Virus record (IMG/VR): IMGVR_UViG_3300031998_000008
Location: 128,001-192,000 of that record
From: a virus
Lineage: Duplodnaviria > Caudoviricetes
Direction: 5' to 3' (one strand)
Length of the DNA: 64,000 nucleotides
Positions within the stretch are counted from its first letter, which is position 1. Each line of letters opens with the position of its first letter. Positions 1 through 64,000 of this stretch are shown here, piece by piece. A model generated the notes under the pieces. That model saw nothing but the letters and a program-made list of their open reading frames with translations, searched no databases and had not been told where the DNA came from. The translations under genes and the position numbers were made by a program.

Positions 1-987
1 TACGACTCTGAATGGGATACCTTCGTATTGTTCGAATGTAGTGTTGCCACTTTCTGATTCGATTGCTTGGTTAGCATAGACTTTCAATGAAGCCAAGAAT
101 GCTTCTGTGTCCATTTCGTTTCCATCAGGACCTGTTAATTTACCAGCGTTGAATGCTGAGAAACCTTTAACTTTAAGCATGATGTTTCTGATTGTACCAT
201 CAGCATATGCTTGTGGTTTAACGTTTGTACCATCAATTTCAACTGGTTCAAAGTCAACCAACATAACAGGAGTTACATCGTTAGAAACTCTGATACGAAT
301 CTTACCTTTTGAGTTGTCATACAAGAAGTCATTGTAGAACAAATCGTAAAGAGTTCTCTTGTTGTATTTTGTTACGTTTGGTGATTTTTGTCTTACGATA
401 GCATTTTCAATTGTCATTGTTGCTTGAACTGCTTCATCGTAGTTAGTTGCATCAGCAACGTCTGTCCATGTAAGACCACCGTCTGTTGTGTATTCAAATG
501 CCATTCCGTTGACTACTTCGTCAGGAAGATAGAAACGGTTGTAAGTGCTACCATTTCTTCTGTCTGTTCTTTCGTAGCCCATAAGACCTTTATGTCTGCC
601 AACTGAACCGTCTTTAACACGGCCATTGTCATCCAAATAATCCCATTCTCTTTCGCTTGTTACAGGAAGCATGAAGAACAACTTACCAACAGGAAGGTTC
701 ATAGCTTGAACTGAAACGATGTCATTAGCAAGAAGTTTACTGAAAACTCTTCTGATGATAGGGAAAACAACAGTTTCGAATGAACCGCTATTGTCTGATG
801 CAGTAGCTTCTGAAAGAAGAGCCTTTGCTTCGTTTTCGTACAATGTAGCGATATTTTCCTTAACTATTCCCTTGAGGCCATCGACCATGCCAAGAGCAGA
901 CCAACGGTCATTGATTTCTTTTCTAATTCTTTTCTGTTCATTGAGTTCGATATTACCCACTTGACCAGATGCTAAAAATTCTCTCAT
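1..987 (-). CDS. Major capsid protein, T4 gp23-like (5' part; runs off window start)
   Basis: Manual translation from ATG at 987: MREFLASGQVGNIELNEQKRIRKEINDRWSALG...FPIIRRVFSKLLANDIVSVQAMNLPVGKLFF, a gp23-family signature; lies downstream of protease and scaffold. Confidence 0.92.
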   Translation of the reverse strand, partial: MREFLASGQVGNIELNEQKRIRKEINDRWSALGMVDGLKGIVKENIATLYENEAKALLSEATASDNSGSFETVVFPIIRRVFSKLLANDIVSVQAMNLPVGKLFFMLPVTSEREWDYLDDNGRVKDGSVGRHKGLMGYERTDRRNGSTYNRFYLPDEVVNGMAFEYTTDGGLTWTDVADATNYDEAVQATMTIENAIVRQKSPNVTKYNKRTLYDLFYNDFLYDNSKGKIRIRVSNDVTPVMLVDFEPVEIDGTNVKPQAYADGTIRNIMLKVKGFSAFNAGKLTGPDGNEMDTEAFLASLKVYANQAIESESGNTTFEQYEGIPFRVV

Positions 988-1026
988 TTTAATTTATTTT
1001 TACTTTTTTTTATTCTTTTTTTGTAA

Positions 1027-1034
1027 ATAAATAG
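1027..1034 (-). promoter_or_regulatory. Phage late-type promoter motif (C/A)TATTTAT, representative copy
   Basis: Copies upstream of minus-strand genes at 2865, 4815, 8516, 11051, 13474, 14104, 21096, 27134, 32372, 38149, 56320 and plus-strand genes at 32426, 34497, 41218, 46023, 51796, 58585. Confidence 0.7.
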
Positions 1035-1036
1035 TA

Positions 1037-2830
1037 TTAACAATTCAAAACTCTGCCCATAAGGTCAATTGTTTTCATTAAATCGTTACTTTTATAGATT
1101 TTTTGTTCATTTAACTCTTTAGTTCCATTAGCAGTTGCTGATGTTTCATTAAGAGATATTTGTTCTTTTCTCTTTAATTGTTTGTCTATTGATTCATAAA
1201 GAGCTTTTGATTGTTCTACAGTTTTTGCCTCATTTGAGAAACGATTAACAATGTCAATCTTTTCTTCTTTTGAAGTTGCGTTTTCAAGGAACAATTTTGT
1301 AATCTTTCCAAGGTTAACGTTTGTGATGTAAGCTTCGTTCAAACTCTTGCGAAGTTCTAAGATAGCCTTTTTAAGTTCTTTGTTTTCGTTCTTAATGGCT
1401 TTCAATTCCTTGCTTTCGTTTGTTGCTGAAGAATAACGTGGGTCAGCACTACCTGTTACCTTAACATCAGTACCTCTTTGGCTTCTTGCTTTTCTACCAT
1501 TGCTGTTAGGAATATTTGAAGCTGTTACTGAATTTTGTTGTACGAAACCGCCAACATTTTTTTGTTCTTCCATTTCACCTGCACCTGCGTTCATAACGTC
1601 AGTTGGGTTAATGTCTTCTTCATTGACGCTGCCTTGTACTTTTTGAGTGTCTTTGAATGGGTCGCCTTTTGATTTTGTTTCACCGGCCCATGGTTTCTTT
1701 GTTCCTGTTGGAACGCCTTTGTGCCAAGATTTGCCACCCTTAGAAGGTTCATTGTTAGAAAGTCCTGCTATCGGGTCCTTATCTTGGTAATTGTCTGTAT
1801 ATCCAAGGTCAACCTCGAATAGTACGTTTTCTTTACTTTCTTTCATTGGCTTTCTTGTGTTTTTATTAGTTTTCATTTTTTTGCCTTCCATTAATTCATT
1901 ATCATTATCTAAAAATTCTGAACCTTGTTCAAAACCGTCTAAATCTTCATTGCTAACATCGTCATATCCAAGTTCTCCTGGAAATGCGTCATCTTCCCAG
2001 CCTTCATAATCTCCGAATTCAACATCATCGAAAGAATTGTCATGTTCATTGTCAGGGAATCCAGCCATTTCTGAATCTTCGAAGGTTTCATCATCTTCAA
2101 AATCTTCAGGTGATGTTTCAACAACACCATCAAAATCTAATGATTCATTCATTTCTTCAGGCATTTCCTCACCATTCATATCGTCAGTTGGTTGTTCATC
2201 GTCACCACCCAAGTCAATGATGTATTCAGTGCCGGCGTTGTTATCTTGAAGTTGAAGTGTGTCACCGTCTTTCTTAACGACAACTTGGTCTTCATCGTTC
2301 AAAAGTTTATAAACCTTTACTACTGTGTCGTAGTCATTCTCACCCGTGAGGTCATATGTATTACTGTCACCTACTTGATAATCTGAGAATTCATCCCAAC
2401 CTGCTTCATTGCCACTACCTTCTGCGCCATCTTGTGACATGTCAGGTTCTGCACCTGCTTGTTCTGCGCCTGGTACTTCCTCGGCTCCTGCTTCTTGTCC
2501 ACCCATTTCAGGTTCTGCGCCTTGTGGTTGATTCATTTCATCATTACCACTTTCGTCACCACCATTCATTTCTGGATTTCCAATTTCATTTTCTGATTTT
2601 TTTGGGCTTTCTTCTTTGTTATCAGAAGTGTTTTCATTTTCGTTTTCGTCATCTCCGTCTTGAACTTCGTAGTCATCATCTTCTTCATTGCAACTTTCTC
2701 TTAAAGCTTTTTTAACTGCTTCAGATAAAAGAGTATTCAATGATTTCTTGCTTTCCTCCTTTATTGCAGAAGTGATGGCATCCATTTCCAATAATGCTTG
2801 AGATGCTATGCTTTTATTTTTAGTGCTCAT
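1037..2830 (-). CDS. Prohead scaffold/core protein
   Basis: Very acidic, low complexity, C-terminal coiled coil, many L/I/V-x-E motifs, located between protease and MCP. Confidence 0.7.
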   Translation of the reverse strand: MSTKNKSIASQALLEMDAITSAIKEESKKSLNTLLSEAVKKALRESCNEEDDDYEVQDGDDENENENTSDNKEESPKKSENEIGNPEMNGGDESGNDEMNQPQGAEPEMGGQEAGAEEVPGAEQAGAEPDMSQDGAEGSGNEAGWDEFSDYQVGDSNTYDLTGENDYDTVVKVYKLLNDEDQVVVKKDGDTLQLQDNNAGTEYIIDLGGDDEQPTDDMNGEEMPEEMNESLDFDGVVETSPEDFEDDETFEDSEMAGFPDNEHDNSFDDVEFGDYEGWEDDAFPGELGYDDVSNEDLDGFEQGSEFLDNDNELMEGKKMKTNKNTRKPMKESKENVLFEVDLGYTDNYQDKDPIAGLSNNEPSKGGKSWHKGVPTGTKKPWAGETKSKGDPFKDTQKVQGSVNEEDINPTDVMNAGAGEMEEQKNVGGFVQQNSVTASNIPNSNGRKARSQRGTDVKVTGSADPRYSSATNESKELKAIKNENKELKKAILELRKSLNEAYITNVNLGKITKLFLENATSKEEKIDIVNRFSNEAKTVEQSKALYESIDKQLKRKEQISLNETSATANGTKELNEQKIYKSNDLMKTIDLMGRVLNC

Positions 2831-2917
2831 TAGTAATCAGCAATTTTAATTGTTATTTTTAATAATAAATATCATTTAATTTCAAAAAAGTACGTCAGTC
2901 TTAGTGTTTTAACAAAA

Positions 2918-3628
2918 TTAATCATTCAACCATGATGAAAATTTTCCTAATTCTTCAAAAATTTGGTTCTTTTCTGTTTCTTTGCTTTCAATATATTGCT
3001 GTGGAATTTGGTCTTCAGGTGTAATCCATGCTTGTGGGGTTGATGGGTCAGAAACAACGTCCCAACATACTATTTCGTAGTCATCGGCAACATATAGAAC
3101 ACCCATTTTATTCGTAACAGTACCAAGACCCCTTGAAGAGACACCAATTTTAATTCCTTGCAATATTAAGTTTGCAACTTGGTCCCCTTGACATGTAATC
3201 ATGCCATATTTTCTAAATCCTGGACTTGTTATTATTTCAAGTTTTCCAACCAATGTGTGGCCTTCCCAATGTAATTCAACAATATTGATTGCTACTCTTG
3301 AAAGGTCAATTACTGATTCGCTTGGGTGATTACATTCACCTATTGCACGTTTTTCGGCAATTTTTTCCATGTATTTTTGGACCTCACGTTTCAACACGTC
3401 TTCAGGATATATTCTTCCATTGGCGTTTTCTATTCCGAACTTTTGGAATACTGCTGAAACAATGAAAGGGTATGGGCAATGGAAATCATCGCTTACTTTT
3501 CCGTTGTTAATATCCTCGAAAAGTTTCTTGTTTTCTCCGATTTCAGGTGAAATATATCCATCGTGTTCAATAAGAAGACCAGTTCCCGTTTCACCACGTT
3601 TTATTTCTACTAAACTTCCTTTTGCCAT
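2918..3628 (-). CDS. Prohead maturation protease, T4 gp21-like
   Basis: Motifs ENANGRIYP, GECNHP, IGVSSRGLG, WDVVSDPS. Confidence 0.9.
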   Translation of the reverse strand: MAKGSLVEIKRGETGTGLLIEHDGYISPEIGENKKLFEDINNGKVSDDFHCPYPFIVSAVFQKFGIENANGRIYPEDVLKREVQKYMEKIAEKRAIGECNHPSESVIDLSRVAINIVELHWEGHTLVGKLEIITSPGFRKYGMITCQGDQVANLILQGIKIGVSSRGLGTVTNKMGVLYVADDYEIVCWDVVSDPSTPQAWITPEDQIPQQYIESKETEKNQIFEELGKFSSWLND

Positions 3629-3630
3629 GA

Positions 3631-4797
3631 TTATAATTCGTTTTCGTTTATAAATTCATCAGTTATTATTGATTTATCAACTTTCATCTTGCTCATTCTG
3701 TCGGTAAATCTTGTATATTCAATGTCATCTTTAGCTTTTGCGCATATTTTTGACATTATTTGTCTTCCTTTTTTTGTTCTTGCAAACACTTCTTTCATCA
3801 AAAAATTGAATTTTTCGACATCAAGTGATGCTATTCTTCTTAATAAATAAGGTAATTCATCCAAAGTTAAGTCATTAAATGATTTTGACATAAGAAGCCA
3901 TAAACTTGGTCCTAATCTCATATCCCAAGGCTCTGCTTTAAGAAAATCTGACTTTCCGATGACTATTTCAGCCATTTTTTTGTTTTTTGGTAATCCGTGT
4001 GAAATGAACAATTCCATGAATCCACGTAATGTTTCACTAAGAAGAACAGGGAATATAACACCTTGTGCTGTTATTCTTACTTGTTCACCTTCATTACCAA
4101 ATTCAACATTAACAGTGCCTAATTGCTTTTTGTTTTCATCATCAATGCCTAAATCATCTGCCATATACATTGAATAATTGTTTAGGGCCAAAATCTTCAA
4201 ATAAAGAGTGCATAACTCAGGTGAAAATTTTGAAATACTATCCGCATATGAATCAATATCAGATGATAGAACTATTGCTTCACCCATGCACAATGCATCC
4301 AATATTCTTCTTTTGTATATTTCTCCACGAATACTTGAGGCCATTTCAACATCATCGAATTGGAAATCATCATCACCGTCAATCGGGTCAACAATTATTG
4401 ATTTTGCTGATAAATCAATTGTGTCTGACAATGAAACATTCAATTCAACAGAATCTTCAGGAACGTTGAAAGTGTCTATAACATAATTAACACAAAGTTT
4501 TTCAAGTTCGTTCCTATATGGCCTTTCTATTTCTTTACATTTGTTAATTAATTTAGCCAACATTGAATTTATTTCTGTATCTTCAAAGTCATCAATTTCT
4601 CCAATATTCAATAACACATTTTTAATGTCATCAAATCTGTTGTTGGCTATTTTCAAAAGAAATGGCATATCGTATATATCAGGAATTGCAGGATTATTAC
4701 CCAATGATGTTGTATTGTTTAGTAATGCCATTTTTACATCCTCAGGTAATGAATCTGACAAAATTCCTTCGTTTATATGTTCTTTGTTATCTATCAT
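3631..4797 (-). CDS. Hypothetical head-module protein
   Basis: 388 aa ORF with upstream TATTTAT motif, adjacent to protease. Confidence 0.6.
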   Translation of the reverse strand: MIDNKEHINEGILSDSLPEDVKMALLNNTTSLGNNPAIPDIYDMPFLLKIANNRFDDIKNVLLNIGEIDDFEDTEINSMLAKLINKCKEIERPYRNELEKLCVNYVIDTFNVPEDSVELNVSLSDTIDLSAKSIIVDPIDGDDDFQFDDVEMASSIRGEIYKRRILDALCMGEAIVLSSDIDSYADSISKFSPELCTLYLKILALNNYSMYMADDLGIDDENKKQLGTVNVEFGNEGEQVRITAQGVIFPVLLSETLRGFMELFISHGLPKNKKMAEIVIGKSDFLKAEPWDMRLGPSLWLLMSKSFNDLTLDELPYLLRRIASLDVEKFNFLMKEVFARTKKGRQIMSKICAKAKDDIEYTRFTDRMSKMKVDKSIITDEFINENEL

Positions 4798-4833
4798 AGC
4801 ATATTATATCATCAATAAATAGTTTGCAGATAA

Positions 4834-4866
4834 TAAAAAAAGTCAGCCGTTTTATGACTGACTTTT
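4834..4866 (-). terminator. Intrinsic terminator
   Basis: A-run + AGTCAG/CTGACT hairpin; related hairpins at 13496-13524 and 62126-62157. Confidence 0.75.
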
Positions 4867-4888
4867 GACTTTTATTCTTTTTATTTTT

Positions 4889-5251
4889 TTATGCGTAAGG
4901 CTGACGTGGCTGACTTTTTGCCTTTTCTATTTCTCTGCAAACCCAATCATATACTTTAGGGTCTTGTCTTAAAAACTCTTTCATGTTTTCATCCCAATTG
5001 AAAAATCTATGCTGTCTTGCACGACTTACAATTTCTTGTGCCCTATCGTTGATAAGTTGTTGTGTTGATTGACTTATTTTAAACCCTCCATTTTGCTGTT
5101 GAGGCTGTTGTGGTTGCTGTTGCTGTGGCTGTTGTTTTCTACCCCAATTAAAAAGTCCTTCGTTTAATGATTTTTTTAATATTCTTTTTACTGACTCAGA
5201 AACAATTTCTTCCAATTGTTGCGGGGTTATTTGTACGGTTTGCTTACTCAT
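4889..5251 (-). CDS. Small putative internal head protein with Q/P-rich linker
   Basis: N-terminal ITPQQLEEIVSESVKRIL...LNE motif shared with other late proteins. Confidence 0.55.
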   Translation of the reverse strand: MSKQTVQITPQQLEEIVSESVKRILKKSLNEGLFNWGRKQQPQQQQPQQPQQQNGGFKISQSTQQLINDRAQEIVSRARQHRFFNWDENMKEFLRQDPKVYDWVCREIEKAKSQPRQPYA

Positions 5252-5265
5252 TGTTTTATGTGTTT

Positions 5266-8200
5266 TTACTTTTTATTCCATTTTTTTGCGTTTTGTGCGA
5301 ATATTGCCCTTTTCCTTGTTAATGGGTTTTTTGAGTGGGTCAATTCTTCGGTTGATTTTCCGGTTTTTTCTTTTGTCGCATTGAATTTACCTTTATTTTC
5401 GGGTTTTATTTCAATTTTACTTTCGTACATTTCAAATCCGTTGTAATCTATTAACTCTGGTAACATATCTTCCCAACCGGCGTTATAATAAATGTCTTTT
5501 AATTGTGAATCACTTAATGTTGGGCTGTCTTGCATATAGAAATGGTCATCGTGCAATCTATTTTCACCTTTTCTTATGTAAGCATATCTTGGGTCATTTT
5601 CTGCTGTTTGTCCCCTAAATATTTCAACATAAAGTGTATCGCCATCTAACAAATAATCACCTCTTCTTAATCCATCCATGAACATTTTTATTTCATGCGC
5701 CCATTGTTCATCAGTATCAAAACTTTCTTTCAATTCTTTCTTTGTCATTTTGTGGCCTTCATGTATTTTTTTAAGACGGGCCTCTTCTATTTGTTTTTTA
5801 GAAAAACATTTGTGTTCTGATATGCCATCACCAGACACTTCAATATCACCGCCATCGCTTAATACAGTAGGATTGACTTGTTGTTGTATCGCTTGGTTTA
5901 TATTTTGCCCACGTTCAACTTCTACATGTTGAGTTGGAACTGTATCATTAGAACCATTTAATTTTTGGTTTGATATGTGAAGATTTACATCACCATATTT
6001 GCTTGCATTATTAATTTCTGGAGTGTTATTTAAAACCGTGTTTGTTACAGCAGGGATTGTGTTGCCTGTTGTGTTCAATTGAACTGTTGTTGTGTTTTCT
6101 TCTTTTAACACCTCATTCAATTGTTGCCTTGTTAAAATAACTCTTTTAACGTTTTTATTTTCGTACATTGTTCTTTCTTTTATTGTAAATTCATTTTCAT
6201 TTTCTGTTAATTTTAATTCGTGCATGTGTAAATTATCATCGTATATGTCAACATGTCCTGTATCTGCATTTATTCCATATAGTATGAAGTTAAGTTGTCC
6301 GTTTAATGGGTTTTTAAGCCAAACTCTTCCTTTTGTTGAGAAAAACATAACTTCTTGTTTTCCTAACGAATTTCTGTATGTGATATTAAATTGTATTAGT
6401 CTATCACCACCTCTTAAAAATGATGGAATTTTTCCGTCTATTTGTGGAACCTCATATGATTGCCCCGTTTCAATATCATAAATAACATCACCTGTTCCAT
6501 GACCAATTGGCCTATAAACAAACAAAGGACCGTTTGCGTGTTTTACTGACAAGAATTCAGATATTCCATTTAGTTCAACTAGTCTTTCTTTCCTAATTAA
6601 AAAGTTTTTATGTGTTCCTGAATCATATGATGTTATCAATGTTAAACCATAAGGAAATGAACTATCTATTTGAATTGATTCATAATTGCCAATTAATTCG
6701 TTAATGTTAAAGAAATGTCTTGTTGGCATGTCATACCAATAATCTTCTCTTGCAGATGAATCATATATTATATGGAGTATATTTTTTGATGGGCTTATGA
6801 ATTCTGTTTGTACACTTCTTCCATATGAATGATGCCCATTTTGAAGGTCTTCCATCCATGAGTGACCGTTTGGTAACACTAATGGCTCGTTTGTGTTTAT
6901 GTCAATTAATGCCAATTGCTTATCAGTCATTTTAACCTCATAGAAGCCGTCTGGGTTATTTTCATCAATTTCCCATGTTGATATTCTTGTAATAAATTTG
7001 AACTTTTTTTGCCCTTCTACTTCAACAAATTTATGGTTTCTTGTGTCATAAATCATATATGAAGAGCCAACAGAACAAAGAATTACGTTTCTGTATCCAC
7101 TTGCTTCTAAGCCATAGTATCCGTTCTTCGACTCAGGAGATGTAAAGTCACCTCTATACCATCCATCTATTTTATGTATTGTTTCAAATAGGATTTTGTT
7201 ACCGTCAATTAAACAAGCCCATGTATTATCGTTTATTGTTACAAGCAAAGACCTTACAGAATTATTTAATGCTTTATCATACATTTTTCCATATTTAGCC
7301 AATACTTCTTCCTCATTACCGTCAGCGCTATTACGTGCTGCTAATGCTTCTTGGCTTATTGCTGAAATCTTTGCTGTATTTGTTAATACAGTGTCTAATC
7401 TTGACTCAAATTCGCCGAATGCTGACTTTATATTACCGCCATTCATTCTCATTTGGGCATACTTGAAAATTCTAAGTACATCAAGTTTTTCCTTGTTTGC
7501 TATTTTTCTTTGGTTTCCTGCATCAGATTCAATCTTTTCACGGTCATGTTGCCATATCTTGAATATTCTTTTCAAATCATCAACATTTACGCCTGTAATT
7601 CTCATAAATTCATCTGTTGTGTAAGCATGGTCTGCTTCACAATATGAATCGTCTTTACTACTACCATGGTTCCATCTTGAAGTAATATATGTTGGTTCCC
7701 ATGAACTATTCTTTTGTAAAACGGCAATTAATGAGTTTCCATATTCGTCTTGTGGCTTATCGTATGACCATCCTTCGGTTTTTCTTCTTGGTATATTTTC
7801 AAATCCATCTTTTCTGAATATTACATAGTGTATTCCTAATCTTCTTATATATCCATTATAGTGTTGTTCACCATACGTAATACACCATGCTCCTGGCTCC
7901 GTAAATGAATTGTATTTTCTTGCTTCATCATATGAATATAATATATCAAATGTGTATCCGTTTCCAACGTGATTATCTCTATTGAGCGTTTCAACCTTTT
8001 CTTTTGGAACTTTAACGGGCTCTATTCCAAGTTCTTTATCAATTGCCTTATTGTATTTTCTTAATAGTTTTTCCAAAGACAATGAACCAAAGTCTTCAGG
8101 CTGTTCAAATTGAGTACCAACACTATCAATATAGGCATTTCTTAAAACAAGAATCAATGCGCTTAGTCTTTCGCATATTTCGGGTATAAATTTATCTTCT

Positions 8201-8499
8201 TTTTGTGGGTAAAGTGCATTGATGTATTTATCAGTTGTTAACTTTCCTTCAAAATAATATCTTGTAACACCTGCTAAATAATAATTTGACTCTAAAGACA
8301 AATTTCTTATGTTTGCTTCGTTTACAAATTTAGACAAAAGGAATTGTTTAAGTTGACTAATGTTTTGTATTGATGGGTTGTATTTTTGTACATACCCAAG
8401 GTATGGCATCAAAAGGTTGTCTCTTGAGCCCTCGTTTAACTTTTCCTTAAACTCTCTTATTACATTTGAAATTATATTATATGTTTTTTTACTATTCAC
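5266..8499 (-). CDS. Large modular putative virion cargo protein (WC-motif/PcfJ-like domain, basic C-terminal module)
   Basis: GAWCITY...ITSRWNH segment homologous to 11078-13453; start placed at GTG 8499 because the track start (8568) lies in a terminator upstream of the TATTTAT motif. Confidence 0.55.
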   Translation of the reverse strand: MNSKKTYNIISNVIREFKEKLNEGSRDNLLMPYLGYVQKYNPSIQNISQLKQFLLSKFVNEANIRNLSLESNYYLAGVTRYYFEGKLTTDKYINALYPQKEDKFIPEICERLSALILVLRNAYIDSVGTQFEQPEDFGSLSLEKLLRKYNKAIDKELGIEPVKVPKEKVETLNRDNHVGNGYTFDILYSYDEARKYNSFTEPGAWCITYGEQHYNGYIRRLGIHYVIFRKDGFENIPRRKTEGWSYDKPQDEYGNSLIAVLQKNSSWEPTYITSRWNHGSSKDDSYCEADHAYTTDEFMRITGVNVDDLKRIFKIWQHDREKIESDAGNQRKIANKEKLDVLRIFKYAQMRMNGGNIKSAFGEFESRLDTVLTNTAKISAISQEALAARNSADGNEEEVLAKYGKMYDKALNNSVRSLLVTINDNTWACLIDGNKILFETIHKIDGWYRGDFTSPESKNGYYGLEASGYRNVILCSVGSSYMIYDTRNHKFVEVEGQKKFKFITRISTWEIDENNPDGFYEVKMTDKQLALIDINTNEPLVLPNGHSWMEDLQNGHHSYGRSVQTEFISPSKNILHIIYDSSAREDYWYDMPTRHFFNINELIGNYESIQIDSSFPYGLTLITSYDSGTHKNFLIRKERLVELNGISEFLSVKHANGPLFVYRPIGHGTGDVIYDIETGQSYEVPQIDGKIPSFLRGGDRLIQFNITYRNSLGKQEVMFFSTKGRVWLKNPLNGQLNFILYGINADTGHVDIYDDNLHMHELKLTENENEFTIKERTMYENKNVKRVILTRQQLNEVLKEENTTTVQLNTTGNTIPAVTNTVLNNTPEINNASKYGDVNLHISNQKLNGSNDTVPTQHVEVERGQNINQAIQQQVNPTVLSDGGDIEVSGDGISEHKCFSKKQIEEARLKKIHEGHKMTKKELKESFDTDEQWAHEIKMFMDGLRRGDYLLDGDTLYVEIFRGQTAENDPRYAYIRKGENRLHDDHFYMQDSPTLSDSQLKDIYYNAGWEDMLPELIDYNGFEMYESKIEIKPENKGKFNATKEKTGKSTEELTHSKNPLTRKRAIFAQNAKKWNKK

Positions 8500-8534
8500 T
8501 AAGAAATATTTTATAATAAATAGTTTTGGGCAAT

Positions 8535-8565
8535 AAAAAAACGAGCGCTTTTTCAAACGCTCGTT
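8535..8565 (-). terminator. Intrinsic terminator
   Basis: AACGAGCG/CGCTCGTT + A-run. Confidence 0.75.
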
Positions 8566-8585
8566 CACGTATAATGTTCTTAGTT

Positions 8586-9098
8586 TTAGTCAAATTTTGG
8601 AGAACTGAAAGGTGAATTGTTTGGCTTTGATTGTTTTTTAGGTAACTCTTTTCTGCTTTTATCCATTAATTCATCTTGTGTTGGTCCCAAGTTTTCTTGT
8701 ATCATGTTTAATTGCTTTTTTGTAAAGATAACTTGTTCCATCATTGGTGGTTGTTCATCACCTTGTGCCATATCATCACCATTTTGTGTCTCATCTCTAC
8801 TTAACATACTTTCAGCATATGACCTAACAGCTTCTCTATCTTCGTCTGATAATTGGTTTATTATTGACATTGTATCATCAGAGCCTTCTCCTGCTGTGTT
8901 CGGGTCTTCTCCCATTGGTCCACCGTCCATTTGTTCATCATCTCCCATTGTTCCACCTGCATTTGGGTCATCCATTGGTGCATCACCCATTGGTCCACCC
9001 GCATTTGGGTCATCCATTGGCGCATCACCCATAGGGCCACCTGCGTTTGGGTCATCCATTGGTGCGCCTCCCATTGCATTAGGGTCGCCACCCATCAT
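8586..9098 (-). CDS. Acidic repeat protein; probably the -1 frameshift extension of 9209-11008
   Basis: Frame stays open upstream to the A9 run at 9218-9226; GDAPMDDPNAGGPM repeats. Confidence 0.6.
   Translation of the reverse strand: MMGGDPNAMGGAPMDDPNAGGPMGDAPMDDPNAGGPMGDAPMDDPNAGGTMGDDEQMDGGPMGEDPNTAGEGSDDTMSIINQLSDEDREAVRSYAESMLSRDETQNGDDMAQGDEQPPMMEQVIFTKKQLNMIQENLGPTQDELMDKSRKELPKKQSKPNNSPFSSPKFD
8945..9090 (-). repeat. ~39-nt coding tandem repeat (GDAPMDDPNAGGPM x3)
   Basis: Direct repeats visible in DNA and protein. Confidence 0.85.
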
Positions 9099-9208
9099 TG
9101 GGTCTTGTGAAAAAGAAGCATCATCTATAGGAGGTTGTTGAGCATTTCCTCCTGTAGACGATGCATTATTTAATTTTAAGAACGTTTTTTCGTCAACTGA
9201 ATTTTCAG

Positions 9209-11008
9209 TTAATCCTCTTTTTTTTTATTTTCGCCTTCAATCGGAATACCTTTCTTTAATTGGTACATAACATCTTTAGTGACTGCATTTACCAATTGTG
9301 TGAATGGGTCGCCATCACCAATTTTGCTACCAAATGGTTCTTCGCTGTGAACACTGTCATCGTTCCAGTCTCTACCCCATTGATTTTGGTCTTCACCTGT
9401 TGTTGGTAATTGCATAGGTTGCTTTCTGTAACCAGGGTGTTTACCGAAAACATGAAGTTCATCTTCTTTTAAGATTCTCTTAACAACTGATTCAACGATT
9501 CTGTCCATTCTTTGTCTCTTTGCTTCCATCATTGGTTCTTCCTCAGTGTCTTCTTCACCGCCAAAATCTTCTTCGCCACCGAAATTTTCTTCACCGCCGA
9601 AGTCTTCTTCACCGCCAAAGTCTTCGCCACCAAAGTCTTCACCACCTTCGAAATCTTCTTCACCACCGAAGTCTTCTTCACCACCGAAGTCTTCTTCGCC
9701 ACCGAAATCTTCTTCACCACCTAAATCGTCAGTTTCATCTCCATTGATTTGTGCTTTCAATGCTTCCAATTCTGCTTTTAATGATTCGATTTCTGCTCTC
9801 AAGTCTTCGTCACCTGTTTCTTCATCACCTAATTCTTCATCACCTTCAAAGTTTTCTTCATCACCGAAGTCTTCACCACCCTCTTCATCTGAAAATTCAT
9901 CATCAAGGCCAGCGTCAAAATCAGTATCTGTTGAAGCGTCACCATCTTCTGAATCAAAATCATCGTTATTCAAGTCGAAGTCTTCACCATCTTCTTCAGA
10001 ACCGTTAGCTTCTAATGATTCATCACCATTACCATCATCGTCTGAATTGAAGTCATCTTCTTCACCTTCGTTTATTGAGTTGTTGAATGGGTCGTTGTTA
10101 TGGTCTGTGTCAGGTTCTCCTATACCTGCTGAACTTGGTAAGCCTTCATCCCATTCAGTTGTTTCTTCGTTTACATTTTTTTGGCCATCCATTTCCCAGC
10201 CTACTTGTTTTGGGTCTCTACCTTTACCTATTCCCTCTGTTCCCCAATTTTCTGTGTTAGGCATCAATGGGTTGTCACCAATATCACCCGCTTCTTCGTT
10301 GCAGTTCTTGCAAGTGCATGGGTTGTTGCCGCATTTTTCACAGCAAGTGTTTTCGTTTACTGATGATGGCTTTTGATTGAATGGTCCACTTGTTTGTTTT
10401 TCATGTGGATTGTTTCCATTGAATCCTTTAACATCGTCTTGTTCAACAACCTTTGCTTCAGTACCATCGTTTATTGAATTTCCATTTTTCTTTGGAGTTT
10501 CTGGATTTGTACCACTGAACTTAACAACACCGTCTTTATTTGAAGCACCGATTTCGTTTGCTTCATTCATAATCATTGAAGCGTTGTACATGATTTGTCT
10601 TTGACGTGCAATTTCATTTCTCATCCTATCAGTACCTTCAACCAAGAATTCTTCTTTCTTGAATGGGTCCAAAGTAGCGATGTTTACATTGCCTTCACAA
10701 GCCTCATTAATTGAAGCAAGTTTAAGTTCAAAGTTCTTCAAAGCATTTGCATAACTCTTGTATTCATAGTTTCCTCTGTTGCAGAAACCGCCAAGATAAT
10801 CATATGCTTCAGCTACCATTTCCTTATCCTTAGGTGCTGATTTGATATAATATTTATTGCATTCTCTAATAATACCATAGCTCTTGCCATCTGCTGCAAT
10901 TGCGTGATATTCTAATGTGTGACTTTTAAAGTCATTGCCTTCGTTTAATTCTTTACCATAAGTGTAAAGTCCTTTCATTCTGGCAATTGTTTCTTCAAAA
11001 TTTGACAT
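9209..11008 (-). CDS. Acidic internal head/core-like protein
   Basis: DE-rich, repeated VNE/INE motifs, late motif at 11051. Confidence 0.6.
   Translation of the reverse strand: MSNFEETIARMKGLYTYGKELNEGNDFKSHTLEYHAIAADGKSYGIIRECNKYYIKSAPKDKEMVAEAYDYLGGFCNRGNYEYKSYANALKNFELKLASINEACEGNVNIATLDPFKKEEFLVEGTDRMRNEIARQRQIMYNASMIMNEANEIGASNKDGVVKFSGTNPETPKKNGNSINDGTEAKVVEQDDVKGFNGNNPHEKQTSGPFNQKPSSVNENTCCEKCGNNPCTCKNCNEEAGDIGDNPLMPNTENWGTEGIGKGRDPKQVGWEMDGQKNVNEETTEWDEGLPSSAGIGEPDTDHNNDPFNNSINEGEEDDFNSDDDGNGDESLEANGSEEDGEDFDLNNDDFDSEDGDASTDTDFDAGLDDEFSDEEGGEDFGDEENFEGDEELGDEETGDEDLRAEIESLKAELEALKAQINGDETDDLGGEEDFGGEEDFGGEEDFGGEEDFEGGEDFGGEDFGGEEDFGGEENFGGEEDFGGEEDTEEEPMMEAKRQRMDRIVESVVKRILKEDELHVFGKHPGYRKQPMQLPTTGEDQNQWGRDWNDDSVHSEEPFGSKIGDGDPFTQLVNAVTKDVMYQLKKGIPIEGENKKKED
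9546..9722 (-). repeat. ~18-nt coding tandem repeat (GGEEDF x ~10)
   Basis: Repeated tcttcttcaccRccRaaR units. Confidence 0.9.
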
Positions 11009-11077
11009 ATTATTTGATTGTTTTTAATCTATTATTTTCCTTTTTTTCATATAAATAGCATTGAAAATGAAAAAAAA

Positions 11078-13453
11078 TTATGGTAAACTGTTTAAATTAT
11101 CATAGGTTTGGGTTTTTAATTTATACAATTTGTCTAAGTATCCAAGTCTGCGAAGTGACTTAAATACAATGTTTCCGTTTGATATTTCTGATTTGCCTTT
11201 ATTAAGTTCACCTTTTCTTTCATTTTTGATGGTGTCCCAAAGTTTGTTTGCTTTGTGTGCTATAATCTCAATTTTATGGTTATCTTTTTTGTATTTTTTG
11301 TATAAATCAATTAATTCATCAACATTGTCCATGTATTTTGCAACTTTTGATTTAATCAAATGTTTGTTTACTTTTGCCTTTGCTAATGTGTCTCTTTTTG
11401 GCTCCGTTAGCCATTCATTTTTATCTAATGAGTAAACTCCTGTTGATGCATGCGCTTCGTTTGTGTCTTGTACATATACTTCAACAGGAAAACCAAATAT
11501 ATTAAGACCCTCATGTTCATCATTCCATAAATTCTTCAAAGAATCGAAATATTTTTTAACAAAGTCTGTTCTTCTATCAACCTTTGAAAAATCCATTAAC
11601 ACATGTAAGTCAATGTCTGAATATTTGTCATTCCAATTGAAATTAGCCAAAGAGCCTGTCATAATGACATCATCGGGCTTTACCCAATCAACGCCTAAGA
11701 ATTCAATGAAATCATCTGCAATATCCATGAGTTTAAGCCTGATTCTTGAATCAAGCAAATTGTTCTTCCAAAATTTTGGATTTAATTCACGTTTTATATT
11801 GAATGATGATAAATCAACATCTTCAGGGTCTGTGTCATCTATGATTCTTGCTTCTTTAAGCATTTCTTTTTCTGAGTTTTCATATTCAGTCCATTTTCTG
11901 AAGTAAATATTACCTTTTAGATATGCTTCTGCTTCAACTTTTTCCAACTCTTTATTGTCTTTCACGTCATCATTTGAGGTGAATGTGAGGTTTATTCCCC
12001 TCAAATTTTGTGAGTGGTGAATCATTTCATGCGCAAAAGTTCTTAAAATATCTTTAGGGTGTCTGTCTTTACAGAAAACAGTAATTTCCTTTTCTTCAGG
12101 TGAATAGAAGCCAGTTTTAATGAATAAACCATCTTGTTCTGACCAATCCAAATGAACTTTTGGGAATGGTGACACTTGTAGCCCGCTTTTTTCCATAAAC
12201 TCAGCGATTTTTTTGAAATTTTCTTCAAATTCGCTGTTTTTTGAAGATTCGTTTACATGGTAATATGGATTTAAGTCCATTGACCTTTCAGGACCAAGCA
12301 TAAATACATCAGGACCACCAGGTTCAGCACCTTCTTCCATTGCTCCACCTGCTGTTACACCATCCATAATTCCTGCGTTTACTTTGTTATGTACTTGGTC
12401 TTGTGCTGTTGGAACTTTTTCTTCATACACTGAAAGTCGGCCAGCATCTTCCTCGCTTCTTGGCTTGAATGTTGCTCTATAATTGATTCCTGTTAATCTT
12501 TGTAAATCAACAGAAGTTTGTAATCCTGGTACATTTTCCCCATCAAAGTCATGGTTCCATCTTGTGGTTATATTATCAGGCTCACCATCCAATCCAACAA
12601 TAACAGATATTAATGATAGGCCATATTCATCAAGTGGACAATTTTCACCTTGTTCTTTGGGAATATCTTCAAAACCACGTTTTTCCAATATATAGAATTT
12701 TCCACCATCACTTGTATATTGACCATATTCAAATTGACCTTTTTGTCCACAAATACACCAATCAGTGTAATTTTTCAACATTGCAAGATGTAACTTGCTT
12801 TCTTCAGTAGGAACAAACATTCTTGTGTTATACCCACCAACTAAATGGTCTTTAACTTCAAATACTGTATAATCATGTGAATCTGAATATTCTGAAGAAT
12901 CCAATTCGCTGTTTGTAACTTCCATGAATTTTTCAATGAATGGCTTTGTGTATTCAATAAGTTCGTCATATGAAAATCCGTTCAAATTTCCGTCCAACTG
13001 CAATCCCATTTCGTGCAATAGGTTTTCTCTATTGCATATTCTATTCATTAACTTTCCAAGGTTCATAATTTTACCGCCTTGCATTTCTGAGCCAAAACTG
13101 TAAAATCCAAGTTCTGTTATTGCTATTCTTGCAATACCTTTAATATACTTTTTAATACCATTGTTATATGTTAATCCAAATTGCTGAAGGAAATTTGCTC
13201 TTAAATAATCGAAAAATGTGTTTTTTCCATCCGGATGGTCTGCAACAGATGTGAACAATCCTGATTCACCCTCATCACCTGGGTTCAAAATCCTTTGTAT
13301 CATATCAGGGAGTTCCCTAAGAGGTGTGTCCATCATTGGTTGGAAATATGGTGCTGTATATTCTCTTATGTAAGTATTTACAGCACGGTCAGCTGCTGAT
13401 TCAGCCAACATTATTTTTCTCTTTTGCTCTTCTGTTATGTATATTGTTTTCAT
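11078..13453 (-). CDS. Modular protein: WC-motif domain + HExxH metallopeptidase + pol-beta-family nucleotidyltransferase
   Basis: TDWCICG..ITTRWNH; DILRTFAHEMIHH; IMTGSLANFNW..SDIDLHVL (GS..DxD). Confidence 0.7.
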   Translation of the reverse strand: MKTIYITEEQKRKIMLAESAADRAVNTYIREYTAPYFQPMMDTPLRELPDMIQRILNPGDEGESGLFTSVADHPDGKNTFFDYLRANFLQQFGLTYNNGIKKYIKGIARIAITELGFYSFGSEMQGGKIMNLGKLMNRICNRENLLHEMGLQLDGNLNGFSYDELIEYTKPFIEKFMEVTNSELDSSEYSDSHDYTVFEVKDHLVGGYNTRMFVPTEESKLHLAMLKNYTDWCICGQKGQFEYGQYTSDGGKFYILEKRGFEDIPKEQGENCPLDEYGLSLISVIVGLDGEPDNITTRWNHDFDGENVPGLQTSVDLQRLTGINYRATFKPRSEEDAGRLSVYEEKVPTAQDQVHNKVNAGIMDGVTAGGAMEEGAEPGGPDVFMLGPERSMDLNPYYHVNESSKNSEFEENFKKIAEFMEKSGLQVSPFPKVHLDWSEQDGLFIKTGFYSPEEKEITVFCKDRHPKDILRTFAHEMIHHSQNLRGINLTFTSNDDVKDNKELEKVEAEAYLKGNIYFRKWTEYENSEKEMLKEARIIDDTDPEDVDLSSFNIKRELNPKFWKNNLLDSRIRLKLMDIADDFIEFLGVDWVKPDDVIMTGSLANFNWNDKYSDIDLHVLMDFSKVDRRTDFVKKYFDSLKNLWNDEHEGLNIFGFPVEVYVQDTNEAHASTGVYSLDKNEWLTEPKRDTLAKAKVNKHLIKSKVAKYMDNVDELIDLYKKYKKDNHKIEIIAHKANKLWDTIKNERKGELNKGKSEISNGNIVFKSLRRLGYLDKLYKLKTQTYDNLNSLP

Positions 13454-13556
13454 TTATAGACAAATTATCATTTATAAATAGTTTAATGAACACATAAAAA
13501 AAGTCAGCCATTTCTGACTGACTTTATATTATTATATATGTAGTTTAATTAAAATA

Positions 13557-14054
13557 TTAGTTTTGTAATTTAACCCATATATCAATTGGTGATTTGTTTG
13601 TGTCGTATAATTGGTAAAGTGTGTCACCAATTTGTGCTGTTGAAATTACATAATAATAATTATTAACAAATTCAGGAACTGTATTTTCTGTTACTTTTAT
13701 TTTTGTGTATTCATCTTGTCCTATTGTTGTTTTATCTTCTGTTGTTTCCGCTCTACCTGTTGCGTATTCTATTGTTCCTGCTGAATCTCCGTAAGAAATA
13801 AACCCATAAACAGTTGGTGTAAATCCTGATTCATCTCCACCATCATCATCTTTATTCATTATAGTGTCAATGTCAACAACTTCCAATGAATCACAGCCCT
13901 TAGCATCAAATCCAAAGTTTTTTACTGAAATTTCGCTTGCACCTGTTGTTTCAATGCCTTCAATTTTCATTATTTCAGGCATAAGACCTTGGAATTCAAT
14001 TCCTTCTGAGTAATCGTATTGATTTAATTCGTGGTTTATTTTATAATTTTCCAT
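13557..14054 (-). CDS. Hypothetical late protein
   Basis: 165 aa ORF with TATTTAT upstream. Confidence 0.55.
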   Translation of the reverse strand: MENYKINHELNQYDYSEGIEFQGLMPEIMKIEGIETTGASEISVKNFGFDAKGCDSLEVVDIDTIMNKDDDGGDESGFTPTVYGFISYGDSAGTIEYATGRAETTEDKTTIGQDEYTKIKVTENTVPEFVNNYYYVISTAQIGDTLYQLYDTNKSPIDIWVKLQN

Positions 14055-14117
14055 GTCAAATATTTGTTTATAGTTTTTATTATTTTCAATTTTTTATTCA
14101 ATTATAAATAGTCTAAA

Positions 14118-14843
14118 TTAATTAAAAGTTTTTAATAAATACCTTCTTAAAATATTTGAGCCTGTTCCTGAAATTTTAGTATGGTCTCTTACAAACGCTA
14201 TATCCTTTGATGAAGCCATTGTCATTGCCGCATCTCTCTCTTCGTCAGTTTGGAATCCACCTTTTGTTTTTGTTATTTTTTCGTTTTTATTTCTTGGTGC
14301 ATCAAACATATGATACACTGTTACACGTTTAGGGTCAATTAGCAAAGCATCCATTAAATAATCTTGAGCCATAATATCAACACCGTAATAATCACCTACA
14401 ACAAATTTTGCATTTGGATTTTCATATAGTGCGTAGTCTATTGCTAATTTATAGTTCATTTCAAACTCTTCTTCTGTAATATTTCTATGCCCTGAAATGA
14501 AATATGTGTTTGCAACATCAAGTTCTTCTTCCATTGCTTTTTGCAATTCTATTGCTAATTCATCCATATCAGCATCACCAATCTTTTCATAGTCGTACTT
14601 GCTCTTAATTACCTTATTAAGAGTTTTTCCTTGTGATGCGTCAGTTCCACCATTGATAAAAACAAGATAATCCTCAAATCTTACATCTTTATAGACGTAT
14701 TTTTGTCCGTTTTTGAACACAACAAAAAGATTTCCACAGTTTTCATTTTCATCCTCAACCATTTCTGTATAGTATATCATGGATGAATCATACCATATTT
14801 TTTGCGTTCTTGTTTCCTCATCATATACTTTCTTTATAATCAT
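14118..14843 (-). CDS. KTSC-like domain fused to YspA/SLOG-like domain
   Basis: SSMI..LFVVFKNGQKYVYKDV..SQGKTLNKVIK (KTSC pattern); YFISGHR..VGDYYGVD..RDAAM..SGT (SLOG pattern); start at MIIKK. Confidence 0.6.
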   Translation of the reverse strand: MIIKKVYDEETRTQKIWYDSSMIYYTEMVEDENENCGNLFVVFKNGQKYVYKDVRFEDYLVFINGGTDASQGKTLNKVIKSKYDYEKIGDADMDELAIELQKAMEEELDVANTYFISGHRNITEEEFEMNYKLAIDYALYENPNAKFVVGDYYGVDIMAQDYLMDALLIDPKRVTVYHMFDAPRNKNEKITKTKGGFQTDEERDAAMTMASSKDIAFVRDHTKISGTGSNILRRYLLKTFN

Positions 14844-14952
14844 AACAAAATGTATTTTATTATAATAATATACGCTTTTTTTGCCAAAAATCAAAACATT
14901 TGTTTTTATTGTTAATTTTTTGTACATTAGCCTTAACAAGAAATTTTTGAAT

Positions 14953-17535
14953 ATGGCAGAGATTGAAAAAAATGCTAACGAACAATCATTTGACAACATT
15001 AATATGTCAAATGAACTTGAAGAACTTTTGGATTTTATTATTAACGATTTATCTAAGGAATTACCGACATTAACTGTTGATTTGAATTATTTCCTTCTTG
15101 GGTCTTTAGTGCAGAAGAATAACAATCTGTATAAGAGGCTTGAGATGTGTATGATGACAACAACAATGAATGCCATATATAATTCTTTCTATCAAGTTGT
15201 TTCTTCAAAGGCTCTTAGTGCTGTAAAAAGCAATAGAAAGACTAATTTTGACAATAAATTTTATGAAATAGTAAACAAGGCAAGTGAAATAGCAAAGGAA
15301 CTTGAAAGTGAAGAGGTGACTTCAGAACACGTATTCCTTGCTATTTTAGGAGATAGTGATGATGGAAACAAAATCAGGAAAGTTTTCAACAAAGCCGGCC
15401 TTACTTATGGTGTTTTCAAAGACAAACTCCAAGACAGCTTGGTAAGTTTCGATGAAAATGGTATTATGAGTGGAAATCTTGGGAACGGAATGGGCGTTAA
15501 GATTATCCAAGCAAAAACTCCTGAGGAAGCAATGCGTAAGATGAAAGAAAGCATTGAAAACGAAATGAATCAGATGACTGGTGGTAAGAAATCAAGCAAG
15601 ACTTCATCAAAAACACCTTATATAGATGAATATTGCACTGATTTGAATGCTTTGGCTGAAAGCGGTAAGATGGAGCCAATCATTGGCCGTGAGAAAGAAA
15701 TTGCACAAATCATTAGAATCCTTGGTAGGAAAAACAAGAACAACACAATTCTTGTTGGCGGCGAGGGCGTTGGTAAAACAGCAATTGGTGAAAGTATTGC
15801 CTATAAGATTGTTAATGGCGAAGTTCCTGAATTTTTACTTAACAAGAGGGTTGTTTCACTTGACATGACTGCTATGATGGCAGGTACTACTCTTAGAGGT
15901 ATGTTTGAGGAACGTGTAAAGGGCGTTATGGATGAAATCAAGAAATATAGGAATTTCATTTTATTCATGGATAATATTGGTGCAATTCTTGCTGATAAAG
16001 GTAAGAATGACTATGAAATCTCTTCAATGCTTTCACGTGGTCTTGAAACCGGTGAAATCCAAGTAATCGGTACTTCAGATTTTGCTTCTTATAGAAAGAC
16101 ATTCGATAAAGACCCAAGTTTGGCAAGACGTTTCCAAAAGATTATTGTTGAATCACCAAGTATTGATGAATCAATTAGAATTTTGGATGGCATTAAGGAA
16201 TCATATGAGACCTACCATAAGGTTAGATATGAAGATGGTGTTATCGAAGCATGTGTAAAACTTGCGGATAAGTACATTTCAGAACGTAATTTGCCTGATT
16301 CAGCAATTGATATTCTTGATGAAATTGGTTCATTGAATGGTACATCAAACGAGCCTACTGCTCTTAAAGAACTGAAGGCCCGTATTACGTTATTTGAGGA
16401 TAAGATGGATGAAGCAAAGAGGGAAAAGGATTATGAAAGTGCTGATGCTATTTCAAAAGAAATTATTTTGTTGAAGAAACAATATAACGAGGAAAAGGAT
16501 AGTTACGAAAAGGACCGTAACGAAAACCATATTCCTGTAACTGTTAATGACATTCTTAACCTTATTTCAGTTAAAACAGGTATTCCTGTAAGCAATCTTA
16601 ATTCAGATGACAAGAAGAAATTGTCAGGAATGAATGATAGGCTTAAAGAAAGTGTTGTTGGTCAAGATGAGGCAATTGACACTGTTTGCAAGGCGTTGAA
16701 ACGTAATAGAGTTGGCCTTAGCAATAATGGTTGCATGTATAGTTACATGGCAATTGGTAAAACAGGTACAGGTAAAACCTTGTTGGCAAAGAAACTTGCT
16801 AAAGAGTTATTCGGTGATGAAAAGGCCCTTGTTAGATTTGATATGTCTGAATATTCAGATAAGGTTTCAGTAAACAAACTTATTGGCTCAAATCCTGGTT
16901 ATGTTGGATATGAAGAGGGTGGACAATTGACTGAAACAATCAAAAATAAGAAACATTGCGTTCTTTTGCTTGATGAAATTGAAAAGGCTGACCCTGAGGT
17001 TTACAACATTTTCTTACAGGTTCTTGATGAAGGATTCTTAACAGATAACTCTGGCCAGCGTGTGGATTTCAAGAATGTAATCGTGGTATTTACATCAAAC
17101 GTTGGTGCAAAGGCTGCAAGTGAATTTGGTAAAGGAATCGGATTTGCTAACGATGAGGAAGAAAATACAAAGAGAATCTTGTTGAAACAACTTAAAAATA
17201 GATTTCCACCTGAATTTCTTAACCGTATCAATGATGTTATATACTTTAACACATTGAATGACGATGACCTTAATTCAATTATTAAGATTGAAATTGGTAA
17301 ACTTGAGAGCAGGTTAAATGGAATGGGATATTCCATGGAATATGACAACGATGTTGTTCAATACATTCTTAAAGAAATACAAGATGAAAAAGACTTCGGT
17401 GCAAGACCTATTATTAGGTGTATTCAAGAAAACATCGAAGACAAACTAACGGACAAACTTCTTGAGAATGATTACGAAAAAGGATATGTGTTCAAAATTT
17501 CTTGTCCTGAATTAAGTGCCGTAACAGTCGCTTAA
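14953..17535 (+). CDS. clpC: ClpC/ClpB-family AAA+ chaperone
   Basis: Clp-N-like region, two AAA modules (GGEGVGKT, GKTGTGKT), RFDMSEY, LIGSNPGYVGYEEGG, LLDEIEKA, FGARP. Confidence 0.93.
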   Translation: MAEIEKNANEQSFDNINMSNELEELLDFIINDLSKELPTLTVDLNYFLLGSLVQKNNNLYKRLEMCMMTTTMNAIYNSFYQVVSSKALSAVKSNRKTNFDNKFYEIVNKASEIAKELESEEVTSEHVFLAILGDSDDGNKIRKVFNKAGLTYGVFKDKLQDSLVSFDENGIMSGNLGNGMGVKIIQAKTPEEAMRKMKESIENEMNQMTGGKKSSKTSSKTPYIDEYCTDLNALAESGKMEPIIGREKEIAQIIRILGRKNKNNTILVGGEGVGKTAIGESIAYKIVNGEVPEFLLNKRVVSLDMTAMMAGTTLRGMFEERVKGVMDEIKKYRNFILFMDNIGAILADKGKNDYEISSMLSRGLETGEIQVIGTSDFASYRKTFDKDPSLARRFQKIIVESPSIDESIRILDGIKESYETYHKVRYEDGVIEACVKLADKYISERNLPDSAIDILDEIGSLNGTSNEPTALKELKARITLFEDKMDEAKREKDYESADAISKEIILLKKQYNEEKDSYEKDRNENHIPVTVNDILNLISVKTGIPVSNLNSDDKKKLSGMNDRLKESVVGQDEAIDTVCKALKRNRVGLSNNGCMYSYMAIGKTGTGKTLLAKKLAKELFGDEKALVRFDMSEYSDKVSVNKLIGSNPGYVGYEEGGQLTETIKNKKHCVLLLDEIEKADPEVYNIFLQVLDEGFLTDNSGQRVDFKNVIVVFTSNVGAKAASEFGKGIGFANDEEENTKRILLKQLKNRFPPEFLNRINDVIYFNTLNDDDLNSIIKIEIGKLESRLNGMGYSMEYDNDVVQYILKEIQDEKDFGARPIIRCIQENIEDKLTDKLLENDYEKGYVFKISCPELSAVTVA

Positions 17536-17536
17536 T

Positions 17537-17568
17537 AAAAAAGCCCGATTTAGTTCGGGCTTTTTTTT
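17537..17568. terminator. Bidirectional terminator between convergent genes
   Basis: A6-GCCCGA/TCGGGC-T8. Confidence 0.85.
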
Positions 17569-20077
17569 ATTTCATTCTTGCTCTTTTTGGAATTTCAAAA
17601 CTAAAATTCTTATTTTGAGGAACAAATAATGTATTAGTTGATAGAACATTTGTTAATTCCTTGAAAGCTGAAGAATTTGCTGAATGTATATAATACATTG
17701 GTATTTGTTCACCATGCTTTTTGCAATAATTCACTAAGAATATAGCACAATCTTTTGAACTTTTCCCATCAGTTGATGCAGCGCCTAAATCCCTATCAAA
17801 TGATATGAATTCAGGAACACCATTTTTCTGTATGTATTCAACAAACTCAGTGTAATTATGCACACAGTCAAACATTATATTATATTTTTTCATTAGTTCA
17901 ACAAACGCAATTTGGTTGTTCATTCCAACTTTACTTGTTTGTTTTCCTTGTGCGGCTAATTCAAATTGTTTGAATGGCTTTCTTGTATCATCAACCCATA
18001 ATATTTTTAGGTTTTGCTTTCTCTTGCTGTATCCATTTACAAACTCTGAGCCGTATTCAATGTTCGTTGACAATTTCTTTATTTCTTGTTCTTCAGGTGA
18101 AACTTCACGTCTTGACGGTGATAAAGATGGGTCGTTTGTAAAATTAAATCCACCTTCAGGTTTAAATAATGGTATTCTTCCAAGAGTCCAACTTTCTGAC
18201 ATTTGTCCAAAAGTTATCGGAAGCATATATCTCTTTTCTATTCCTTTTTGCATAAATTGATAGCAAACATCAGATAATGTTGAACCACCGCTTATGTTAT
18301 CATCAAAAACAATAAATAATGTTCCTTTTATTCTTTCCAATTCTTCTTGTACATGCTTTATTGTCTCAGGACTTGTTGTGTGTGGGTCATCATCAAATCT
18401 GTATATGTTTCTAAGTCCCATTCTTTCACCGTTTGATATTTTTTTGATTTCAAATGGTGATGGCCTCCATTCACATATTTCATATGGGTTTTTCAAATAA
18501 GGTTCACCATCAATTTCACTTCTTTCACCCCATAGGCGTGTTTTAATCATTTCAATAATTTTTCTTGTTCTGTTTTCTATTGATGGGCCTTTTGAATATT
18601 TGATAGGTTTAATTATCTTATATAAAGTAACTTTTGAGTCTTCATCAGTTATTTCGTTGTGATAATGTGCATCACGTATTATTTGCTTTATGTAATCAGC
18701 ATAAAGTTTGTAATGTTCTGCAATTCTGTCTATTGCGGTTTCTTGATTTTTTGCATATTTTAAGTTTTGGATACAATGAAGTATTTTTTTCGTTTGTAAG
18801 TTTACTAAATTAATTGTTTGTTGTGCTTTTTGTATGTTTGTGCTTCTGTTTATATCGTTTTGTAGGAAGTTCATAACAGAAGTTTCTCTCTTTGACCTTG
18901 GTGAATCATAAAATCCTTGATTCATTCTAACAAAATCTGAGTCAATTTGAAGATTGTTCAAGTCTTTTGTGAGTATATTTGTGTCAATTGCTTGAATTGG
19001 CATTCCACATACTTGTAACTTTGATAATTCTTGTGCCATTTTTACATTAAAGTTGCTTGAACTTTTTATTGGATAAATTGATATGGCCCTAAATTCTGTA
19101 TCAGGACGCATTCTTAAATCCTTCATATAATCTTCAACGACAATTTCAATTTTTCTTTTGAATTGATTCATGAAATCATTAAACTCGTTTGCTTCCATGT
19201 CCATTTCATATTCCTTGCCACCAATTTCTGCTTTTGCCTTTTGTGAATCAAAATAGTGTTTGAAATATTGCATTACGTATTCACCTTTAATTGATGTTAT
19301 GTTATATGACATCAATCCGCCTTTTAATTGTACTTTGTATGTGTCGTTGTTTGATTTATCCATTAAGTCGGTTTTAAGTTTTTCACCACTTAAAAGATTT
19401 CCTTTTGCACGGTCAGTTCCGTTATCACCGTTTTTCTCATAATGAATCATTGCTTTTTTACCTTTAATCCTGTCAATATATGCAGATTCATTAAGTTTAC
19501 TTTCTTCTAATTTTTTCTTTTGGATTTCAACGTAGTCAGCGAAAGGTTTTCTTTGCTTATTGCCCCTGTAAAGCCATTTTTTGAATAGTCTTAAAGAAAC
19601 ACCAGTAATAGACCTAAACCCAGTCCAACCTTTATTGTAGTTTGATAAATATGCACTTTTTGCTTCTTCTTTTGACTTGAAGCCAATCATAACTTTACTT
19701 TCGTCAAATTCACCATCTTTGTTGTTTTGGTCAATGACATATACTTTATCAAAGTCATCTGGATATGGGCCAATGAAAACATCAACGGCATCACCGTCTT
19801 TTCCGTTACCACTTGTGTTCCTAAAGTATCCATAGTGATTTTGCATGGTTACTTCACCATATCCTTTATCGTTTTTGTATTTTCTAACTGAGCCTTTGGG
19901 GTTTTCTATTGAAATTGGCATGCCTTTAACTGAAAAATGACCCATTTTATAGTTTCCGGCTTCTTTTTGCGCATCCGTTGGGGTCAAATTAACATTCTTG
20001 CACTCAGCGTCAATTTCTGACGTTGAAACTTCAGATATAAGGTGTTTGAACTGTTCTTCTGTCAATATAATTTTCAT
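17567..20077 (-). CDS. Modular protein: InPase-like domain + PRTase-like domain + cyclic-phosphate-processing receiver-like domain
   Basis: AQKEAGNYKMGH..IENPKGS..HYGY..DGDAVDVFIG..FDESKVMIGF; IVFDDNISGGSTL; ILWVDD..ISFDRDLG..IHSAN. Confidence 0.7.
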   Translation of the reverse strand: MKIILTEEQFKHLISEVSTSEIDAECKNVNLTPTDAQKEAGNYKMGHFSVKGMPISIENPKGSVRKYKNDKGYGEVTMQNHYGYFRNTSGNGKDGDAVDVFIGPYPDDFDKVYVIDQNNKDGEFDESKVMIGFKSKEEAKSAYLSNYNKGWTGFRSITGVSLRLFKKWLYRGNKQRKPFADYVEIQKKKLEESKLNESAYIDRIKGKKAMIHYEKNGDNGTDRAKGNLLSGEKLKTDLMDKSNNDTYKVQLKGGLMSYNITSIKGEYVMQYFKHYFDSQKAKAEIGGKEYEMDMEANEFNDFMNQFKRKIEIVVEDYMKDLRMRPDTEFRAISIYPIKSSSNFNVKMAQELSKLQVCGMPIQAIDTNILTKDLNNLQIDSDFVRMNQGFYDSPRSKRETSVMNFLQNDINRSTNIQKAQQTINLVNLQTKKILHCIQNLKYAKNQETAIDRIAEHYKLYADYIKQIIRDAHYHNEITDEDSKVTLYKIIKPIKYSKGPSIENRTRKIIEMIKTRLWGERSEIDGEPYLKNPYEICEWRPSPFEIKKISNGERMGLRNIYRFDDDPHTTSPETIKHVQEELERIKGTLFIVFDDNISGGSTLSDVCYQFMQKGIEKRYMLPITFGQMSESWTLGRIPLFKPEGGFNFTNDPSLSPSRREVSPEEQEIKKLSTNIEYGSEFVNGYSKRKQNLKILWVDDTRKPFKQFELAAQGKQTSKVGMNNQIAFVELMKKYNIMFDCVHNYTEFVEYIQKNGVPEFISFDRDLGAASTDGKSSKDCAIFLVNYCKKHGEQIPMYYIHSANSSAFKELTNVLSTNTLFVPQNKNFSFEIPKRARMK

Positions 20078-20079
20078 TT

Positions 20080-21069
20080 TTACATCAAAAAATTACTGTC
20101 AAGCGTTCCATGTACGCCAATTTTATTATTCAACCAAGCATCCATGACTTTTGTCAAGAATAACTCACGTTCTGTTTTATCCAAGAACATTTTTTGGAAT
20201 GTATCAATAAGATAATCTTTCAAATCGTCAGTGTACATATATTTTAACACATTATCACCATCCATCATACCGACAATTTTGATTTTCTTTTTCTTACCAC
20301 CTTCCAATGTTGTATAATTGAATTGTCTGAAGTTGTTATCAAGGTGTTTTTTGACTATAAGAACCTTTTCAGGGTCTATACAATACGGCTTGTTCATTTT
20401 TTTATCAACAGGCATTTGCGCTTTTTGTATATCTGATTCTTTTAGAAGTTCTATAAGTCTTTTTTCCTGTTCTTCTGATATTATGAGTTTTTTACATTCG
20501 TTCATTTGTCTTGCTTGTTGTATTTTTGCTAACCTTTCTCTGCATTGTTGTAATTCAGCGAACATTTTTTGTGCTGTTTCATTGAAATCAGAACCATTCA
20601 TTATTTTGTCACCTTGGTTTTCCTTATCATTTAAAATGTCAGGTATTTTTTCACCTTGGATTAATATGTCTGTGTCGCTTTTATCGTTTTTTTCTGATAT
20701 TTGCCAACCGTCTTGGTTAATTTTTTCCGCCAATTGGTTAAACTCTTGTCCATGTTCTGGAACAATTTTCAAAACGAATAAACAATACATGTGAATCATT
20801 TCATGGAGCAATGAGTTTTGTATTGATGATTCGGTCCTGTAATATCTGTTTGTAAATGCCATTTCACCTGATGATGTGACGTTGGTGATTTTGTTTCCAT
20901 TATACTCAGCCGTTTCGTTATTATAACAGGCCCAATTATTAGCAGGACACCTATAACTAAATTTTGGCATTGGTAATTTACCACCAAAATACTTGGTATT
21001 AAATGCCTTGAAATTAGTTACAAGCCACTGTGTATTTGGGACCATTTTATTTTTATCGTATTGCTCCAT
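20080..21069 (-). CDS. SprT-like zinc metalloprotease with C-terminal extra domain
   Basis: FNTKYFGGKLP..LLHEMIH..HGQEF; start at MEQYDK, downstream of late motif. Confidence 0.75.
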   Translation of the reverse strand: MEQYDKNKMVPNTQWLVTNFKAFNTKYFGGKLPMPKFSYRCPANNWACYNNETAEYNGNKITNVTSSGEMAFTNRYYRTESSIQNSLLHEMIHMYCLFVLKIVPEHGQEFNQLAEKINQDGWQISEKNDKSDTDILIQGEKIPDILNDKENQGDKIMNGSDFNETAQKMFAELQQCRERLAKIQQARQMNECKKLIISEEQEKRLIELLKESDIQKAQMPVDKKMNKPYCIDPEKVLIVKKHLDNNFRQFNYTTLEGGKKKKIKIVGMMDGDNVLKYMYTDDLKDYLIDTFQKMFLDKTERELFLTKVMDAWLNNKIGVHGTLDSNFLM

Positions 21070-21275
21070 GCAAATTTTCGGTTTTATCTTTAAGTATAAA
21101 TAGTTTAAGGGCATAAAAAAAGCAGACCGAAGTCTGCTAAAAACTATTCGAGTAAACGGCGCTCGGTAACATACTTTAATATGCGCTCACTATACTAAAT
21201 GTTTTGCTATAATTATCATTTACTTTGTAAAAAGATATTTTTTTTGTATAATTTATATGAAAATTTTTAAAAAGA

Positions 21276-22004
21276 ATGAAATATCAGGGAAATAAGAATA
21301 GAATTGTTGATGATATATTGCCTATCTTGTTGAAAAACAGAAAGGAAGGCCAATGGTATGTTGAGCCTTTTTGTGGAAGTTGTTCTGTGATTCAGCGTGT
21401 TAGTGGAAATAGGCTTGCGTCTGATAAGAACAAGTATTTGGTTGCTATGTGGAAATCTTTAATTGAAGGAAAAGAAATGCCAACAAACATACCAAAGGAA
21501 TATTATGATGATGTTAGAGATTGTTTCCATGGAAGAAATGATAGGTACACTGATGATATAATCGGATGGGTTGGATATATGGCATCATTTAATGGCAGAT
21601 TTTTCGATGGAGGATATTCTGGCCACAATGTTGTTGGTAAAAACGGAAAGGCGAGAGATTATATTGCTGAGAACATTGCAAACACAATGAAGCAGCCTGA
21701 ATATCTTAAAGACGTTGTGTTTACAAGTGGCGATTATGATACAATAGAAATTCCTGATAATTCAATTATATATTGTGACCCACCTTACAGGAACACGAAA
21801 CAATATCAATTTTCAAGAGATTTTGATTTTGATAAATTCTATATATGGTTAGTTGAAATGGCAAAGAAAGGACATGAGGTTTATATATCAGAGTATGCAA
21901 TGCCTGATAATTTTGAATGTATATGGTCAAAGGAAGTGACTAATGCCATGAATCCAACAATCACAAAACAAACAGTTGAAAAATTATTTATACCAAAAAT
22001 ATAA
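21276..22004 (+). CDS. DNA adenine methyltransferase (D12/Dam-like)
   Basis: MKYQGNK, YVEPFCGS, IYCDPPY. Confidence 0.88.
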   Translation: MKYQGNKNRIVDDILPILLKNRKEGQWYVEPFCGSCSVIQRVSGNRLASDKNKYLVAMWKSLIEGKEMPTNIPKEYYDDVRDCFHGRNDRYTDDIIGWVGYMASFNGRFFDGGYSGHNVVGKNGKARDYIAENIANTMKQPEYLKDVVFTSGDYDTIEIPDNSIIYCDPPYRNTKQYQFSRDFDFDKFYIWLVEMAKKGHEVYISEYAMPDNFECIWSKEVTNAMNPTITKQTVEKLFIPKI

Positions 22005-22006
22005 TA

Positions 22007-23596
22007 ATGGGAGAAATAAAGTTTAGTGAAGAGCAAAACGCAATATTTGATTTTGCTGAGCATGGTATATTAAACATGATTATTCAGGCAGTTGCAGGTG
22101 CAGGAAAAACAACAACACTGGTTGAATGCGCAAATAGGATTAAGACTGATAAGCGTGTTATGCTTTTGGCCCACAATAGGTCAACAAGAGATACCTTAGT
22201 TGAAAAGATTGGGGATAGAAAGAATGTGAAGGTATATACAATCCATGGACTTGCATATAGAATGTTTGTTGAACATTTTGAATTCAATCCAAATATTGAT
22301 GATGACAAATACAGGAACTACATAAACAAAAACATGGATGAACTTGCAAGCGAAGAATATTTGGCAATGCCAAGGAATGCAAGGATGATGTATAAGTCCA
22401 ATGTTTTTGATTTGATAAATAAGGCCCGCCATAATCTCAAAAAGTCTGAGCGTGAGTTAAAAAGACTTGCCGAAAAGAAATATGGAATGATATTGCTTGC
22501 AGATGAATGTGCATTTGTCAGCAAGATTCTTGATTGGGGGTATAAAACAACAGACATTGTTGATTTTCAGGATTTGCTTTGGTATCCAAGCCAATATGGA
22601 TATTATACAAAGAAATATACGGCAGACATAATAATGCTTGATGAAGCACAAGATGCTTCTATAGCACAACAAGACGTTATTAGTAGGTGTTTTAAGCGTG
22701 AAACAAGAATGTTCTCTTTTGGCGATAGGGACCAAACAATCAATTCATGGTGCGGAAGTGATACTGCATCATTTGAGCATCTTAAAGATAAGGATTTGTT
22801 CAGGCGTGACTCTAAAGAGTTTCCATTGACAACAAATTATAGGTGTGGAACGAGAATCATAGATTATGCAAAACAATATACAAATAACAATATCCATGCA
22901 AGGGAAGATGCTCCTGAAGGTGAAATAGTGTTTGGGGCCCATGTAAGCGACATTAAGAATGGCGATATGGTGTTGTGTAGAAACATATCTCCATTGATGG
23001 AGTTTTACAGAATGGGCGTTGCAAACGGTAAAAAGATGTATTTCAAAGGTGAAGAACTTGGTAAATCAATTATCACAGCAATAGACTGTTCATATGGTGA
23101 TACACCTGCTGAAATATTGGATAGTTTGAAGCGTAGGCTTATTGCTACATGGGATTTTCTAACTGAGGAAACTGGCCTTGATAAACATGAAACAATGTCA
23201 AATCCAATTATAATTTCACTATTGGATACGATAAAAACTATAGAAAATTTTCCAAAAACAGTTGAAAATAGAGAAGATATTGAGAAATTTATAAATGAGA
23301 TATTTTCAAATGAGGAAAATGGCGGTATTGAATTATCAACCATACACAGGGCAAAGGGACTTGAATCTGAAAATGTATTTATAATATGCCCGTCATTGAT
23401 TCCAAGTAAACTTGCTGAAAGCGATTGGGAAATAGAAGAGGAAAAGCATCTTCAATATGTTATGTGTACAAGGGCCAAGAATAGTCTTAATTTTGTATCC
23501 GAACAAGAAATAAAGCCAAGAACGTTCTTTTCAGAAAAGAACATACTATATAAAGAATTAGAAACAATTAGAACAGAAATATCAAAAAATGAGTAA
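22007..23596 (+). CDS. UvrD/Rep-like SF1 helicase
   Basis: AVAGAGKTT, DEAQD, GDRDQTI, NYRC, STIHRAKGLE, YVMCTRAK. Confidence 0.9.
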   Translation: MGEIKFSEEQNAIFDFAEHGILNMIIQAVAGAGKTTTLVECANRIKTDKRVMLLAHNRSTRDTLVEKIGDRKNVKVYTIHGLAYRMFVEHFEFNPNIDDDKYRNYINKNMDELASEEYLAMPRNARMMYKSNVFDLINKARHNLKKSERELKRLAEKKYGMILLADECAFVSKILDWGYKTTDIVDFQDLLWYPSQYGYYTKKYTADIIMLDEAQDASIAQQDVISRCFKRETRMFSFGDRDQTINSWCGSDTASFEHLKDKDLFRRDSKEFPLTTNYRCGTRIIDYAKQYTNNNIHAREDAPEGEIVFGAHVSDIKNGDMVLCRNISPLMEFYRMGVANGKKMYFKGEELGKSIITAIDCSYGDTPAEILDSLKRRLIATWDFLTEETGLDKHETMSNPIIISLLDTIKTIENFPKTVENREDIEKFINEIFSNEENGGIELSTIHRAKGLESENVFIICPSLIPSKLAESDWEIEEEKHLQYVMCTRAKNSLNFVSEQEIKPRTFFSEKNILYKELETIRTEISKNE

Positions 23597-24433
23597 GTTA
23601 ATAAGACGTGCTAAAAAACTAAATTCTGACACCGAAAACCATTTTATATATGAAGAAGGTGAGGTTGCAAAGATAGGGCCAGTTCCCTATGATGGCGATT
23701 ATGATTTTAGTAAAAATGGCGCATCATATATAACTGAAGGCTTGTATTTTTCTGATAATAACTTTTTCCCAAGAAGAAGCTTCGAGGGAAATGACATAAA
23801 ACATCCATATAAGATATGAAATCAAAAAAAGAGTATGCAATGACCGATAACATGTATTCGGTTTACATGTACGAAGAAAATCATTATCAGTATAAGCATA
23901 TATTTATGCCGAATGCAATATCTGGGAGAAATTCAGCAAGTCATATAATAAATGGAAACGGGTTTAATGGCCCACAAAGAGCACGTAGCCTTTTTGATTT
24001 AACAAGATGGCTTCTTTATGAATCTTGGGAAAAAATTTGATAATATGAAATGCGAAAAACTTATAAAAGATTCTCCATGCTATGTTATTACATATGACTT
24101 TGTAAAGAATAAACTGAAATGGGGCCCGATAAAAAGATTCTCATTTTCAAATGTGAAAAGCTCATTAAAGAATATTCTTGAATATAAGAACTTATATAAG
24201 GTACATGGAATTGGGGATTACAATAAAATCAATAAAAGATTTTGACCATGGGAAAATTTGTTAGGGATAACCTCCATTATTCATATAGATTAGGAAAAAG
24301 AAAACCTGTCGTGTCAAAATATAGCGGGTCGTTTTTTCAAATAAGGGATGAAGTATCTTTTGAAAGAAACGGAAACAGATTCTCAATTGAAGATAATTAC
24401 TACAAAGTGTATAGGATAAGAAAAAGAGTTTAA
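23589..24433 (+). CDS. Four overlapping small hypothetical ORFs (23589-23819, 23816-24040, 24018-24245, 24242-24433)
   Basis: Overlapping, translationally coupled ORFs in the operon. Confidence 0.5.
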
Positions 24434-24491
24434 TTAATTTTGAAAAAATAATTTTTATTTGTATAATATAGTAAATAATTTTGATTAACAC

Positions 24492-25607
24492 ATGATTGAA
24501 GGAATTAAAAAGATTGAAAACATCAAATTACCATTCGAAAGTTCAGGCAGATATGGCGATGTTGATGGAATTTCATTACAAAACTTATTTTACGCTAAGA
24601 ATGGCTATTTTCCTGGATGCTATCTATTCGATTATGAATCAAGAACAAACGGTGACTACAAGTTTGATACCAAGAAAATAGCAAAGTACCTTTTGGAAAA
24701 TACGCCAAAAGATGAAAACATTGAATTTACTCCTTATTTTACAACAGTTCTTGGAAACAAGGAAGATAAGACAAATCTTGGTTTCTGTATTATTTTGAAT
24801 AAAAGTAACATTTATGCAAGATTTGAAACCTCAGTAACGGAATCATATGTTCTTTTTGACAACAAGCACATTGATGAATTGAATTCATTTGTTGAATCAG
24901 TTCTTCAATTCTATATTGCTCCTGAGGGTGAAGAAAACAATATTTGGAGATTGTGCAGTAGTCAATCTGGATATTATCTTGATAAGGGTAAGGTTAAGAT
25001 TTATCAAAACTTTGATATTAATAAACTTTACAACGATGGATTTGAAGTTGAGGATGAAAAAATCCGTAATTTCATTGCTGAAGATGATAAAAGTGGTCTT
25101 GTTATTCTCCATGGAGAAAAGGGTACAGGAAAAACTTCATACATCAAACACCTTGTCAATTTATTCCCGAATAGAAAGTTTGTGTATGTTCCTGCAAGTA
25201 TGATTAGCCTTTTGGGTGAACCATCATTCGGCTCATTCCTTATCACATTGAACAACCATGTTATTGTTCTTGAAGACTGTGAGAATGCAATTAGGGATAG
25301 AAGAGAAAATGGTAGTGCATCTGCCGTTTCATTGCTTCTTAACATGACCGATGGATTGCTTTCAGATGACCTTGGAATGAAATTCATCTGCACATTCAAC
25401 GAAGACATGAAGAATATTGACCCTGCTCTTTTGAGAAAAGGTAGATTGATGTCAAAATATGAGTTTAAGGAGTTGGCAACAGATAAGGCTGAGGCAATTC
25501 TTAGTGAACGTGGAATTGAAACAACACTTACAAAACCAATTACTCTTGCAGAAATTTTCCACTATGGAGAAGCTGGCTATGAGACTGTTAAAAAATCAAT
25601 TATTTAA
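24492..25607 (+). CDS. AAA+ ATPase
   Basis: [30 protein letters not shown]. Confidence 0.85.
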
Positions 25608-25825
25608 TGGGTAAGAAAGATTTAATAGTACAGGAAGGATTAGTAATACAAGCATTACCAAATGCCATGTTCAAGGTTGAACTTGATGATAGTGGTATAG
25701 TGTTGTTATGTGTTATAAGTGGGAAGATTAGGCAAAACTATATAAAGATACTTGAAGGTGATAGGGTGAGGGTTGAAATTTCACCCTATGACCTAACAAG
25801 AGGTCGTATTGTAACAAGATTATAA
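25607..25825 (+). CDS. infA: Translation initiation factor IF-1
   Basis: [49 protein letters not shown]. Confidence 0.97.
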
Positions 25826-25846
25826 ACTTTTTTAAATATTAGTACT

Positions 25847-26212
25847 ATGTTAGAAAGATTATTTAATTTACTTCAAAGTAAGTCATTTGAAGATGAAATG
25901 GCTTCAATGTTTGACAATGTAAAACTTATTGCTCCATTTTGGGGCGTATCAACGTTTAACAATGTTTCAAACTTTGCATTAAAAGATGGCGTTTATGAAC
26001 TTTCAATGGATGTTGATGACAACGCCACAGCAGACAATGTTGAAATCAATCTTGACAAGAAAAATGTGTTGAGCATTAAGTATTCAGTTAAGACTGTTTC
26101 ATCAGAACGCATGGTAAGCGTAAGAGAATCACTTCCTGAAGATTGTGATTCAGACACACTTGATGCATCAATTAAAAATGGTAAACTTGTTGTTACTGTA
26201 AACCAAAAGTAA
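25847..26212 (+). CDS. Small heat-shock protein (Hsp20/alpha-crystallin)
   Basis: LPEDCDSDTLDASIKNGKLVVTV C-terminal pattern. Confidence 0.75.
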   Translation: MLERLFNLLQSKSFEDEMASMFDNVKLIAPFWGVSTFNNVSNFALKDGVYELSMDVDDNATADNVEINLDKKNVLSIKYSVKTVSSERMVSVRESLPEDCDSDTLDASIKNGKLVVTVNQK

Positions 26213-26230
26213 TACAGGAATACTTAAAAT

Positions 26231-26263
26231 AAAAAAGGAGAGCTTAACAGCCCTCCTTTTTTT
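26231..26263. terminator. Bidirectional terminator
   Basis: A6-GGAG..CTCC-T7. Confidence 0.75.
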
Positions 26264-26279
26264 ATTTAATATAATTATT

Positions 26280-27116
26280 TTATTTCTTTATTGAATCCAA
26301 ATATTTTATGATTCCATCAACGTGCGTTTTGATAACGGCTTCTCTACCTTCATCAGATAAAATGTATTTAACATCATCAACATTGTCATAGAAGAAGTTT
26401 TCTGTCAAAACAGCAGGACAATATGTCTTATATATGATATAGAAGTTTGATTCCCAATCACTATCTCCATCTGTCTTGTCAGTTCTTATTTGATGACCAA
26501 CGAAGTTCTTTTTTGCCTCATCATATAGGCATTCAGCAAAAGCATCACTTTTTGTTGTTCCTTTTGTTGTGAATGCACACCAGCCTCTTGCTGATTTCCA
26601 TTCTCTTCCGTTTCCTGCGGCATTTGCGTGAATTGAAATTAGTATTACATTTGATGTACCGACTTCATTACATATTGCATTTGCCCTGTTTGCACGTTCC
26701 TTTAATGAAATATCAATTTCCTCAGGTACAAGTATTCTTGCGTCATATCCAAGGTCTTTTAGCCTTTTATGGACTTCATTTGATATTTCTCTATTCCATT
26801 TGTATTCGTAAAATTCTATTTCAGGTTTAACACCGTAGCAAGAATATGGGCTTTTCTTCCCTGGCGTGTTATACCCGTGTCCGTTGTCAATTAAAATAAC
26901 CATCTTACAATCGTTAGATGTTGGTTCTCCTGATTGGCCTAAATTTGGTTCATCATTTGGCTCATCATTGGGGTCATCAATGGGCTCATAATTAGGCTCA
27001 TCATCGTTTACAATCGTGTCATTCTCATTACTGATAATCTCAGTGTCTTTAGGCTCTTCCTTTTTACCGAATAGAGACTTAAAAAAATTAATAATAGCCA
27101 TAAAAATTTTTTTCAT
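26280..27116 (-). CDS. N-acetylmuramoyl-L-alanine amidase (Amidase_3), probable endolysin
   Basis: ILIDNGHG, EYKWN, ISIHANA, PAVLTENFF; N-terminal DEPN linker. Confidence 0.9.
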   Translation of the reverse strand: MKKIFMAIINFFKSLFGKKEEPKDTEIISNENDTIVNDDEPNYEPIDDPNDEPNDEPNLGQSGEPTSNDCKMVILIDNGHGYNTPGKKSPYSCYGVKPEIEFYEYKWNREISNEVHKRLKDLGYDARILVPEEIDISLKERANRANAICNEVGTSNVILISIHANAAGNGREWKSARGWCAFTTKGTTKSDAFAECLYDEAKKNFVGHQIRTDKTDGDSDWESNFYIIYKTYCPAVLTENFFYDNVDDVKYILSDEGREAVIKTHVDGIIKYLDSIKK

Positions 27117-27143
27117 TTTTTTTACGTTTTTTAATAAATAGTG

Positions 27144-29687
27144 TTAAAACTTCACATCGTTTATTCTTTTTAACATTGAGTTGAAACTTTCACGTATTTG
27201 ATTGATTGGTTGAAATTGTTTAAGCCAATTTATATCTTGTTCTTGATTATTTCCACTGTATGAGTTTACTGTAAAAACACCATTTTCGTCAACGCTAAAG
27301 TTCATTTTGCTACCTGAAGCAAGTACTATTACAAATTGATTCTCATACCTGCATTTAAACGATGCAACAGAGGCCCTATCAATACCATTAATAACTATTT
27401 TTGGGTCATAACTTGACCAATAATAAGTGTATATTTTGTTTCCTTTTATAAAGGTAGTGAAATATCTTGAAGAGCCACCATCAACTAATTCATCATATGC
27501 TATTTTATGCGTGAAGTCTGGGCCTTCATAATCTGCCAATATCATAATCTTCTCGCCATTTACTAATTCAAATTTTGCAATATTTGAATAATCCATTGAA
27601 GACATTTCTTTAATACCTGACAATACAACTTTTCTTTGTGGTATGTCATATATGAACTTTGTAGTATCAGGCTTTGTCAATAGCAAGTATTTATAAAAGT
27701 TTTTCACTGATAATTTTCTTGGAGCAAAATAATGTTCGCTCACCTCTTCTATATTCAAAAACTCTTCATCGAATAATGGCGTAAAATCAAAATTAAGAAT
27801 AATATAATAACCATTTTTTGATGTTGTCACAAAGAATTTTCCTTCTTTACTTACAGAGATAACCATGTCAAAATTTTTCATAAAGTCGCCATTCATGTTT
27901 AAAACATCAACCTGAGTTCCTTTGTAACAAAAATACATGTTAAATCCGTTTTCTTTTTGTGCAGGAATAATGTTTTCATACATTGACGAAACAATTTTGT
28001 CATATCTAAAGTTAAATAGGGCCTTTTCAGAATCATTGAATTTAAGAACCCATGTTTCATCTGTTTTTTCAACGACATCTACTTGTTTGAATGGTTTTTT
28101 TAGAATCATTTTTTCTTTTTTACCATTGTAGATGTTATAAAAATCTTCCCATTCACCACTTGTATATTTTACTATTGCGTGAATACCATCTCCATAACTG
28201 TAACTGAAAATGTAGTCAGTTGCATTGCTCTCTATATTTTCTAATTTATGGGTAAAATATGTTCCACGGATTATTTCTTCACCGTTTTTAACAGTTACGA
28301 CAAATCCACGTTTTTCATCAATTGGGACATCAGACTTTACTATTACTTTAAATTCCATTGCCGTTTCATCAAAAGCCAATAATCCATATGCGCTATCTTG
28401 CCTTACTGTTAAGAATGGTGTGTCGGTATGTAGTATAGCGCCATTTTCTGAAGGTATCCCCATGGTTATATCTATTCCCTCGTTTGAGTTTTTAGCTGTT
28501 ACTATTTTGGCACAGTCGTTTGTTTTCAAGTTAAACGCATAAATACTATTTGGGCCGTTTTGTACAAACAATATGTCACCGATTTGCTCTTGATAATACA
28601 CACTTTCAAGTGTTTGCCAATTACTGCTATATCCGTTTTGTTTTTCAACGTATGCTATGACTTTATCAACATCGTTTCCTGCTACATTTAATTCTATAAG
28701 AGAACAACTTTCATAATTCTTGCTTATTGGCTCGTTAATATTGATGTCAACATATGATATTGGGTCTGTTGAATCCATTCCTGTATCATATAGGTAATAA
28801 TTGTCATTTACATCGAATACATAATCATTATTCCATTCAGGCATAAGTTCCAAGTAGCAACCATCATATTCTTTTAGTAGATATGAATGGTTACTTCTTT
28901 CTTCGTCATAGCGTTCATACCTTTCTTCATCGCTGATTAATGTATTTTCTAATTTATCTTTATAATTCTCGTTTTGTTCTCCGTAAAATTCAAGAACATC
29001 GTCAGGCATTTCAATGTCTTCAATTGAATTAATGGATTCATCATTAGAATCTCTAAAATCTCCTGATTCAAAACAGAATTGATACCTTGTATATGGATAT
29101 TCTTTGTTATTTGTTGGCGATGTTTCTCCTTTTCTCATGTCAAAGTTAATCCATAGCGGGCCTTGCCTTGTATATTGATTATAATAACTAAGCCCGTTTC
29201 TATATGCACCTGCTGTACACCATCTACATCCTTGTCCTAATTTTTCAGACGCTTCATATGTGTGTGGTACTGCCACTTTCCAATCAGGCGTATCATAAAC
29301 AATATCATAATCATCTTCAGGTCCACCGTTTCCGTTTTTTTCTAAAACGGGGTCAAAATCAGGCATCATTTCTATCGCTTCTTTAACACTTCCAATGTTA
29401 ACCAAATTCAATCCATTATTTTGTCTTGATTGAAAGTATTGGAAAAGCCTTGCAACTTCTTGTTTTTGTACCAAATCAACTATTAACTTTTTCTCACTTT
29501 CCCAATGGCTGAGTAGCCACCTTGTGTATGATTTTTTCTTTGTAGGGTCAGCACCTAATATATAATAAAATATGCTTTCAGGTACGTTTTTACCTTGAAC
29601 GAATTGATAGTGTAATATCTTTTGAATTTCTTCTGGAGATTTTGCCTCAAGAATCAGATTATCATAAAATTCATCTAAACCTAACAT
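27144..29687 (-). CDS. Large WC-motif (PcfJ-like) protein, paralog of 29691-32351
   Basis: ADPTKKKSYT.W; ASEKLGQGCRWCTAG; RYQF; C-terminal ESFNSMLKRINDVKF. Confidence 0.6.
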   Translation of the reverse strand: MLGLDEFYDNLILEAKSPEEIQKILHYQFVQGKNVPESIFYYILGADPTKKKSYTRWLLSHWESEKKLIVDLVQKQEVARLFQYFQSRQNNGLNLVNIGSVKEAIEMMPDFDPVLEKNGNGGPEDDYDIVYDTPDWKVAVPHTYEASEKLGQGCRWCTAGAYRNGLSYYNQYTRQGPLWINFDMRKGETSPTNNKEYPYTRYQFCFESGDFRDSNDESINSIEDIEMPDDVLEFYGEQNENYKDKLENTLISDEERYERYDEERSNHSYLLKEYDGCYLELMPEWNNDYVFDVNDNYYLYDTGMDSTDPISYVDININEPISKNYESCSLIELNVAGNDVDKVIAYVEKQNGYSSNWQTLESVYYQEQIGDILFVQNGPNSIYAFNLKTNDCAKIVTAKNSNEGIDITMGIPSENGAILHTDTPFLTVRQDSAYGLLAFDETAMEFKVIVKSDVPIDEKRGFVVTVKNGEEIIRGTYFTHKLENIESNATDYIFSYSYGDGIHAIVKYTSGEWEDFYNIYNGKKEKMILKKPFKQVDVVEKTDETWVLKFNDSEKALFNFRYDKIVSSMYENIIPAQKENGFNMYFCYKGTQVDVLNMNGDFMKNFDMVISVSKEGKFFVTTSKNGYYIILNFDFTPLFDEEFLNIEEVSEHYFAPRKLSVKNFYKYLLLTKPDTTKFIYDIPQRKVVLSGIKEMSSMDYSNIAKFELVNGEKIMILADYEGPDFTHKIAYDELVDGGSSRYFTTFIKGNKIYTYYWSSYDPKIVINGIDRASVASFKCRYENQFVIVLASGSKMNFSVDENGVFTVNSYSGNNQEQDINWLKQFQPINQIRESFNSMLKRINDVKF

Positions 29688-29690
29688 ACA

Positions 29691-32351
29691 TTAAAATTTT
29701 GTTTTACTTATTTTGTTGTATATTTTGTTAAAGTTTTCGGCCATTTGTGTTATCTGACTGTTTACTATGGCATCAACTTTTTGTTGGTTTGCTTGTGTAT
29801 TTGGTGCGGCAGGTGTTGTTATTGCTGTCAATCTGTTTTTATCTGCATAGAATCTACATTCAATATCATTACCTGTTTCATCGTCTTGTAAGTTCATTGT
29901 TACAAGCATTATACCTGCACCCACATGTACATCCTTTATATATTCTTTGTTTATACCGTTTGTTGACGGGAATATTATATTTTTGCTTCCAATTAAAAAT
30001 AGCCTTGTGTTGAAGAACATAACCTTATTGTCTGTTGTTGTGAATGCAAATGAGTGGTCTGGAAGTTCTGCTATTATTTTATTTGCTGTCTCAGGTATTA
30101 AAAGAGCGCCTTTATAGAAAACGTTCACTTTTTCATCTTTATATATCTTATATGCATATCCATCAGATATTATGTTACAACCATTCATTCTTTTTATGCC
30201 TGTCATTATAATTTTTTGGTATTTTGAATCATATATGCACATTTGAAGTTCCTCATTCCAAAATACAATGTATTCACCATAATCACCGATAACGCCATAT
30301 TTTTCAAAATTATATTCAGATGCATATAGTTTTGCATCATTGGCATCAAATAGACCGAGGTAAGGTTCTTGTTCGTTAATTTTAACCACGAATCTTCCAT
30401 TGTGTAATGTTTTTTCTATATTAGCAAAACTTCCTATTATTTTACCATTTTCCAAGAATATTGATACCCCATTTTGTATATCGCCATTGTTAAGCATCAT
30501 ATTATACCCAACATAAAAGTCAGTTCCGTTAACAAAGTCAATTTTTTGAAATCTTTCTTTTCTTAATGTTTTGATGTTTAAGAAATCAACGAAACCTTCT
30601 CTAAAATAAACCAAAGCAGAATATGCATTCTTAGATGGTCTTATTTTACTTGGTAGTTTTTCTATATCGCTTGAATCGTATAAGAATTCATTTTTATCTT
30701 TTAGATATATGTTATAATATTTACCGTCACCCGAATGTCTGTACCTTACGATATAGGCATTGTCTTGTAATTCTTCTTCAAGGTCATATGAATAATTAAC
30801 AGGTGTTCCCCAGTGATTTGCACTAAGATAATGCACACCAAATCTACCTCTAATATAACACATATCTTTTTCTTCGTCATATTCTATTTTATATCCCTCA
30901 TCATAGAATGGGGCATCTTTTGAAATGACTGTTTCAAAATCGTCTTTTTCAATATAGAACAATGCACTATAGCCATTTGAATAATTTACTTGAATGAATG
31001 AGCCATCTGAGTAATAATCAAGGTATCCGTCACCTCTTGATATTTCGCTATATAAAAATTCGGGATTTACAATGACATCATAATCAGACATTGTATTAAG
31101 GTCCCCAACCGGTATCATGTAATCACATTCACTTTTTTCATCACACACAAACAATGTGTTTCTGTCGGTGATAAACCAAGCAAGACTGCCTGTTCCATAT
31201 GACTGTTCATTTTTAAGTGGTGATGCTGTCCAATATGACGAATTTCTGCTTCCATTATTTTCTTTATAGCAAGCAAAAAACTCGTTTGCTGTTGTTCTTA
31301 ATATAATACATGGATAAGCATCTTCTCCATAATATTCATTGTAGAATGGCTCAACAACACAGTCTTCTGGATTGTTTGGCACTGGTTTAAGGCAAATTGG
31401 GTCTGATTCATCATCACCATCATAAACAAACCATTCACCGTCAGGACTATAAACAGGAACTTCATCGTTTGATTTTACCAATAACAATAATTCATGGTAA
31501 CTATCTTCACTTCCTTTCAATGTATATCCGTTTTCACGTCTTATTACATAGTAATCATTCCAATCATCTTCTGTGTATTCTCTTTCTCTTTCATATTCAC
31601 CGTTGATTACTTGTGCGTATCTTTCATCCTGTTCACCATAGAAATCAACAACCTCTTGCGGCATGTGAATATTTTCAAATTCAACTCTATTATCTCTTGA
31701 ATCCATTAACTCGCCATAGAAATTTCTATACTCGAAAAGGAATTGATACCTTTTATATGGATATTCTTTTTTATCAACGGGGCATATTTCGCCTCTTCTC
31801 ATGTCGAAGTTAATCCATAATGGTCCATATTCGGTATATCTTCTATAATATCCTGGCCCATCACCAAATGCACCTGCCGTACACCATTTACACCCTTGTC
31901 CTAATTTTACTGATGCTTGATATGAATGAGGTACTGCTATCTTCCAATCTGGGGTGTCATACACAATTTCATAATTATCCTCAGGACCGCCATTTCCAAC
32001 TTTTGTTAAAACGGGGTCATTTGTTGGGAGCATTCTTACGGCTTCCTCTATTGAGCCAACACTTGATAGGTTTAATCCACTGTTTTGTCTTGATTGGAAA
32101 TACTCAAAAATCTCTCTGAATTTATCTTCTTTAACTAATTTTACAATTAATTTACTTTCAGAATCCCAATGTATTAAAGCCCATTTTGTATATGATTTTT
32201 TCTTTGTTGGGTCAGCGTTTAGTATATTTTCAAATATTTCCTCAGGAACGCCCTTTCCCTCAACAAATTGATAATGTAATATCCTTTTTATTTCTTCGGG
32301 TGATTTTGCTTCGTTCAATAAATCATTATAATATTCTTCTAATCCAAACAT
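29691..32351 (-). CDS. Large WC-motif (PcfJ-like) protein, paralog of 27144-29687
   Basis: First ~240 aa highly similar to the neighbour; divergent beta-rich C-terminus. Confidence 0.6.
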   Translation of the reverse strand: MFGLEEYYNDLLNEAKSPEEIKRILHYQFVEGKGVPEEIFENILNADPTKKKSYTKWALIHWDSESKLIVKLVKEDKFREIFEYFQSRQNSGLNLSSVGSIEEAVRMLPTNDPVLTKVGNGGPEDNYEIVYDTPDWKIAVPHSYQASVKLGQGCKWCTAGAFGDGPGYYRRYTEYGPLWINFDMRRGEICPVDKKEYPYKRYQFLFEYRNFYGELMDSRDNRVEFENIHMPQEVVDFYGEQDERYAQVINGEYEREREYTEDDWNDYYVIRRENGYTLKGSEDSYHELLLLVKSNDEVPVYSPDGEWFVYDGDDESDPICLKPVPNNPEDCVVEPFYNEYYGEDAYPCIILRTTANEFFACYKENNGSRNSSYWTASPLKNEQSYGTGSLAWFITDRNTLFVCDEKSECDYMIPVGDLNTMSDYDVIVNPEFLYSEISRGDGYLDYYSDGSFIQVNYSNGYSALFYIEKDDFETVISKDAPFYDEGYKIEYDEEKDMCYIRGRFGVHYLSANHWGTPVNYSYDLEEELQDNAYIVRYRHSGDGKYYNIYLKDKNEFLYDSSDIEKLPSKIRPSKNAYSALVYFREGFVDFLNIKTLRKERFQKIDFVNGTDFYVGYNMMLNNGDIQNGVSIFLENGKIIGSFANIEKTLHNGRFVVKINEQEPYLGLFDANDAKLYASEYNFEKYGVIGDYGEYIVFWNEELQMCIYDSKYQKIIMTGIKRMNGCNIISDGYAYKIYKDEKVNVFYKGALLIPETANKIIAELPDHSFAFTTTDNKVMFFNTRLFLIGSKNIIFPSTNGINKEYIKDVHVGAGIMLVTMNLQDDETGNDIECRFYADKNRLTAITTPAAPNTQANQQKVDAIVNSQITQMAENFNKIYNKISKTKF

Positions 32352-32449
32352 TCCAAATGCTATATTTAATGATAAATAGTTTTGACAAATGAATTGTTTT
32401 TTTTTATGTATTTTATTAAAATAAACTATTTATAAAAAAATAAAAAAAT

Positions 32450-32821
32450 ATGAAAAAATACTATATAGATTTTATATGCGCATTACATGGATATTCAATA
32501 AGAGTTAAAGAAATCCATTGGAATACAACAAGTAATGCGGAACATCTTATATGTGATGAAATAAATAATTGTATTTCTGATTTTGAAGACAATTTCACTG
32601 AGTGTTGTATGGGTATTGAAGGTAAACATTTTCAAATTGGAAAATTACTACCAATGTTACCAAATTCAGAAAGTCTTATTCCATTGTTAAAGGAGTTAGA
32701 AAAAGATATTTTAAAAATGAAAAAATTATGTAATGATACAACTGAAAGTGGATTGGTAAATATATTAGATGATGCAATGCAAAATATAAGCAAATATAAG
32801 TATAGAGCAAGCCAAAAATAA
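32450..32821 (+). CDS. Ferritin/Dps-like four-helix protein
   Basis: KEIHWNT..EHL.CDE..D.F.E pattern. Confidence 0.6.
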   Translation: MKKYYIDFICALHGYSIRVKEIHWNTTSNAEHLICDEINNCISDFEDNFTECCMGIEGKHFQIGKLLPMLPNSESLIPLLKELEKDILKMKKLCNDTTESGLVNILDDAMQNISKYKYRASQK

Positions 32822-32839
32822 AAAAAAAACAATAATAAA

Positions 32840-33340
32840 ATGTCTAAATATATAAATGACCCAAGAGAAATTGCCATAAGGCCGGAAAGTGGTGTTACTC
32901 TTGAAGAAGACAATAGAATTGAAACCATGTATCATTGGGGTGCTAAAGTTCTTGATTTGTGTGATTTACCTATTGAAGAATATATGAAACCCATGACTGT
33001 AAATATAAATGGTATTAATCCAGAAAGCTGATAGACTGGTTCAACATTGTTTATTTATTATTCATTTTATCCAAAATCATAAAAGTATTTTTATTCAAAA
33101 ATATTAAATTTTACATTTGAAAATGCTAAAGATGAAGAAGGCGTTGAAATTTTATTAAATACAAACATATCAAATGAATATGTTTCTGAAGCAGAAAAAT
33201 TTGATAATGAAATAGCCCATTATAATGGAGATAACGCACAAGAATTATTGTATAAATGGATTTATGACTACAAACTTTTAGATAAATATATTTTAAAGAC
33301 ATATATTCCGTATCAAATTGAAGAAAATAGAGAATTTTAA
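32840..33340 (+). pseudogene. Interrupted ORF (63 aa ORF that continues in frame through TGA, TAG and TAA)
   Basis: Stops at 33029, 33032 and 33080; the same frame is then open to TAA 33338-33340. Confidence 0.55.
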
Positions 33341-33361
33341 TCATAGTTAATTATTAAAAAG

Positions 33362-33392
33362 AAATCCCATGACTTTTAGTTGTGGGATTTTT
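33362..33392 (+). terminator. Intrinsic terminator
   Basis: AAATCCCA/TGGGATTT + T-run. Confidence 0.7.
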
Positions 33393-33439
33393 TGTTTTTT
33401 AAGGATTTTATTTGTATTATTAAACAAAATGTACATTTA

Positions 33440-34486
33440 ATGCAACGAATTTACAAAATGATAACGAATTTGCTTGGTGAAAGCAAACAAGGTTCTTATG
33501 ATAACGGCATAACTCAATATCAGTTCAATTGTCCTAATTGTGCTGAGGAAAAGGGCTATGTTGATAATAAGTACAATTTGGAAATTTCGTTCTCAATTGG
33601 AAAGTATCACTGTTGGTCATGCGGAATCTCAGGTAATTTATCATCTTTGATAAAATCGTTAGGTGGAAAAGAAATGTACAATGAATATTTTAGGATTATT
33701 ACTGATATTAAAGAAAGTAAGTATTATAATCTTGATTTATTCAAAGATAACGGTGATATTTTTGATGAAAGATTCTTAAAATTACCGCCAACATTCACAA
33801 AGATTGACTTGAATACCAATATAAATAAAAATCTTAGAGCATATCTTGAAAAGAGAAAGATAACTCAGGACATAATTGACTTTTATAATATTGGAATAAC
33901 AAGATGGGATGGAGAAGAATATAAATGGAGAAACAGAATTGTAATACCTTCATATAACTCAGCAGGTGACTTGAATTACTTTATTGGTAGAACGTATGCT
34001 GAAAACGATAAAAGGCGTAAATACATGAACTGTGATGCAAATAAAAACGATATAGTTCTCCATGAAGACAAAATTCAATGGGATTGCGACATTTATCTTG
34101 TTGAAGGTGCTATTGACTGTATATATTATCCTAATTCAATTGGAATGATGGGTAAATTTATAGATGATGATAGTGAGTTATATAAAAAATTAGTACAAAA
34201 GGCTAATGCAAATGTAATAATTTGCCTTGATAGTGATACTGATATTAATGATACGAAGAGAATTTATTTAACTCTTAATAAAGGCAGATTATATAATAAG
34301 ATAAGATATATAAGATTGGGAACAGATGAATTGCCATGGAAAGACTTTGGTGAAATATATGAAGAATGTGGCAAGGATGGAATAATAAAAGCCATGAGAA
34401 CAGCCAAACAATTTAGTACAATAGAATTAACAGTTAATTATGATAACAAAAATAAAAAATATAGCAAGTATTTTATGAAAAATTAA
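33440..34486 (+). CDS. DNA primase (Zn finger + TOPRIM)
   Basis: CPNC..HCWSCG, YLEKRKI, RIVIP, LVEGAIDC, CLDSD, KDFGE. Confidence 0.85.
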   Translation: MQRIYKMITNLLGESKQGSYDNGITQYQFNCPNCAEEKGYVDNKYNLEISFSIGKYHCWSCGISGNLSSLIKSLGGKEMYNEYFRIITDIKESKYYNLDLFKDNGDIFDERFLKLPPTFTKIDLNTNINKNLRAYLEKRKITQDIIDFYNIGITRWDGEEYKWRNRIVIPSYNSAGDLNYFIGRTYAENDKRRKYMNCDANKNDIVLHEDKIQWDCDIYLVEGAIDCIYYPNSIGMMGKFIDDDSELYKKLVQKANANVIICLDSDTDINDTKRIYLTLNKGRLYNKIRYIRLGTDELPWKDFGEIYEECGKDGIIKAMRTAKQFSTIELTVNYDNKNKKYSKYFMKN

Positions 34487-34520
34487 AATTACATAACTAT
34501 TTATAATAAAATACTTATAT

Positions 34521-35438
34521 ATGAAAAAGCTTTCTAATATTGAATTTATTGAACGTTCAAAAAAAATACATGGTGATAAATATGACTATTCAAAAGTTGA
34601 ATATGTAAATAATAAAACGAAAGTATGTATAATTTGTCCTGAACATGGAGAATTTTGGCAAAAGCCTGAAATTCATTTAATGGGCTGCGGATGTCATGAA
34701 TGTAAATCAGAAAATATAAAGAAAAGTAAAACGACTTCATTTTATGAATTTGTTGAAAAAGCAAATAAAGTGCATAAAGGAAAATATGCTTACCATGAAG
34801 ATTCGTATAGTAAAATCGCTAATAAAACAAAAATAACATGTCCAATACATGGAGATTTTTGGCAAGAAGCAAGGAGTCATTTAAATGGGTTTGGCTGTAA
34901 AAAATGTTCACATTTATATATGGATAAAGAAATTTTTATTACAAAAGCAAATATAATACATAATAATAAGTATGATTATTCAAAAGTTGAATATGTTAAT
35001 GCAAAAACAAAAGTATGTATAATTTGTCCTGAACATGGCGTGTTTTGGCAATCGCCAGATAAACATATCTCAAGAAAACAAGGATGCCCAATGTGTTATC
35101 AGAGTCATTTGGAAGAGGAAACAATGCGTTTTTTAATTGAAAACAATATAAAATATGAATTTCAAAAAAAATTTGAATGGCTTGGTAAACAAAGTTTAGA
35201 TTTTTATTTACCTGATTATAATTTAGGTATTGAATGCCAAGGAATTCAACATTTTGAGCCTATTGACTTTGCAAATAAAGGGATTGAATGGAGTAAAAAT
35301 AATTTTGAAAAAATAAAAAATTTTGATAAATTAAAAAAAGAAAAATTAAAAGAAAATAATATTAATTTAGAATATATTGATTATAGAGATAATGTTCAAA
35401 ATAAATTATTAAACATAATAAAAAAATATGATAACTAA
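34521..35438 (+). CDS. Free-standing homing-endonuclease-like protein (DUF723-type Zn repeats + Vsr/DUF559-like nuclease)
   Basis: Three HG.KYDYSKVEY..KTKVCIICPEHG.FWQ repeats; LDFYLPDYNLGIECQGIQH. Confidence 0.75.
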   Translation: MKKLSNIEFIERSKKIHGDKYDYSKVEYVNNKTKVCIICPEHGEFWQKPEIHLMGCGCHECKSENIKKSKTTSFYEFVEKANKVHKGKYAYHEDSYSKIANKTKITCPIHGDFWQEARSHLNGFGCKKCSHLYMDKEIFITKANIIHNNKYDYSKVEYVNAKTKVCIICPEHGVFWQSPDKHISRKQGCPMCYQSHLEEETMRFLIENNIKYEFQKKFEWLGKQSLDFYLPDYNLGIECQGIQHFEPIDFANKGIEWSKNNFEKIKNFDKLKKEKLKENNINLEYIDYRDNVQNKLLNIIKKYDN

Positions 35439-36285
35439 AATAATTGCTTGTGCTGATATTCATATTCCTGCTGTTAAGGGAATTGATGAATTAAAGGAAA
35501 TTTTATCAAATTTCATTGAACAATGTAGAAAAATTGTTAATGAGGAAGGAAGTAATTGTGTTAGGATTGTTATAGCTGGCGATATACTTCATAATAAAAT
35601 TTCTATTACAAACGAATCAATTCTTGCGGCACATTGGTTTTTTTCACAATTGGACCAAATATGTAAAACATATGTTATAATTGGAAATCACGATTTTTTG
35701 ATGAATAATATGGATAGGGTTGATTCTTTAAGTCCTCTTTTTAGTATTGCTGGATATAAACAGGTAGTTTTCTTGGATAAAGAATTGGGCTGTCAATCAG
35801 GAATCTATGACGATGAAAATGTGTCATGGTGTCTCTATTCATCATTTAATGGTTTTAATAGGCCCGATATAGACGCACACAAGGTACTTAATGCTGAAAC
35901 TGATAAAAAGGATAACTTTTATGTCGGAATCATCCACGGTGAAGTAAATGGGGCTATAACGGTAACTAATTACGTTTCCGAAACAGGAGTTTCACAGGAT
36001 ATGTTCGATGGATGCGATTTTGTTATTGCCGGCCATATACACAAGAGACAGGAACTAAAGAAAAACGATGTGAAAATAGTTTATTGTTCAAGCATTAATC
36101 AAAAAGAATATGGTGAATCAATTACTGGCCATGGATTTGTTCTTTGGGATATTGATGTTGATGATAAACTTGATATATCATATAAATATGTTGATGTGCC
36201 AAATCCAAATGGTGGGTTCTATAAATTTGAAATTAACGACATTTCCGATTTGGAAAAAGACGAAGAAGAATTAATAAATTATTAA
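35428..36285 (+). CDS. Metallophosphoesterase, SbcD/Mre11/gp47-like nuclease subunit
   Basis: ADIH, AGDILH, IGNHD, AGHIHK. Confidence 0.8.
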   Translation: MITKIIACADIHIPAVKGIDELKEILSNFIEQCRKIVNEEGSNCVRIVIAGDILHNKISITNESILAAHWFFSQLDQICKTYVIIGNHDFLMNNMDRVDSLSPLFSIAGYKQVVFLDKELGCQSGIYDDENVSWCLYSSFNGFNRPDIDAHKVLNAETDKKDNFYVGIIHGEVNGAITVTNYVSETGVSQDMFDGCDFVIAGHIHKRQELKKNDVKIVYCSSINQKEYGESITGHGFVLWDIDVDDKLDISYKYVDVPNPNGGFYKFEINDISDLEKDEEELINY

Positions 36286-36295
36286 AATTTACAAT

Positions 36296-36961
36296 ATGAA
36301 CGAAGATTTTAGAAAATTTGCAGTTAGCCAAGGTATTAACGGAAATACCTTTGATGCCTATAAAAAGGCTACAAACGGAATTATAAGTCCAACAATTCTT
36401 GAGGAAAGACATCTCAATGTTGCAACAATGGACATCTTTTCAAGATTAATGTTCGATAGAATTATTGTTCTTGGTACTGAAATTAATGAAGATGTTGCTA
36501 ACATTGTAACTTCTCAATTAATGTATTTGAATTCAGTTGATTCTGATTCAGATATTAAGTTGTTCATCAATTCTCCTGGCGGAAGTGTTATTGATGGCCT
36601 TGCAATCTATGACATTATGAACTGGGTTGAGCCTGATGTTGCAACATACACAATGGGTATGGCTGCTTCTATGGGTTCTATTTTGCTTTCTTCAGGTGCA
36701 AAAGGTAAAAGATATTCCTTACCGCACAGCAAAATTATGATTCACCAAGTAAGCGGTTACGCAGGTGGTCAATATTCAGACATTAAGATTTGGGCTGAAG
36801 AAATTAAGAAGCACCAAAGCGAACTTTACAACATCCTTGCTGAAAACACAGGAAAATCATTTGAGCAAATTGAAAAGGATGCTGACCGTGACCATTGGTT
36901 CACAGCAAAAGAGGCTCTTGAATATGGCCTTATTGACGAAATAATTGAGAAAAAGAAATGA
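36296..36961 (+). CDS. clpP: ATP-dependent Clp protease proteolytic subunit
   Basis: DIFSRLMFDRII, INSPGGSV, GMAASMGS, IMIHQ, DRDHWFTAKEALEYGLID. Confidence 0.96.
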   Translation: MNEDFRKFAVSQGINGNTFDAYKKATNGIISPTILEERHLNVATMDIFSRLMFDRIIVLGTEINEDVANIVTSQLMYLNSVDSDSDIKLFINSPGGSVIDGLAIYDIMNWVEPDVATYTMGMAASMGSILLSSGAKGKRYSLPHSKIMIHQVSGYAGGQYSDIKIWAEEIKKHQSELYNILAENTGKSFEQIEKDADRDHWFTAKEALEYGLIDEIIEKKK

Positions 36962-36965
36962 TTGA

Positions 36966-37979
36966 ATGAATTTAATTGAACCAAAGGCTGAATATATTTC
37001 ACAAGGATATAGCCTTGAAGACATTTATAAAAAAATAGAATTTTGCGGAAGAACTTGTTATAAATCAGAAGATAAAATAACAGACACATCATCAACTGAT
37101 TTTGTCAATAGAATGATTAAATCAGGACATGGAGCAATGCTTGAACATGGAACAATTTACTTGAAGTGTGATGACATGGGTCCTGATGAATATGGTCATG
37201 TTAATTGTATAATACCGTTAAAGGGAAATTATTCAAAGAATCCATATTCAAAAGTTAATTTTGTTAATTGGGAACAAGAGCCTGATGAATTACAAAAAGA
37301 GTTCTGTAAGGTAATTCCAAGAACAACATTATATATTACTACAAACTTCCGTGTTATTGTTGAAAACGGATGGGAAGAAGACTTGAAATACATTTGTGAG
37401 CCAACGGAATTCCATGAAAAGAGATACACAGTAAAATTAACTACCGACATTGGCGTAACAAGAGAAGGAAACAGGCATAGAAAAAATTCAATTGCTGAAG
37501 AATCAACAAGGTATTGTAATTATACTAAGGAAAAATTCGGCGGAGAAATAAAAGTTGCAAAACACGCTTGGTTTACTGATGAAGATGTTGATTTCTTGAC
37601 ATCAGAAGATAGAGACTCTATAAAAGATTTGGAAAATTATTTCAGAATTGTTCTTGAAGAAATTAGAACAGAGAAAACTTTAATGCACCCAATAGATTAT
37701 TGGTATTTCTCAATGCTTGTTTCAAATTACAATTACAACAAACTCATTGAAACCGGGTGGATTGCACAACAAGCACGTACCGTATTAACATTATCAACTA
37801 AGTCTGATATTGTTTATACAGCATTTGCATCAGATTGGAAGCATTTCTTTAATTTAAGATTGTATGGTACGACTGGAAAACCGCATCCTGATATGTTAGC
37901 ATTGGCTGAAAAAATGAAGGATGAGTTTGAAAAGAATGGTGTGTTTGATGACATTATCAATGGCTTCAAATGCCAATGA
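36966..37979 (+). CDS. thyX: Flavin-dependent thymidylate synthase
   Basis: GRTCYKS, GHGAMLEH, REGNRHR..SIAEESTRYCNY, HFFNLR. Confidence 0.9.
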   Translation: MNLIEPKAEYISQGYSLEDIYKKIEFCGRTCYKSEDKITDTSSTDFVNRMIKSGHGAMLEHGTIYLKCDDMGPDEYGHVNCIIPLKGNYSKNPYSKVNFVNWEQEPDELQKEFCKVIPRTTLYITTNFRVIVENGWEEDLKYICEPTEFHEKRYTVKLTTDIGVTREGNRHRKNSIAEESTRYCNYTKEKFGGEIKVAKHAWFTDEDVDFLTSEDRDSIKDLENYFRIVLEEIRTEKTLMHPIDYWYFSMLVSNYNYNKLIETGWIAQQARTVLTLSTKSDIVYTAFASDWKHFFNLRLYGTTGKPHPDMLALAEKMKDEFEKNGVFDDIINGFKCQ

Positions 37980-37980
37980 A

Positions 37981-38130
37981 TTACATGTGAGACTTAAAAA
38001 CTATTTGTCTCTTTTGTGTTCTTGAACCTCTTCTTGTACCATTTGAATAGGTTTGTGCAGGTTTCTTTACAATCTGTTTAACAGATGTAACCTGTCTTGA
38101 TGATGAAGTATTTCCTTTACATGCGCACAT
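37981..38130 (-). CDS. 49-aa basic late peptide (not in ORF track)
   Basis: MCACKGNTSSSRQVTSVKQIVKKPAQTYSNGTRRGSRTQKRQIVFKSHM*, with TATTTAT motif at 38149-38156. Confidence 0.6.
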   Translation of the reverse strand: MCACKGNTSSSRQVTSVKQIVKKPAQTYSNGTRRGSRTQKRQIVFKSHM

Positions 38131-38276
38131 AATTTAATAATTTTAATTATAAATAGTGTATGTGCTTGATTTTTTGGAAGAAAATTTGTATATTATGATA
38201 AAATCAAGGTAATTCCTTGCGTTGCTTTGGTTTTTGACATTAGCAAGGTAATAATAATTTAATAATTTTTAAAGTT

Positions 38277-38306
38277 ATGAGATACTAGGTTTTGTGGCCC
38301 CCTTAA
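38277..38306 (+). promoter_or_regulatory. Putative leader uORF MRY(TAG)VLWPP*
   Basis: ATG AGA TAC TAG GTT TTG TGG CCC CCT TAA after an A/T-rich initiation region. Confidence 0.4.
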
Positions 38307-38381
38307 TCGTTAATTCTTATTATGTTGGGTTAAAAAATATGTGAAAACAAAAAATAATAATTACAAATAAAAAGATTAACG

Positions 38382-38786
38382 ATGAAAGAAGAAGTAAAAC
38401 AATTAAGAGAAGAAATTGCAGCCTTGGAAAAAGAACAAATCAACATGAAGGCTCAAAGAAAGACCGTCAATTTGAAAGTTGAAAGAACGGTCAACCCATT
38501 TGAAGCAGCAGATAACGTAAGATACAATAGAGGTAAATTAAGAGTTATGTATGCTGCATACGGACTGATGAGAGGTAAACGATTCGAGCAAATCGAAAAC
38601 CACTATGACAAAGAAAATAACGAGATTCACCCATTATACGGGCTTGCATCTAACATAAACGACATATTGAAGAAGTATGGCTACACGATGGAGTACGAAG
38701 AAGTACAGACATGGTACGGTAAGAGGAAAGAATTTAAAAAAGATTGCGATGAAAAGATTGTACGTATTGGTGAACAGGAGGCTTAA
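38382..38786 (+). CDS. Hypothetical protein
   Basis: 134 aa ORF, coiled-coil N-terminus. Confidence 0.6.
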   Translation: MKEEVKQLREEIAALEKEQINMKAQRKTVNLKVERTVNPFEAADNVRYNRGKLRVMYAAYGLMRGKRFEQIENHYDKENNEIHPLYGLASNINDILKKYGYTMEYEEVQTWYGKRKEFKKDCDEKIVRIGEQEA

Positions 38787-39036
38787 TCCTGTTTATGGAT
38801 GTGTACAAGGCGGTCATGCAGTCGCTCAGTTTATGATAGACAACCCTAATCAGGATTGGGGAAACGAGTTTTTGATTTATTTGTACGCAGACGTTGATAG
38901 GTGGGCTGATAAATTGAAGAATATGGGTGTTAAACATTCAATCTTCAAAGAGCCTGATTTGAACAATTCCATAACAGCAATCGCTTGTCAAGATGATTCT
39001 GGGGAGTTATTCAAAAATTTAAGCGTAGTTAAATAA
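38749..39036 (+). CDS. Peptidyl-tRNA hydrolase PTH2-like protein
   Basis: KRLYVLVNRRL..VQGGHAV..FKEPDLNNSITAIA. Confidence 0.65.
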   Translation: MKRLYVLVNRRLNPVYGCVQGGHAVAQFMIDNPNQDWGNEFLIYLYADVDRWADKLKNMGVKHSIFKEPDLNNSITAIACQDDSGELFKNLSVVK

Positions 39037-39075
39037 CTTAAAAAAGGTATATGGGGAACCTATAATCCCCATAAT

Positions 39076-39146
39076 GGTTCATTGGGCCATCGGTTGGCCA
39101 GGCGTCTCTAAAACGCTAAAGAAGGGTTCGACTCCCTTATGAGCCG
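39076..39146 (+). tRNA. Amber suppressor tRNA (anticodon CTA)
   Basis: Cloverleaf GGTTCAT/ATGAGCC; anticodon arm GGCGT-CTCTAAA-ACGCT; T loop TTCGACT. Confidence 0.85.
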
Positions 39147-39176
39147 CTACCAATAAGATTAAACAAATACTATGAA

Positions 39177-39584
39177 ATGGGTAGAGCGTGTAAGAAAACT
39201 GCTTCAAAAAAGCAAGTTGTAGATGATGATTATGAAGATTATGATGACTATGAAGATGATGACAAATTAAAGGATTATAGTTGTTATAATGAAGAAGATG
39301 CAAAGAACAAACATGGTATTGAATTCAATATTTCTGTAAATTCTAAAGACGCTGACGCTGTTCGTAATGCGCTTATTAAGGCTGGCCATGTTAAAATAGC
39401 AGACAAACTCGAAATAAAACGTGAACTTTCAATAATGCATGAAGTTATGGCTTGTGAAGGTAGTAATATCTTGCAAAAGGCCGATAATTGCATTGAAAAG
39501 TGGAGAAAAGCAAACGATTATAACGTTTCAACAGACACAAGAGAGCCAAAATATAAAATGGTACATAAGGTTCTTGCAAAATAA
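39177..39584 (+). CDS. Hypothetical protein
   Basis: ORF track; acidic DDY repeats. Confidence 0.55.
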   Translation: MGRACKKTASKKQVVDDDYEDYDDYEDDDKLKDYSCYNEEDAKNKHGIEFNISVNSKDADAVRNALIKAGHVKIADKLEIKRELSIMHEVMACEGSNILQKADNCIEKWRKANDYNVSTDTREPKYKMVHKVLAK

Positions 39585-40171
39585 TGAAACATCAAGGGAC
39601 TACATCAAATGACTATTGGTATGCGCCCGATGGAGATAGATATAATTTTGTTAGAATGAAAACCTTACCAGGATACGAATCAAATGATTGTTTTGGCGAT
39701 TTTGATTTATACAGAGCAAATCCTTATGTCGGGCCTGTTATTGTAAGTGATATAACATGCGATTATGCTGCACATTCACCTTATGTTGCATCACTTGACT
39801 ATGATGACTATTTCTATACAAGAGAACATTATGGTCCATGTTATAATATGACATTGACTTGCAACAATCCACTTATATTAAGACGAATTCTTGAATTGAT
39901 AAGAGAATATGATTTTTCAGATTGTGGAATTGATTATAAAAAATGTCTAAATACAACTTTAACATATGTTGGTAAAGTTGATAAAGAAGAAGATTTGCCA
40001 AAAATTGCAAAACTCGGAGAGGTTTGTATTGCAGACAATAAAATGTTTGTTTACGGAGGTGATGGATGGGAAATGATAACTGATATGGTCCAAGAGGAAG
40101 AAGAAACTGAATGTAAAATGGAAATCTGTAAATATAAGAGAAGACATAGAGTTTTGTATGGAGCAATGTAA
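39584..40171 (+). CDS. Hypothetical protein
   Basis: ORF coupled to the previous one (TAATG). Confidence 0.55.
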   Translation: MKHQGTTSNDYWYAPDGDRYNFVRMKTLPGYESNDCFGDFDLYRANPYVGPVIVSDITCDYAAHSPYVASLDYDDYFYTREHYGPCYNMTLTCNNPLILRRILELIREYDFSDCGIDYKKCLNTTLTYVGKVDKEEDLPKIAKLGEVCIADNKMFVYGGDGWEMITDMVQEEEETECKMEICKYKRRHRVLYGAM

Positions 40172-40314
40172 ATATTCAATTGGAAAGCCTGAAATAAAAA
40201 AGGAAGAAAAAGAAGCATATGACAAAATAGTATCAGACCTTTCACATTACGTTGATGGCGAGATATTAAAAGAAATAAAAGAATACTATAATAATTATTA
40301 AAACACAATTAACT

Positions 40315-40635
40315 ATGAGTAAATTTAACAAAATGTTGACCACAACTGGTTCTGACCTTATCGAAAAAAGAGCGCAAAACAGAACCAAGGATGCACAAGA
40401 GGCATTTAACGCTGAAAAGCAAGAAACTGAAAGAAGAATCAGAGAAATCGAAACTGAAGTTTCAGAAATGGAAGACATGGCAGTCCGTTCAACAGATGCA
40501 CTTGTCGTTGGTGAAAACATCAATATGGTAGAGTGGACAAGAAAAAGAATCAACCATGAACTTGAATTGAATGACTTGAGAGTTGAACTTGAAATCATCA
40601 ACAAACTCATCAAGGAATATTTTGAAGAGGATTAA
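40315..40635 (+). CDS. Hypothetical coiled-coil protein
   Basis: ORF track; phage-typical codon usage. Confidence 0.6.
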   Translation: MSKFNKMLTTTGSDLIEKRAQNRTKDAQEAFNAEKQETERRIREIETEVSEMEDMAVRSTDALVVGENINMVEWTRKRINHELELNDLRVELEIINKLIKEYFEED

Positions 40636-40639
40636 TTTG

Positions 40640-40897
40640 ATGGATTCAGAGAAAGAAATAAAGGAAAATGTGAGCCTCACGTATTTATTCCATGAGGCTC
40701 CTGAAATCCTACCACACTTGGCTTGTCATCCAGATTACGATGGGACAATTCCATGCTTAGTGCAAAGAGAAGGTTGCAAATTCTACGAAATATTGTACTA
40801 TGATTGCCATTATAAATGTTGGAATGATGCTGAAGATGATGACTATGCATATGGCAATGATATAAAATTGAAATATATACAACTTATCGAAGATTAA
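40640..40897 (+). CDS. Hypothetical protein
   Basis: ORF track, start trimmed to MDSEKE. Confidence 0.5.
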   Translation: MDSEKEIKENVSLTYLFHEAPEILPHLACHPDYDGTIPCLVQREGCKFYEILYYDCHYKCWNDAEDDDYAYGNDIKLKYIQLIED

Positions 40898-40912
40898 AAT
40901 TTTTGAAAAATA

Positions 40913-40944
40913 TTTGCTTTTTTGAAATAAAGTTTGTATATTAG
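40913..40944 (+). promoter_or_regulatory. Bacteroidota sigmaA-like promoter
   Basis: TTTG-N20-TATATTAG; similar sites at 38165-38196, 42166-42197, 49914-49945 and 56337-56367. Confidence 0.6.
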
Positions 40945-40966
40945 AATGTGAAACAAAGGTTTCTGA

Positions 40967-41068
40967 TGCCCGCACGATGCGAAGGCGGCAGGTAAAACTG
41001 CTAACCCTACGGAGTACAACATGCCACGTTGAAGTGGAGGTTCTCAGGTTCGAATCCTGATACGGGCA
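40967..41068 (+). ncRNA. tRNA-like RNA (acceptor + T arm, non-canonical middle)
   Basis: TGCCCG/CGGGCA ends, TCAGG-TTCGAAT-CCTGA. Confidence 0.5.
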
Positions 41069-41258
41069 CAAGGGAAATGCGGTCCATGAAGCAAGCCGTA
41101 TTCGTGTGTTAATGAACGAGACAACTCATAGGTGAACACGAATTAGTTTAATAGCGAAGAAAAAACGCCCTTTTTTAAAATTTTTTTATTGGTTTTTGAA
41201 TTTTTTTAAAAAAAAGTATATTTATAAGTGTAAAATATCGAAAAATTAAAAAGGATTT

Positions 41259-41491
41259 ATGCAAATGATGAGTAAACATATTAATTTGACAGAAAATACA
41301 TGCGGTAATCTCAAAGGCTACGGCAAGGGCTCATCATATGCATGCTCACCAAGAGAAGATTGGCACTTTAGGAGTAAAGGGAAACGAGCGATAGGAAGTT
41401 GAAAATAAAAAGCACATAGGTTTCTAACCACAACATATTCCCGACCTCTGAAAAGTTTCCCAATCAACAAAAACTACTCAGAGGTTTTTTT
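41259..41491 (+). promoter_or_regulatory. Putative attenuator: 47-aa leader ORF (41259-41402) + terminator (41444-41491)
   Basis: ORF followed by ACCTCTGA/TCAGAGGT hairpin + U-run; ORF segments complementary to the hairpin loop. Confidence 0.5.
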
Positions 41492-41527
41492 ATTGCTCAA
41501 AATAATAAAAAAATAATCCGAAAATCA

Positions 41528-41773
41528 ATGAAAGACACATTAAAACAAATCGTAACAGGTAGCGCAAAACTTGACTGCATGAGAAGTGGCGGAATCGCAG
41601 AGTATATAATTACTTCAAGCACAGGCAACAGATACCTATTGGAGATTGACTTGTCAGACAAATTTGATTGTGGAGAAACGGCAACTTTTAGTCCATACTA
41701 CGAAAAGGCTATTATATTAATGAGGTGGATTAGAAGGGCCATGGAAAAAGAAAATTTGATAGAATTATCATAA
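41528..41773 (+). CDS. Hypothetical protein
   Basis: ORF track; A-rich initiation region. Confidence 0.6.
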   Translation: MKDTLKQIVTGSAKLDCMRSGGIAEYIITSSTGNRYLLEIDLSDKFDCGETATFSPYYEKAIILMRWIRRAMEKENLIELS

Positions 41774-41784
41774 TTTTGAAAGTT

Positions 41785-41799
41785 TGGCACGATATTTGA
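41785..41799 (+). promoter_or_regulatory. sigma54-type -24/-12 promoter
   Basis: TGGCACG-ATAT-TTGA. Confidence 0.7.
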
Positions 41800-41816
41800 T
41801 AAGTTTCATCACAAAT

Positions 41817-41888
41817 GGGTTTGTAGCTCAAAGGCAGAGCAACGGTCTGTTAAACCGTAGGTTGAGATTTCGAAATTCTCCATTCCCT
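41817..41888 (+). tRNA. tRNA-Asn(GTT)
   Basis: ACGGT-CTGTTAA-ACCGT. Confidence 0.8.
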
Positions 41889-41913
41889 CAATGTTAAACT
41901 AAAAATTAAAAAA

Positions 41914-42147
41914 ATGGGAGTGAGAAACAGAACATATCGGTCACACTACAAAATAGGAATAAATGGTGAATACGAAGAAAAGAAATCGTATGAGACCGAA
42001 AAAGAGGCCCTGAAAGTGGCAAGATTCTTGAATACAAGAGAAAACATAATCCACAAGATGGTAGCCTACAAATGCGTAAAATGCGGCAAGTGGCACGTTG
42101 GAAGCAACAACACCGTGCTTGATGAAGAGGAAAGAAAAAAAATATAA
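41914..42147 (+). CDS. Small Zn-ribbon protein
   Basis: AYKCVKCGKWHVG. Confidence 0.6.
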   Translation: MGVRNRTYRSHYKIGINGEYEEKKSYETEKEALKVARFLNTRENIIHKMVAYKCVKCGKWHVGSNNTVLDEEERKKI

Positions 42148-42201
42148 AAAAAAGTTGCAGAAAAATTTGTGATATTCAAAAATAGTTTGTATATTCACAA
42201 T

Positions 42202-42212
42202 GTTCTTTGAAA
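42202..42212 (+). promoter_or_regulatory. boxA-like antitermination site (also 42801, 42990, 43929, 44624, 44804)
   Basis: GTTCTTTGAAA repeated, several copies just downstream of promoters. Confidence 0.65.
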
Positions 42213-42218
42213 ACAAAT

Positions 42219-42329
42219 GGGCTGTAAATCCGAACAAAATAGCGGAGTGACCTGCTGGTCGAAGTATTATGCATAAGAAGACCATACGGTGGCAATGCGG
42301 CCACTGGGGTTCGAGTCCCCAACAGTCCA
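42219..42329 (+). ncRNA. Aberrant tRNA-like RNA with enlarged anticodon-position loop
   Basis: GGGCTGT/ACAGTCC, GGGG-TTCGAGT-CCCC. Confidence 0.5.
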
Positions 42330-42334
42330 CATAT

Positions 42335-42405
42335 AGGTGGTTGGTGTAACGGTAACATAGCGGTCTCCAAAACCGTTGTTGAGGGTTCGAATCCTTCACC
42401 ACCTG
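42335..42405 (+). tRNA. tRNA-Trp(CCA)
   Basis: GCGGT-CTCCAAA-ACCGT. Confidence 0.92.
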
Positions 42406-42433
42406 CAAATACTGAAGAGTGCTCTTCGGTACA

Positions 42434-42515
42434 GAGTGGATAGTTTAAAAGAAGCACTTGGAAAAACATATGGAGTCCAATCCGTAAGATACAAGTTCGA
42501 GTCTTGTTCTGCTTG
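42434..42515 (+). ncRNA. Aberrant tRNA-like RNA (6-nt anticodon loop)
   Basis: GAGTGGA/TCTGCTT, TATGGA-GTCCAA-TCCGTA, ACAAG-TTCGAGT-CTTGT. Confidence 0.45.
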
Positions 42516-42609
42516 CAAATAACGCTCGTTAGGTCGTATAGGGGATTAGTACACTATAAGCGGGACGCTAAGAAACACTGGTTCGAAACCAGTCCAAACG
42601 AGCAAAAAT

Positions 42610-42684
42610 GCACCTGTGGTCGAGTGGTCAAAGGCAATGGTCTGCAAAACCATACAATCGTTGGTTCGAATCCAACCAGGTGCT
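42610..42684 (+). tRNA. tRNA-Cys(GCA)
   Basis: ATGGT-CTGCAAA-ACCAT. Confidence 0.92.
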
Positions 42685-42693
42685 CAAGAATAT

Positions 42694-42793
42694 GGAGGAT
42701 GTGATGTAATGGTAGGCATAGCAGGGTAGACCTGTCGGGTGTAATAAATTGGCCATGAATAAGCCCGTGAAAGTTCGAATCTTTCCGCCTCCG
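42694..42793 (+). ncRNA. tRNA-like RNA with 5-nt anticodon loop (GTAGA) and long variable arm
   Basis: GCAGG-GTAGA-CCTGT; GAAAG-TTCGAAT-CTTTC. Confidence 0.55.
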
Positions 42794-42816
42794 CAAAGAA
42801 GTTCTTTGAAAAACAT

Positions 42817-42952
42817 TGAAGCGTGGTGAAATGGTAGACACGGCGGTAGTAAACAAAACGCTTACAGTGTATGTAAGTTAACAGCAGTTGGTATTACGTT
42901 TCAGGTAGAACCGCTGCCAGTGGCGTTGGAGGTTCGAATCCTTCCGCTTCAA
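42817..42952 (+). tRNA. Type II tRNA interrupted by an ACAGCA mini-intron (~42848-42902); predicted anticodon GTA
   Basis: Removing 55 nt gives GCGGT-AGGTAGA-ACCGC; Leu-like D arm; identity uncertain. Confidence 0.6.
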
Positions 42953-42962
42953 CAAAAAAGTT

Positions 42963-42977
42963 TGGCACGATTTTTGA
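42963..42977 (+). promoter_or_regulatory. sigma54-type -24/-12 promoter
   Basis: TGGCACG-ATTT-TTGA, followed by boxA. Confidence 0.7.
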
Positions 42978-43004
42978 TATAGTGCTTATGTTCTTTGAAA
43001 TTAT

Positions 43005-43077
43005 CGGGATGTAGTTCAGTTGGTAGAACGCATGGTTTGGGACCACGAGGTCGCAGGTTCGAGTCCTGTCATCCCGA
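43005..43077 (+). tRNA. tRNA-Pro(TGG)
   Basis: CATGG-TTTGGGA-CCACG. Confidence 0.92.
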
Positions 43078-43191
43078 CAGAAAGATGAAGGCAACTGCAT
43101 GGACATAATCAATGCCACTATGTTGAGCACTAGAAAATATGGCAGATAAAGGTCCTTGGACAAACTCAACTACGGTTAAACTTCATCAAAT

Positions 43192-43361
43192 GGTGCTCTG
43201 GCAGATATGGTATATGCACCGGACTGAATACAGAATAAACTGTAAATTAAACTTCGTGTTGGCGAAGAGGAAAACGCAAGACGCTAATCGTCTAACTCAT
43301 CGGTTCAAATCCGATACACGGAGCAAATCCGGCTAAGGTGGTTCGAGTCCACTGGGCACCA
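43192..43361 (+). tRNA. tRNA-Phe(GAA) with a 97-nt insertion (43229-43325) containing a nested tRNA-like RNA
   Basis: CCGGA-CTGAA[insert]AA-TCCGG; acceptor GGTGCTC/GGGCACC. Confidence 0.75.
43253..43323 (+). ncRNA. Nested tRNA-like cloverleaf with 5-nt anticodon loop
   Basis: TTCGTGT/ACACGGA, AGACG-CTAAT-CGTCT, ATCGG-TTCAAAT-CCGAT. Confidence 0.7.
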
Positions 43362-43412
43362 CAGAAAATTTGATAATAAAATAGAAATTAAAATAAAAAA
43401 ATAGGTAATACG

Positions 43413-43448
43413 ATGACACGATTTAAGAAACACATAAAACGACTGTAA
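43413..43448 (+). promoter_or_regulatory. Putative leader peptide MTRFKKHIKRL* followed by a 10-bp hairpin
   Basis: A-rich initiation region; AATGATGGTA/TACCATCATT hairpin immediately after the stop. Confidence 0.45.
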
Positions 43449-43495
43449 GTAATGATGGTACACCTTGTAGTTTTACCATCATTCGGGAAGACTAT

Positions 43496-43568
43496 GGGGA
43501 TGTAGCAGACACGGTTGTTGCGTGTGACTGAAAATCACAAGAAGTTGGGTCAGCACCAACCATCCCCA
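43496..43568 (+). tRNA. tRNA-Phe(GAA)
   Basis: TGTGA-CTGAAAA-TCACA; atypical T loop GTCAGCA. Confidence 0.8.
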
Positions 43569-43574
43569 CAATAG

Positions 43575-43648
43575 GGGCTCATAGCATAATTGGTAGTTGC
43601 ACCTGACTTTTAATCAGGGGGTTCTGGGTTCGAGTCCCAGTGGGCCCA
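43575..43648 (+). tRNA. tRNA-Lys(TTT)
   Basis: CCTGA-CTTTTAA-TCAGG. Confidence 0.92.
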
Positions 43649-43657
43649 CAAGCAAAT

Positions 43658-43733
43658 GCGCTTGTAACTCAGTGGTTTTCAGAGTACTTGACTTTTAATC
43701 AAGGAGTCGTGGGTTCGAGTCCCACCAGGCGCA
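43658..43733 (+). tRNA. tRNA-Lys(TTT)
   Basis: CTTGA-CTTTTAA-TCAAG. Confidence 0.92.
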
Positions 43734-43739
43734 CTAAAT

Positions 43740-43811
43740 GCCCCAATGGTGTAATGGATAGCACTAAAGTCCACGGAACTTTCAGTGAGGGTTCGAATCC
43801 TTCTTGGGGTA
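43740..43811 (+). tRNA. tRNA-Arg(ACG)
   Basis: AAAGT-CCACGGA-ACTTT (C33). Confidence 0.85.
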
Positions 43812-43823
43812 CTTTTGACAAAC

Positions 43824-43894
43824 GTCCCTGTAGGTCAACGGTAGACTAGGTGACTCTTAATCATCGGATTTGGGTTCGAATCCCAGCGGGGGCA
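43824..43894 (+). tRNA. tRNA-Lys(CTT)
   Basis: GGTGA-CTCTTAA-TCATC. Confidence 0.88.
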
Positions 43895-43901
43895 CAAAAC
43901 T

Positions 43902-43916
43902 TGGCACGGTTTTTGA
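43902..43916 (+). promoter_or_regulatory. sigma54-type -24/-12 promoter
   Basis: TGGCACG-GTTT-TTGA, followed by boxA. Confidence 0.7.
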
Positions 43917-43944
43917 TAATGTGCAAACGTTCTTTGAAAAACAT

Positions 43945-44016
43945 GGCTCCATAGTTCAAGGGATAGAACGAGTGCCTTCTAAGCACCAAATCTAGGTTCG
44001 AGTCCTAGTGGGGCTA
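43945..44016 (+). tRNA. tRNA-Arg(TCT)
   Basis: AGTGC-CTTCTAA-GCACC. Confidence 0.9.
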
Positions 44017-44024
44017 CAAAACAT

Positions 44025-44096
44025 GCTCCTATAGTTCAAGGGAGAGAATAGAAGTTTCCTAAACTTTTGATTTAGGTTCGAGTCCTAATAGGAGTA
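44025..44096 (+). tRNA. tRNA-Arg(CCT)
   Basis: GAAGT-TTCCTAA-ACTTT. Confidence 0.9.
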
Positions 44097-44117
44097 CAAA
44101 CTTAAATTAAATAGAAT

Positions 44118-44288
44118 ATGGGACTTACATATGGCGAAGAGCCTGAACCTTGGATGAATAGCGATGCCCATAACAGGCATTGTTCACGTAAAAAAATTAA
44201 ACGTGAGAGACATAAAAAACTCAGAAGAATACCTCTTGACAAAGATGTCAGGTCAATGTTAAAAAGGTACTCAGGCTGGGAATGGTAA
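44118..44288 (+). CDS. 56-aa basic peptide (not in ORF track)
   Basis: MGLTYGEEPEPWMNSDAHNRHCSRKKIKRERHKKLRRIPLDKDVRSMLKRYSGWEW*. Confidence 0.5.
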   Translation: MGLTYGEEPEPWMNSDAHNRHCSRKKIKRERHKKLRRIPLDKDVRSMLKRYSGWEW

Positions 44289-44292
44289 ATAT

Positions 44293-44364
44293 GCGGCGTT
44301 AGTACAACGGTTAGTATATCAGCTTGCCATGCTGAAGATGTCGGTTCGATTCCGATACGCCGCT
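44293..44364 (+). tRNA. tRNA-Gly(GCC)
   Basis: TCAGC-TTGCCAT-GCTGA. Confidence 0.92.
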
Positions 44365-44486
44365 CTAAGGTAACTTTAGATTACCTGAAGGTGATATGTG
44401 GCATCCTCAAGTACAAGGGACACACCATACTTTAGATGGTTATCGCTTTCCCTAGGGCGATTTTAAAATAGCACAGTAGGGGTGTA

Positions 44487-44557
44487 GGCGATGTAGTCTA
44501 ACGGTAGAACGGGGCTCTCATAAGGCCCATACGGAAGTTCAACTCTTCCCATCGCCA
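44487..44557 (+). tRNA. tRNA-Met/Ile2(CAT)
   Basis: GGGCT-CTCATAA-GGCCC. Confidence 0.85.
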
Positions 44558-44580
44558 CAAAAAAAAATAAAAAAAAAAGA

Positions 44581-44612
44581 TTTGCTTTTTACAAATTCAA
44601 TTTGTATATTTG
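44581..44612 (+). promoter_or_regulatory. Consensus Bacteroidota sigmaA promoter (-33/-7)
   Basis: TTTG-N20-TATATTTG, followed by boxA at 44624. Confidence 0.75.
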
Positions 44613-44880
44613 CAATATCAAAAGTTCTTTGAAAGAATATATCAAGCCGCCCAGTCGGTAGTCGCAGATTACGGTTTGCGATAAAAGTGGTACTTGGAAG
44701 CTAATCCGCTCAGTCGGTAAAAGGTAAGGTGAGAGAGGTCATCTTTAAAACGTCAATTCGTAAGCCTGAAAAGTGATACTTAGCGTTTTCTCAAAAGGAC
44801 AGAGTTCTTTGACATATTGTGAAATCTGAATAAATACAACTTCTAAAGGTTGTCTGTAGTGATACACGCAACCTTCTTAC

Positions 44881-44967
44881 GGAGGCGTGGCTGAGTGGTT
44901 TAAGGCGGCGGTCTTGAAAACCGTTGGCCTCGTAAGGGGCCCGCAGGTTCGAATCCTGCCGCCTCCG
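44881..44967 (+). tRNA. tRNA-Ser(TGA)
   Basis: GCGGT-CTTGAAA-ACCGT, long variable arm. Confidence 0.93.
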
Positions 44968-45034
44968 CAAAAAAAATCTATAACGAGAATACGACATCCT
45001 GTAGTAGAGCACTTAGTATTTAAGTTATAGTAAT

Positions 45035-45162
45035 GCTGGAATCGTCTAATGGATTAGGACACGTAGCAAACAAAATGATTTCAGTCGGAAATGAAATTTA
45101 ACAGCAGAATTTAGCAATGAAATTCCAATTCCGAAATGGGGGTTCGAATCCCTCTTCCAGCT
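45035..45162 (+). tRNA. tRNA(TCC, Gly anticodon) with ACAGCA mini-intron 45064-45118
   Basis: Spliced arm CGGAA-ATTCCAA-TTCCG. Confidence 0.75.
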
Positions 45163-45164
45163 CT

Positions 45165-45290
45165 TGCAAGTTGGTGTAGTGGCAGCACACGTAGCGACTA
45201 ATTAGATTTCAGACATGGAATTAGACAGCAATATTTAAAATGCGATGAAACCATAATTCCGTGACAGAGGTTCGATTCCTCTACTTGCAA
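45165..45290 (+). tRNA. tRNA(CAT) with ACAGCA mini-intron 45192-45246
   Basis: Spliced arm ACGGAA-ACCATAA-TTCCGT. Confidence 0.75.
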
Positions 45291-45302
45291 CTATTTAAGA
45301 TT

Positions 45303-45424
45303 TGGGATGTGGTGTAACGGTAGCACACGTAGCACTTTATGATTTCAGACACGGAATTTTACAGCAATTATTTTAGCGATGAATTTGGGTTTCCGTGGTT
45401 TTGGTTCGACTCCAGACGTCCCGA
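45303..45424 (+). tRNA. tRNA-Pro(TGG) with ACAGCA mini-intron 45330-45380
   Basis: Spliced arm ACGGAA-TTTGGGT-TTCCGT; Pro-type acceptor. Confidence 0.8.
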
Positions 45425-45446
45425 CATGTTTTTCAGGTTAAGGTAA

Positions 45447-45958
45447 TGAAATCCCAAGTGGGGCCCAATATATAACAGTCCTTGCTATATGGCGTGAGGA
45501 TAAAGTTGGGAAAATATAGGTAAAAAATGCATTCTTACGCCCTAATGGTTGATATATTGTGGTATCAATGGTGTGTTTTTATGTGTGTGACTACGCAAAT
45601 CACACAGATTTCAATCTAATGAAATACCAAGTGGGTCCTGATATAGCATATTCACAAAAAATGGTTTGTGAAGAAGTCAGGAAAATAGTGGTGAAGATGA
45701 TTATTCAGTTAATCCTTAACGTTGGCATATCGTGGAGCCAACTGTTCGTCTTTGTGTGCGTGACTACGCAAGTCGCACATATTTCGTCATAATGAAACCC
45801 CAAGTGGGACCCAATATACAATAGCCTTTGCTATATGGCGTAAAGGTAAAGTTGGGGTAATATAGGTAAAAATGCTTGGTTGCGCCCTAATGGTTGATAT
45901 ATCGTGGTATCAACAGTGTGTTTTTATGTGTGTGACTCCGCAAATCACACAGGTTTCA
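45447..45958 (+). ncRNA. Three tandem ~167-nt structured RNAs (45447-45613, 45620-45786, 45793-45958)
   Basis: 173-nt period; compensatory changes in terminal and internal stems; U-run follows. Confidence 0.75.
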
Positions 45959-46045
45959 TTTTTTTTTGGTACACGTTAAAATGTTTTTTTTTATTCGCCT
46001 TTACTAATTTTTAAATTTCATTATATTTATATAAAAATATTTATA

Positions 46046-46615
46046 ATGAAAAAGAATTTTAGAACAAAAGAAGAATATATTGAGGCTGCAAAGATGGCTC
46101 ATAGTGTTGCTGAAATGTGCAGATTACTTGGTAGAAATCCATGTGGCGCTGGATATTATATTATGAAAAAGAAAATCAAAGAATATGATATAGATATAAG
46201 TCATTTTCTTGGGCAAGGATGGAATAAGGGTTTAAAGATGAACCCTAATGAGGGAAAAATTAAAAAATTAGAAGAAATATTAGTAGAAAATTCCACATAT
46301 GCTAATTGTAATTGTTTAAAAAAAAGGTTATTAAAAGAAGGTGTTAAAGAATATAGGTGTGAGTGTTGTGGGTTGACTGAGTGGAACGGTAAAGAAATTC
46401 CTTTAGAAATACATCACATAAATGGTGTTAGAAATGATAACAGGATTGAAAATCTTCAATTATTATGCCCAAATTGCCATGCTCAAACAGATAATTATTG
46501 TTCTAAAAATATGAAGAATGGCGGAGTGGTGGAATTGGTAGACACGACTGTCCCAAAAGCAGTTGCCGAGAGGCGTGTGGGTCCGACTCCCACCTCCGCT
46601 ACAGAACTTAAATAA
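46046..46615 (+). CDS. HNH endonuclease (tRNA-array associated)
   Basis: CECCG..LEIHHING..DNRIENLQLLCPNCH. Confidence 0.88.
   Translation: MKKNFRTKEEYIEAAKMAHSVAEMCRLLGRNPCGAGYYIMKKKIKEYDIDISHFLGQGWNKGLKMNPNEGKIKKLEEILVENSTYANCNCLKKRLLKEGVKEYRCECCGLTEWNGKEIPLEIHHINGVRNDNRIENLQLLCPNCHAQTDNYCSKNMKNGGVVELVDTTVPKAVAERRVGPTPTSATELK
46520..46601 (+). tRNA. tRNA-Leu(CAA), overlapped by the HNH ORF 3' end
   Basis: ACTGT-CCCAAAA-GCAGT, variable arm. Confidence 0.85.
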
Positions 46616-46633
46616 TAATTAAAAATTAACAAA

Positions 46634-47269
46634 ATGAAGAAAGTATTTATTTTATTGATGGCAATTTCTTTGATGTTTTCATTCAATTCTTGCGATTGGT
46701 TTAACAAGAACAAGGATAATGAGAAAAAAGAAATTATCGTGGAAAACGTAGTTAAAGCAGACAGAGACTACATGACAGAAAATTATGGTAATACCTACGT
46801 ATGGTATGAAACACAAATTTCTTTGAATGACTATCTTGATGAAGAATGCGATGGCTCATTCTCAGAGATTGTAGATGTGTTCCAAGTTATCACTACAACT
46901 GACAGTGTAACATTTGATACCAAAGTAATTAAGATGTACCATGTTGCTGATTCTTCATACATTGAAGAAATTGAAGGTTTCTGGGTTGAAGACATGAATA
47001 TGAACGATGAAATCATTTCAGTCACTTACAAACAAGCATTCCAACTTATTAATGAAGTAAACTTCCCAAAACCACATTCAAAGAATTGTGTTTTGAGAAA
47101 AGAAGTTGGCCCAATTGAAGCTAATCCTCAGTATATCTTTGGCAACATTGAATCACAATTGTATGTTGATGCATTGACAGGTGATGTAACTGATGAAAGC
47201 CCAAGTTTCTGTGACGAAGTTATTGAAAACGACAGCATCGAAGATGTAAACACTCAATTTGGTGAGTAG
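46634..47269 (+). CDS. Putative lipoprotein
   Basis: Signal peptide ending FNSC; C-terminal YVDALTGDV (PepSY-like). Confidence 0.6.
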   Translation: MKKVFILLMAISLMFSFNSCDWFNKNKDNEKKEIIVENVVKADRDYMTENYGNTYVWYETQISLNDYLDEECDGSFSEIVDVFQVITTTDSVTFDTKVIKMYHVADSSYIEEIEGFWVEDMNMNDEIISVTYKQAFQLINEVNFPKPHSKNCVLRKEVGPIEANPQYIFGNIESQLYVDALTGDVTDESPSFCDEVIENDSIEDVNTQFGE

Positions 47270-47300
47270 CCGTAATTAAATAAAAAAAGATATAAAAATT

Positions 47301-47369
47301 AGAAAACCTAACAGCAACTTTTAGTAATAATCAGGACTTTCATTCCCGACAATAAACTAATGGTTTTCG
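47301..47369 (+). ncRNA. Split ACAGCA element enclosing an isolated anticodon stem-loop TTC (Glu)
   Basis: GAAAACC-TAACAGCAA...TCAGGA-CTTTCAT-TCCCGA...GGTTTTC-G. Confidence 0.7.
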
Positions 47370-47387
47370 TTTTTTAGAACCCATATA

Positions 47388-47459
47388 AGTAATCCTACAG
47401 CAACATTTCAACAAAACCTTTGATTGCAATTCAAAACCATGTTAACAAACGGATTACTG
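47388..47459 (+). ncRNA. Split ACAGCA element enclosing an isolated anticodon stem-loop GCA (Cys)
   Basis: AGTAATCC-TACAGCAA...TTTGA-TTGCAAT-TCAAA...GGATTACT-G. Confidence 0.7.
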
Positions 47460-47464
47460 TAAAT

Positions 47465-47536
47465 GCCTCCTTAGTATAACGGTTATTATATCGGCTTTGT
47501 AACCCGAAGATGGCAGTCCGATTCTGCCAGGGGGCT
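47465..47536 (+). tRNA. tRNA-Thr(TGT)
   Basis: TCGGC-TTTGTAA-CCCGA. Confidence 0.85.
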
Positions 47537-47658
47537 CAAAACATTCGAGGGATTGAGGCTTGGTTTCCTATTCTGACCTTTTGACGAATTGTGTTGGAAT
47601 ACGAATAAGGAGCAAGAGGCTTGCATGCACCTGGCTTGCTGTGTAGAGTGTTTTTAAT

Positions 47659-47742
47659 GGGAGCGTAACCGGTAATTGGTAGCCGCACGGACTGTAAATC
47701 CGTTCCCTTTTGGGACTGGTGGTTCGAGTCCACCCGCTCCCA
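47659..47742 (+). tRNA. tRNA-Tyr(GTA)
   Basis: ACGGA-CTGTAAA-TCCGT. Confidence 0.9.
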
Positions 47743-47834
47743 CAACAAGCACAAGTCTTTAGGCCCCCACACACATGGCAGCATAAGACTATATAAGTGG
47801 GAATACAAGCAAGAATTCTAAAGTGTTTGTTAAT

Positions 47835-47905
47835 GCGTTGTTAGTACAACGGCAGTATATTGGCTTCCCAAGCCGAAGATGTCAGTTCGATTCTGATACA
47901 GCGCT
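47835..47905 (+). tRNA. tRNA-Gly(CCC)
   Basis: TTGGC-TTCCCAA-GCCGA. Confidence 0.9.
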
Positions 47906-47913
47906 CATGTTTT

Positions 47914-47995
47914 CGGCTTGTGGTGGAACTGGTAGACACGCATGTCTTAGGAACATGTGCCGAAAGGCGTGTGGGTTCGACTCCCACCTTGCCGA
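47914..47995 (+). tRNA. tRNA-Leu(TAG)
   Basis: CATGT-CTTAGGA-ACATG. Confidence 0.9.
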
Positions 47996-48078
47996 CTGAA
48001 AATATATCAACGAAGCTTTGACTAATGAAGCCATGGATTTTACTGTGAGAAGTCCTATTGTGGACCGTTGATTTTTTA

Positions 48079-48112
48079 GATTATACTTTTTAGTTGATTA
48101 TACTTTTTAGTT
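48079..48112 (+). repeat. 17-nt tandem duplication GATTATACTTTTTAGTT x2
   Basis: Direct inspection. Confidence 0.8.
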
Positions 48113-48121
48113 GAAAATATA

Positions 48122-48213
48122 AGGAAACTTGCAGCAAATTTAATTAGGTTCAATAAATTTAACTTCCAATTAGATTTTAGATGGTTCGAGTCCATTACAA
48201 ACAAGGTTTCCTG
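48122..48213 (+). ncRNA. Split element enclosing an anticodon arm TCC (Gly) + T arm
   Basis: AGGAAACT-TGCAGCAA...ATTTAA-CTTCCAA-TTAGAT..GATGG-TTCGAGT-CCATT...GGTTTCCT-G. Confidence 0.7.
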
Positions 48214-48218
48214 AGTTT

Positions 48219-48292
48219 GGGAGAGTAGCGTAGCTGGTTAGCGCAACGGACTGTTAATCCGTGGGTCGTGGGTTCGATTCCCACCTCTCCCG
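48219..48292 (+). tRNA. tRNA-Asn(GTT)
   Basis: ACGGA-CTGTTAA-TCCGT. Confidence 0.92.
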
Positions 48293-48297
48293 CACAA

Positions 48298-48441
48298 AGT
48301 AAGCTTGCAGCAATAATTCAGTTTATTTTCGCAGATACCGAAGAGATGTCGGTTCGATTCCGGCCCCCCATACAAATTTAACTTTCTTATCATATGGGGG
48401 TAGTTTAATGGTAGAATATTACAAACAACAAAGGCTTACTG
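48298..48441 (+). tRNA. Circularly permuted tRNA (GAT, Ile anticodon) inside a split element
   Basis: 3' half (48326-48372) precedes 5' half (48394-48417); acceptor ATGGGGG/CCCCCAT. Confidence 0.72.
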
Positions 48442-48456
48442 TCAATACAAAGCAAA

Positions 48457-48550
48457 AGAAATCTTACAGCAAATATCAACTTGATTAGTTCGATTCTAAT
48501 ATTAGCCGCCATAAACAGGCTGATTGCAAAGGTGCAGTTAATGATTTCTG
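48457..48550 (+). ncRNA. Split element enclosing a permuted tRNA body lacking an anticodon arm
   Basis: T arm + ATTAGCC-GCCA, then GGCTGAT + D-like hairpin; flanks AGAAATC-TTACAGCAA / GATTTCT-G. Confidence 0.65.
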
Positions 48551-48564
48551 AATGCTTTTTTTAT

Positions 48565-48638
48565 AGGGGTATGGTTGAATTGGTTACAAGTACCGGCCTG
48601 TCACGCCGGTGGTGCGGGTTCGAGTCCCGTTATCCCTG
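48565..48638 (+). tRNA. tRNA-Asp(GTC)
   Basis: CCGGC-CTGTCAC-GCCGG. Confidence 0.9.
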
Positions 48639-48648
48639 CAATAGATAA

Positions 48649-48779
48649 AGGAATTCAACAGCAACTTTTAATTTCGTTTGACTGTAAATCAAAAGGTTAT
48701 TGGTTCGAATCCAGTTGTTGCATTAGAGAAATCGAAGGCGACATAGCTCAATTGGTAGAGTAAGAAAAAGTGATTCCTG
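48649..48779 (+). tRNA. Circularly permuted tRNA-Tyr(GTA) inside a split element
   Basis: TTTGA-CTGTAAA-TCAAA..T arm..TGTTGC, then GGCGACA-TAGCTCAATTGGTAGAG. Confidence 0.78.
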
Positions 48780-48795
48780 TGCATCTATTTTTTAT

Positions 48796-48869
48796 GGGCC
48801 TGTGGTTGAATGGTTTACAATGCCGCCCTGTCACGGCGTGTGGTGCGGGTTCGAATCCCGTCAGGCCCG
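48796..48869 (+). tRNA. tRNA-Asp(GTC)
   Basis: CCGCC-CTGTCAC-GGCGT. Confidence 0.88.
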
Positions 48870-48880
48870 CATAGATTGAA

Positions 48881-49036
48881 AGAAATTTAACAGCAAGAGA
48901 CTTTATGGTAAACACATTTCTCTGCAAAAGAAAGATTGTTGGTTCGAGTCCAACTGTAGCATTGAAGACGGAGCCCTCATTTAGCGAGGTGCGAGTTTTT
49001 GGCTGCATAGTGAAATTGGAAAAAGAATGATTTCTG
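48881..49036 (+). tRNA. Circularly permuted tRNA-Cys(GCA) inside a split element (break in D loop)
   Basis: TGGTAAACAC-A-TTTCT-CTGCAAA-AGAAA..T arm..TGTAGC, then GGCTGCA-TAGTGAAATTGG. Confidence 0.78.
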
Positions 49037-49163
49037 TAAATCTATAACATAGGAAACAAAGGACACACGTACCTTAAACAAGTACGAAAAGTTAGTGCAA
49101 GCCGAATAAAGTCGCCAAGCGTCTCAGGTCGGTAGCATGATAGTGAAATGTAAATTTCTTAAT

Positions 49164-49236
49164 GGGGAGTTCATTTAGCGGTTTAGGATGCAGGTTCGAC
49201 AGACCTGTCACTATGGTTCGATTCCATAACACCCCA
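49164..49236 (+). tRNA. tRNA-Val(GAC), atypical loop
   Basis: CAGGT-TCGACAG-ACCTG. Confidence 0.7.
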
Positions 49237-49240
49237 CAAT

Positions 49241-49592
49241 CGGATGTTGTTGATATTCAAAGAAAAGTCCGTAAGACGAGGGTTCGACTCCCTCCGGGTC
49301 CACCATATTGGGTGCGCCATGTTGAGTACCAACCATACTAGTTATACGGTTCTTATGATTCATGGTACAATACCAAGTAATTTGAAAAACTTGGTTCGGG
49401 TTTAAAATTGGGGTTCAACTCCCTGGCATCCAACAACTTTCAAACATGGGCCCGCTTGGATTTGATTGCGAATGAATACAATGGAAGGAGATATTCGAGA
49501 AGCCAATAAATGGCAATGAAAATTATGCATATGCAGTTGCAGCCTAAGCTAGGTTAGCAAATGCAGGTTGGCAGCGAACCAAATCGCTGCAA
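49241..49592 (+). ncRNA. ssrA: Permuted two-piece tmRNA: acceptor piece ~49241-49305, coding piece 49448-~49592, tag GNENYAYAVAA*
   Basis: GGGCCCG/CGGGTCC-ACCA with G3.U70; T arm GAGGG-TTCGACT-CCCTC; P2 pairing between the pieces; ATAAAT|GGC resume site, tag 49512-49547. Confidence 0.88.
49308..49433 (+). ncRNA. tRNA-like RNA occupying the tmRNA intervening segment
   Basis: TTGGGTGC/GCATCCAA, ACCAAGT/ACTTGGT arm, GGGG-TTCAACT-CCCT. Confidence 0.5.
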
Positions 49593-49594
49593 AT

Positions 49595-49667
49595 GGCGGG
49601 TTCGTATAATAGGTTAGTACGCCACCCTCTCAAGGTGGAAATAGAGGTTCGAACCCACTACTCGCTA
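49595..49667 (+). tRNA. tRNA-Glu(CTC)
   Basis: CCACC-CTCTCAA-GGTGG. Confidence 0.85.
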
Positions 49668-49677
49668 CAAAATACAT

Positions 49678-49749
49678 CGTGCCATCGAATAATGGTTAGT
49701 TCGCTGCCCTTTCACGGCAGTAATACGGGTTCGAGTCCCGTTGGCACGA
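49678..49749 (+). tRNA. tRNA-Glu(TTC)
   Basis: CTGCC-CTTTCAC-GGCAG. Confidence 0.9.
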
Positions 49750-49823
49750 CTCTCGCCGAGTTAGTTTCTAATCCGGAGCGCTTAACGTACACACGTTAGT
49801 AAGTAGGAAACAAGGCGAGTTTT

Positions 49824-49898
49824 CGGCTAGTGGTGTAATTGGTTAGCACGTCACCCTGATAAGGTGAAAGTTTGGTGGTTCGAGTCCACCCTAGCCGA
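49824..49898 (+). tRNA. tRNA-Ile(GAT)
   Basis: TCACC-CTGATAA-GGTGA. Confidence 0.9.
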
Positions 49899-50096
49899 CA
49901 AAATATGCAAAAATTTGTGAAATAATTTATTTTTTTGTATATTTATAAAACAAGAAAGTAGTATTCCTGTCAAGGGCGAAACAATTGATGGGTTAGAGCC
50001 ATACCGTTAGAAACACGGTCATAATGTTAGGGTACAAGTCGGGTAAAACTGACACCAGTCGGAATGACAAGTTAAATTATGGTTCACTTTCTAAAT

Positions 50097-50171
50097 GGGG
50101 CGTTAGCTCAGTCTGGCTAGAGCGGTAGCTTTGCAAGCTTCAGGTCGTGGGTTCGAATCCCACACGCTCCA
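50097..50171 (+). tRNA. tRNA-Ala(TGC)
   Basis: GTAGC-TTTGCAA-GCTTC; G3.U70. Confidence 0.92.
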
Positions 50172-50537
50172 CAAAACATATTCAGGTATAGAAGACGCAA
50201 ATTCTAAGAGACTGCTCTGTGTTTTGGACGATATATGTGTACCAAACCAATGTTCAAGTTGCGTATTGAACTGAGGGCATGTATAATCGAAAAAAAGTGT
50301 CTATGGTGTAAGTGGTGAGCACACCCAATGGAGGGAGGTACGGTTCGAGTCCGTGGATTACTTCAATTTTTTTCTTATTATTTAAAAGGATGAAGTTGGT
50401 AGCGCCACAACGTAATGTAACAAGTCCCTGAAATGGTCATTTCAAACTGTGTTCCTTATCGTAGTTAAGGGAAAGTCTTTTACGGTTTCTATAATGCGAA
50501 AGCCAAAATGTATCAAAGGAAGCAAACCGTTTTATTT

Positions 50538-50664
50538 GGAGGTATAGTTTAGTGGTAGAATGACGTAAAATGAAAATAGCATTTTGGTCATTTAAAAATG
50601 TTAACAGCATATGAGTTCAATGCCTTTCCCGCCGTTGATGTAGGTTCGATTCCTGCTGCCTCCG
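50538..50664 (+). tRNA. tRNA(TTC) with ACAGCA mini-intron 50566-50621
   Basis: Spliced arm GACGGC-CTTTCCC-GCCGTT. Confidence 0.72.
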
Positions 50665-50818
50665 CTATGAGATACCAATAGGTTTACTTAATCATATGTC
50701 AGAAGTACAATGACGTTAGAGTATGGGATTGCCGGAAGCTAACGGTGTGATACATAACTTCGCACAATTGGTAACAATTCATGTTAGTTGCAAATGACAT
50801 GATGCTCATTTTTTTTAT

Positions 50819-50950
50819 TGGCCAGTAGCTCAGTTGGCAGAGCAACGGAATGAAAAGAAAACGCATTTTGGCCTAAAGATGTTAACAGCAATGAAAAATT
50901 TTCGACTGTTAATCCGTGGGCCGCAGGTTCGAGTCCTGCCTGACCAGCCA
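50819..50950 (+). tRNA. tRNA-Asn(GTT) with ACAGCA mini-intron ~50848-50903
   Basis: Spliced arm ACGGA-CTGTTAA-TCCGT, identical to the intact Asn gene at 48219; encoded CCA. Confidence 0.85.
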
Positions 50951-51060
50951 ATATGTCTTGTGTTGGTGCGTAACCATCGGGCACTAAATGTTGAAACAAA
51001 CAGGATTAAGTTCCTCGAAAGCCATTAATCAGTTCAACTCTGATGGGACATATTTTTTAT

Positions 51061-51136
51061 GCATGTATGAAGCAGATTGGATGTGCTACCAGCGTGATAA
51101 GGCTGGGCTATGTTGGTTCGAATCCAACTGCATGCG
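51061..51136 (+). ncRNA. tRNA-Ile-like gene with 8-nt anticodon loop
   Basis: CCAGC-GTGATAAG-GCTGG. Confidence 0.55.
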
Positions 51137-51177
51137 CAAATTACCTGAACACATAGGGTGATTTATCTGTACAGATT

Positions 51178-51331
51178 GGGTGTGTAGACTGAATGGGAAA
51201 ATTGGTATCAAAAGTACATTCGGATATGACTGAAATGCAGATAGGTCATATTGACGGGATGCAACTTGAGAAGATTTGAAGATGCGCCCGGTAAGCTCCG
51301 GGAGATACGGGTTCGAATCCCGTCACACTTA
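51178..51331 (+). ncRNA. Expanded tRNA-like RNA
   Basis: GGGTGTG/CACACTT, CCCGG-TAAGCT-CCGGG, ACGGG-TTCGAAT-CCCGT. Confidence 0.5.
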
Positions 51332-51336
51332 CAATA

Positions 51337-51404
51337 GGAAAACATACAGCAACTTTAATTCAGTTACAATCTTTTAAATTGTGGGACTAAAATTTCGTTT
51401 TCCG
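51337..51404 (+). ncRNA. Split ACAGCA element enclosing an isolated anticodon stem-loop TTT (Lys)
   Basis: GGAAAAC-ATACAGCAA...ACAAT-CTTTTAA-ATTGT...GTTTTCC-G. Confidence 0.72.
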
Positions 51405-51490
51405 TTTAATATATGGTTGGCAAAGATGAGTTAGCTAGCAAACATTACCCCAAAAGTTATTCATACTTAGGTTATAACGCCAATCATTAT

Positions 51491-51572
51491 GGGGAAGTGG
51501 TGGAACTGGTAGACACGTATGCCCAAGGAGCATATGCCGAAAGGCGTGTGGGTTCGACTCCCACCTTCCCTA
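51491..51572 (+). tRNA. tRNA-Leu(AAG)
   Basis: TATGC-CCAAGGA-GCATA; body nearly identical to Leu(TAG) at 47914. Confidence 0.82.
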
Positions 51573-51722
51573 CTTAATATGCCCTGTAGTCAAAGTTGTA
51601 GAACAACTATTACGTATGTCGTTGTTTCTGTAATTTCTGGTGATTTATTTGACCGTACTTTGTTAATACATGTTAATACGAAGTATGAAGGTTCGATTCC
51701 TTTACTGAGGCGCAAGGAGAAA

Positions 51723-51793
51723 GCCTTGTTAGTTTAGTGGTAGAATGATACCCTCGTAAAGTATAGACGATGGTTCGATTCCATCACTTGGCT
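51723..51793 (+). tRNA. tRNA-Thr(CGT)
   Basis: ATACC-CTCGTAA-AGTAT. Confidence 0.75.
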
Positions 51794-51825
51794 CAATATT
51801 TATTAAAGAACAAAAAAGATTATTT

Positions 51826-52086
51826 ATGAAAAAGTTATTTTTAACAATTACTATTGTTTTTGCATTGCTTACAAGTTGCATTGCACAAAATGGAGGAGGA
51901 TTATTCCAAAGGGGTGAAAATCCTGAAAGTGAAAAAACCCAAGTTATTTATAACAGAGAAGGGGGATTTCCTGGTCTTCCGCCACACGGAGAAGAAGGCG
52001 ACCAACCTGCACCTGTAGGCGCAGGAACTGTTTTACTTATTGGCTTTGGTGCTGCTTATGCAATGTACAAGAAAAACAAAAAGTAA
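51826..52086 (+). CDS. Small exported protein with PID/PEP-CTERM-like sorting tail
   Basis: Signal peptide; C-terminal APVGAGTVLLIGFGAAYAMYKKNKK. Confidence 0.6.
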   Translation: MKKLFLTITIVFALLTSCIAQNGGGLFQRGENPESEKTQVIYNREGGFPGLPPHGEEGDQPAPVGAGTVLLIGFGAAYAMYKKNKK

Positions 52087-52384
52087 AGAAAACTCAACGC
52101 TGATGAGTATAAATAAGACAGCCGTACAGCCATCGTGAACGGTAGCAGTACTGGACTAAACTGTTAAAATAAAGGCCCTAAGGGAGAGGTAACGTTACTC
52201 CTTAAAACTAGCGAATTTCAAGTAGATTCATGGGTTATCGAAAGGCTTTAGAAATGTTAAGTAAAAAGACCTTATGCCAGCGATTGACACTCTACACGGG
52301 GAGTGTAGGCCACGAAAAATGTGGTGGTTGAAAAAGTACCAGGGTTCGACTCCTATATCAATCAAGGAAATCCATTTTTCAGAT

Positions 52385-52462
52385 GGTGTCTATAGTGTTA
52401 GTGGTCGAGCACGCAAGTTTGTGGCACTTGTAGCCTCAGTTCGAATCTGAGTAGACACCCCA
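52385..52462 (+). tRNA. tRNA-His(GTG)
   Basis: CAAGT-TTGTGGC-ACTTG; G-1, C73, CCA. Confidence 0.92.
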
Positions 52463-52768
52463 ATAGCAAGTACGGACCACATAGTAGTGTTCAGGGTAAG
52501 CCGTAAAGGTATCAGCTGTAGGGTTACGGTGTAGTCAGGGACCCATGTCCCCCAGCCTGATGAAGGAGTGTTGGTAATTTGCGAATCTCGTAAATTAAAG
52601 GTGAACTGCAACCGATTCCGTGAGGGGCCATAAGATGACAAGCAACAGGAGCGTAAAAGTAGAGAAAAATGTGCAATCTGCATCAAGGTCTAGGTTAGCC
52701 CTCTCCCCATTGCACACTTACCACATAGTGGTTGTTCTCGCCTTGTCTCGTGAATTTACCTTGCTATT
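52462..52768 (+). ncRNA. Unknown ~305-nt structured RNA
   Basis: GC-rich intergenic block closed by AATAGCAAG/CTTGCTATT. Confidence 0.45.
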
Positions 52769-52772
52769 TTAT

Positions 52773-52858
52773 GGAGATGTGGCCGAGTGGTTTAAGGCGG
52801 CTCTCTGCTAAGGAGTTGGGCCCATAAAGCCCCGCAGGTTCGAATCCTGCCATCTCCG
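52773..52858 (+). tRNA. tRNA-Ser(GCT)
   Basis: GCTCT-CTGCTAA-GGAGT. Confidence 0.92.
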
Positions 52859-52988
52859 CAGAACGTGGCCAAAGCACGTTTTTAACACAAAAATTAAAGT
52901 GTTGGAGTATAATAAAGTGAAAATGTGGTCTGCAAGCCCATCGGTAAGCCAACGTGCTTTGAAAGTTCTTTGCCTTTGCAGGGGCAAT

Positions 52989-53061
52989 TTGTTTATGGTG
53001 TAACAGGGAGCATGCCTGTCGTGAAGACAGGAGGAGTCGGGTTCGAGACCCACTGAGCAGC
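52989..53061 (+). ncRNA. tRNA-like gene, identity undetermined
   Basis: CCTGT-CGTGAAG-ACAGG; bulged T stem. Confidence 0.5.
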
Positions 53062-53242
53062 TAAATAATTGAGAGGGAGTTGTCTGTTGAGAATCAAGCT
53101 TACTCAGTGGAAACGGATAGCGGGAAAATGGTTACTACCGAAACTTCATTACGGGGTGTGTGACAAAGGAGTATTAGGTGTATGAAGGAAACTAATACGT
53201 GTATCAATTATTTTTTATTTCAGATTTCACGATGTCAAAAAT

Positions 53243-53273
53243 AAAGGTCGCTGAGTTTTCAACGACCTTTTTT
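53243..53273. terminator. Bidirectional terminator ending the RNA island
   Basis: AAAGGTCG/CGACCTTT + T-run. Confidence 0.75.
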
Positions 53274-53274
53274 G

Positions 53275-55335
53275 TTATTCTATTGTGTTAAGTATCCGAG
53301 CAAGTTCACATGAATACATTCCCGTTGCTTCAGGAAACATATATTCGCCAAATTCTTCACAAAGTTCTTCCTCGTTTATTTCTCCATCATTATAATCGTG
53401 TATAAATTCTTCTATTTCTCCATTATCTTCATCGAAATAGTCAATCAGATAATCAACTAATCCATGGGCTATCTCATGGCCTATAGAAATCCTCGCCTGA
53501 GCCTTTATATTGAAATCATCGGTATCTATACCATTTTTAACCATTAATGCGTGTATGAGCCCCAAATTGACCCCTATTGGGATAATTTTCTCACCTATTA
53601 AGTTTCTTGAACGCTCGTAAACGGCAAGCCAATTTTTATCACCAAAATTATAATTGTAATCAAGTTCAACCGAAATACCCAATCTTCTCAAAAATTCATT
53701 CTCCAAATCATTAACACACTCATAGGCATGTTCCATGAATTTACGTTTCCAAATGTCAAATGAATTAACTGATTCGTTCAATTCTTCTTTACCTTCAAGT
53801 CTATCTGCCAAAGTTTGTATGCTGACACAATTTTTGTCTTGAAGTGTAAAGTGGCTTCTTTCTATATAGAAATAAATCGGCACTCTTTGGGCAAATTCAC
53901 TCTTTGATATTTTCAATAATGCCTTTTTGTCTGCATCAAATTGTTTGAAACCCATCATCAAAGAATCATAATCAGGATAGTATATATCAACACGGTTCAA
54001 ATAAGCGCTGACGTGAGTAAGGTTATCTCTATATGGTAGTTGTAATCCTTCTTCTGCTTGGTTTTGGTATTCATGTCTTTGAAGTGAACCAAGATTAAGT
54101 TCTTTTGGTAGCCCCAACTTAACAGGTGCTAAACCCATTCTTCTTTGCTTTTCGTAATAATATTCTTTGTCTTGGTATCTTGACTTGCTTGATTCGTTAC
54201 CAGGAATTTGTCTGTTGAATGCGGCATCGTATCTATCTCTCTTTGGAGAATAGTATTCCATTGGCTTAACATTCAATACATCGTGATTTGAATTGAGTTT
54301 ATCTGTGTTAAATTCAAGCCTTACAAATGGATGCATTCTATAATATGATGCATTGGCAAATCCCTCAAAGTCACTTCTATGTCTTGTCAATGATATGTGT
54401 GAATTACCATCCCAATATTTAGTGTTATAAAATGCCGAATACAGTTCATCAGATTCAGCAATAAGACTAAATCTGTATAAGGTTGTGAAATGATACAAAG
54501 ATTTCATGTTTGTGTGCTCGTTCAATGTACACTCTTCCAAATCATTTATGTTTCCTAAAAATTTTTCAAACCTCTTTCCATGGATGTCTTTTATGCTTCC
54601 ATAAGTGTTATTTAGGAATTCAAGCATATCTTTTAGTTTTACACAATGCTTGTCCTGCAAAGCAAAATTCCTTGCATTGGTGTAAACAAATATAGGCACG
54701 TAATTTGCAAATACGCTATCACCTATTTCTTGATATTCGGATAATAAGTTATTCCATCCATCGTAATCTTTAAGTACTTCGTTAAATTCTTTAAACAAAA
54801 TATCTATTCTGTCAATATACTTGTGTATATTTTTTAACTTTGGCCTGTATTTATCATTCTTAATTTGCAACCCTTCTTCAGCCTGATTGTGAAACTCAAT
54901 CCTGTCGCCATTTTCTTCCCTATAAAACGGGTTCTGATAATGGGCCTTTGACGTTGTGTAATGAGAAAACATATAAGCGCCATGTCTTTTTGGAGAATAA
55001 AACTCCATTGGCTTTATGTTCAAAACATCATGCTTTGAATTTAATTTTTCTATGTTAAATTGTATCCTTACATTGTTGTTTCTTTCGTTGGCAAAAGCAA
55101 ACCCCTCAAAATTGCTTTTATGCCTTGTCAATGATATGTGGCTATTGTTATCCCAATAATCCTTCAGGTAGTTTGCACCCAACAATTCATCAGTGTTAAC
55201 AATTTCACGTAAACTGTATATTGACGTGAAATGATACAAAGATTTCATGTTAGTGTGCTCATCAATTATATTCTTAACACACTCGCTTACTATCTTTTCA
55301 ATGTCTTCTATTGTGTATTCAATCAATTTTTCCAT
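53275..55335 (-). CDS. Tandem ADP-ribosyltransferase-like domains + HExxH domain
   Basis: Two copies of EHTNMKSLYHFT..SHISLTRH..QAEE; C-terminal IGHEIAH. Confidence 0.55.
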   Translation of the reverse strand: MEKLIEYTIEDIEKIVSECVKNIIDEHTNMKSLYHFTSIYSLREIVNTDELLGANYLKDYWDNNSHISLTRHKSNFEGFAFANERNNNVRIQFNIEKLNSKHDVLNIKPMEFYSPKRHGAYMFSHYTTSKAHYQNPFYREENGDRIEFHNQAEEGLQIKNDKYRPKLKNIHKYIDRIDILFKEFNEVLKDYDGWNNLLSEYQEIGDSVFANYVPIFVYTNARNFALQDKHCVKLKDMLEFLNNTYGSIKDIHGKRFEKFLGNINDLEECTLNEHTNMKSLYHFTTLYRFSLIAESDELYSAFYNTKYWDGNSHISLTRHRSDFEGFANASYYRMHPFVRLEFNTDKLNSNHDVLNVKPMEYYSPKRDRYDAAFNRQIPGNESSKSRYQDKEYYYEKQRRMGLAPVKLGLPKELNLGSLQRHEYQNQAEEGLQLPYRDNLTHVSAYLNRVDIYYPDYDSLMMGFKQFDADKKALLKISKSEFAQRVPIYFYIERSHFTLQDKNCVSIQTLADRLEGKEELNESVNSFDIWKRKFMEHAYECVNDLENEFLRRLGISVELDYNYNFGDKNWLAVYERSRNLIGEKIIPIGVNLGLIHALMVKNGIDTDDFNIKAQARISIGHEIAHGLVDYLIDYFDEDNGEIEEFIHDYNDGEINEEELCEEFGEYMFPEATGMYSCELARILNTIE

Positions 55336-55336
55336 A

Positions 55337-56299
55337 TTAAACCTTCAATGGGTCATAATCTACTATTTCATCAAATGAGTTTGATAATTCTTTTTTTGCA
55401 ATTTCAACCAAGTCGTTTGAACTTACAAACAATCCAGAATCTTTCTTGACTTCAACTTTTGCCATGTCGTTTATATAGTAATATGGTTTTCCGTTAACTG
55501 TTGCAACAATTGACAATATCTTGTCCAAATTGAATGCTTTTCCTTGGAATGTCTTATCCAATTCTGCCTTTTCTTTCATGTATAGTTCAAGTGCTTCACC
55601 TGACAACACATCGGTAACGGCTTTTTCAGGCTTTGGCGCTTGGAAAGGTGTGCTCATTGCATTTACAACGCTTGATGGTATTTCACCAATTACTTGTCCA
55701 TTTGTTCCGATTACATAGAATTTTGATTTTGATGCTGGACTACCTGCTGCATTGAAACGCTTTTCAACATCACCTCTTGTGTTTGTTACAACATTTGATG
55801 ATGCATCGTTCTTTTCTACTTGATGCATTGGGTCCCCTAAAATACCTGCTGTTTGAATACCAACTCCGTTTCTCATTCTCAAATCACGTAATTTGTCGGC
55901 ATATGCTCCATATGCTTTTCCATAGTTCTTTTCTGTTGTCCAATGCAAAACATATCTTGTAACCATGATAATACCTGCAATTCCTTGAAGTTTCTTAATT
56001 TTGCCTTCAGCATCGTCATTGAATTGCTTTATTTGTGGATACCAATGCTCGTTGCCTTCTTCACCATATCCATTAAGTGCTTTTGTCATATCGTCAGTTC
56101 TCCAACTTCTCTTTGTTCCATAGAATGACTTACCTGTTACATATGTTAATGAAACATAACATCCTGCATTTGTTTCATCTTGTGCATCCAAAATATCTAT
56201 AATATCGTTCCTGCCGACTTGCTTTCTTTCAATTTTAACCCCCTCATATAAGTTCATTCTATTCATGAGACTTAGGGCTTCATTCAACTGTTTATCCAT
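55337..56299 (-). CDS. Hypothetical late/virion protein
   Basis: N-terminal LNEALSLMNRM motif; late motif at 56320. Confidence 0.55.
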   Translation of the reverse strand: MDKQLNEALSLMNRMNLYEGVKIERKQVGRNDIIDILDAQDETNAGCYVSLTYVTGKSFYGTKRSWRTDDMTKALNGYGEEGNEHWYPQIKQFNDDAEGKIKKLQGIAGIIMVTRYVLHWTTEKNYGKAYGAYADKLRDLRMRNGVGIQTAGILGDPMHQVEKNDASSNVVTNTRGDVEKRFNAAGSPASKSKFYVIGTNGQVIGEIPSSVVNAMSTPFQAPKPEKAVTDVLSGEALELYMKEKAELDKTFQGKAFNLDKILSIVATVNGKPYYYINDMAKVEVKKDSGLFVSSNDLVEIAKKELSNSFDEIVDYDPLKV

Positions 56300-56394
56300 A
56301 ATCTACTCTATATTTTAAAATAAATAGTTTGAAAGTTTTGTTATTACATTTTTTATTTGTATATTCAACATGTTAAATGATAAAATTTTAATAA

Positions 56395-56640
56395 ATGATT
56401 ACATTCCATTTTGTGTTCATGTCAACAATTCAATTGTTCTTCTTATTCATTGTATTCGTTGCCATAGTCTATATAACGAAATGTATTGACTTATGGCTTG
56501 ATTCAAGGAAGAAAGAACATTTTACCATTAGGTTTATTAACTTATTGATTTGTGACATGGCATCAAACCTTGCAATCATTATGCCTTTCTTAATAGTTGC
56601 GTATATTTTGATAATGACAGTAGTATTAATTTGTTTGTAA
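56395..56640 (+). CDS. Small two-TM membrane protein
   Basis: Two hydrophobic stretches; follows promoter. Confidence 0.5.
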   Translation: MITFHFVFMSTIQLFFLFIVFVAIVYITKCIDLWLDSRKKEHFTIRFINLLICDMASNLAIIMPFLIVAYILIMTVVLICL

Positions 56641-56641
56641 T

Positions 56642-57163
56642 ATGTGTTTATACAGTAAAACGGGAAAACTTGAAGTAGCAGAAAAAGACCTTGACTGCTA
56701 CAAAGTAGTATGTAAATCAAAGTTTGTTGAATTCGATGAATTTGGCTTAGGAATTATTCCATGGATTAGCCCAATAAAAAAGTTCTTTAAAAGGCTAAGA
56801 AGGTCAAGGTACTTTACACCGTATCAACAAAAGAGAATAACAAATTCAGTTATTAAAGGTAATGAAAATCTAATTGCAGAAGGTAACGAGGTAATTGAAG
56901 ACCCAAGATATAGTTGGAACAACACTTACAGCGTATCAGAAGGCTTTATCCACTCATTTAGGGGCCTTTCAGTAATACTAAAACACTTTGAAAACGCAAG
57001 TTTATTCATGTCAAGAGACGATAAGTCATATGAACTGTATAAATGTGTAATTCCTAAAGGAACAACATATATTTCAGGCGTTGATAATGATGGAGTTACT
57101 TGTTATGCATCCAAAGAAATTAAGTTTGTTGAAAAAATTGCAGAAAGATTAATCGAAAAATAA
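56642..57163 (+). CDS. MCL..GFIH..CxIPKGT family paralog 1
   Basis: Shared motifs with the next three ORFs. Confidence 0.7.
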   Translation: MCLYSKTGKLEVAEKDLDCYKVVCKSKFVEFDEFGLGIIPWISPIKKFFKRLRRSRYFTPYQQKRITNSVIKGNENLIAEGNEVIEDPRYSWNNTYSVSEGFIHSFRGLSVILKHFENASLFMSRDDKSYELYKCVIPKGTTYISGVDNDGVTCYASKEIKFVEKIAERLIEK

Positions 57164-57169
57164 AATACC

Positions 57170-57607
57170 ATGTGTACAATTGTTAAAAGCAGAATTTCAA
57201 AACGTAGTGAAGGAGATTTAGTATGCTACAAAATTCTTGAAATTGAGTTTGGAAATAGAGTTTATCAAACTCCTTTCACTTATTTTCCTGTTTCAACGGA
57301 TATTATTAATGGTAAAGAGCCTTTAATTGCCAAAAATAAGAAGCCATTAAGAAAGTGTCAGTTTGAAAATGGAGCATATTGGAGTGTTAATAGCGGATAT
57401 ATCCACACATATATGGATTTGGAATGTGCTAAAAACAAAATCTTATCATTAAGAGAAACATATGACACCTCAATATTCACTTTGTTCAAATGTGTCATTC
57501 CAAAAGGAACAAAATACTATGTTGGATTTAATGATGGATTCCTGCTTGAAGAAGCGGAAACATATGCATCTGAGAAAATTTCATTTGTTGAGCAAGTAGA
57601 TTTTTAA
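57170..57607 (+). CDS. Same family, paralog 2
   Basis: CYK, YQTPF, GYIHT, KCVIPKGT, YAS. Confidence 0.7.
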   Translation: MCTIVKSRISKRSEGDLVCYKILEIEFGNRVYQTPFTYFPVSTDIINGKEPLIAKNKKPLRKCQFENGAYWSVNSGYIHTYMDLECAKNKILSLRETYDTSIFTLFKCVIPKGTKYYVGFNDGFLLEEAETYASEKISFVEQVDF

Positions 57608-57609
57608 TT

Positions 57610-58041
57610 ATGTGCTTATTTTCAAGAATTAAAACAAACGCAAAAAAAGATTTGATTTGCTATAAAATTATTGAACGTTACAAGAATTTTTATGGCGAAT
57701 ATTGCTATAAAACGCCATTCCAAGGCACTCCTGTTTCCATTAAAGTGATAGAGGGTCAAGAATTTAAGCCTGACCCATTTATATCTATAGGTGCTGATAG
57801 AAAATCAGATGGTCATTATGAGGTTTATGATGGATTTATCCACTCATATAAAACAAGATGGAAAGCAAGAAAAATGGCAAAATACATACGAGAAACCCTT
57901 TTTAAAGGTGAAGATAGATGGTATGACGTGTATAAATGCATTATTCCAAAAGGAACTGAATATTTTGATGGCGTTGATGAAAACGGGTTCGGTGCTTATG
58001 CTTCAAAATCAATTAAAATTATCAAAAAGACATGTGCTTAA
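57610..58041 (+). CDS. Same family, paralog 3
   Basis: CYK, YKTPF, GFIHS, KCIIPKGT, YAS. Confidence 0.7.
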   Translation: MCLFSRIKTNAKKDLICYKIIERYKNFYGEYCYKTPFQGTPVSIKVIEGQEFKPDPFISIGADRKSDGHYEVYDGFIHSYKTRWKARKMAKYIRETLFKGEDRWYDVYKCIIPKGTEYFDGVDENGFGAYASKSIKIIKKTCA

Positions 58042-58520
58042 TTTGTACTGATTCAATAAGAAGAGAAGCGTTTGAAGACATTATGTGCTTCAAAGTGCTT
58101 AAACTGTCATCAATTGGCTACATGACACCTTGTGTAGAGGCTGTAATTTATGATGAAGACAATGTTTTGCACCATAAAAAGCCATTTGTCGCATCTGACG
58201 AAGTTGAAATAGTACACACACAAAATGGCCTTGAAATAAATAACGGATATATCCATGTATTCCGAAAATTGGAAGATGCTGCCGTATATTCAAAGTATCT
58301 TGAAAGTATTGATGACACCAATTCGCCAATGAGAGTGTTCAGGTGTATGATTCCGAAAGGAACTGTATATTTCCAAGGATATTATGAACACTATGGACCA
58401 AGAGATTCATTTGCAGCAAAGCAGATTGTATTTATTGAGCAAATGCAATTGAATTTTTTAAACTGTGATGAATTTGGGTATAACCTAAATATGCCACGAA
58501 GAGATTTCTATTATAACTAA
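58032..58520 (+). CDS. Same family, paralog 4
   Basis: CFK, YMTP, GYIHV, RCMIPKGT. Confidence 0.7.
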   Translation: MCLICTDSIRREAFEDIMCFKVLKLSSIGYMTPCVEAVIYDEDNVLHHKKPFVASDEVEIVHTQNGLEINNGYIHVFRKLEDAAVYSKYLESIDDTNSPMRVFRCMIPKGTVYFQGYYEHYGPRDSFAAKQIVFIEQMQLNFLNCDEFGYNLNMPRRDFYYN

Positions 58521-58550
58521 AAAGGCAACTAACAATTGCCTTTCTTTTTT
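58519..58550 (+). terminator. Intrinsic terminator
   Basis: AAAGGCAA/TTGCCTTT + T-run. Confidence 0.7.
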
Positions 58551-58624
58551 TTAAATAAGGTGCTATTTAATTGCGCTTAATTAGATATTTATATAAAAAA
58601 TAAGATTAAAACAAAAAGATAAAT

Positions 58625-60106
58625 ATGCCAGGATTTGTAAGAAGAGGATGGGGACAAGGCGCTCAACAAAAGCCAGCCGGTGCTCCACAAGATGACAGAT
58701 GGTCTTTAAACGCAAAATTTGCACAATATACAGATAAAGGAAACCTTGTATTCAAATTATCAGGTTTCAAATACGAAGACATTGAAAAAGTAAACAAAAT
58801 CAAGCCTGATGTTTTCAAGGTTTTGAAGAACGAAAAGACAGGTTCAATTTGCTTAATTGTAAAACCAACGGCACTTGAAGATTTCAAGAACGTATTGCCT
58901 ACATTGGTTGATGAATTGAGAAAGTTCAATCACTATAACGACAAGTCTCTTGATGAGTTTGAAGAAAAGATTCTTTCAATTATTGAAAAAACTCCTACAC
59001 AAGAAGAACTTGCAGCAAACGAAAAGACAGTTATTTCCAACTGGAAACAATTGCTTGAAACATTGAATGACCCTGAAACTAAAAAGAAATTCTTGGCATT
59101 CCAAACAACTTATATTTGCCAAAACTCATTCAGTGATGCTGCTTTGTCACCATCAAACGTTGTTGAAGTTAGATTGGCAGACCCACAAGCATCATTCGTT
59201 ACAGATGCTGCTACATGGAAAAACAGATTTAACCGTGTAATCACACCAGGTTCACCTTTTGTTATTATTACAAAGCCTGAGCAATCAATCCCGCCAATTA
59301 AGTTATTGGAAGCAGACCCTGTTGTAAGAGGTAAAGGTGGATGGAACAAATTGTGTAAAGATTCAGGTGGTCCATGGTACGGTGAAGCATGGGCAGCAAT
59401 CAAGCGTGTTAGAATCAAGAACAACTTGAGAACAACTTACTATAAATCAAAAGTTTATGACGTTAGATTCACACAGCCTATTGACCCTAATAATGACCCG
59501 TTCTTGAAAGTTGCTAACTTGGTCAATAACTTGACAGGTGAACTTAACCAAGTTGCTAAGGAAATGATGATGAAGAACGCTGCACTTACTGGTCAAGAAA
59601 AGCCTGACTTTGAAGCAAAGAAAGAAGGTCTTCAAACAAGTGATGAATTGATGAAATATAAACAATATATTTTGGCAAAATGTAAGTCAAAGAAAATTGA
59701 TATTCCTGAAGTCGGTTCAGACAATGAAATCATTGCAAGCGCAATTTATGCATACGCATACAAGATTGCTGAGGAATACAATGTTTTGTCACCAAAGGCT
59801 AAAGGTGCTTTCGCATCAGCAGTTCTTTACAGTGTCGCTTACAGCATCGGCCTTGAATCATCAAAGGTTTCACAAGCAGCTGACATCTTCGGAAAGATTA
59901 GTCCTGAAGAAGGTGAGGAATTAATTCAAAAGACTTTTGAAATATACAAACAATTGGCAACACACCAAGTAAATGAATCAATGGGTAATGGCATCATGTC
60001 ATTTGAACAATACCATGAACTTATGTCTAAGTTATTGCCAAGCAGAGAAACCATCAAACAAAGATTTGATGAAATGAATGACAGATTAAACAACGTTGAA
60101 TTTTAA
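58625..60106 (+). CDS. Late protein with ArdC-N-like ssDNA-binding domain
   Basis: LSPSN..L.DPQASFV....WK..FNRVI.PG..IITKP...VYDVRFT resembles the ArdC N-domain pattern. Confidence 0.5.
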   Translation: MPGFVRRGWGQGAQQKPAGAPQDDRWSLNAKFAQYTDKGNLVFKLSGFKYEDIEKVNKIKPDVFKVLKNEKTGSICLIVKPTALEDFKNVLPTLVDELRKFNHYNDKSLDEFEEKILSIIEKTPTQEELAANEKTVISNWKQLLETLNDPETKKKFLAFQTTYICQNSFSDAALSPSNVVEVRLADPQASFVTDAATWKNRFNRVITPGSPFVIITKPEQSIPPIKLLEADPVVRGKGGWNKLCKDSGGPWYGEAWAAIKRVRIKNNLRTTYYKSKVYDVRFTQPIDPNNDPFLKVANLVNNLTGELNQVAKEMMMKNAALTGQEKPDFEAKKEGLQTSDELMKYKQYILAKCKSKKIDIPEVGSDNEIIASAIYAYAYKIAEEYNVLSPKAKGAFASAVLYSVAYSIGLESSKVSQAADIFGKISPEEGEELIQKTFEIYKQLATHQVNESMGNGIMSFEQYHELMSKLLPSRETIKQRFDEMNDRLNNVEF

Positions 60107-62106
60107 TGTACACATATACAGTAGGTAAGAAAAGTCAAATAGATAGCGTATTCACTAATGGTTATAGCAGACAATTCGCAGGTGAGGCTGAAGGAGTTGA
60201 CTATGGCATTGGTGTATATTGCAATATTTCCTACAATGACAAAGAAACGCCTGTTGAATCTTTAGCAAGGTACAGAAGAGACCCACAAAACAACTGCATA
60301 TTCAGAAATGAATTGAAAGGTGGTCTTGACAGATTCTTGATTTTCGATGAAAGATTTGCAAGAAAAGTATATGGAGAACATTATCTTATAAAGGACCAAG
60401 TATTTGCTTTGTTCCCTGAGAATGTGGCTAAAAATTTATGGAATGACATGAAATATTACATGTCTCTTGATACGTCACCTGAAGGTAATGGAAACCATAT
60501 GAAAGGCAGAACAGCAGGATTGCTTCAATTCATGATGTCAAAACACCTTAGAGGAAATGTTGCAAACCCAAAGAAATACGAAAGCATCTTTGGACAATAC
60601 AATGTAAGAGGCGCTATCTATAGAGGTAGGGGTGATGGTTTCTGCATGGTTGTTTATAACTATGATGAAATCGTTCCTGTTGGATATTCTCTTGACGGTG
60701 GTAGAACCTACAAAATGAAAACCGTTCAATATACATATCCTGATGTCGTAAGGAAATTAAGGCATAAATACAGAAAAGTAGATTATCCAATTGCATTGCA
60801 AGGCGATGATAGGGTATATTATTTTGCAAAAGTCCAAAAAGAAAACGGCAAATGGAATTACATTGACGCATCAACTGGCCAGGAAATATCAGTTGTTGAT
60901 TTTGATTCTTGTACGTCAATAAATCCAAATGATGGAATGTTCCAAGTTGAATATAAAGGAAAATTCTACCAAGCATGCCCTGATGGTTTTTTCGATGAGA
61001 ACGATGAGGGCCATACATGGGATGAGTTACCAATGTTCGATGAAGAATTTTTAGGTGATATTGATGAAGAGACAAAACAATATGATAAGATGCTAACAGA
61101 AAGCATTAAAAATGTTCTTGGAGAATTTTCCATGTATTATAATATGTTAAATGAAGATATTGACGAAAATATGGAAGATGAAATAGCATATTATCATTAT
61201 GACGTTCCGGATAAGTCATATTTCGATTCGCCAAAAATTCCATCTATCTACCATGTAACAGAATCAAACGTAGTGAATGACATCTTCAGAAATGGACTTG
61301 ACAGAGAGTTTTTGAGAACATTCGTATATGGTAAAGGCGTTTATGCCGCATACAGTGTCGAAGATTCTAAGAACCAATTAGGGCCTTACGGAAATGTAAT
61401 TCTTCAATTGAAATTAATCGGTGGCTATGACAGATTCATAATATTCCCAAATAGCGAACAGACAAAGAGAATTGCTATGAAATATTATGGCCATAACATT
61501 GATATATTCGACCAACTCAAATCATTCTTGCCATATAAAGAAGCAAAGGATTTGTACGAAAGATGTGGTAATAGAATTGAAGCATATTCACACTATGCAT
61601 CAAAATACCATCTAAGAGGCGCAATATATCAATGGGGACCAACCGTTGCTGTATTGCCTTATGACTTTTCTTCAGTTGTCCCATATGCGGTATCAATGGA
61701 TAGAGGAATGACTTTCAAAAAGAAATTCGATGAAAGAACTTGGGAAAGATTCCTTACAAACGTTGATGTTGAATGGAGATACGGAAGAAAGTACAAGAAA
61801 GTGGAAAAGCCAATTCTTGGATATAACGCTGATGGACAAAAGACAGGCTATTCAAGAGCCCAAAAACATAACGGAAAATGGAATATCATAGACATACAGA
61901 CAGGAAATGAAGAATTGCCATTTGACTTCGATTCATTAACAACCATGAATCCAAACAACGGTGAATTCCAAGCAGAATACAACGGAGAAATATTCAATGC
62001 ATGCCTTGACGGTTTCTATGACAATAACGGTGATGGACACCCATGGGATGAACTTGAAGAATACTTGGCGAACAACAAAGAAGATTTTAGCGACATAGAT
62101 TTCTAA
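60106..62106 (+). CDS. Duplicated PARP-like ART domain protein
   Basis: Two repeats: (Y/H)xT..F.NG..R.F..YGxGVY..GGxDRFxIF..RGAIY. Confidence 0.55.
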   Translation: MYTYTVGKKSQIDSVFTNGYSRQFAGEAEGVDYGIGVYCNISYNDKETPVESLARYRRDPQNNCIFRNELKGGLDRFLIFDERFARKVYGEHYLIKDQVFALFPENVAKNLWNDMKYYMSLDTSPEGNGNHMKGRTAGLLQFMMSKHLRGNVANPKKYESIFGQYNVRGAIYRGRGDGFCMVVYNYDEIVPVGYSLDGGRTYKMKTVQYTYPDVVRKLRHKYRKVDYPIALQGDDRVYYFAKVQKENGKWNYIDASTGQEISVVDFDSCTSINPNDGMFQVEYKGKFYQACPDGFFDENDEGHTWDELPMFDEEFLGDIDEETKQYDKMLTESIKNVLGEFSMYYNMLNEDIDENMEDEIAYYHYDVPDKSYFDSPKIPSIYHVTESNVVNDIFRNGLDREFLRTFVYGKGVYAAYSVEDSKNQLGPYGNVILQLKLIGGYDRFIIFPNSEQTKRIAMKYYGHNIDIFDQLKSFLPYKEAKDLYERCGNRIEAYSHYASKYHLRGAIYQWGPTVAVLPYDFSSVVPYAVSMDRGMTFKKKFDERTWERFLTNVDVEWRYGRKYKKVEKPILGYNADGQKTGYSRAQKHNGKWNIIDIQTGNEELPFDFDSLTTMNPNNGEFQAEYNGEIFNACLDGFYDNNGDGHPWDELEEYLANNKEDFSDIDF

Positions 62107-62203
62107 CATGTATATTATAAATGTAAGGTCAGTCTTGTAAAAGGCTGACTTTTTTTTGTTTTATTCAAATTTGTTTTGTATATTAAAAGCAAATATGTGA
62201 ATT

Positions 62204-62407
62204 ATGACAATAGAATTCAGGAATAGAGACGATGATTATATCAAGCAGTGGCCAAATTGGACAGGAGCAATTCCGCTTAAAGGCGATACAGTTGTCATTC
62301 ACTTTGGAGATTATGCTGAGGCATCATATTCATACGAGGTAGAAGAACGAATCATTGACGGAACAAATCCTGATAAGGTAGTTCTTATTATTAATTATGA
62401 AATTTAA
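62204..62407 (+). CDS. Hypothetical protein
   Basis: ORF after terminator and promoter. Confidence 0.5.
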   Translation: MTIEFRNRDDDYIKQWPNWTGAIPLKGDTVVIHFGDYAEASYSYEVEERIIDGTNPDKVVLIINYEI

Positions 62408-63002
62408 TAAATTATTTTTTAATATTAAAAATTTTAATAGAATGAAAAATGTTTTAGATTCAAAATTTGAAGAACTTCATCGCCTTATTATTAAAGAAGG
62501 CAAAAAAGACAGCAAAATTGAAAAAAAGCAAATTGAGATTTTATCTACTATTCTTGGTAAACTAAAATCTTATTATGGAAGAAAAGTTGAAATTGATTAC
62601 ACTAGATTCAACACTAAACTTAAAGAAAATTGGTATAGAATTGACCAAAATGGAGTTATTAAGCAAGGTGACTACAAAGATTGTGGAAACAAATGGTATG
62701 ATTCAAAAACATTTGATGCAATTATTGATTTAATAATTGGAAACAAAGAATATTCATTATTTTTTGTTTTAAAAAGCGCACAAGAAGCAGGTGGCACACA
62801 AGATTATGCAATTAAAGAAATTGGACAATATTCAAAATCAATGCAAAAAAACACAGATGAAAACTTACATTTTGTTTTTGTACTTGATGGCGAGTACATA
62901 AATTCAGAAATAGACAAACTGGATAAAAGCAATAAATACGAAACTTGTACTTCTGAAACATTAGAGAATTCACTTAAATCATTCATCAACTCAAAACTTT
63001 AA
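62397..63002 (+). CDS. Putative PD-(D/E)xK restriction-endonuclease-like protein
   Basis: SKTFDAII..LK..GGTQD..E..FVFVLDG pattern. Confidence 0.4.
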   Translation: MKFNKLFFNIKNFNRMKNVLDSKFEELHRLIIKEGKKDSKIEKKQIEILSTILGKLKSYYGRKVEIDYTRFNTKLKENWYRIDQNGVIKQGDYKDCGNKWYDSKTFDAIIDLIIGNKEYSLFFVLKSAQEAGGTQDYAIKEIGQYSKSMQKNTDENLHFVFVLDGEYINSEIDKLDKSNKYETCTSETLENSLKSFINSKL

Positions 63003-63007
63003 TCACA

Positions 63008-64000
63008 ATGGCAAAAATTAAAAATAAGCTTGAAAACGATAATAGCCATTATTTTACACAATGGGGCTCTAGAAATGTAAAACTTACATTTAACGAAGAA
63101 ATGGACAATATACTTGGCGCAAAGCCTACCATTGCAGGTGTGTCATTTAAAGAAGAAATTGTTGGAAATACGAATACAATGGAAACATTTAATGACGGGA
63201 TGATTCCAAGCCATACTAGAGTTAGAGATATGTACAAAATTGGACGAACCATGTCTGATAATCATGGCGTTTCAATTTGCGGTGTTGGACAAATTGAGTC
63301 AATTGTGGCCGGTAGAAAATCGGCAAAGGCAATTGGAACTTTAACAGTAAAAGTTGTGTATAATGGCGAATATAGCGTTTTTACTTGCATAGCAAATGGA
63401 AAAGATTTTTCAATTAACTGTGAATATGATGAGCCAAAACCATGTGACGAACCGAATTGCATAAAGAAAACATTCGAAGGCCAAAAAAAACTTACAAAAA
63501 AAGAATTGGAAGAATTAAAAATAATTGCTGCGATAAAAATTTATCCATATTCTTTAGAAAATCCAAATTTTAAATTTTATTTTAATAACGAACTACTTGA
63601 CCCATTTGATGTTATGTATGGTGATGTTGTTGATGACAGATTGAAAAGGTTCAAAAAGGATTATAATCTTAAATTTCATAACAAAACAATATCTTGTAAA
63701 CTACATATGATTGATTGTGCAAGATATGTAAAACCAAACGGGTTTGAAATTGACGAAGATAACGCAAACGATTTTGACAAATTTTATAGAATGTCAAGTG
63801 ATTGCACCGGCGCTTTTGTTAACTATGACAATAATCTTGTTATGTATGGCGGTGAATCTTCGTGGGGGTTCTTTGGAGATAAATACCATTCAACACACAA
63901 CGGGCAAAAAGTAATGCTTACTTTTGGATGTAATAATGACTTAAAATCTGAAATATTTTCAGAAAGTCCCGACAAGAAAAATGTAAAATTCGGAATTCAA
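63008..64000 (+). CDS. GHKL/HATPase_c-like ATPase (partial, runs off window)
   Basis: Manual translation MAKIKNKLEND..FNEEMDN..FNDGMI..GVSICGVG. Confidence 0.5.
   Translation, partial: MAKIKNKLENDNSHYFTQWGSRNVKLTFNEEMDNILGAKPTIAGVSFKEEIVGNTNTMETFNDGMIPSHTRVRDMYKIGRTMSDNHGVSICGVGQIESIVAGRKSAKAIGTLTVKVVYNGEYSVFTCIANGKDFSINCEYDEPKPCDEPNCIKKTFEGQKKLTKKELEELKIIAAIKIYPYSLENPNFKFYFNNELLDPFDVMYGDVVDDRLKRFKKDYNLKFHNKTISCKLHMIDCARYVKPNGFEIDEDNANDFDKFYRMSSDCTGAFVNYDNNLVMYGGESSWGFFGDKYHSTHNGQKVMLTFGCNNDLKSEIFSESPDKKNVKFGIQ

What the first reader, a model, noticed from the sequence alone, without database searches (positions are those of the whole stretch)
42817..51404. A 14-copy 'helix + ACAGCA' RNA element links intron-containing, permuted and fragmentary tRNA genes: candidate new phage tRNA splicing/assembly system
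Seen: one module occurs in two topologies. It consists of an A-rich linker, a ~7-bp helix (variable sequence, pairing kept) usually capped by G.A, then (T/A)ACAGCA(A) or TGCAGCAA, and a U-rich linker. It is intact inside six tRNAs (42848, 45064, 45192, 45330, 50566, 50848). It is opened at its apical loop and wrapped around tRNA pieces in eight cases (47301, 47388, 48122, 48298, 48457, 48649, 48881, 51337). The helices covary (GATTTCA/TGAAATT, GCATTTT/AAAATGT, GCTTACA/TGTAAGT, GGATTACT/AGTAATCC, GTTTTCC/GGAAAAC). Established: bacterial tRNA introns are group I/II and far longer; permuted and split tRNAs are known from archaea and algae and use bulge-helix-bulge motifs. Inference: the split form is a natural permuted intron-exon layout, so one cut-and-ligate reaction would explain all 14 loci. 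The catalyst could be a tiny ribozyme or a protein endonuclease plus ligase. I do not recognise this motif from any described family.
Basis: partly seen in the sequence, partly recalled or inferred. Interest (0 to 1): 0.97.

Follow-up and report, generated by a model that had tools for sequence, protein, structure and literature searches.

The report
Handle-tagged tRNA-mimic RNAs in a phage
The repeated "short helix + ACAGCAA" element is real, but it is most likely the docking handle of a widespread, apparently undescribed family of small phage RNAs that travel with a Ro60-shaped protein, and not a new kind of tRNA intron.

Summary
Fourteen copies of a 7-bp helix, a 2-nt spacer and ACAGCA(A) lie on the + strand of the tRNA array. 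Two more lie outside the window. Six copies are hairpins inserted in the 5' strand of the anticodon stem of otherwise complete tRNA-shaped genes. Eight close the ends of RNAs that carry tRNA parts.

A covariance model built only from other phages ranks the six hairpin copies as its top six hits in the window.

The splicing reading is not supported:
- Seven of the 16 copies cannot give a tRNA.
- The cut sites would lie at no fixed distance from the helix or the tRNA body, and there is no bulge-helix-bulge.
- The contig has no ligase or splicing endonuclease.
- Family-wide, 79 of 101 unselected open copies carry cargo too short for a tRNA.

Instead the element co-occurs with a DUF2828+vWA gene: 39 of 50 records against 3 of 27 controls. 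The model of that protein matches only Ro60 proteins over its full length.

This contig is about 41% complete and lacks that gene, and no RNA data could be obtained. The best reading (0.6) is unspliced Y-RNA-like tRNA mimics.

Earlier notes of this scan (AI notes, mostly unchecked) report the same handle in other genomes (79 notes, at least 68 genomes). I found no paper describing it.

The parts
42817..42952 (+). I1: class-II tRNA-shaped gene (Tyr-GUA-like, odd loop AGGUAGA) with a closed handle. Helix 42860-42866/42872-42878, motif ACAGCAG 42881-42887. Insert after position 31.
   Evidence: (R1 20.4 bits)
45035..45162 (+). I2: Gly-UCC-shaped gene with a closed handle. Helix 45077-45083/45092-45098, motif 45101-45107. 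Insert between positions 28/29 (CACG|TAGC...GCAAT|GAA).
   Evidence: (21.4 bits); ortholog in L112 keeps the helix, G.U to A-U
45165..45290 (+). I3: Met/Ile-CAU-shaped gene with a closed handle. Helix 45205-45211/45216-45222, loop GACA, motif GACAGCAA 45224-45231. Insert at 28/29.
   Evidence: (20.7 bits)
45303..45424 (+). I4: Pro-UGG-shaped gene with a closed handle. Helix 45341-45346/45353-45358, motif 45361-45367. Insert at 28/29.
   Evidence: (17.3 bits); 96% identical ortholog in L112
47302..47368 (+). O1: open handle (GAAAACC ... GGTTTTC) around a lone anticodon hairpin with loop CUUUCAU (Glu-UUC-like).
47388..47458 (+). O2: open handle (AGTAATCC ... GGATTACT) around a lone anticodon hairpin with loop UUGCAAU (Cys-GCA-like).
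48122..48212 (+). O3: open handle (AGGAAAC TT GCAGCAA ... GTTTCCT) around an anticodon arm (CUUCCAA, Gly-UCC-like) plus a T arm. No acceptor.
48298..48440 (+). O4: open handle (AGTAAGC TT GCAGCAA ... GCTTACT) around a circularly permuted whole tRNA (GAU). The order is anticodon arm, T arm, acceptor closed by a 21-nt spacer, D arm. Break at 28/29.
   Evidence: sub-threshold YrlA hit 48328-48448, 24.8 bits
48457..48549 (+). O5: open handle (AGAAATC TT ACAGCAA ... GATTTCT G) around a T arm, a 7-bp acceptor with encoded GCCA closed by a loop, and a D-like hairpin. No anticodon arm (YrlA-like layout).
   Evidence: Dicty_Class_I_RNA 18.6 bits over the full model; 88.5% ortholog in L112
48649..48778 (+). 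O6: open handle (AGGAATT CA ACAGCAA ... GATTCCT) around a permuted tRNA (GUA) with a short variable loop. Break at 26/27.
   Evidence: (tRNA 31.6 bits on the 3' part)
48881..49035 (+). O7: open handle (AGAAATT TA ACAGCAA ... GATTTCT) around a permuted tRNA (GCA) with a 39-nt acceptor spacer. Break in the D loop.
   Evidence: (tRNA 28.6 bits)
50538..50664 (+). I5: Glu-UUC-shaped gene with a closed handle. Helix 50579-50585/50595-50601, motif 50604-50610. Insert at 29/30. Position 37 is C.
   Evidence: tRNA 43.7 bits with a 67-nt insert; 20.5 bits
50819..50950 (+). I6: Asn-GUU-shaped gene with encoded CCA and a closed handle. Helix 50863-50869/50876-50882, motif 50885-50891. Insert at 31/32. The anticodon arm is identical to the intact Asn gene at 48219.
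   Evidence: tRNA 49.3 bits with a 58-nt insert; 30.3 bits
51337..51403 (+). O8: open handle (GGAAAAC AT ACAGCAA ... GTTTTCC) around a lone anticodon hairpin with loop CUUUUAA (Lys-UUU-like).
   Evidence: ortholog in L248

Best explanation
The module is the conserved 'handle' of a large family of small non-coding RNAs of big phages.

Anatomy. The handle is a 7-bp clamp helix of variable sequence, usually starting with G. It is followed by 2 nt and a single-stranded ACAGCAA, and is flanked by an A-rich and a U-rich linker. It tags variable cargo; in this phage the cargo is mostly tRNA parts.

Two layouts. In the open form the helix joins the RNA's two ends, and any acceptor stem is closed by a spacer, as in the tRNA-like Y RNA YrlA. 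In the closed form the RNA keeps normal tRNA ends and the handle is a hairpin side arm leaving the 5' strand of the anticodon stem. In both forms the handle is tied to the same side of the tRNA body.

Likely mechanism. The RNAs are probably not spliced. They are stable partners of a ring-shaped, Ro60-like DUF2828+vWA protein, which grips the helix and the ACAGCAA strand. The cargo then displays anticodon loops or tRNA elbows to tRNA-binding factors. Candidates are host anticodon nucleases, modification or repair enzymes, or an exonuclease such as PNPase.

Shown here: the module and its two topologies; membership in a family found in many phages; co-occurrence of that family with DUF2828 genes; the Ro60-like fold of that protein.

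Inferred: that this incomplete phage encodes such a protein on its missing part; that the protein binds the handle; that no splicing occurs; and what the particle does.
For: 1. Family membership. A covariance model built only from other phages picks the six closed copies as its top six window hits.

2. Abundance. A blind pattern (ACAGCAA, 25-55 nt, T loop) in IMG/VR gave 143 matches. Of these, 85 have a perfect 7-bp partner in exactly the 2-nt register, against 13-24 at shifts of 2-11 nt. A strict detector finds 163 handles in 0.94 Mb of those loci, 2 in 1.03 Mb of control tRNA loci, and 10 (+ strand) against 0 (- strand) in this contig.

3. Partner gene. PF11443 (DUF2828) is present in 39/50 records holding the pattern, and in 24/28 of those at least 90% complete. 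Three of the four complete records lacking it are hits without a helix. Controls chosen by a generic tRNA word have it in 3/27 (2/12 complete). In two of those three controls a handle lies within 1 kb of the gene. The gene often lies inside or next to the handle locus.

4. Fold. The DUF2828+DUF7788/vWA protein gives a model of pLDDT 74.5. Its only full-length PDB matches are Ro60 proteins: Thermus phage phiLo Ro60 9kop/9l5y (E 1e-7, TM 0.52-0.56), 1yvp, 2i91, 2nvo and human Ro60.

5. Cargo. Seven of the 16 copies here cannot make a tRNA. Of 101 open handles not selected for a T loop, 79 carry under 80 nt (median 43) and only 21 hold a T-loop word.

6. Redundancy. All 12 readable cargo anticodons duplicate intact tRNAs of the contig.

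7. No splice-site logic. There is no fixed ruler and no bulge-helix-bulge. The contig has no ligase or endonuclease.

8. Precedent. YrlA has the order T arm, acceptor, D arm inside a Ro60-binding stem, and M. smegmatis YrlA is cut by RNase P and receives CCA (PMC4201824). O4 and O6 give sub-threshold YrlA hits.

9. Relatives. The nearest complete relatives by a ClpB-like protein (42-44% identity; 356-412 kb) carry DUF2828/DUF7788 genes.
Against: - No DUF2828 or TROVE gene lies in this 148-kb contig or in its syntenic relative G049. Both are fragments (41% and 29% complete), so the partner is only extrapolated.
- Binding of the protein to the handle has never been shown, here or in any paper I found.
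- Deleting the module rebuilds exact 5-bp/7-nt anticodon arms. By my reading of the sequences printed, the bodies keep discriminator bases fitting their anticodons (Gly U73; Asn and Glu G73; Pro, Ile, Tyr A73), measured against the E. coli identity rules as I recall them. That is what real tRNA precursors would show.
- RNA-ligase-like genes (PF09414) are found in 21/28 complete records of the handle set against 1/12 controls, and lie next to the DUF2828 gene in G015 and G041. Some cutting and joining around this particle is therefore conceivable. Genome size is a confounder.
- The external sequences used for the covariation count were chosen for perfect pairing.
Confidence: 0.6

Rival explanations
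1. First reader's model. The module is a small intron or permuted-intron signal. An endonuclease or tiny ribozyme cuts both linkers and a ligase joins the tRNA parts. Closed copies would then yield spliced tRNAs, and open copies would yield circular intermediates that RNase P and 3' processing turn into tRNAs.
For: - In-silico removal or rotation gives cloverleaves with canonical anticodon arms in 8 genes.
- The I6 arm equals that of the intact Asn gene.
- Discriminator bases fit the anticodons (my reading of the sequences).
- Compensatory changes keep the D stem of the I2 ortholog.
- RNA-ligase-like genes are common in handle-bearing phages.
Against: - Seven of 16 copies here, and most family members, cannot give a tRNA.
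- The junctions sit at 26/27, 28/29, 29/30, 31/32 or in the D loop. Linker lengths vary (9-13 nt on the 5' side, 5-15 nt on the 3' side). No conserved junction sequence or bulge-helix-bulge is seen.
- No ligase or splicing endonuclease lies in the contig. RtcB is in only 3/28 complete handle-set genomes, and 7 of those 28 have no PF09414 hit either.
- All cargo anticodons are redundant with intact tRNAs.
- O6 is a GUA tRNA with a short variable loop, unlike bacterial tRNA-Tyr.
- I1, I3, I5 and O4 have off-rule loops.
Confidence: 0.12
2. Repair or decoy platform. The handle RNP presents anticodon loops as bait for host anticodon nucleases. The cleaved loops, or the phage's own cleaved tRNAs, are then re-sealed by a phage RNA ligase recruited to the particle. 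Cutting and joining would occur, but in the anticodon loop, not at the handle.
For: - Anticodon hairpins are the commonest cargo here (O1, O2, O3, O8 and all tRNA-shaped copies).
- PF09414 ligase-like genes are enriched and lie beside the DUF2828 gene in G015 (Yersinia phage fHe-Yen9-04, g174/g176) and G041.
- Bacterial Ro60, YrlA and RtcB share an operon. That the operon is under RtcR control is in PMC4201824; its membership is from my own knowledge of that literature.
- Jumbo phages pair TROVE proteins with RNA repair genes (PMC7824862).
Against: - No ligase lies in this contig.
- About a quarter of complete DUF2828 genomes lack PF09414 and RtcB.
- No nuclease target is known.
- Family-wide, most cargo is short and was not examined for anticodon loops.
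Confidence: 0.15
3. Selfish or decaying DNA. The module is a small mobile insertion that disrupts tRNA genes and scatters fragments, with no function for the RNA.
For: - Copies are gained and lost between this phage and its relative. I1, I3, I5, I6, O1, O2 and O4 have no counterpart in L112/L248.
- I2-I4 share the junction and the anticodon stem, as after co-conversion.
- An HNH endonuclease ORF sits in the array.
Against: - All 16 copies are on the tRNA strand, in intergenic DNA.
- The helix is kept by covariation, and ACAGCAA is near-invariant across unrelated phages.
- There is a tight link to one protein family.
- Orthologs are conserved at 87-96% identity with a pairing-preserving change.
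Confidence: 0.05
4. The module is a minimal self-cleaving or self-ligating ribozyme.
For: It is a small conserved motif next to a helix and occurs in permuted forms, as twister ribozymes do.
Against: - No Rfam ribozyme family matches at gathering or relaxed thresholds.
- The conserved part is one helix plus 7 unpaired nt, with no second conserved strand or pseudoknot.
- The same motif in Dictyostelium Class I RNAs belongs to stable, abundantly expressed RNAs (PMC7919456).
Confidence: 0.03

Closest known systems
YrlA-type Y RNAs bound by Ro60/Rsr in bacteria and mycobacteriophages (Rfam RF02553; Chen et al. 2014, PMC4201824)
   Same: - A terminal stem carries the protein site and encloses a tRNA-like body in the order T arm, closed acceptor, D arm (O4-O7).
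- Several copies occur per genome.
- The partner has a Ro60 fold.
- There is a link to RNA ligase genes.
- M. smegmatis YrlA is cut by RNase P and receives CCA, which could also happen to O4-O7.
   Different: - The handle has ACAGCAA instead of the GNCGAAN0-1G Ro site.
- Scores are far below the Rfam threshold (24.8 against 69 bits).
- Many copies add a full anticodon arm or consist of one alone.
- A closed form exists inside a normal-ended tRNA.
- The partner is DUF2828, not Pfam TROVE.
Class I RNAs of dictyostelid amoebae (Rfam RF01414; Kjellin et al. 2021, PMC7919456)
   Same: The handle and layout are the same: a short terminal stem, then (C)UU-ACAGCAA, a variable body, and a 3' stem strand followed by UG. 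O5 aligns over the whole model.
   Different: - The score is 18.6 bits against a threshold of 41.5.
- Class I RNAs are 42-65 nt eukaryotic RNAs with their own promoter and no tRNA parts.
- They are reported as unique to Dictyostelia, with an RRM protein as the known binder.
Thermus phage phiLo Ro60 with Yrl1/Yrl2 (PMC12135203; PDB 9KOP, 9L5Y)
   Same: A phage-encoded Ro60 ring binds small RNAs encoded in the phage genome. It is the best structural match of the DUF2828 model.
   Different: It is a canonical TROVE protein, and its RNAs have the CGAA bulge. No ACAGCAA and no tRNA cargo are described.
Permuted and non-canonically interrupted tRNA genes of archaea and the red alga Cyanidioschyzon, processed through bulge-helix-bulge motifs (from my own knowledge; reviewed in PMC3400036, which I did not open)
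   Same: The 3' half lies before the 5' half. The interruption falls outside 37/38. Leader and trailer pair. Removal restores a cloverleaf.
   Different: There is no bulge-helix-bulge and no splicing endonuclease. The same module also tags RNAs that can never be tRNAs. The context is bacterial and phage.

Membership tests
ACAGCAA-handle RNAs travelling with DUF2828 (no published name found) | 7-bp covarying helix, 2-nt spacer, ACAGCAA, A-rich and U-rich linkers | tested here: met
   Model R1, built from other phages, ranks the six closed copies first. The strict detector finds 10 copies on the + strand and 0 on the - strand of the contig. Consensus.
ACAGCAA-handle RNAs travelling with DUF2828 (no published name found) | A DUF2828+vWA (Ro60-fold) gene in the same genome | tested here: not met
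   No PF11443 or PF05731 hit, and no homolog of the relatives' proteins, in the 148-kb contig. The contig is only about 41% complete. In other records the gene is present in 24/28 complete ones.
YrlA / Y RNA (RF02553) | Reaches the Rfam gathering score (69 bits) | tested here: not met
   Best hits are 24.8 bits (48328-48448) and 23.1 bits (48695-48761).
YrlA / Y RNA (RF02553) | Ro60-binding stem with the GNCGAAN0-1G motif | tested here: not met
   The motif is absent from all 14 modules. Definition from PMC4201824.
YrlA / Y RNA (RF02553) | tRNA-like domain (T arm, acceptor, D arm) enclosed by the terminal stem | tested here: met
   O4, O5, O6 and O7.
Dictyostelium Class I RNA (RF01414) | Reaches the Rfam gathering score (41.5 bits) | tested here: not met
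   O5 scores 18.6 bits over the full model. The other copies have no hit.
Dictyostelium Class I RNA (RF01414) | Short stem joining the 5' and 3' ends, with a conserved 11-nt motif next to the 5' strand | tested here: inconclusive
   The stem and 7-9 of the 11 nt (UU-ACAGCAA) are shared. Size, promoter and taxon differ (PMC7919456).
Archaeal/eukaryal protein-spliced tRNA introns and permuted tRNA genes | Bulge-helix-bulge (or relaxed form) at both junctions | tested here: not met
   By inspection of the junctions and the MFE folds of the six precursors.
Archaeal/eukaryal protein-spliced tRNA introns and permuted tRNA genes | Splicing endonuclease and RNA ligase available | tested here: not met
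   PF01974, PF01139, PF09414 and PF09511 are absent from the contig. Host enzymes were not testable.
Archaeal/eukaryal protein-spliced tRNA introns and permuted tRNA genes | Removal or rotation yields a canonical tRNA | tested here: met
   Eight of eight constructs are called tRNA by ARAGORN, which is a permissive tool. Seven other copies cannot give a tRNA.
Archaeal/eukaryal protein-spliced tRNA introns and permuted tRNA genes | Spliced or circular RNA products exist | not testable with these tools
Group I/II introns and small self-cleaving ribozymes | Match to a catalytic-core model | tested here: not met
   No such Rfam hit at gathering or relaxed thresholds. The inserts are only 51-56 nt.

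The most novel reading that the evidence does not exclude
The closed and permuted copies are true precursors. The Ro60-like particle holds the handle while a nuclease and a phage or host RNA ligase remove it and join the tRNA parts. This would be the first protein-dependent tRNA splicing and permuted-tRNA maturation pathway in bacteria or phages. The tRNA-less copies would act as regulators or competitors of the same machine.
Probability: 0.12. Interest if true: 0.95.

Novelty: new variant of a known kind. Interest (0 to 1): 0.74.

Why it matters
If the main reading holds, many large phages carry a second kind of Ro/Y-RNA particle. Earlier notes of this scan suggest giant viruses do too.

Its RNAs hide among tRNA genes and have been taken for broken, intron-bearing or permuted tRNAs. 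That would change how phage tRNA arrays are annotated.

It would also give the DUF2828 family a likely RNA ligand. And it would give the unexplained Class I RNAs of social amoebae relatives, and a candidate partner protein to test.

This phage is a useful case because it shows every layout side by side: a side arm in a full tRNA, permuted tRNAs, an anticodon-less body and bare anticodon hairpins.

The display of anticodon loops points to the phage-host conflict over tRNA cleavage, which can be tested in culturable carriers such as Yersinia phage fHe-Yen9-04.

Tried and rejected
- Brute-force splicing of all junction pairs through ARAGORN.
- The look-up of sequencing runs for RNA evidence.
- The search for related loci with the ORF after the array (53275-55335). 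No relatives were found.
- blastn of the region against isolated phages. It returned only tRNA and HNH similarities.
- U33/R37 rule as a test for decoding fitness. Only 34/40 'intact' tRNAs of this phage have U33, so the off-rule loops of I1, I3 and O4 are not significant.
- Identity of the handle-tRNA bodies to intact isoacceptors. It is 54-74%, so they are not recent copies; this is uninformative.
- Sequence profile of DUF2828 against PDB sequences. TROVE proteins appear only at E 0.11, which is not significant. The fold search was needed.
- My first loose helix scanner (6 bp within 260 nt). It is swamped by chance on both strands and was replaced by register and strict tests.
- Covariation count on A4. 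The external rows were chosen for perfect pairing, so the 97.5% paired figure holds by construction. Only the diversity of pair types and the slid controls carry weight.
- RtcB as an obligatory companion. It is present in only 3/28 complete genomes.

Full report
CONTEXT

The window is bases 14307-78306 of a 148,072-bp IMG/VR phage contig (34.6% G+C). CheckV rates it about 41% complete. Window positions 39-53 kb hold a tRNA array, all on the + strand. ARAGORN genes there, including an amber-suppressor-type tRNA (CUA). Rfam finds a permuted tmRNA. The contig has 40 tRNA genes and one tmRNA in total.

- WRCAGCA occurs 13 times on the + strand between 42880 and 51351, where about 2 are expected. 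GACAGCA at 45224 is a fourteenth copy.
- Each motif is preceded, 2 nt (O2: 1-2 nt) upstream, by a 6-8-nt strand. Its complement lies either 3-9 nt upstream (six 'closed' copies, I1-I6) or 45-135 nt downstream (eight 'open' copies, O1-O8).
- RNAfold closes 7 of the 8 open copies with that helix and folds the cargo into anticodon, T and acceptor hairpins.
- Two more open copies with non-tRNA cargo lie outside the window, beside the second tRNA cluster.
- The closed copies sit in the 5' strand of the anticodon stem, at positions 28/29 (I2-I4), 29/30 (I5) and 31/32 (I1, I6). Rfam's tRNA model aligns I5 and I6 around 67- and 58-nt inserts.
- Deleting the insert, or rotating O4 and O6, gives sequences that ARAGORN calls Tyr, Gly, Met, Pro, Glu, Asn, Ile and Tyr tRNAs.

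THE MODULE BELONGS TO A LARGE FAMILY

Earlier notes of this scan said the same handle had been seen in many other genomes beside a Ro60-like DUF2828 protein. I treated that as a lead and tested it myself.

- In 85 of the 143 matches a perfect 7-bp partner exists in exactly the register seen here. At register shifts of 2-11 nt the number is 13-24.
- Both closed copies (after the D arm of tRNA-shaped genes) and open copies occur.
- The family consensus is: an A-rich linker; a 5' strand G.GUCuU followed by G; an A before the 3' strand AAGAC.C; 2 nt; ACAGCAA; then U-rich sequence.
- A covariance model built from 22 closed copies of other phages only (A5, R1) was run over the whole window without filters. 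It ranks I6, I2, I3, I5, I1 and I4 as hits 1-6 (30.3-17.3 bits). The next hits are mostly the 5' halves of open copies.
- A strict detector finds 163 handles in 0.94 Mb of the pattern loci and 2 in 1.03 Mb of control tRNA-bearing loci.

THE FAMILY TRAVELS WITH A RO60-SHAPED PROTEIN

- Pfam DUF2828 (PF11443) is encoded in 39 of 50 records holding a pattern hit, and in 24 of the 28 that are at least 90% complete. Three of the four complete records without it are the hits that lack a helix.
- Control records chosen by a generic tRNA D-arm word have it in 3 of 27 (2 of 12 complete).
- In two of those three controls a handle lies within 1 kb of the gene.
- In many records the gene lies inside or next to the handle locus.
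- The proteins are about 500 aa and combine DUF2828 with a DUF7788/vWA domain.
- A sequence profile does not reach solved Ro60 proteins significantly (E 0.11).
- An AlphaFold model (pLDDT 74.5) has only Ro60 proteins as full-length PDB matches: Thermus phage phiLo Ro60, Xenopus and human Ro60, and Deinococcus Rsr (E 1e-7 to 1e-4).
- This contig has no DUF2828 or TROVE gene and no homolog of the versions in its nearest complete relatives. Its syntenic relative G049 lacks one too. Both are fragments. The nearest complete relatives, at 356-412 kb, have the gene.

WHY SPLICING IS THE LESS LIKELY READING

- O1, O2 and O8 hold only an anticodon hairpin. O3 lacks an acceptor. O5 has a T arm, a closed acceptor with encoded GCCA and a D-like hairpin but no anticodon arm. 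The two outside copies hold no tRNA part.
- Among 101 open handles from other phages that were not selected for a T loop, the median cargo is 43 nt and 79 are shorter than 80 nt.
- The would-be splice sites lie 11-13 nt before the helix here (9 nt in a closed copy of another phage, L061). They lie 11-15 nt after the 7-nt motif here (5 in L061). They fall at five different tRNA positions, with no shared junction sequence and no bulge-helix-bulge.
- The contig encodes no RtcB, Rnl1, Rnl2-type ligase or splicing endonuclease.
- RtcB is present in only 3 of 28 complete genomes of the handle set.
- All 12 readable cargo anticodons repeat intact tRNAs of the contig.
- The layout of O4-O7 is that of YrlA, the tRNA-like Y RNA, which is not spliced. 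In M. smegmatis YrlA is cut by RNase P and given CCA while staying bound to Ro60 (PMC4201824).

WHAT SPEAKS FOR SPLICING OR SOME CUT-AND-JOIN CHEMISTRY

- The anticodon arms are rebuilt exactly.
- By my reading of the sequences, the discriminator bases fit the anticodons.
- The D stem of the I2 ortholog is kept by a compensatory change.
- PF09414 ligase-like genes are in 21 of 28 complete handle-set genomes against 1 of 12 controls. They lie beside the DUF2828 gene in G041 and in G015. G015 is the isolated Yersinia phage fHe-Yen9-04, with g174 and g176. Genome size confounds that enrichment.
- No RNA data could be obtained, so splicing is disfavoured, not refuted.

COMPARISON WITH KNOWN FAMILIES

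- No Rfam family reaches its threshold on any module.
- The nearest families are YrlA (24.8 bits against 69) and the Dictyostelium Class I RNA model. The latter aligns O5 end to end: stem, UU-ACAGCAA, variable body, stem, UG (18.6 bits against 41.5).
- Class I RNAs are described as a short terminal stem plus an 11-nt motif, and are reported as unique to Dictyostelia (PMC7919456).
- The canonical Ro60 site GNCGAAN0-1G is absent from all modules.
- A phage Ro60 with CGAA-type Y-like RNAs is published (PMC12135203).
- TROVE proteins in jumbo phages are mentioned in PMC7824862.
- I found no paper on DUF2828 with an RNA partner, or on ACAGCAA RNAs in phages.

TURNOVER

The syntenic relative (L112/L248, 66-96% identity in the shared parts) has orthologs of I2, I4, O5, O7 and O8. 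It has no counterpart of I1, I3, I5, I6, O1, O2 or O4. The modules therefore come and go as cassettes, as tRNA genes do.

VERDICT

The unifying idea of one module in two topologies is right. The splicing mechanism is not supported.

The best explanation (0.6) is handle-tagged, unspliced tRNA-mimic RNAs of a Ro60-like particle. What the particle does is unknown. Display of anticodon loops to tRNA-directed enzymes is my favoured guess.

Earlier notes of this scan report the same handle in other genomes. I re-tested the main claims independently here.

Noticed in passing
window 49243-49547: A two-piece (circularly permuted) tmRNA gene sits inside the phage tRNA array. Rfam tmRNA_permuted scores 63.4 bits, and ARAGORN reads the tag GNENYAYAVAA.
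   Followed up: no
window 45447-45958: Three tandem units of about 170 nt lie directly after I4. They look like structured non-coding sequence, share an AATGAAA(T/C)CCCAAGTGGG start, and have no Rfam hit at gathering threshold.
   Followed up: no
window 39076-39147: A tRNA with anticodon CUA (ARAGORN calls it 'Pyl') is probably an amber suppressor. It hints at TAG recoding in this phage.
   Followed up: no
window 46046-46615: An HNH endonuclease ORF (Pfam HNH_3/HNH) and a lipoprotein-like ORF (46634-47269) are inserted in the tRNA array. Both are absent from the syntenic relative L112.
   Followed up: partly
window 43192-43361; 50300-50360; 51061-51137; 51283-51330: Further odd tRNA-like pieces without the handle: a tRNA-like unit nested near 43253-43324 with a 5-nt loop, and T-arm/acceptor mini-helices. 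Position 51061-51135 gives a weak tRNA-Sec-like hit of 21 bits.
   Followed up: no
contig positions 105011 and 105370 (window-equivalent 90705 and 91064): Two more open handles (AGAAAAC AT ACAGCAA ... GTTTTCT G and AGAAAGC GT ACAGCAA ... GCTTTCT G) carry 40-nt and about 160-nt non-tRNA cargo next to the second tRNA cluster.
   Followed up: partly
window 45086-45092, 45215-45223, 45350-45356 with 45140-45146, 45254-45262, 45389-45395: In I2-I4 the handle contains a copy of the in-silico ligated junction (CGGAA). That copy can pair with the 3' strand of the anticodon stem, and this alternative fold is the MFE. There is one compensatory difference between the paralogs. Its meaning is unknown.
   Followed up: partly
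L249 (Yersinia phage fHe-Yen9-04, LT960551.1 100148-103380) and L032: An isolated jumbo phage carries a ligase-like gene (g174) and a DUF2828 gene (g176), both annotated only as 'Phage protein'. It also has a handle RNA about 205 kb away, near 308.5 kb. It is a ready experimental system.
   Followed up: partly
L007, L025, L085, L092, L099: A sub-type of closed handle has a 12-19-nt loop and a conserved upstream GGTG(G/A)CAGC word. It recurs in several DUF2828 phages.
   Followed up: no

Follow-up and report, generated by a model that had tools for sequence, protein, structure and literature searches.

The window analysed here (64,000 nucleotides of a large gut or rumen phage, from an IMG/VR record of 148 kb with an estimated completeness of 41%, CheckV) carries an array of 14 kb in which about 35 tRNA genes are found together with a permuted tmRNA. 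Within this array, the region 43192-43361 (plus strand, as for all features of the locus) folds as a tRNA-Phe(GAA) gene whose anticodon loop is split by 97 nt. The outer tRNA has an acceptor helix GGTGCTC/GGGCACC, an anticodon stem CCGGA/TCCGG and a T arm GGTGG-TTCGAGT-CCACT. Exon 1 (43192..43227) comprises the 5' strand of the acceptor, the D arm, CCGGA and the loop nucleotides CTGA; its D arm (GCAG..TGC, with a G.A pair) is found in the same odd form in uninterrupted homologues (L293-L300). Exon 2 (43325..43361) consists of AAA, TCCGG, the variable loop, the T arm, the 3' strand of the acceptor and the discriminator A. ARAGORN, run with introns allowed, placed a 97-nt intron within 43192-43362, and removal of the insert in silico yielded a canonical tRNA-Phe(GAA), in agreement with the interrupted Phe cloverleaf given in a preliminary description of this DNA. 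The intron mode of ARAGORN named the product Cys(GCA), with the cut one base earlier on each side; this assignment was rejected, since the exons match tRNA-Phe homologues. The preliminary description had placed the insert directly after GAA. The rule derived below for the whole family moves both cuts by one base (CTGA|AT...GC|AAATCC), giving an intron at 43228..43324, but a run of A residues blurs the boundary, so that 43229-43325 is equivalent and the predicted spliced loop, CTGAAAATCCGG, is the one proposed originally. The intron is delimited by ARAGORN, by the structural rule and by the splicing test, and scores 101.9 bits with R1, a covariance model built from relatives; the match of the window gene to this model (E about 1e-21) lies far beyond chance.

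The insert is composed of four parts. A leader hairpin, TACAG-AATAAA-CTGTA (43229..43244), starts 1-2 nt past the 5' splice site; its stem had been recognized from the beginning. It is followed by an A-rich linker, AATTAAA (43245..43251), which reads AAATCAAA in relatives and is nearly invariant in the alignments A1, A3 and A4. The third part is a tRNA-like unit (43252..43323), identified by the Rfam tRNA model (41.3 bits, E 1.5e-07, on 43253-43323) and by covariation of its helix and T stem. This unit contains (i) an acceptor-type helix of 8 bp (C43252:G43323 plus TTCGTGT/ACACGGA), (ii) a D arm with GG (43262-43277), (iii) a vestigial anticodon arm (43279-43293; AGACG-CTAAT-CGTCT) with a 5-bp stem and the 5-nt loop that had been reported for the inner cloverleaf, and (iv) a T arm, ATCGG-TTCAAAT-CCGAT (43299-43315). 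The acceptor-type helix and the T stem form a 13-bp stack, after which a single unpaired C (43324..43324) directly precedes the 3' splice site.

Without the intron mode, ARAGORN detects only the inner unit of the window gene and labels it tRNA-Leu(taa). We regard this label as an artefact, because the "anticodon" lies in a 5-nt loop on a 5-bp stem. A genuine tRNA has a 7-nt anticodon loop and a 7-bp acceptor; the inner unit has a 5-nt loop and an 8-bp helix with a covarying closing pair. This pair is C:G, U:A or G:C in different members of the family, which identifies it as a real base pair. The unit does retain the features of an RNase Z substrate (a coaxial acceptor/T stack, a T loop, one unpaired nucleotide and no CCA), and features of this type were found in all 13 members parsed by script and, by eye, in four of four introns of Lak megaphages. 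The features of an RNase P substrate are likewise present, i.e., the acceptor/T stack, the D/T elbow and a single-stranded 5' leader. The cut predicted for RNase P, A43251|C43252, differs from the 5' splice site.

Homologous inserts were sought by pattern scans of viral, metagenome and genome collections and with the model R1. The early DNA patterns, CCGGACTGAA..AATCCGG and ACGRAGCAAATCCGG, were too loose and returned mostly chance matches (L115, L117, L235-L248 and L262-L265, mostly within coding sequence). The scans yielded 15 distinct homologous inserts in related large-phage contigs. The interrupted genes belong to seven tRNA identities: Phe (eight distinct genes, including that of the window), Tyr (G002 and G003), Asn (G003), Trp (L251), Arg(CCU) (G001 and the 361-kb contig L303), Thr (G003) and Lys (G003). 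The short L303 member was not recovered by R1 at E up to 1e-4 and was found by pattern and by eye. The tRNA-like unit that had been proposed to act as an intron is a real and conserved element with 15 distinct members, and the nesting is conserved in related genomes, as had been suggested for checking, with helices that covary.

In A4, a model-fitted alignment of the 15 distinct rows in which structure fitting favours pairing, 96.8% of the cells of four helices are paired and 19 of 23 base pairs show changes on both sides. This pairing was matched neither by 500 shuffles nor by any slid register, and for the three long helices the result was the same in A1, an independent MAFFT alignment. The inner 8-bp helix is paired in 99% of cells (both-side changes in 7/8 pairs), the inner T stem in 97% (4/5) and the leader hairpin in 89% (3/5). 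For the outer anticodon stem the values are 100% and 5/5, although its covariation may predate the insertion if the intron is mobile and is no proof of selection on the interrupted gene. The leader stem covaries as ACAG/CTGT, ACAAG/CTTGT, ATGG/CCAT and ACGG/CCGT, and its loop, A(G/A)(U/A)(A/G)AA, is retained among relatives.

The members share one anatomy. From 5' to 3', each intron (79-121 nt) consists of AU or UU, a hairpin of 4-6 bp, an A-rich linker (usually with AAAUCA), a tRNA-like part and a C. The acceptor-like helix stacked on the T arm measures 13 bp in every member (8+5 or 9+4), and the T loop and the D-loop GG of the inner unit are always kept. The inner anticodon arm is not conserved: it is replaced by an 8-nt linker in most members, reduced to the stub with a 5-nt loop in the window, and represented by other hairpins elsewhere. 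This pattern of a constant 13-bp stack and elbow beside a variable anticodon arm indicates that selection keeps the "top half" and elbow of the tRNA, and by the same comparison the inner anticodon arm appears dispensable. The top half and elbow are the part of a tRNA recognized by RNase P, RNase Z and the CCA-adding enzyme, and only this part is conserved. The predicted intron is a cassette composed of a leader hairpin, an A-rich linker and a tRNA top half with a degenerate or missing anticodon arm. The leader hairpin with an AAAAUCA linker was also found in contigs labelled as giant-virus MAGs, where it lies 3-4 nt ahead of free-standing genes for tRNA-Leu(UAA) and tRNA-Lys; the intron therefore resembles a cassette of leader plus tRNA in which the anticodon arm has decayed. 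These loci (L309:1720-1853, L315:70-201 and L307:5600-5722) have the hairpin loop AGUAAA, and their hairpins differ from each other by compensatory changes (TGAG/CTCG versus GAGGG/CCCTC).

A near-identical inner unit (TCTATG.., containing GGAACAGCAT) occurs in the Phe intron of L253:2056-2245(-) and in the Trp intron of L251:13530-13722, and this sharing suggests that the cassette moves between tRNA genes. Free-standing HNH endonuclease genes are located inside the arrays (window 46046-46615; L253:1504-1938 and 3391-3825), in L253 with one of them between the interrupted and the second Phe gene, and such endonucleases may drive the inheritance of introns or of arrays. Among the ORFs of the window array, the HNH endonuclease is the only one with a family match, and a search of the Atlas with a 211-aa ORF (46634-47269) gave no lead. 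An insertion of the IS200/IS605 type was considered and discarded, as there is no constant left-flank target.

A single splice rule, applied by script, describes the family: the C next to the 13-bp stack is taken as the last nucleotide of the intron, and the 5' cut is placed so that a 7-nt anticodon loop is restored. The rule yields tRNAs that ARAGORN accepts as canonical in 13 of 13 members tested (Phe 6, Tyr 2, Asn 1, Trp 1, Arg(CCU) 1, Thr 1 and Lys 1), and the nucleotide after the stack is C in all 13, as well as in the four Lak introns inspected by eye. Its register is fixed by two unambiguous cases, the Lys gene and L238:2224-2379. The latter reads CUGU|...GC|UAA and gives Asn(GTT) with the anticodon GUU; after removal of the insert in silico, its anticodon arm equals that of the Asn gene of the window, and its D arm is a close match. 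The intron sits between loop positions 35/36 or 36/37, depending on the gene (35/36 in the window), and the 5' site is always N|WU, 2 nt before the leader hairpin. The predicted splice sites are thus set by the intron's own fold and not by tRNA numbering. For the window, the product predicted by the rule joins GGACUGA to AAAUCCGG through the junction CUGAAAAUCCGG.

Intron-less alleles agree with these predictions. The spliced Trp tRNA of L251 is identical at 70 of 72 positions to the intact Trp of G001 and at 67 of 72 to that of the window, and the spliced Arg(CCU) of G001 matches the intact L253 gene at 70 of 72; the intact Trp and Arg(CCU) alleles correspond exactly to the predicted junctions. 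Uninterrupted homologues of the outer Phe gene, with the same odd D arm, are present in eight other large phage contigs and read GGACTGAAAATCCGG, which bears out the loop proposed in the preliminary description. In several phages the interrupted gene is the sole one for its anticodon (Phe and Tyr in G002; Tyr, Thr and Lys in G003; Phe and Arg(CCU) in G001), within sister-phage tRNA sets that are otherwise non-redundant. We infer from these comparisons that the introns are spliced.

Short introns of this kind have been reported from Lak megaphages, where they were called "enigmatic" and found to be highly conserved (Devoto et al., 2019, Nat Microbiol, PMC6784885). They interrupt Phe, Thr and Gly tRNA genes and a gene called "Tyr", intron-less alleles exist, and the authors remarked that the Thr intron "may encode a tRNA"; an Rfam match is lacking for three of the four A1/A2 Lak introns examined in Table S6 (PMC6784885). 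A 2026 survey of jumbo phages repeated that such introns "could encode another tRNA" (PMC13037316). The window intron resembles them in its position in the anticodon loop and in its size, being a non-group-I insert within the range of about 80-120 nt, and for Trp, Arg(CCU) and Phe, related phages carry alleles that lack the intron and define its boundaries exactly. A comparison by eye of the text of Table S6 with alignment A4 further revealed that the Lak introns share the 5' motif (UACAG or AACAG, an AGUAAA loop and an AAAUCAA linker) and an inner tRNA-like unit ending in C, and that four of four fit the architecture of a 13-bp stack with a terminal C. The intron-less Lak Thr allele shifts the intron boundary by one base, as the splice rule requires (PMC6784885). 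Under the same rule the Lak "Tyr(GTA)" gene, which has a short variable arm, would read as Asn(GTT). The phage of the window belongs to another lineage (about 33% GC, compared with 26% in Lak), with no DNA match, near or distant, to GenBank phages.

Judged by sequence and predicted fold, the window intron is of the same family as the "enigmatic" Lak introns, and the phenomenon as such was already known. The Lak papers describe no common architecture, splice rule or mechanism for the introns, and the literature that we searched held no account of any of the three. The common architecture, the splice rule and a testable enzymatic model are new in this analysis. Small Lak-type introns, which have been without explanation since 2019, appear as one structured family that extends beyond Lak phages and covers at least seven tRNA identities. 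The result also corrects annotation, as standard tRNA finders miss the outer gene, label the inner mimic tRNA-Leu or misassign the anticodon.

To our knowledge, the introns described so far in bacterial and phage tRNA genes are self-splicing group I introns. Group I tRNA introns (e.g., that of cyanobacterial tRNA-Leu UAA) share with the present ones the site in the anticodon loop and a variable presence among relatives. The present introns, unlike group I introns, are only 79-121 nt long and have no P1-P9 core: no Rfam group I model matched the intron at E up to 10, the last nucleotide of exon 1 is not U, and that of the intron is C instead of G. A group II intron was also rejected, because the insert is only 97 nt, starts with AUACAG instead of GUGYG and gave no Rfam match. 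The bulge-helix-bulge introns of archaeal and eukaryal tRNAs, among them an archaeal tRNA-Trp intron that houses a C/D guide RNA, are likewise short, located in the anticodon loop, able to hold a second structured RNA, and of a kind that looks protein-dependent. No bulge-helix-bulge could be drawn by eye at the junctions, and no sequence complementary to the loop is present upstream of the 3' site. In contrast to that class, the cut sites of the window intron are predicted to be set by its own tRNA-like fold, and bacterial hosts have, as far as we know, no tRNA splicing endonuclease. The ACAGCA motif is absent from 43228-43324, as had been observed earlier, and the intron differs in position and architecture from the "helix + ACAGCA" class of mini-introns.

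Another parallel is offered by tRNA-like processing signals, such as mitochondrial tRNA punctuation, the mascRNA of MALAT1 and plant tRNA-snoRNA precursors, in which RNase P and RNase Z are directed to defined cuts in a longer transcript by an element shaped like a tRNA; the difference is that here the element sits inside another tRNA and the flanks would need to be rejoined, a step absent from all of those systems. RNase BN/Z is needed for those phage T4 tRNAs that lack CCA, a dependence of phage tRNAs on the host enzyme. The 3' splice site of the introns coincides with the position at which RNase Z would be expected to cut, one unpaired nucleotide past the stack, with an acceptor helix of 8 bp. 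This positional match, seen in the 13 scripted members and by eye in the four Lak introns, is, at the level of predicted structure, the strongest mechanistic clue.

The permuted tmRNA of the window (49243-49547) contains a similar unit. Its intervening segment (49306-49446) contains a tRNA-like unit with an 8+5 stack followed by C, and this unit lies in a segment that has to be cut out, which fits a role of such units as processing handles. The unit begins 2 nt past the CCA end and has a helix TTGGGTGC/GCATCCAA and a T arm TGGGG-TTCAACT-CCCTG, with C as the next nucleotide. In G001, the orthologous tmRNA (L252:6163-6355) has no tRNA-like unit and a spacer of only about 25 nt.

The shape of the intron suggests that ordinary tRNA-trimming enzymes cut it out. 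In the corresponding model, the outer tRNA would fold around the cassette, and an RNase Z-type enzyme of the host would cut one nucleotide past the inner stack, so that exon 2, released with a 5' phosphate, would start exactly at position 36 or 37 of the loop. The other end, a 3' OH on exon 1, would come from a second endonuclease that cuts at N|WU, 2 nt ahead of the leader hairpin; the candidates that we name, as guesses, are an enzyme like RNase E/G and RNase P directed to the hairpin. The inner unit might in addition be released by RNase P, and the nicked anticodon loop would be sealed by an ATP-dependent RNA ligase, the type needed for 5' phosphate and 3' OH ends. Both the acting enzymes and the chemistry of the ends are what we infer for this pathway. 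The preliminary description had assigned removal to RNase P and 3' processing of the inner unit. The 3' half of that proposal accords with the RNase Z position of the splice site, but between the 5' splice site and the RNase P site downstream of it there are 24-25 nt. These two activities alone would thus leave the hairpin and linker on exon 1, and the scheme requires one more cut, 2 nt ahead of the conserved hairpin. The constant position of the 5' site relative to the hairpin points to a nuclease that takes its guidance from single strands or from the hairpin; we know of no established enzyme that cuts 2 nt before such a hairpin.

The sealing step has a precedent in Pnkp/Rnl1 of T4, where a phage RNA ligase closes an anticodon-loop nick that has a 3' OH and a 5' phosphate. 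Stand-alone RNA ligase genes (PF09414) were found inside the tRNA arrays of G002 and G003 only (L257:1327-2061 and L258:1390-2061, respectively; about 225-245 aa and 95% identical). Two differences from T4 stand out: the reaction there repairs damage, whereas a programmed nick is proposed here, and the ligase has a PF09414 (Rnl2-type) domain, not Rnl1. The window's genome G000 (41% complete) and G001 (82% complete) yielded no RNA ligase of the RtcB, Rnl1 or PF09414 type, and RtcB, T4 Rnl1 and Lactamase_B_2 (the RNase Z fold) were found in none of the four phage records. A gene for a CCA-adding enzyme is present in G001 only. In G003, a TnpB/Cas12f-like gene (L258:2110-3342) directly follows the ligase. 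Three other ideas on the leader and linker were discarded: a linker mimicking the spliced anticodon loop (true only for Phe and Tyr), its pairing with the D loop (true only for the free-standing Leu genes), and a relation of AUACAGAG to the ACAGAGA box of U6 (resemblance only).

We favour the reading that the window gene carries a conserved anticodon-loop intron of the Lak type, a tRNA-like cassette that is removed by tRNA-processing enzymes before the loop is religated, and place it at about an even chance of being correct. The wider statement, that phages of bacteria carry a class of tRNA introns that do not splice themselves but, as tRNA mimics, are removed by universal end-processing enzymes (RNase Z at the 3' end, RNase P or an RNase E-like enzyme at the 5' end) with a ligase resealing the loop, is put forward tentatively, as a plausible conjecture that more probably fails than holds. 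If true, no earlier tRNA splicing pathway that depends on proteins would be known from the bacterial world, and this one could also serve as a timing switch for the supply of phage tRNAs. With one structured family, a conserved top half and a 3' splice site that falls on the RNase Z position in every member examined, an oddity becomes a concrete, directly testable enzymatic hypothesis.

The second tRNA-Phe gene of the window could cover the function of the interrupted one, which speaks against the favoured reading and would suit a selfish or domesticated cassette that is not spliced at all. Its product would be a tRNA-like RNA released by RNase P and RNase Z, perhaps a decoy or sponge for host factors that target tRNAs, and the outer halves would be by-products or tRNA-half RNAs. 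Selection clearly acts on the fold of the inner RNA, genes for HNH endonucleases are located in the arrays and close to them, and the presence of the intron differs among sister phages, all of which fits such a cassette. It would not account for insertions that are confined to the single site and phase from which removal restores a perfect 7-nt loop, for exons that are canonical in 13 of 13 members, or for interrupted genes that are often the only copy for their anticodon in otherwise non-redundant sets, and we consider it unlikely, if worth keeping in mind. The same single-copy genes tell against the suggestion of the preliminary description that the insert is an accident buffered by the second Phe gene, as does the occurrence of one architecture in seven tRNA identities with compensatory changes, and this suggestion was abandoned. 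For a misassembly, or a one-off insertion into a decaying pseudogene, there is nothing to cite beyond the oddity itself and the mismatch-bearing D stem. That odd stem is native to the uninterrupted homologues, the 15 homologues covary, and a Bacteroidales MAG contig from another sequencing run (L266) contains the window gene letter for letter with different flanks. An identical gene in an independent assembly excludes misassembly, and the two possibilities together deserve practically no weight.

Cleavage by transesterification, either by the three-way junction itself (outer anticodon stem, leader hairpin and inner helix) or by a metal-independent nuclease, would give 2',3'-cyclic phosphate and 5' OH ends that host RtcB could join, with the tRNA-like unit as a scaffold. 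The leader loop and linker are kept in sequence across very different exons and inner units, and the same leader in phages and in giant-virus-labelled MAG contigs hints at independence from host-specific proteins; moreover, no phage ligase was seen in G000 and G001, and RtcB is present in Bacteroides (control set). Against this, no Rfam ribozyme matched even at E up to 10, and the strand at the 5' site varies with the anticodon, so few conserved nucleotides are left for a catalytic core. A hammerhead-like core at the junction was rejected, because the essential G is missing from CUGAAUA and this strand varies with the anticodon. Retention of a full tRNA elbow, the 13-bp stack and the discriminator-like C would also be unexplained, and we judge a self-cleaving or RtcB-dependent intron improbable. 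That the inner unit is a working tRNA-Leu(UAA), nested for co-expression, is suggested by the ARAGORN call, a Leu-like D arm, a long extra arm in some relatives and the leader shared with free-standing tRNA-Leu(UAA) genes; given a loop of only 5 nt in the window, the absence of an anticodon arm in most relatives and an acceptor helix of 8 bp, it is very improbable. The removal of a tRNA-like cassette by processing enzymes, followed by religation, is the reading that we retain.

In the second, uninterrupted tRNA-Phe(GAA) gene (43496..43569), the T loop is the non-canonical GTCAGCA instead of TTCRANT. The odd loop is kept in relatives (L251:14623-14696, L253:1293-1368, L256:101-174 and L238:2846-2919, with AGCGTAA in L238), and there is covariation in the T stems; the tRNA may serve a special purpose or resist nucleases. 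Suppressor-type tRNA genes were also identified, with the anticodon CTA in the window (39076-39147) and TTA in G002 (L288:1131-1202). Published surveys tie tRNA introns to recoded jumbo phages.

Well-formed T arms (5-bp stem, TTCRANT loop) were found outside all ARAGORN and Rfam tRNA calls of the window, at 41049, 42310, 42496, 42774, 48185, 48353, 48489, 48943, 50344, 51033, 51117, 51312 and 51692. With so many orphan T arms, the array is richer in tRNA-derived pieces than tRNA finders report. The same array contains inserts of the mini-intron class (51-58 nt), with a 7-bp helix followed by (T/A)ACAGCA (helix + TAACAGCA), at 50538-50664 and 50819-50947 and also at 42817-42955 and 45035-45424. 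They sit in or beside the 5' strand of the anticodon stem, and the Rfam tRNA model spans two of them as long matches. The same Asn tRNA carries an insert of the mini-intron class in the window and one of the tRNA-like class in G003.

What the first reader, a model, noticed from the sequence alone, without database searches (positions are those of the whole stretch)
45035..45424. 51-56 nt mini-introns in anticodon arms whose removal exactly rebuilds the arm
Seen: in three adjacent genes the insert starts after ACG (TAGC...) and ends ...GC(G/A)AT before GAA. Deleting it gives (A)CGGAA-7nt-TTCCG(T) with anticodons TCC, CAT and TGG. The same holds at 50566-50621 (TTC) and 50848-50903, where the spliced Asn arm is identical to the intact Asn gene at 48219. 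The insertion site (about positions 28-30) is not the canonical 37/38 site. The three neighbours share one anticodon stem but differ in acceptor stems and anticodons, which suggests the intron-plus-stem cassette was copied between tRNAs. Inference: unspliced precursors would be inactive, allowing conditional activation or hiding from anticodon nucleases.
Basis: partly seen in the sequence, partly recalled or inferred. Interest (0 to 1): 0.9.

Follow-up and report, generated by a model that had tools for sequence, protein, structure and literature searches.

The report
Protein-docking arm built into phage tRNAs
Five tRNA genes of a rumen jumbo phage really are interrupted by 51-56-base inserts whose removal restores a perfect tRNA, but the inserts are copies of a widespread, uncatalogued RNA "handle" that in bacteria sits beside Ro60-like and RtcB RNA-repair genes, so they are more likely docking arms of tRNA/Y-RNA hybrids than classical introns.

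Summary
Deleting 45064-45118, 45192-45246, 45330-45380, 50566-50621 and 50848-50903 turns five stretches that ARAGORN ignores into cloverleaves: Gly-TCC, Met-CAT, Pro-TGG, Glu-TTC and Asn-GTT.

The inserts are not BHB introns and not group I introns. They match no Rfam family.

Each holds one module: AAYR, a 6-9 bp hairpin, then UUAACAGCAA, between variable A/U-rich linkers. A model built only from other genomes finds the Asn, Gly and Pro inserts.

The module is widespread. It occurs in 79 IMG/VR loci and in many Clostridia genomes. In bacteria the module-bearing RNA lies directly upstream of a DUF2828/DUF7788 gene, which I show folds like Ro60, often with RtcB. That is the place a Y RNA occupies.

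Best reading (about 0.5): a docking arm for a Ro60-type protein, giving tRNA/Y-RNA hybrids that are not conventionally spliced. Main rival (about 0.3): a new protein-dependent intron joined by RtcB.

This phage lineage has no Ro60-like gene, RtcB or RNA ligase in the 82% seen. RNA contigs show only the unspliced form, which is not decisive.

Earlier follow-ups in this scan reached the same Ro60-handle reading on other phage DNA.

The parts
45035..45163 (+). tRNA-Gly(TCC) body with an insert at 45064-45118 (site 28/29)
   Evidence: ARAGORN cloverleaf only after deletion. Discriminator U73. Module core 45074-45109 scores 23.7 bits, E 4e-4, with model R1.
45165..45291 (+). tRNA-Met(CAT)-type body with an insert at 45192-45246 (site 28/29)
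   Evidence: ARAGORN after deletion. The hairpin is followed by AGACAGCAA. R1 matches only the motif part, 45219-45233, at 10.6 bits.
45303..45425 (+). tRNA-Pro(TGG) body with an insert at 45330-45380 (site 28/29)
   Evidence: ARAGORN after deletion. Module core 45338-45369 scores 20.3 bits, E 0.004. The orthologue is 96% identical in G001 and G002. The G002 insert is 2 nt shorter, with the hairpin kept.
50538..50665 (+). tRNA-Glu(TTC) body with an insert at 50566-50621 (site 29/30)
   Evidence: ARAGORN after deletion. Rfam tRNA 43.7 bits with the insertion. Module core 50579-50609 scores 15 bits, E 0.12. The hairpin GCAUUUU/AAAAUGU covaries with GAUUUCA/UGAAAUU of the 45-kb copies.
50819..50950 (+). 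tRNA-Asn(GTT) body with encoded CCA and an insert at 50848-50903 (boundary can slide up to 2 nt further right)
   Evidence: ARAGORN after deletion. Rfam tRNA 49.3 bits. Module core 50860-50893 is the best R1 hit in the window, 27.8 bits, E 3e-5.
42817..42955 (+). Sixth closed copy of the module (core 42857-42889) inside a type-II tRNA-like gene
   Evidence: R1 16.6 bits. Sequence read. After excision the loop would be AGGTAGA, without U33. In the relative L159 it would be AGGTGAA. It is therefore not a canonical tRNA.
48299..49036 (+). Open (permuted) copies of the same module around tRNA-like bodies: Ile-GAT at 48299-48439, an anticodon-less body with CCA at about 48455-48560, Tyr-GTA at 48650-48777, and Cys-GCA at about 48881-49036
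   Evidence: Read by eye. The 3' strand of the hairpin plus (A/G)CAGCAA precedes the anticodon arm, and the 5' strand follows the D arm. Weak Rfam YrlA hit at 48695-48761 (23 bits).

Best explanation
Each insert is a copy of a conserved RNA module. The module is AAYR, then a 6-9 bp hairpin that usually opens its loop with G, then UUAACAGCAA. Unpaired A/U-rich linkers of variable length tie it into the 5' strand of the anticodon stem, at the top of the stem near nucleotide 26, where an extra arm disturbs the L-shape least.

In bacteria the RNA that carries this module is encoded directly upstream of a Ro60-like ring protein (DUF2828/DUF7788). RtcB, WYL regulators and a Macro-domain gene often follow. 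That is the position Y RNAs (YrlA) hold in Ro60/RtcB RNA-repair operons.

I therefore read the module as the docking arm for a Ro60-type protein. On this reading the five genes are tRNA/Y-RNA hybrids: complete, identity-bearing tRNA bodies that carry a protein handle which is not removed by conventional splicing.

Shown:
- the module and the covariation of its hairpin;
- its wide distribution;
- its gene neighbourhood in bacteria and other phages;
- the Ro60 fold of the neighbouring protein.

Inferred:
- that the protein binds the module;
- that the arm stays on the RNA;
- that this phage, which has no such protein in the part sequenced, uses a host protein or a protein encoded in the unsequenced part of its genome.
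For: Module anatomy. 46 ungapped copies show invariant A2, G11 and ACAGCA. The hairpin is 99% paired, and 7 of 7 pairs show compensatory changes.

Independent recognition. Model R1 contains none of the five inserts (two of its 46 rows are Tyr-gene copies from related phage records G001 and G002). Its top five window hits are the Asn, Gly and Pro inserts, the 42857 copy and the Glu insert.

Hairpin is not chance. Among hits chosen only by motif plus T-loop, a 6-bp or longer perfect hairpin abuts the motif in 20/80 viral and 43/107 bacterial cases. At random positions the rate is 2.9%.

Neighbourhood.
- A DUF2828/DUF7788 ORF lies in 30/79 viral loci.
- It lies in 20/32 hairpin-positive bacterial loci against 2/48 hairpin-negative ones, on the same strand and starting roughly 100-600 nt downstream.
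- Pfam adds two more hairpin-bearing loci that were outside that set of 32.
- RtcB is present in 14 bacterial loci.
- WYL regulators and a Macro-domain gene are also found.
- One Lachnospiraceae genome of 3.8 Mb has a single R1 hit, and it is the one in this operon.

Fold of the partner. The AlphaFold model of the DUF2828 protein (pLDDT 74) matches TROVE/Ro60 structures: 9kop, 9l5y, 1yvr and 2nvo, with E down to 7e-8.

Topology. Open (permuted) copies in the window have the YrlA arrangement and give partial YrlA hits.

Non-tRNA cargo. Some module-bearing RNAs cannot be tRNAs: the 42817 element, anticodon-arm-only RNAs in Sarcina, and an anticodon-less body at 48455.

No splice signal. The junction-to-motif distances vary, with the 3' linker running 7-16 nt.

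Duplication. Four of the five (Pro, Glu, Asn, Met) repeat an anticodon that an intact gene of the same island already carries; only Gly-TCC does not.
Against: - No Ro60-like (DUF2828 or TROVE) gene was found in this record or in relatives G001 (82% complete) and G002.
- The DUF2828 type is rare in 151 Bacteroidales genomes searched (2/151).
- All five bodies become perfect cloverleaves with canonical 7-nt loops. Their discriminator bases fit their anticodons: Gly U73, Pro A73, Glu G73, Asn G73 plus CCA, Met A73. That is what working tRNAs would need.
- Gly-TCC fills a gap in the phage's tRNA set.
- In a few other genomes the module sits in or beside the anticodon loop (L015, the G001 Tyr gene). 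There an arm that stays on would spoil the loop.
- The handle motif differs from the known Rsr motif GNCGAAN0-1G (PMC4201824).
- Binding has not been tested.
Confidence: 0.5

Rival explanations
1. True introns of a new, protein-dependent kind. An unknown endonuclease, guided by the module and possibly through the Ro60-like protein, cuts at both junctions. An RtcB-type ligase, supplied here by the host, seals the nick in the anticodon stem and yields ordinary tRNAs. The open copies would then be permuted tRNA genes matured through a circular intermediate. This could serve as a nuclease-resistant reserve of tRNAs.
For: - Exact restoration of cloverleaves, with discriminators that fit each anticodon.
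- After excision the two exon ends abut as a nick inside a duplex.
- Closed and permuted forms coexist, as in archaeal and red-algal BHB systems.
- RtcB, the tRNA-splicing ligase, is in the same operon as module-bearing tRNAs in 14 bacterial loci.
- Bacteroides thetaiotaomicron, a host-type control genome, has RtcB.
- A few copies sit in or at the anticodon loop.
- Canonical loops are kept while anticodons differ among near-identical bodies in Clostridia.
Against: - No conserved sequence or structure marks the junctions. The linkers vary in length and are not predicted to pair.
- No BHB motif.
- No EndA, RtcB or Rnl ligase in the phage records.
- RtcB next to an unspliced tRNA-like Y RNA is already the known architecture of rsr-yrlA-rtcB operons (PMC4201824, PMC7790460), so the linkage adds little for splicing.
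- Several module-bearing RNAs cannot become tRNAs.
- RNA contigs of three runs carry the unspliced form, and no spliced joint was among those listed. This is weak evidence, because contigs and size selection hide mature tRNAs.
Confidence: 0.3
2. A self-cleaving or self-splicing miniature ribozyme. The hairpin plus the invariant UAACAGCAA would form a catalytic core that excises itself.
For: - Nine to ten nucleotides next to a covarying helix are almost invariant across phyla.
- No protein partner is found in this phage lineage.
Against: - The insert holds one hairpin of about 32 nt and has no second helix or pseudoknot partner. No known ribozyme family matches (Rfam).
- Two precise cuts at variable distances from the motif are hard to reconcile with a fixed catalytic core.
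- There is a strong genetic link to a Ro60-like protein elsewhere.
Confidence: 0.04
3. Dead tRNA genes disrupted by a small mobile DNA element, with no function for the RNA.
For: - The inserts are similar to each other.
- Neighbouring genes look copied.
- An HNH endonuclease ORF lies in the island at 46046-46615.
Against: - Orthologous inserts persist in related phages, with indels and substitutions that keep the hairpin.
- Compensatory changes occur across phyla.
- The split anticodon stems stay complementary.
- Open or permuted forms cannot arise by insertion.
- The region is present in RNA-library contigs.
Confidence: 0.05

Closest known systems
YrlA-type Y RNAs with Ro60/Rsr (Rfam RF02553; Chen et al. 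2014, PMC4201824; phage phiLo Ro60 with Yrl1/2, PMC12135203)
   Same: - A tRNA-shaped RNA joined to a protein-docking stem.
- The gene lies directly beside a Ro60-fold protein, often with RtcB.
- Permuted order in the open copies, with the stem made by the RNA ends.
- Occurs in phages.
   Different: - The handle is a hairpin plus UUAACAGCAA, not the GNCGAA/CGAA motif.
- The partner is DUF2828/DUF7788, which the TROVE Pfam model does not find.
- The cargo is a complete tRNA with a real anticodon arm and a fitting discriminator.
- A closed, intron-like topology exists.
- There are a dozen or more copies in one tRNA island.
- No Ro60 gene is found in this phage.
- Rfam YrlA scores stay far below the gathering threshold (23-32 bits against 69).
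Archaeal/eukaryal BHB tRNA introns and permuted tRNA genes (reviewed in PMC4090602)
   Same: - Short inserts at non-canonical sites whose removal rebuilds the tRNA.
- Interrupted and permuted genes occur together and share one motif.
   Different: - No bulge-helix-bulge at the junctions.
- The conserved motif lies inside the insert, not at the cut sites.
- No EndA.
- The host is bacterial.
Bacterial group I introns in tRNA anticodon loops
   Same: They interrupt bacterial-type tRNA genes.
   Different: - Group I introns here are far larger (about 206 nt on average in Jug phages, PMC12880540).
- They sit in the anticodon loop (own knowledge) and have a P1-P9 core.
- These inserts are 51-56 nt, sit in the stem, and give no Rfam group I hit.
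'Enigmatic' tRNA introns of Lak megaphages (Devoto et al. 2019, PMC6784885)
   Same: Unexplained inserts in tRNA genes of gut megaphages, identical across cohorts.
   Different: - The Lak example read here is 93 nt at site 37/38 and contains a tRNA-like element.
- ACAGCA does not occur in the stored supplement table.

Membership tests
BHB (bulge-helix-bulge) tRNA intron | Two 3-nt bulges holding the splice sites, separated by a 4-bp helix | tested here: not met
   Every register within 3 nt of both junctions was scanned. The best central helix has 2-3 of 4 pairs in all five genes.
BHB (bulge-helix-bulge) tRNA intron | Splicing endonuclease EndA (PF01974) available | tested here: not met
   No match in the 148-kb record, while the archaeal control genomes do match. 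The record is only 41% complete.
Group I intron | Conserved P1-P9 core, recognised by the Rfam group I model | tested here: not met
   The inserts are 51-56 nt. The Rfam E<=1 scan of 38000-54500 returns only tRNA and tmRNA families plus weak chance hits.
YrlA / Y RNA | Encoded next to a Ro60 orthologue | tested here: inconclusive
   Met for the module family elsewhere: 20/32 against 2/48 bacterial loci and 30/79 viral loci, with a Ro60 fold for the neighbour. Not met in this phage or in G001/G002.
YrlA / Y RNA | tRNA-like domain (T arm, D arm, acceptor-like stem) | tested here: met
   Full cloverleaf bodies. Partial YrlA model hits on the permuted copies.
YrlA / Y RNA | Rsr-binding motif GNCGAAN0-1G; Rfam RF02553 gathering score of 69 bits | tested here: not met
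   The inserts carry UUAACAGCAA and have no CGAA. The best RF02553 scores are 23 and 32 bits.
YrlA / Y RNA | Stable, unspliced RNA bound by Ro60 | not testable with these tools
   Only assembled RNA contigs could be laid on the sequence. They show the unspliced sequence.
Hairpin-UUAACAGCAA module family (defined here, model R1) | Match to a covariance model built from 46 copies, none of them one of the five inserts (two are Tyr-gene copies from related phage records) | tested here: met
   Asn 27.8 bits (E 3e-5), Gly 23.7 (4e-4), Pro 20.3 (0.004). Glu is borderline at 15 (0.12). Met matches only the motif, at 10.6.

The most novel reading that the evidence does not exclude
The hairpin-UUAACAGCAA element marks a previously unknown, protein-dependent RNA cut-and-join system of bacteria and their phages. 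It would excise inserts from tRNAs at several positions and mature circularly permuted tRNA genes. RtcB would act as ligase and the Ro60-like protein as the recognition subunit. That would make it the bacterial counterpart of the archaeal BHB/EndA system and would give bacterial RtcB a natural splicing substrate.
Probability: 0.27. Interest if true: 0.95.

Novelty: new variant of a known kind. Interest (0 to 1): 0.7.

Why it matters
If the handle reading is right, Y RNAs are not only tRNA mimics. They can be complete, identity-bearing tRNAs fitted with a Ro60 docking arm, and a phage can carry a dozen of them without its own Ro60. That would tie Ro60/RtcB RNA-repair particles directly to specific tRNA species, and probably to the conflict over tRNA-cutting toxins.

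It also assigns a fold and a likely RNA partner to the large DUF2828/DUF7788 family.

If the intron reading is right instead, bacteria and phages would have a non-self-splicing tRNA intron and permuted tRNA genes, and RtcB would gain a natural splicing substrate.

Either way, tRNA finders miss these genes, so phage tRNA repertoires are under-counted.

Tried and rejected
- **RNA evidence.** Four rumen metatranscriptome runs were laid on 38500-53500. Only assembled contigs were available. They cover 45035-45424 unspliced. No spliced joint was among the 15 joints shown, and 39 more were hidden. This settles nothing either way.
- **Linker pairing (a 'P1' helix).** It looked good by eye in L035. 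RNAfold does not predict it in any copy, with or without the motif constrained. I dropped it.
- **A trans guide RNA complementary to ACAGCAA.** No convincing intergenic UUGCUGU was found in the 148-kb record.
- **Relatives found through an island protein.** The 211-aa ORF gave one distant phage without the module.
- **ARAGORN on all possible deletions.** It was too permissive to place junctions. I replaced it with a strict cloverleaf test.
- **Second conserved viral neighbour.** The 546-aa protein has no family and is unrelated to the bacterial 583-aa neighbour.
- **Host order.** In 151 Bacteroidales genomes the four weak R1 hits have no tRNA context.
- **Literature.** Searches for phage tRNA introns, permuted tRNAs and DUF2828 found no description of this module. 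The Burroughs & Aravind 2016 paper could not be opened.
- **Complex prediction.** Not attempted. The tool takes proteins only.

Full report
**Setting**

The window is bases 14307-78306 of a 148-kb IMG/VR virus record judged 41% complete. That implies a jumbo phage of about 360 kb. DNA and RNA runs that hold the stretch come from bovine, sheep and goat gut. Bacteroidota-type promoter words precede several tRNA genes. Between 39 and 53 kb lies a tRNA island with 34 ARAGORN tRNAs and a permuted tmRNA.

**Observation**

After deleting them, ARAGORN draws five cloverleaves: Gly-tcc, Met-cat, Pro-tgg, Glu-ttc and Asn-gtt. Without the deletion it finds nothing.

The sites are 28/29 for Gly, Met and Pro, and 29/30 for Glu. 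For Asn the site can be 29/30, 30/31 or 31/32, because the ends repeat. The discriminator bases fit the anticodons: U73 for Gly, A73 for Pro and Met, G73 for Glu and Asn. Asn also has an encoded CCA.

**Anatomy**

Every insert has four parts:
- a short A/U-rich 5' linker;
- a 6-9 bp hairpin;
- the words (U)UAACAGCA(A), or AGACAGCAA in Met and UUUACAGCAA in Pro;
- a 12-16 nt 3' linker.

The hairpin covaries between the 45-kb copies and the 50-kb copies.

ACAGCA is strongly strand- and island-biased. It also marks a sixth closed copy at 42857-42889. In addition it marks open copies at 48.3-49.0 kb. There the 3' strand of the hairpin plus the motif precedes an anticodon arm, and the 5' strand follows the D arm. 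That is a permuted tRNA order.

**Known intron types do not fit**

No register gives a bulge-helix-bulge. Rfam finds no group I intron or any other family. The record has no EndA and no RtcB. The related record G001, which is 302 kb and 82% complete, has no RtcB, no Rnl-type ligase, no DUF2828 and no TROVE. The distances from the motif to the junctions vary among copies, and the linkers are not predicted to pair. Nothing in the RNA marks the cut sites.

**The module elsewhere**

The pattern "motif, 30-48 nt, T-loop" hits 79 IMG/VR loci and 101 stretches in species-representative bacterial genomes.

A perfect hairpin of 6 bp or more abuts the motif in 25% of viral hits and 40% of bacterial hits. 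At random positions the rate is 2.9%.

Forty-six ungapped copies give the consensus AAYR, 7 bp, loop GNNN, 7 bp, UA/UU, ACAGCA, A. The helix is 99% paired, and all seven pairs show compensatory changes. These copies were chosen for having a hairpin, so the pairing percentage is partly built in. The compensatory changes are not.

A covariance model from these copies (R1) ranks the Asn, Gly and Pro inserts, the 42857 copy and the Glu insert as the five best hits of the whole window.

A strict cloverleaf test finds the same kind of interrupted tRNA in other phages and in Clostridia. The sites are 26/27 to 29/30, and anticodons include Lys, Arg, Thr, Trp, Ile and Asp.

**Neighbours**

The protein most often encoded beside the module carries DUF2828 and DUF7788.

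It is present in:
- 30 of 79 viral loci;
- 20 of 32 hairpin-positive bacterial loci against 2 of 48 hairpin-negative ones, downstream on the same strand;
- two more loci added by Pfam.

An AlphaFold model built from 17 homologues (pLDDT 74) matches TROVE/Ro60 structures first: phage phiLo Ro60, Xenopus Ro60 and Deinococcus Rsr, with E down to 7e-8.

RtcB lies in 14 of the bacterial loci. WYL regulators sit upstream, and a Macro-domain gene follows in some. One Lachnospiraceae genome has exactly one R1 hit, and it is in this operon. The isolate Sarcina sp. DSM 11001 has four.

This is the architecture of Ro60/Y-RNA/RtcB repair operons (PMC4201824, PMC7790460), with the module-bearing tRNA in the place of the Y RNA. 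The known Rsr motif (GNCGAA) is absent, so the handle is a different one.

**Reading**

The simplest account is that the module is the docking arm of a Ro60-type protein, and that these genes make tRNA/Y-RNA hybrids.

In favour:
- The handle clusters at the top of the anticodon stem, the spot opposite the variable arm.
- The open copies have the YrlA topology.
- The module also carries cargo that cannot be a tRNA.

Against:
- The tRNA bodies are perfect and keep their identity elements.
- Gly-TCC fills a gap in the phage's tRNA set.
- A few copies elsewhere sit at the anticodon loop.
- This phage lineage has no partner gene.
- The DUF2828 type is rare in Bacteroidales, although Bacteroides has TROVE and RtcB.

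I put the handle reading at about 0.5. I put a new RtcB-dependent intron at about 0.3, a ribozyme at about 0.04 and dead genes at about 0.05.

RNA contigs show the unspliced form only, which is weak evidence.

**Earlier notes of this scan**

Notes on other phage DNA describe the same stem-ACAGCAA handle and the same Ro60 link. I reached the link independently, before reading those. They are not independent proof.

Noticed in passing
window 39076-39147: ARAGORN calls a tRNA with anticodon CTA (labelled Pyl). That is an amber-suppressor-type tRNA, yet long ORFs read open under the standard bacterial code.
   Followed up: no
window 49243-49547: Permuted tmRNA gene (Rfam RF04321, 63.4 bits). ARAGORN gives the tag peptide GNENYAYAVAA.
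   Followed up: no
window 40958-41075, 42212-42330, 42434-42515, 42520-42605, 42690-42795, 43330-43360, 50250-50360, 51000-51330, 51620-51710, 52250-52360: Many T-arm plus acceptor-stem elements that ARAGORN does not call. Their middle parts are odd: large inserts, over-long loops or no D arm. The island holds far more tRNA-like RNAs than the 34 annotated.
   Followed up: partly
window 48299-49036: Circularly permuted tRNA-like genes (Ile-GAT, Tyr-GTA, Cys-GCA) and an anticodon-less body with encoded CCA, all framed by the opened module. They duplicate intact isoacceptors elsewhere in the island.
   Followed up: partly
window 45425-45615: RNA-library contigs of three runs skip these 191 bases. 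The segment is flanked by a direct repeat, so it is probably a strain-level tandem duplication and not splicing.
   Followed up: no
window 46046-46615: A free-standing HNH endonuclease ORF inside the tRNA island (Pfam HNH_3, E 1.6e-7).
   Followed up: no
L199-L202 (Sarcina sp. DSM 11001), about 75 nt after each module-bearing tRNA-Trp-like gene: A second RNA in which the opened module frames only an anticodon stem-loop (for example loop CTTTTAA). The handle here presents a bare anticodon arm. The organism is cultured, so it is a ready test system.
   Followed up: partly
L113, L161, L171 and similar bacterial loci: Operon order: WYL regulators, module-bearing tRNA, (RtcB), Ro60-like DUF2828/DUF7788, RtcB, Macro domain. 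This is an RNA-repair operon type whose Ro60 component the TROVE Pfam model does not recognise.
   Followed up: partly
L012, L016, L022-L024 and about 20 further IMG/VR loci: A conserved permuted tRNA-Tyr(GTA) with encoded CCA. In some, such as L016, it lies directly upstream of the Ro60-like gene. Some copies have A33 in place of U33.
   Followed up: no
L100-L175, Clostridia copies: Near-identical tRNA bodies carry different anticodons: Lys, Arg, Ile, Asp, Asn, Leu, and one TCA that would read UGA. This looks like rapid anticodon switching on a fixed scaffold.
   Followed up: no

Follow-up and report, generated by a model that had tools for sequence, protein, structure and literature searches.

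Clamped elements carrying single tRNA parts in a phage tRNA array: a candidate family of small-RNA genes

Five short elements in the tRNA array of a huge phage (Caudoviricetes) are bounded by a common clamp, which encloses a different payload in each. We analysed them in a 64,000-nt stretch of DNA (positions 128,001 to 192,000 of IMG/VR record IMGVR_UViG_3300031998_000008; referred to below as the window) and in related phages, which carry L numbers here. In our preferred reading, held at about even confidence, the five elements are complete, self-contained small-RNA genes of one family, each made of the clamp and one tRNA part, and are putative protein-docking tRNA mimics. The payload would be an anticodon stem-loop in U2 and U8 (weak and unconserved in U1), a core reaching from the D loop to the T arm in U3, and an elbow of acceptor, T arm and D loop with CCA in U5.

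The clamp and its place in the array

The clamp is a stem between the two ends of an element. It has a 7-nt left strand, then two nucleotides and the motif (A/G)CAGCAA, which would be single-stranded, and a complementary right strand with a G behind it, in most cases as part of CUG (Table 1). In all five elements the 7-nt strands flanking the payload form seven Watson-Crick pairs with each other, an A precedes the left strand and a G trails the right one. The features that a preliminary description of this DNA had claimed for the five elements were each found where it had placed them. Eight units in the window carried the strict clamp signature, as compared to none in shuffled sequences.

Table 1. 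Clamped units in the window, with their clamps and payloads
Unit	Region	Element	Strand	Clamp	Payload
U1	47301..47369	47302-47368	+	GAAAACC-ta-ACAGCAA ... GGTTTTC-G	45 nt; weak hairpin, loop CTTTCAT at 47337
U2	47387..47459	47388-47458	+	AGTAATC-ct-ACAGCAA ... GATTACT-G	49 nt; anticodon-like hairpin tttga-TTGCAAT-tcaaa, loop at 47424
U3	48121..48213	48122-48212	+	AGGAAAC-tt-GCAGCAA ... GTTTCCT-G	tRNA positions ~9-63: D-loop GG, anticodon arm (loop CTTCCAA at 48163), T arm; without acceptor stem
U4	48297..48441		+		complete circularly permuted tRNA-shaped payload, anticodon GAT
U5 ("body")	48456..48550	48457-48549	+	AGAAATC-tt-ACAGCAA ... GATTTCT-G	T arm, acceptor 3' strand, G-CCA, 6-nt spacer, acceptor 5' strand, small GG-containing D-like hairpin; without anticodon arm
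U6	48648..48779		+		complete permuted tRNA-shaped payload, anticodon GTA
U7	48880..49036		+		complete permuted tRNA-shaped payload, anticodon GCA; opened in D loop
U8	51336..51404	51337-51403	+	GGAAAAC-at-ACAGCAA ... GTTTTCC-G	45 nt; hairpin acaat-CTTTTAA-attgt, loop at 51371

The payload of U4 was called as tRNA-Ile when re-permuted, and it is Gly-TCC in the relatives L010-L012; the anticodon of U6 is GAA in relatives. The right strand of U7 is the same as that of U5. Two more units, beyond the window, hold payloads other than tRNA, which are 41 and 164 nt long. Units and plain tRNAs are separated by gaps of 4-17 nt: tRNA-Thr starts 6 nt past the end of U2, tRNA-Asn starts 6 nt past the end of U3, and in L004 U8 ends 6 nt before tRNA-Leu(aag). 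U5 carries G73 and adjoins tRNA-Asp. The arrays are interrupted by HNH and GIY-YIG genes.

In a 10 x 10 matrix of left and right strands, the own-strand pairing was 7/7 in every unit (seven Watson-Crick pairs in eight units, six and one G-U pair in two), whereas trans combinations paired mostly at 2-5 of the seven positions. The terminal stem of the 10 small units was 100% paired, with four of the seven pairs changing on both sides; none of 500 shuffles was as good, and slid registers dropped to 33-66% paired. Among 21 distinct alleles CAGCAA was invariant, as were the A before the left strand and the G after the right strand. A model built from the small units only (R1) recovered U3 (E = 0.003), U5 (E = 0.006) and their orthologs. 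Inspection for a second helix between the linkers gave no consistent register across units, and folding of single sequences was not decisive (z-scores of -0.1 to -2.2, with energies no better than those of shuffles).

The stem of U1 co-varies (GAAAATC/GATTTTC in L004 and L002), and the clamp is retained over three unrelated payloads, one of which has just 18 nt and no hairpin (L002). As the clamp is kept and compensated while the payload changes, this points to selection on the clamp itself, which an intron without exons would not explain.

Payloads in the window and in related phages

We estimated from payload shuffles how often a canonical anticodon hairpin, taken as a 5-bp stem and a 7-nt loop with Y32, U33 and R37, arises by chance. 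Such a hairpin was found in 0.4% of the U2-payload shuffles and in 2.3% of the U8-payload shuffles. The U1 hairpin contains an internal A.C mismatch, and since about 10% of shuffles yield a hairpin of this kind it is, taken alone, within chance. The payload of U1 is unrelated in L004 and half-shared in L005, and its hairpin is lost in the relatives.

The other payloads were conserved, or swapped for other canonical arms, in the related phages (four of the five in total). The U2 hairpin occurs as the alleles TTGCAAT, TTGTCGT and tttca-CTGTCAC-tgaaa, the last with a stem change from G-C to C-G; U33 and R37 are always kept, and two of the alleles have a GTC loop. U8 keeps 29 nt around its hairpin unchanged in L004, L010, L013 and L002, with indels in the linker, and this block stays identical where the neighbour protein is 86% identical. 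The U8 loop CTTTTAA is the same as the loops of the phage's own tRNA-Lys(UUU). U3-type units display four different canonical loop sequences (CTTCCAA in the window, CTTGAAA in L004/L010, CTTGAAA and CTGTAAA in L002, CTTGTAA in L009, CTGTAAA in L005), and these loops persist at 56-98% identity of the neighbour protein. U5, with its 7-bp acceptor stem, is identical in L004, L010 and L013; in L002 the acceptor stem has the compensatory change C3-G70 to U3-A70, with an identical T arm and with CCA and the hairpin kept. The preliminary description had named homologs without the 7-nt loops as the sign of decaying remnants; such a loss was seen only for U1, and not for U2, U8 or U3. The alleles are also mosaic, as in L009, where the neighbour protein is 65% identical yet U1 and U2 are near-identical.

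The likeness of the elements to whole tRNAs is partial. Against RF00005, U3 aligned over positions 9-63 with 19.9 bits, below the 29-bit cloverleaf threshold, and U1, U2 and U5 gave no match; ARAGORN called none of these four a tRNA, and its brute-force use for intron mapping with lowered thresholds was too permissive. In seven of eight distinct cases, the anticodon of a clamp-bearing tRNA-shaped gene or of a cassette is also present in a plain tRNA in the window. This redundancy fits mimics better than needed tRNAs. The displayed loops of Lys(UUU), Asp(GUC), Tyr(GUA) and Glu(UUC) belong to classes targeted by known anticodon nucleases.

Likeness to known RNAs

The clamp resembles Class I RNAs, which are known from dictyostelid social amoebae (RF01414; Kjellin et al. 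2021, PMC7919456). In both, the two ends of the RNA pair as a short stem that keeps its structure but not its sequence (in the phage, 7 bp, 100% paired, with 4/7 pairs co-varying); a conserved 11-nt motif lies beside the 5' strand of the stem (CCUUACAGCAA in the model and CUUACAGCAA in U5, which agree at 10 of 11 positions); the 3' tail is CUG(U), the remainder is variable and the GC content is 30-35%. End-to-end alignments of U2 (15.6 bits) and U5 (18.6 bits) to RF01414 include the 3' CUG as well as the stem and CU(U)ACAGCAA, but do not reach the gathering score of 41.5, and U1 and U8 gave no match. Class I RNAs differ, however, in having 42-65 nt (the phage units have 69-95 nt or more) and in being amoeba genes with a DUSE promoter, whereas the phage units lie inside a tRNA operon and carry tRNA parts as payloads. 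That study reports none outside Dictyostelia (PMC7919456). The known binder of Class I RNAs is the RRM protein Rnp1A, and the 41%-complete record of the phage gave no RRM match. A search of IMG/VR with the 14-nt word AACAGCAACTTTTA gave the architecture at chance level only.

The second likeness is to the YrlA-type Y RNAs, which act with Ro60/Rsr (RF02553; Chen et al. 2014, PMC4201824). Unspliced U5 has the topology of YrlA, in that its ends pair at the place of the anticodon stem, it has a T arm and a D arm, and a loop closes its acceptor stem; common to both are occurrence in phages and a motif for protein binding beside the 5' end, putative in U5. Only U5 has this topology; the anticodon cassettes do not. 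However, the published Ro motif GNCGAAN0-1G (PMC4201824) was found in none of eight units by regular expression, and YrlA does not come as isolated anticodon stem-loops. Against RF02553 (gathering score 69), U5 gave no match, U4 24.8 bits and U6 23.1 bits.

Profiles of TROVE, DUF2828, VWA_2, a phage Ro60-like family and RRM_1 gave no match in the 41%-complete, 148-kb record, and tblastn with the TROVE protein of L006 found nothing in the phage genome. L006, the nearest Ro60-bearing relative, has no handles, and the 364-kb records that bear Ro60 are not of the phage's clade. L144 has a U5-like element some 200 nt ahead of a Ro60-like gene, on its upstream side. Across 53 Ro60-like neighbourhoods (712 kb), a strict filter gave seven handles versus about two in shuffles, and controls were similar at 1.2 per 100 kb; a loose 6-bp filter did not discriminate (116 versus 86 in shuffles). 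Within 1 kb of a Ro60-like gene the enrichment of CAGCAA was just about 2-fold, and model R1 had no credible match either in these neighbourhoods or in four complete genomes that bear Ro60.

Red algae and Archaea have permuted and tri-split tRNA genes (PMC3978253, PMC4033280, PMC3218864), which share with the phage units a 3' part that precedes the 5' part, varying breakpoints and bodies that can be shared among different anticodon segments. Those genes depend, however, on a bulge-helix-bulge, on EndA and on leaders that are complementary between the pieces, whereas the phage pieces pair within themselves. In addition, the phage host is bacterial, no bulge-helix-bulge could be drawn at the one junction inspected, and the 41%-complete record yielded no EndA.

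How the clamped units may work

In the reading that we prefer, the units would be co-transcribed with the tightly packed tRNA array and could be set free by RNase P and the 3' enzymes as these process the neighbouring tRNAs. They would then fold into clamp and payload, a step that the covariation supports. Class I RNAs and Y RNAs suggest, by analogy, that a protein may dock on the clamp. The payload, acting as a mimic, tether or decoy, may offer its tRNA part to a factor that binds tRNA. The most likely origin is from handle-bearing tRNA-shaped genes, through deletion or through recombination between handles at different tRNA positions. Some observations weigh against docking RNAs. The module also lies inside six tRNA genes that become valid tRNAs on its deletion, which fits an intron too; the Rfam scores are far under the gathering thresholds, the folding energies are no better than those of shuffles, and the searches of the 41%-complete record revealed no partner protein.

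A more specific version, which we consider improbable, is that these phage RNAs have the very handle of Class I RNAs and that each, with its isolated tRNA part and a docked protein, would be a decoy or trap for host defences that target tRNA (anticodon nucleases) or for tRNA-modifying enzymes. The parts concerned are anticodon stem-loops of the Lys, Cys/Asp and Gly/Ser/Tyr types and the acceptor/T-arm elbow. The phage tRNAs described as counter-measures to anticodon nucleases by van den Berg et al. (2023, PMC10264068) are complete and chargeable and have altered loops. Those tRNAs are likewise found in a large phage tRNA island, but they are not isolated stem-loops on a handle.

Alternatively, the halves of the clamp may be a split mini-intron, with an endonuclease and a ligase, or a ribozyme, cutting at the payload borders and joining them. 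The cassettes would then yield tiny circular stem-loops. From U5 would come a tRNA-like RNA that lacks an anticodon, after its circle had been opened by RNase P and 3' trimming. We consider this unlikely, although it accounts for several observations: the module is intact within six tRNA genes and its deletion restores a valid tRNA; opened at its loop, it surrounds three complete permuted tRNAs that become valid on re-permuting; Gly-TCC exists in the window solely in module-bearing form; and adjacent module-bearing tRNAs illustrate a possible route to permuted units. A control search also showed RtcB in a Bacteroides-type host. However, the module-exon linkers differ from one another in length as well as sequence and hold no conserved splice-site signal that we could find, and the absence of a drawable bulge-helix-bulge at the inspected junction counts against splicing as well. 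EndA, RtcB, Rnl1 and Rnl2 (profiles tRNA_int_endo, RtcB, RNA_lig_T4_1 and RNA_ligase) were not found in the 41%-complete 148-kb record, and among the control genomes the EndA profile PF01974 matched archaeal ones only. Across the whole window, none of the ribozyme families in Rfam scored at its gathering threshold, and no hammerhead core was seen by eye at the unit ends. Moreover, a 5-bp stem is impossible to keep in a circle of 17-19 nt, the 18-nt payload of U1 in L002 leaves nothing to splice under a clamp that still co-varies, and some units hold non-tRNA payloads. The preliminary description had proposed that splicing releases small circular stem-loops as decoys of host anticodon nucleases; the mimic or decoy part of this proposal stays viable with the conservation, or replacement by canonical arms, of four of the five payloads, and the release as circles is unsupported, no conserved splice-site signal having been found.

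The units may also be debris, decaying leftovers of recombination and of gene conversion driven by homing endonucleases between module-bearing tRNA genes, in which case the likeness to anticodons would reflect ancestry only. The unconstrained payload of U1, the mosaic alleles, the HNH and GIY-YIG genes that break up the arrays and the redundancy of all cassette anticodons would agree with such an origin. We find it improbable, as the stem is perfect in all alleles of every partial unit, with compensatory changes, the payloads of U2 and U5 show compensatory changes too, U8 is conserved amid indels, and U3-type canonical loops outlast the divergence of the neighbour protein.

Finally, it is very improbable that U5 and an anticodon cassette are joined as RNA into full tRNAs with interchangeable anticodons, in the manner of archaeal tri-split tRNAs, the precedent for the combinatorial trans-splicing put forward in the preliminary description. 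ARAGORN called a tRNA in 2739 of 3888 junction variants of a U5-cassette cloverleaf (70%) versus 53 of 1944 with shuffled stem-loops (2.7%), which shows only that U5 lacks nothing but the anticodon arm, and U5 with G73 stands beside tRNA-Asp while two U2 alleles have the GTC loop; but the strands of every unit pair in cis (7/7), those of U5 match cassette strands at just 4-6 of seven positions even with G-U counted, an isolated stem-loop would have no other hold on the U5 body, L005 has U1- and U3-type units without U5, each possible product would duplicate a plain tRNA, and U3-type units bring their own T arm and fit no assembly scheme.

If RNAs of clamp and payload are expressed, we know of no modular tRNA mimics that would be smaller. 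Our preferred reading, if true, would mean that evolution has swapped single tRNA parts between units on one constant handle, and it would provide testable candidates for phage decoys or tethers of tRNA-binding host factors. It would also link a phage RNA family to the amoeba Class I RNAs, which were thought to be unique to that group. The "broken", "intron-bearing" and "permuted" tRNAs of phage tRNA islands may then belong to a separate class of non-coding RNA, and caution would be in place when they are annotated.

Architecture and cis closure of the clamped elements

The source is an uncultured huge phage with a 148-kb, 41% complete record, and its relatives reach 367-410 kb. Its tRNA island (about 39-53 kb of the window) comprises 34 tRNA calls by ARAGORN and a permuted tmRNA, and within it all five odd elements were found where the preliminary description had placed them. 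On the left, each has a strand of 7 nt, then 2 nt and (A/G)CAGCAA; on the right, the exact complement of that strand is followed by G. We refer to this 7-bp end-to-end stem with its motif as the clamp, or module, and to what it encloses as the payload. Canonical hairpins (stem of 5 bp, loop of 7 nt) arose in 0.4% of shuffles of the U2 payload (47388) and 2.3% of those of U8 (51337); the U1 hairpin (47302) carries a mismatch and was seen in about 10% of shuffles.

Clamped elements of the tRNA island and of the second tRNA cluster
Element	Position	Strand	Content	Remark
U1	47302-47368	+	hairpin, loop CTTTCAT at 47337	
U2	47388-47458	+	hairpin tttga-TTGCAAT-tcaaa, loop at 47424	
U3	48122-48212	+	anticodon arm (loop CTTCCAA at 48163) and T arm	Rfam: tRNA positions 9-63, 19.9 bits
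U5	48457-48549	+	T arm, 7-bp acceptor stem, G-CCA, 6-nt spacer, small GG-containing hairpin; without anticodon arm	
U8	51337-51403	+	hairpin acaat-CTTTTAA-attgt, loop at 51371	
Outside window	genome 105003-105071 (L015 1501-1569)		41-nt payload, non-anticodon hairpin	second tRNA cluster
Outside window	genome 105362-105560 (L015 ~1860-2060)		164-nt GC-richer payload, no Rfam family matched	second tRNA cluster

Each element closes on itself, a feature that the preliminary description does not mention. On the diagonal of a 10 x 10 strand matrix, 7/7 positions were paired (seven Watson-Crick pairs in 8 units, six plus one G-U in 2), as against 2-5 in most off-diagonal cells; the sole real exception was U7, whose right strand equals that of U5. 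The terminal stem of the ten small units was 100% paired, with both sides changed in 4/7 pairs, which no shuffle equalled, and slid registers paired far worse than the true one. The strict signature marked 8 units on the plus strand of the window, none in shuffles, and 34 units in 82 kb across five related loci. Neither payload outside the window is tRNA-like. The upstream ORF contains, within its 3' end (window 47224-47237), TGAAAAC-g-ACAGCA, which can also pair with the U1 right strand; in the 97-98% relatives the ORF codon (AAC to AAT) and both U1 strands change jointly, which counts as one event since there are only two haplotypes.

Three further features of the island were noted. Three plus-strand copies of TGGCACG-N-T-N-TTTGATA, with a spacing that resembles a sigma-54-type -24/-12 promoter, precede tRNA clusters (window 41785-41801, 42963-42979 and 43902-43918; chance expectation 0.02). 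The two-piece tmRNA (window 49243-49547; RF04321, 63.4 bits; tag GNENYAYAVAA, G3:U70) is kept in relatives, where the tag ends in YARVAA. A tRNA with the amber-suppressor-type anticodon CTA (window 39076-39147; ARAGORN label Pyl) may indicate stop-codon reassignment late in infection.

Conservation and exchange of payloads

Related loci were fetched through the 211-aa gene directly upstream (46634-47269), at 98%, 97%, 86%, 65%, 56%, 53% and 49% identity. Only one sub-clade (the window, L002-L005 and L009-L014) carries the module, and within it unit positions are conserved; the relatives at 53% and 49% identity have nothing but plain tRNAs. U1 holds three unrelated payloads, one of just 18 nt and lacking a hairpin (L002), and its stem nevertheless shows compensatory change (GAAAACC/GGTTTTC to GAAAATC/GATTTTC). 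Three alleles of U2 retain a stem of 5 bp and a loop of 7 nt, with a G-C to C-G swap in the stem and with U33 and R37 in every loop (TTGCAAT, TTGTCGT, CTGTCAC). The 29-nt hairpin block of U8 is identical at 86% anchor identity, with indels in the linker, and U3-type units recur with the loops CTTCCAA, CTTGAAA, CTTGTAA and CTGTAAA. U5 does not differ in the relatives at 97-98% identity; its L002 version shows a compensatory C3-G70 to U3-A70 change and retains the T arm, CCA and GG hairpin.

Payloads are also exchanged in units enclosing complete permuted tRNAs: U4 is Ile-GAT in the window and Gly-TCC in L010, and U6 is GTA in the window and GAA in relatives. The U6 payload (window 48649-48778) combines a short variable region, as is typical of tRNA-Phe, with a Tyr anticodon that is a single base away from the Phe anticodon of relatives. 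L009, whose anchor protein is 65% identical, still carries near-identical U1 and U2. The alleles are therefore mosaic, in keeping with the HNH and GIY-YIG genes dispersed among the arrays.

Likeness to Class I and Ro60-associated RNAs

RF01414 was the only Rfam family covering all of U5, and both U2 and U5 align with it end to end (stem, CU(U)ACAGCAA, 3' stem, CUG), exactly the build described for Dictyostelium Class I RNAs (PMC7919456). The scores (15.6 bits for U2, 18.6 for U5) fall far under the gathering score and lengths differ; this amounts to resemblance, not membership. Unspliced U5 shares its arrangement with YrlA; this likeness is topological, and the published Ro motif (PMC4201824) is absent from U5.

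A link between the clamp and Ro60-like proteins was not borne out. We found no Ro60-like or RRM gene in the 148-kb, 41%-complete record. L006 lacks clamps despite a 565-aa protein that passes Pfam TROVE, and strict clamps were not enriched in 53 Ro60-like neighbourhoods. R1, a covariance model built from the small units, generalises within the phage's own clade and had no credible match in these neighbourhoods or in four complete Ro60-bearing genomes. In other huge phages (L144, L145, L147) a Ro60-like (TROVE) gene is embedded in the tRNA island. Anecdotally, about 200 nt upstream of it lies a whole tRNA-Met bracketed by stem+TCAGCAA (L145 1887-1991, L147 7680-7784) or a U5-like T-arm/acceptor/D-arm element (L144 7700-7830). 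A 178-kb Ro60-bearing phage has a type III hammerhead match (L137 324-382; 39.4 bits, gathering score 48.5).

Splicing, assembly and a putative display role

The preliminary description proposed that splicing releases circular anticodon stem-loops as decoys. Splicing itself is a reasonable hypothesis, because deleting the same module, intact within six tRNA genes, or re-permuting U4, U6 and U7 yields valid tRNAs. For the small units, excision of the clamp halves as an intron with joining of the payload ends nevertheless seems unlikely: we found no conserved splice-site signal, module-exon linkers differ in length and sequence, and a BHB could not be drawn at the one junction inspected. EndA, RtcB and RNA ligase were not found in the 41%-complete record, the stem could not survive in a 17-19-nt circle, and the clamp is under selection even with nothing to splice (U1 of L002).

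That the units are non-functional debris we consider quite improbable.

Neighbouring module-bearing tRNAs have one helix in common (window 45077-45260). One module's left strand and the following module's right strand therefore bracket the 3' half of the first tRNA and the 5' half of the second, a ready deletion route to permuted or partial units.

Combinatorial trans-splicing of the U5 body with the anticodon-hairpin cassettes into full tRNAs is highly improbable, although U5 is complete but for an anticodon arm and chimeras were called as tRNA in 2739/3888 junction variants (53/1944 with shuffled stem-loops): the sole pairing able to unite pieces is internal to each, L005 carries cassette-type units without a body, every product would duplicate a plain tRNA of the window, and no scheme accommodates U3-type units. 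Parts can be called interchangeable solely in the DNA, from one allele to another.

The account that we favour, at about even confidence, is that the five elements are self-contained clamp-plus-payload small RNAs. Their architecture, cis closure, covariation and conservation are established. Gaps to neighbouring tRNAs measure 4-17 nt; the units may be co-transcribed with the tRNA array and freed through processing of adjacent tRNAs. The clamp, as the constant part under selection, would probably be a protein-docking site, and the payload would display one tRNA part as a mimic or decoy.
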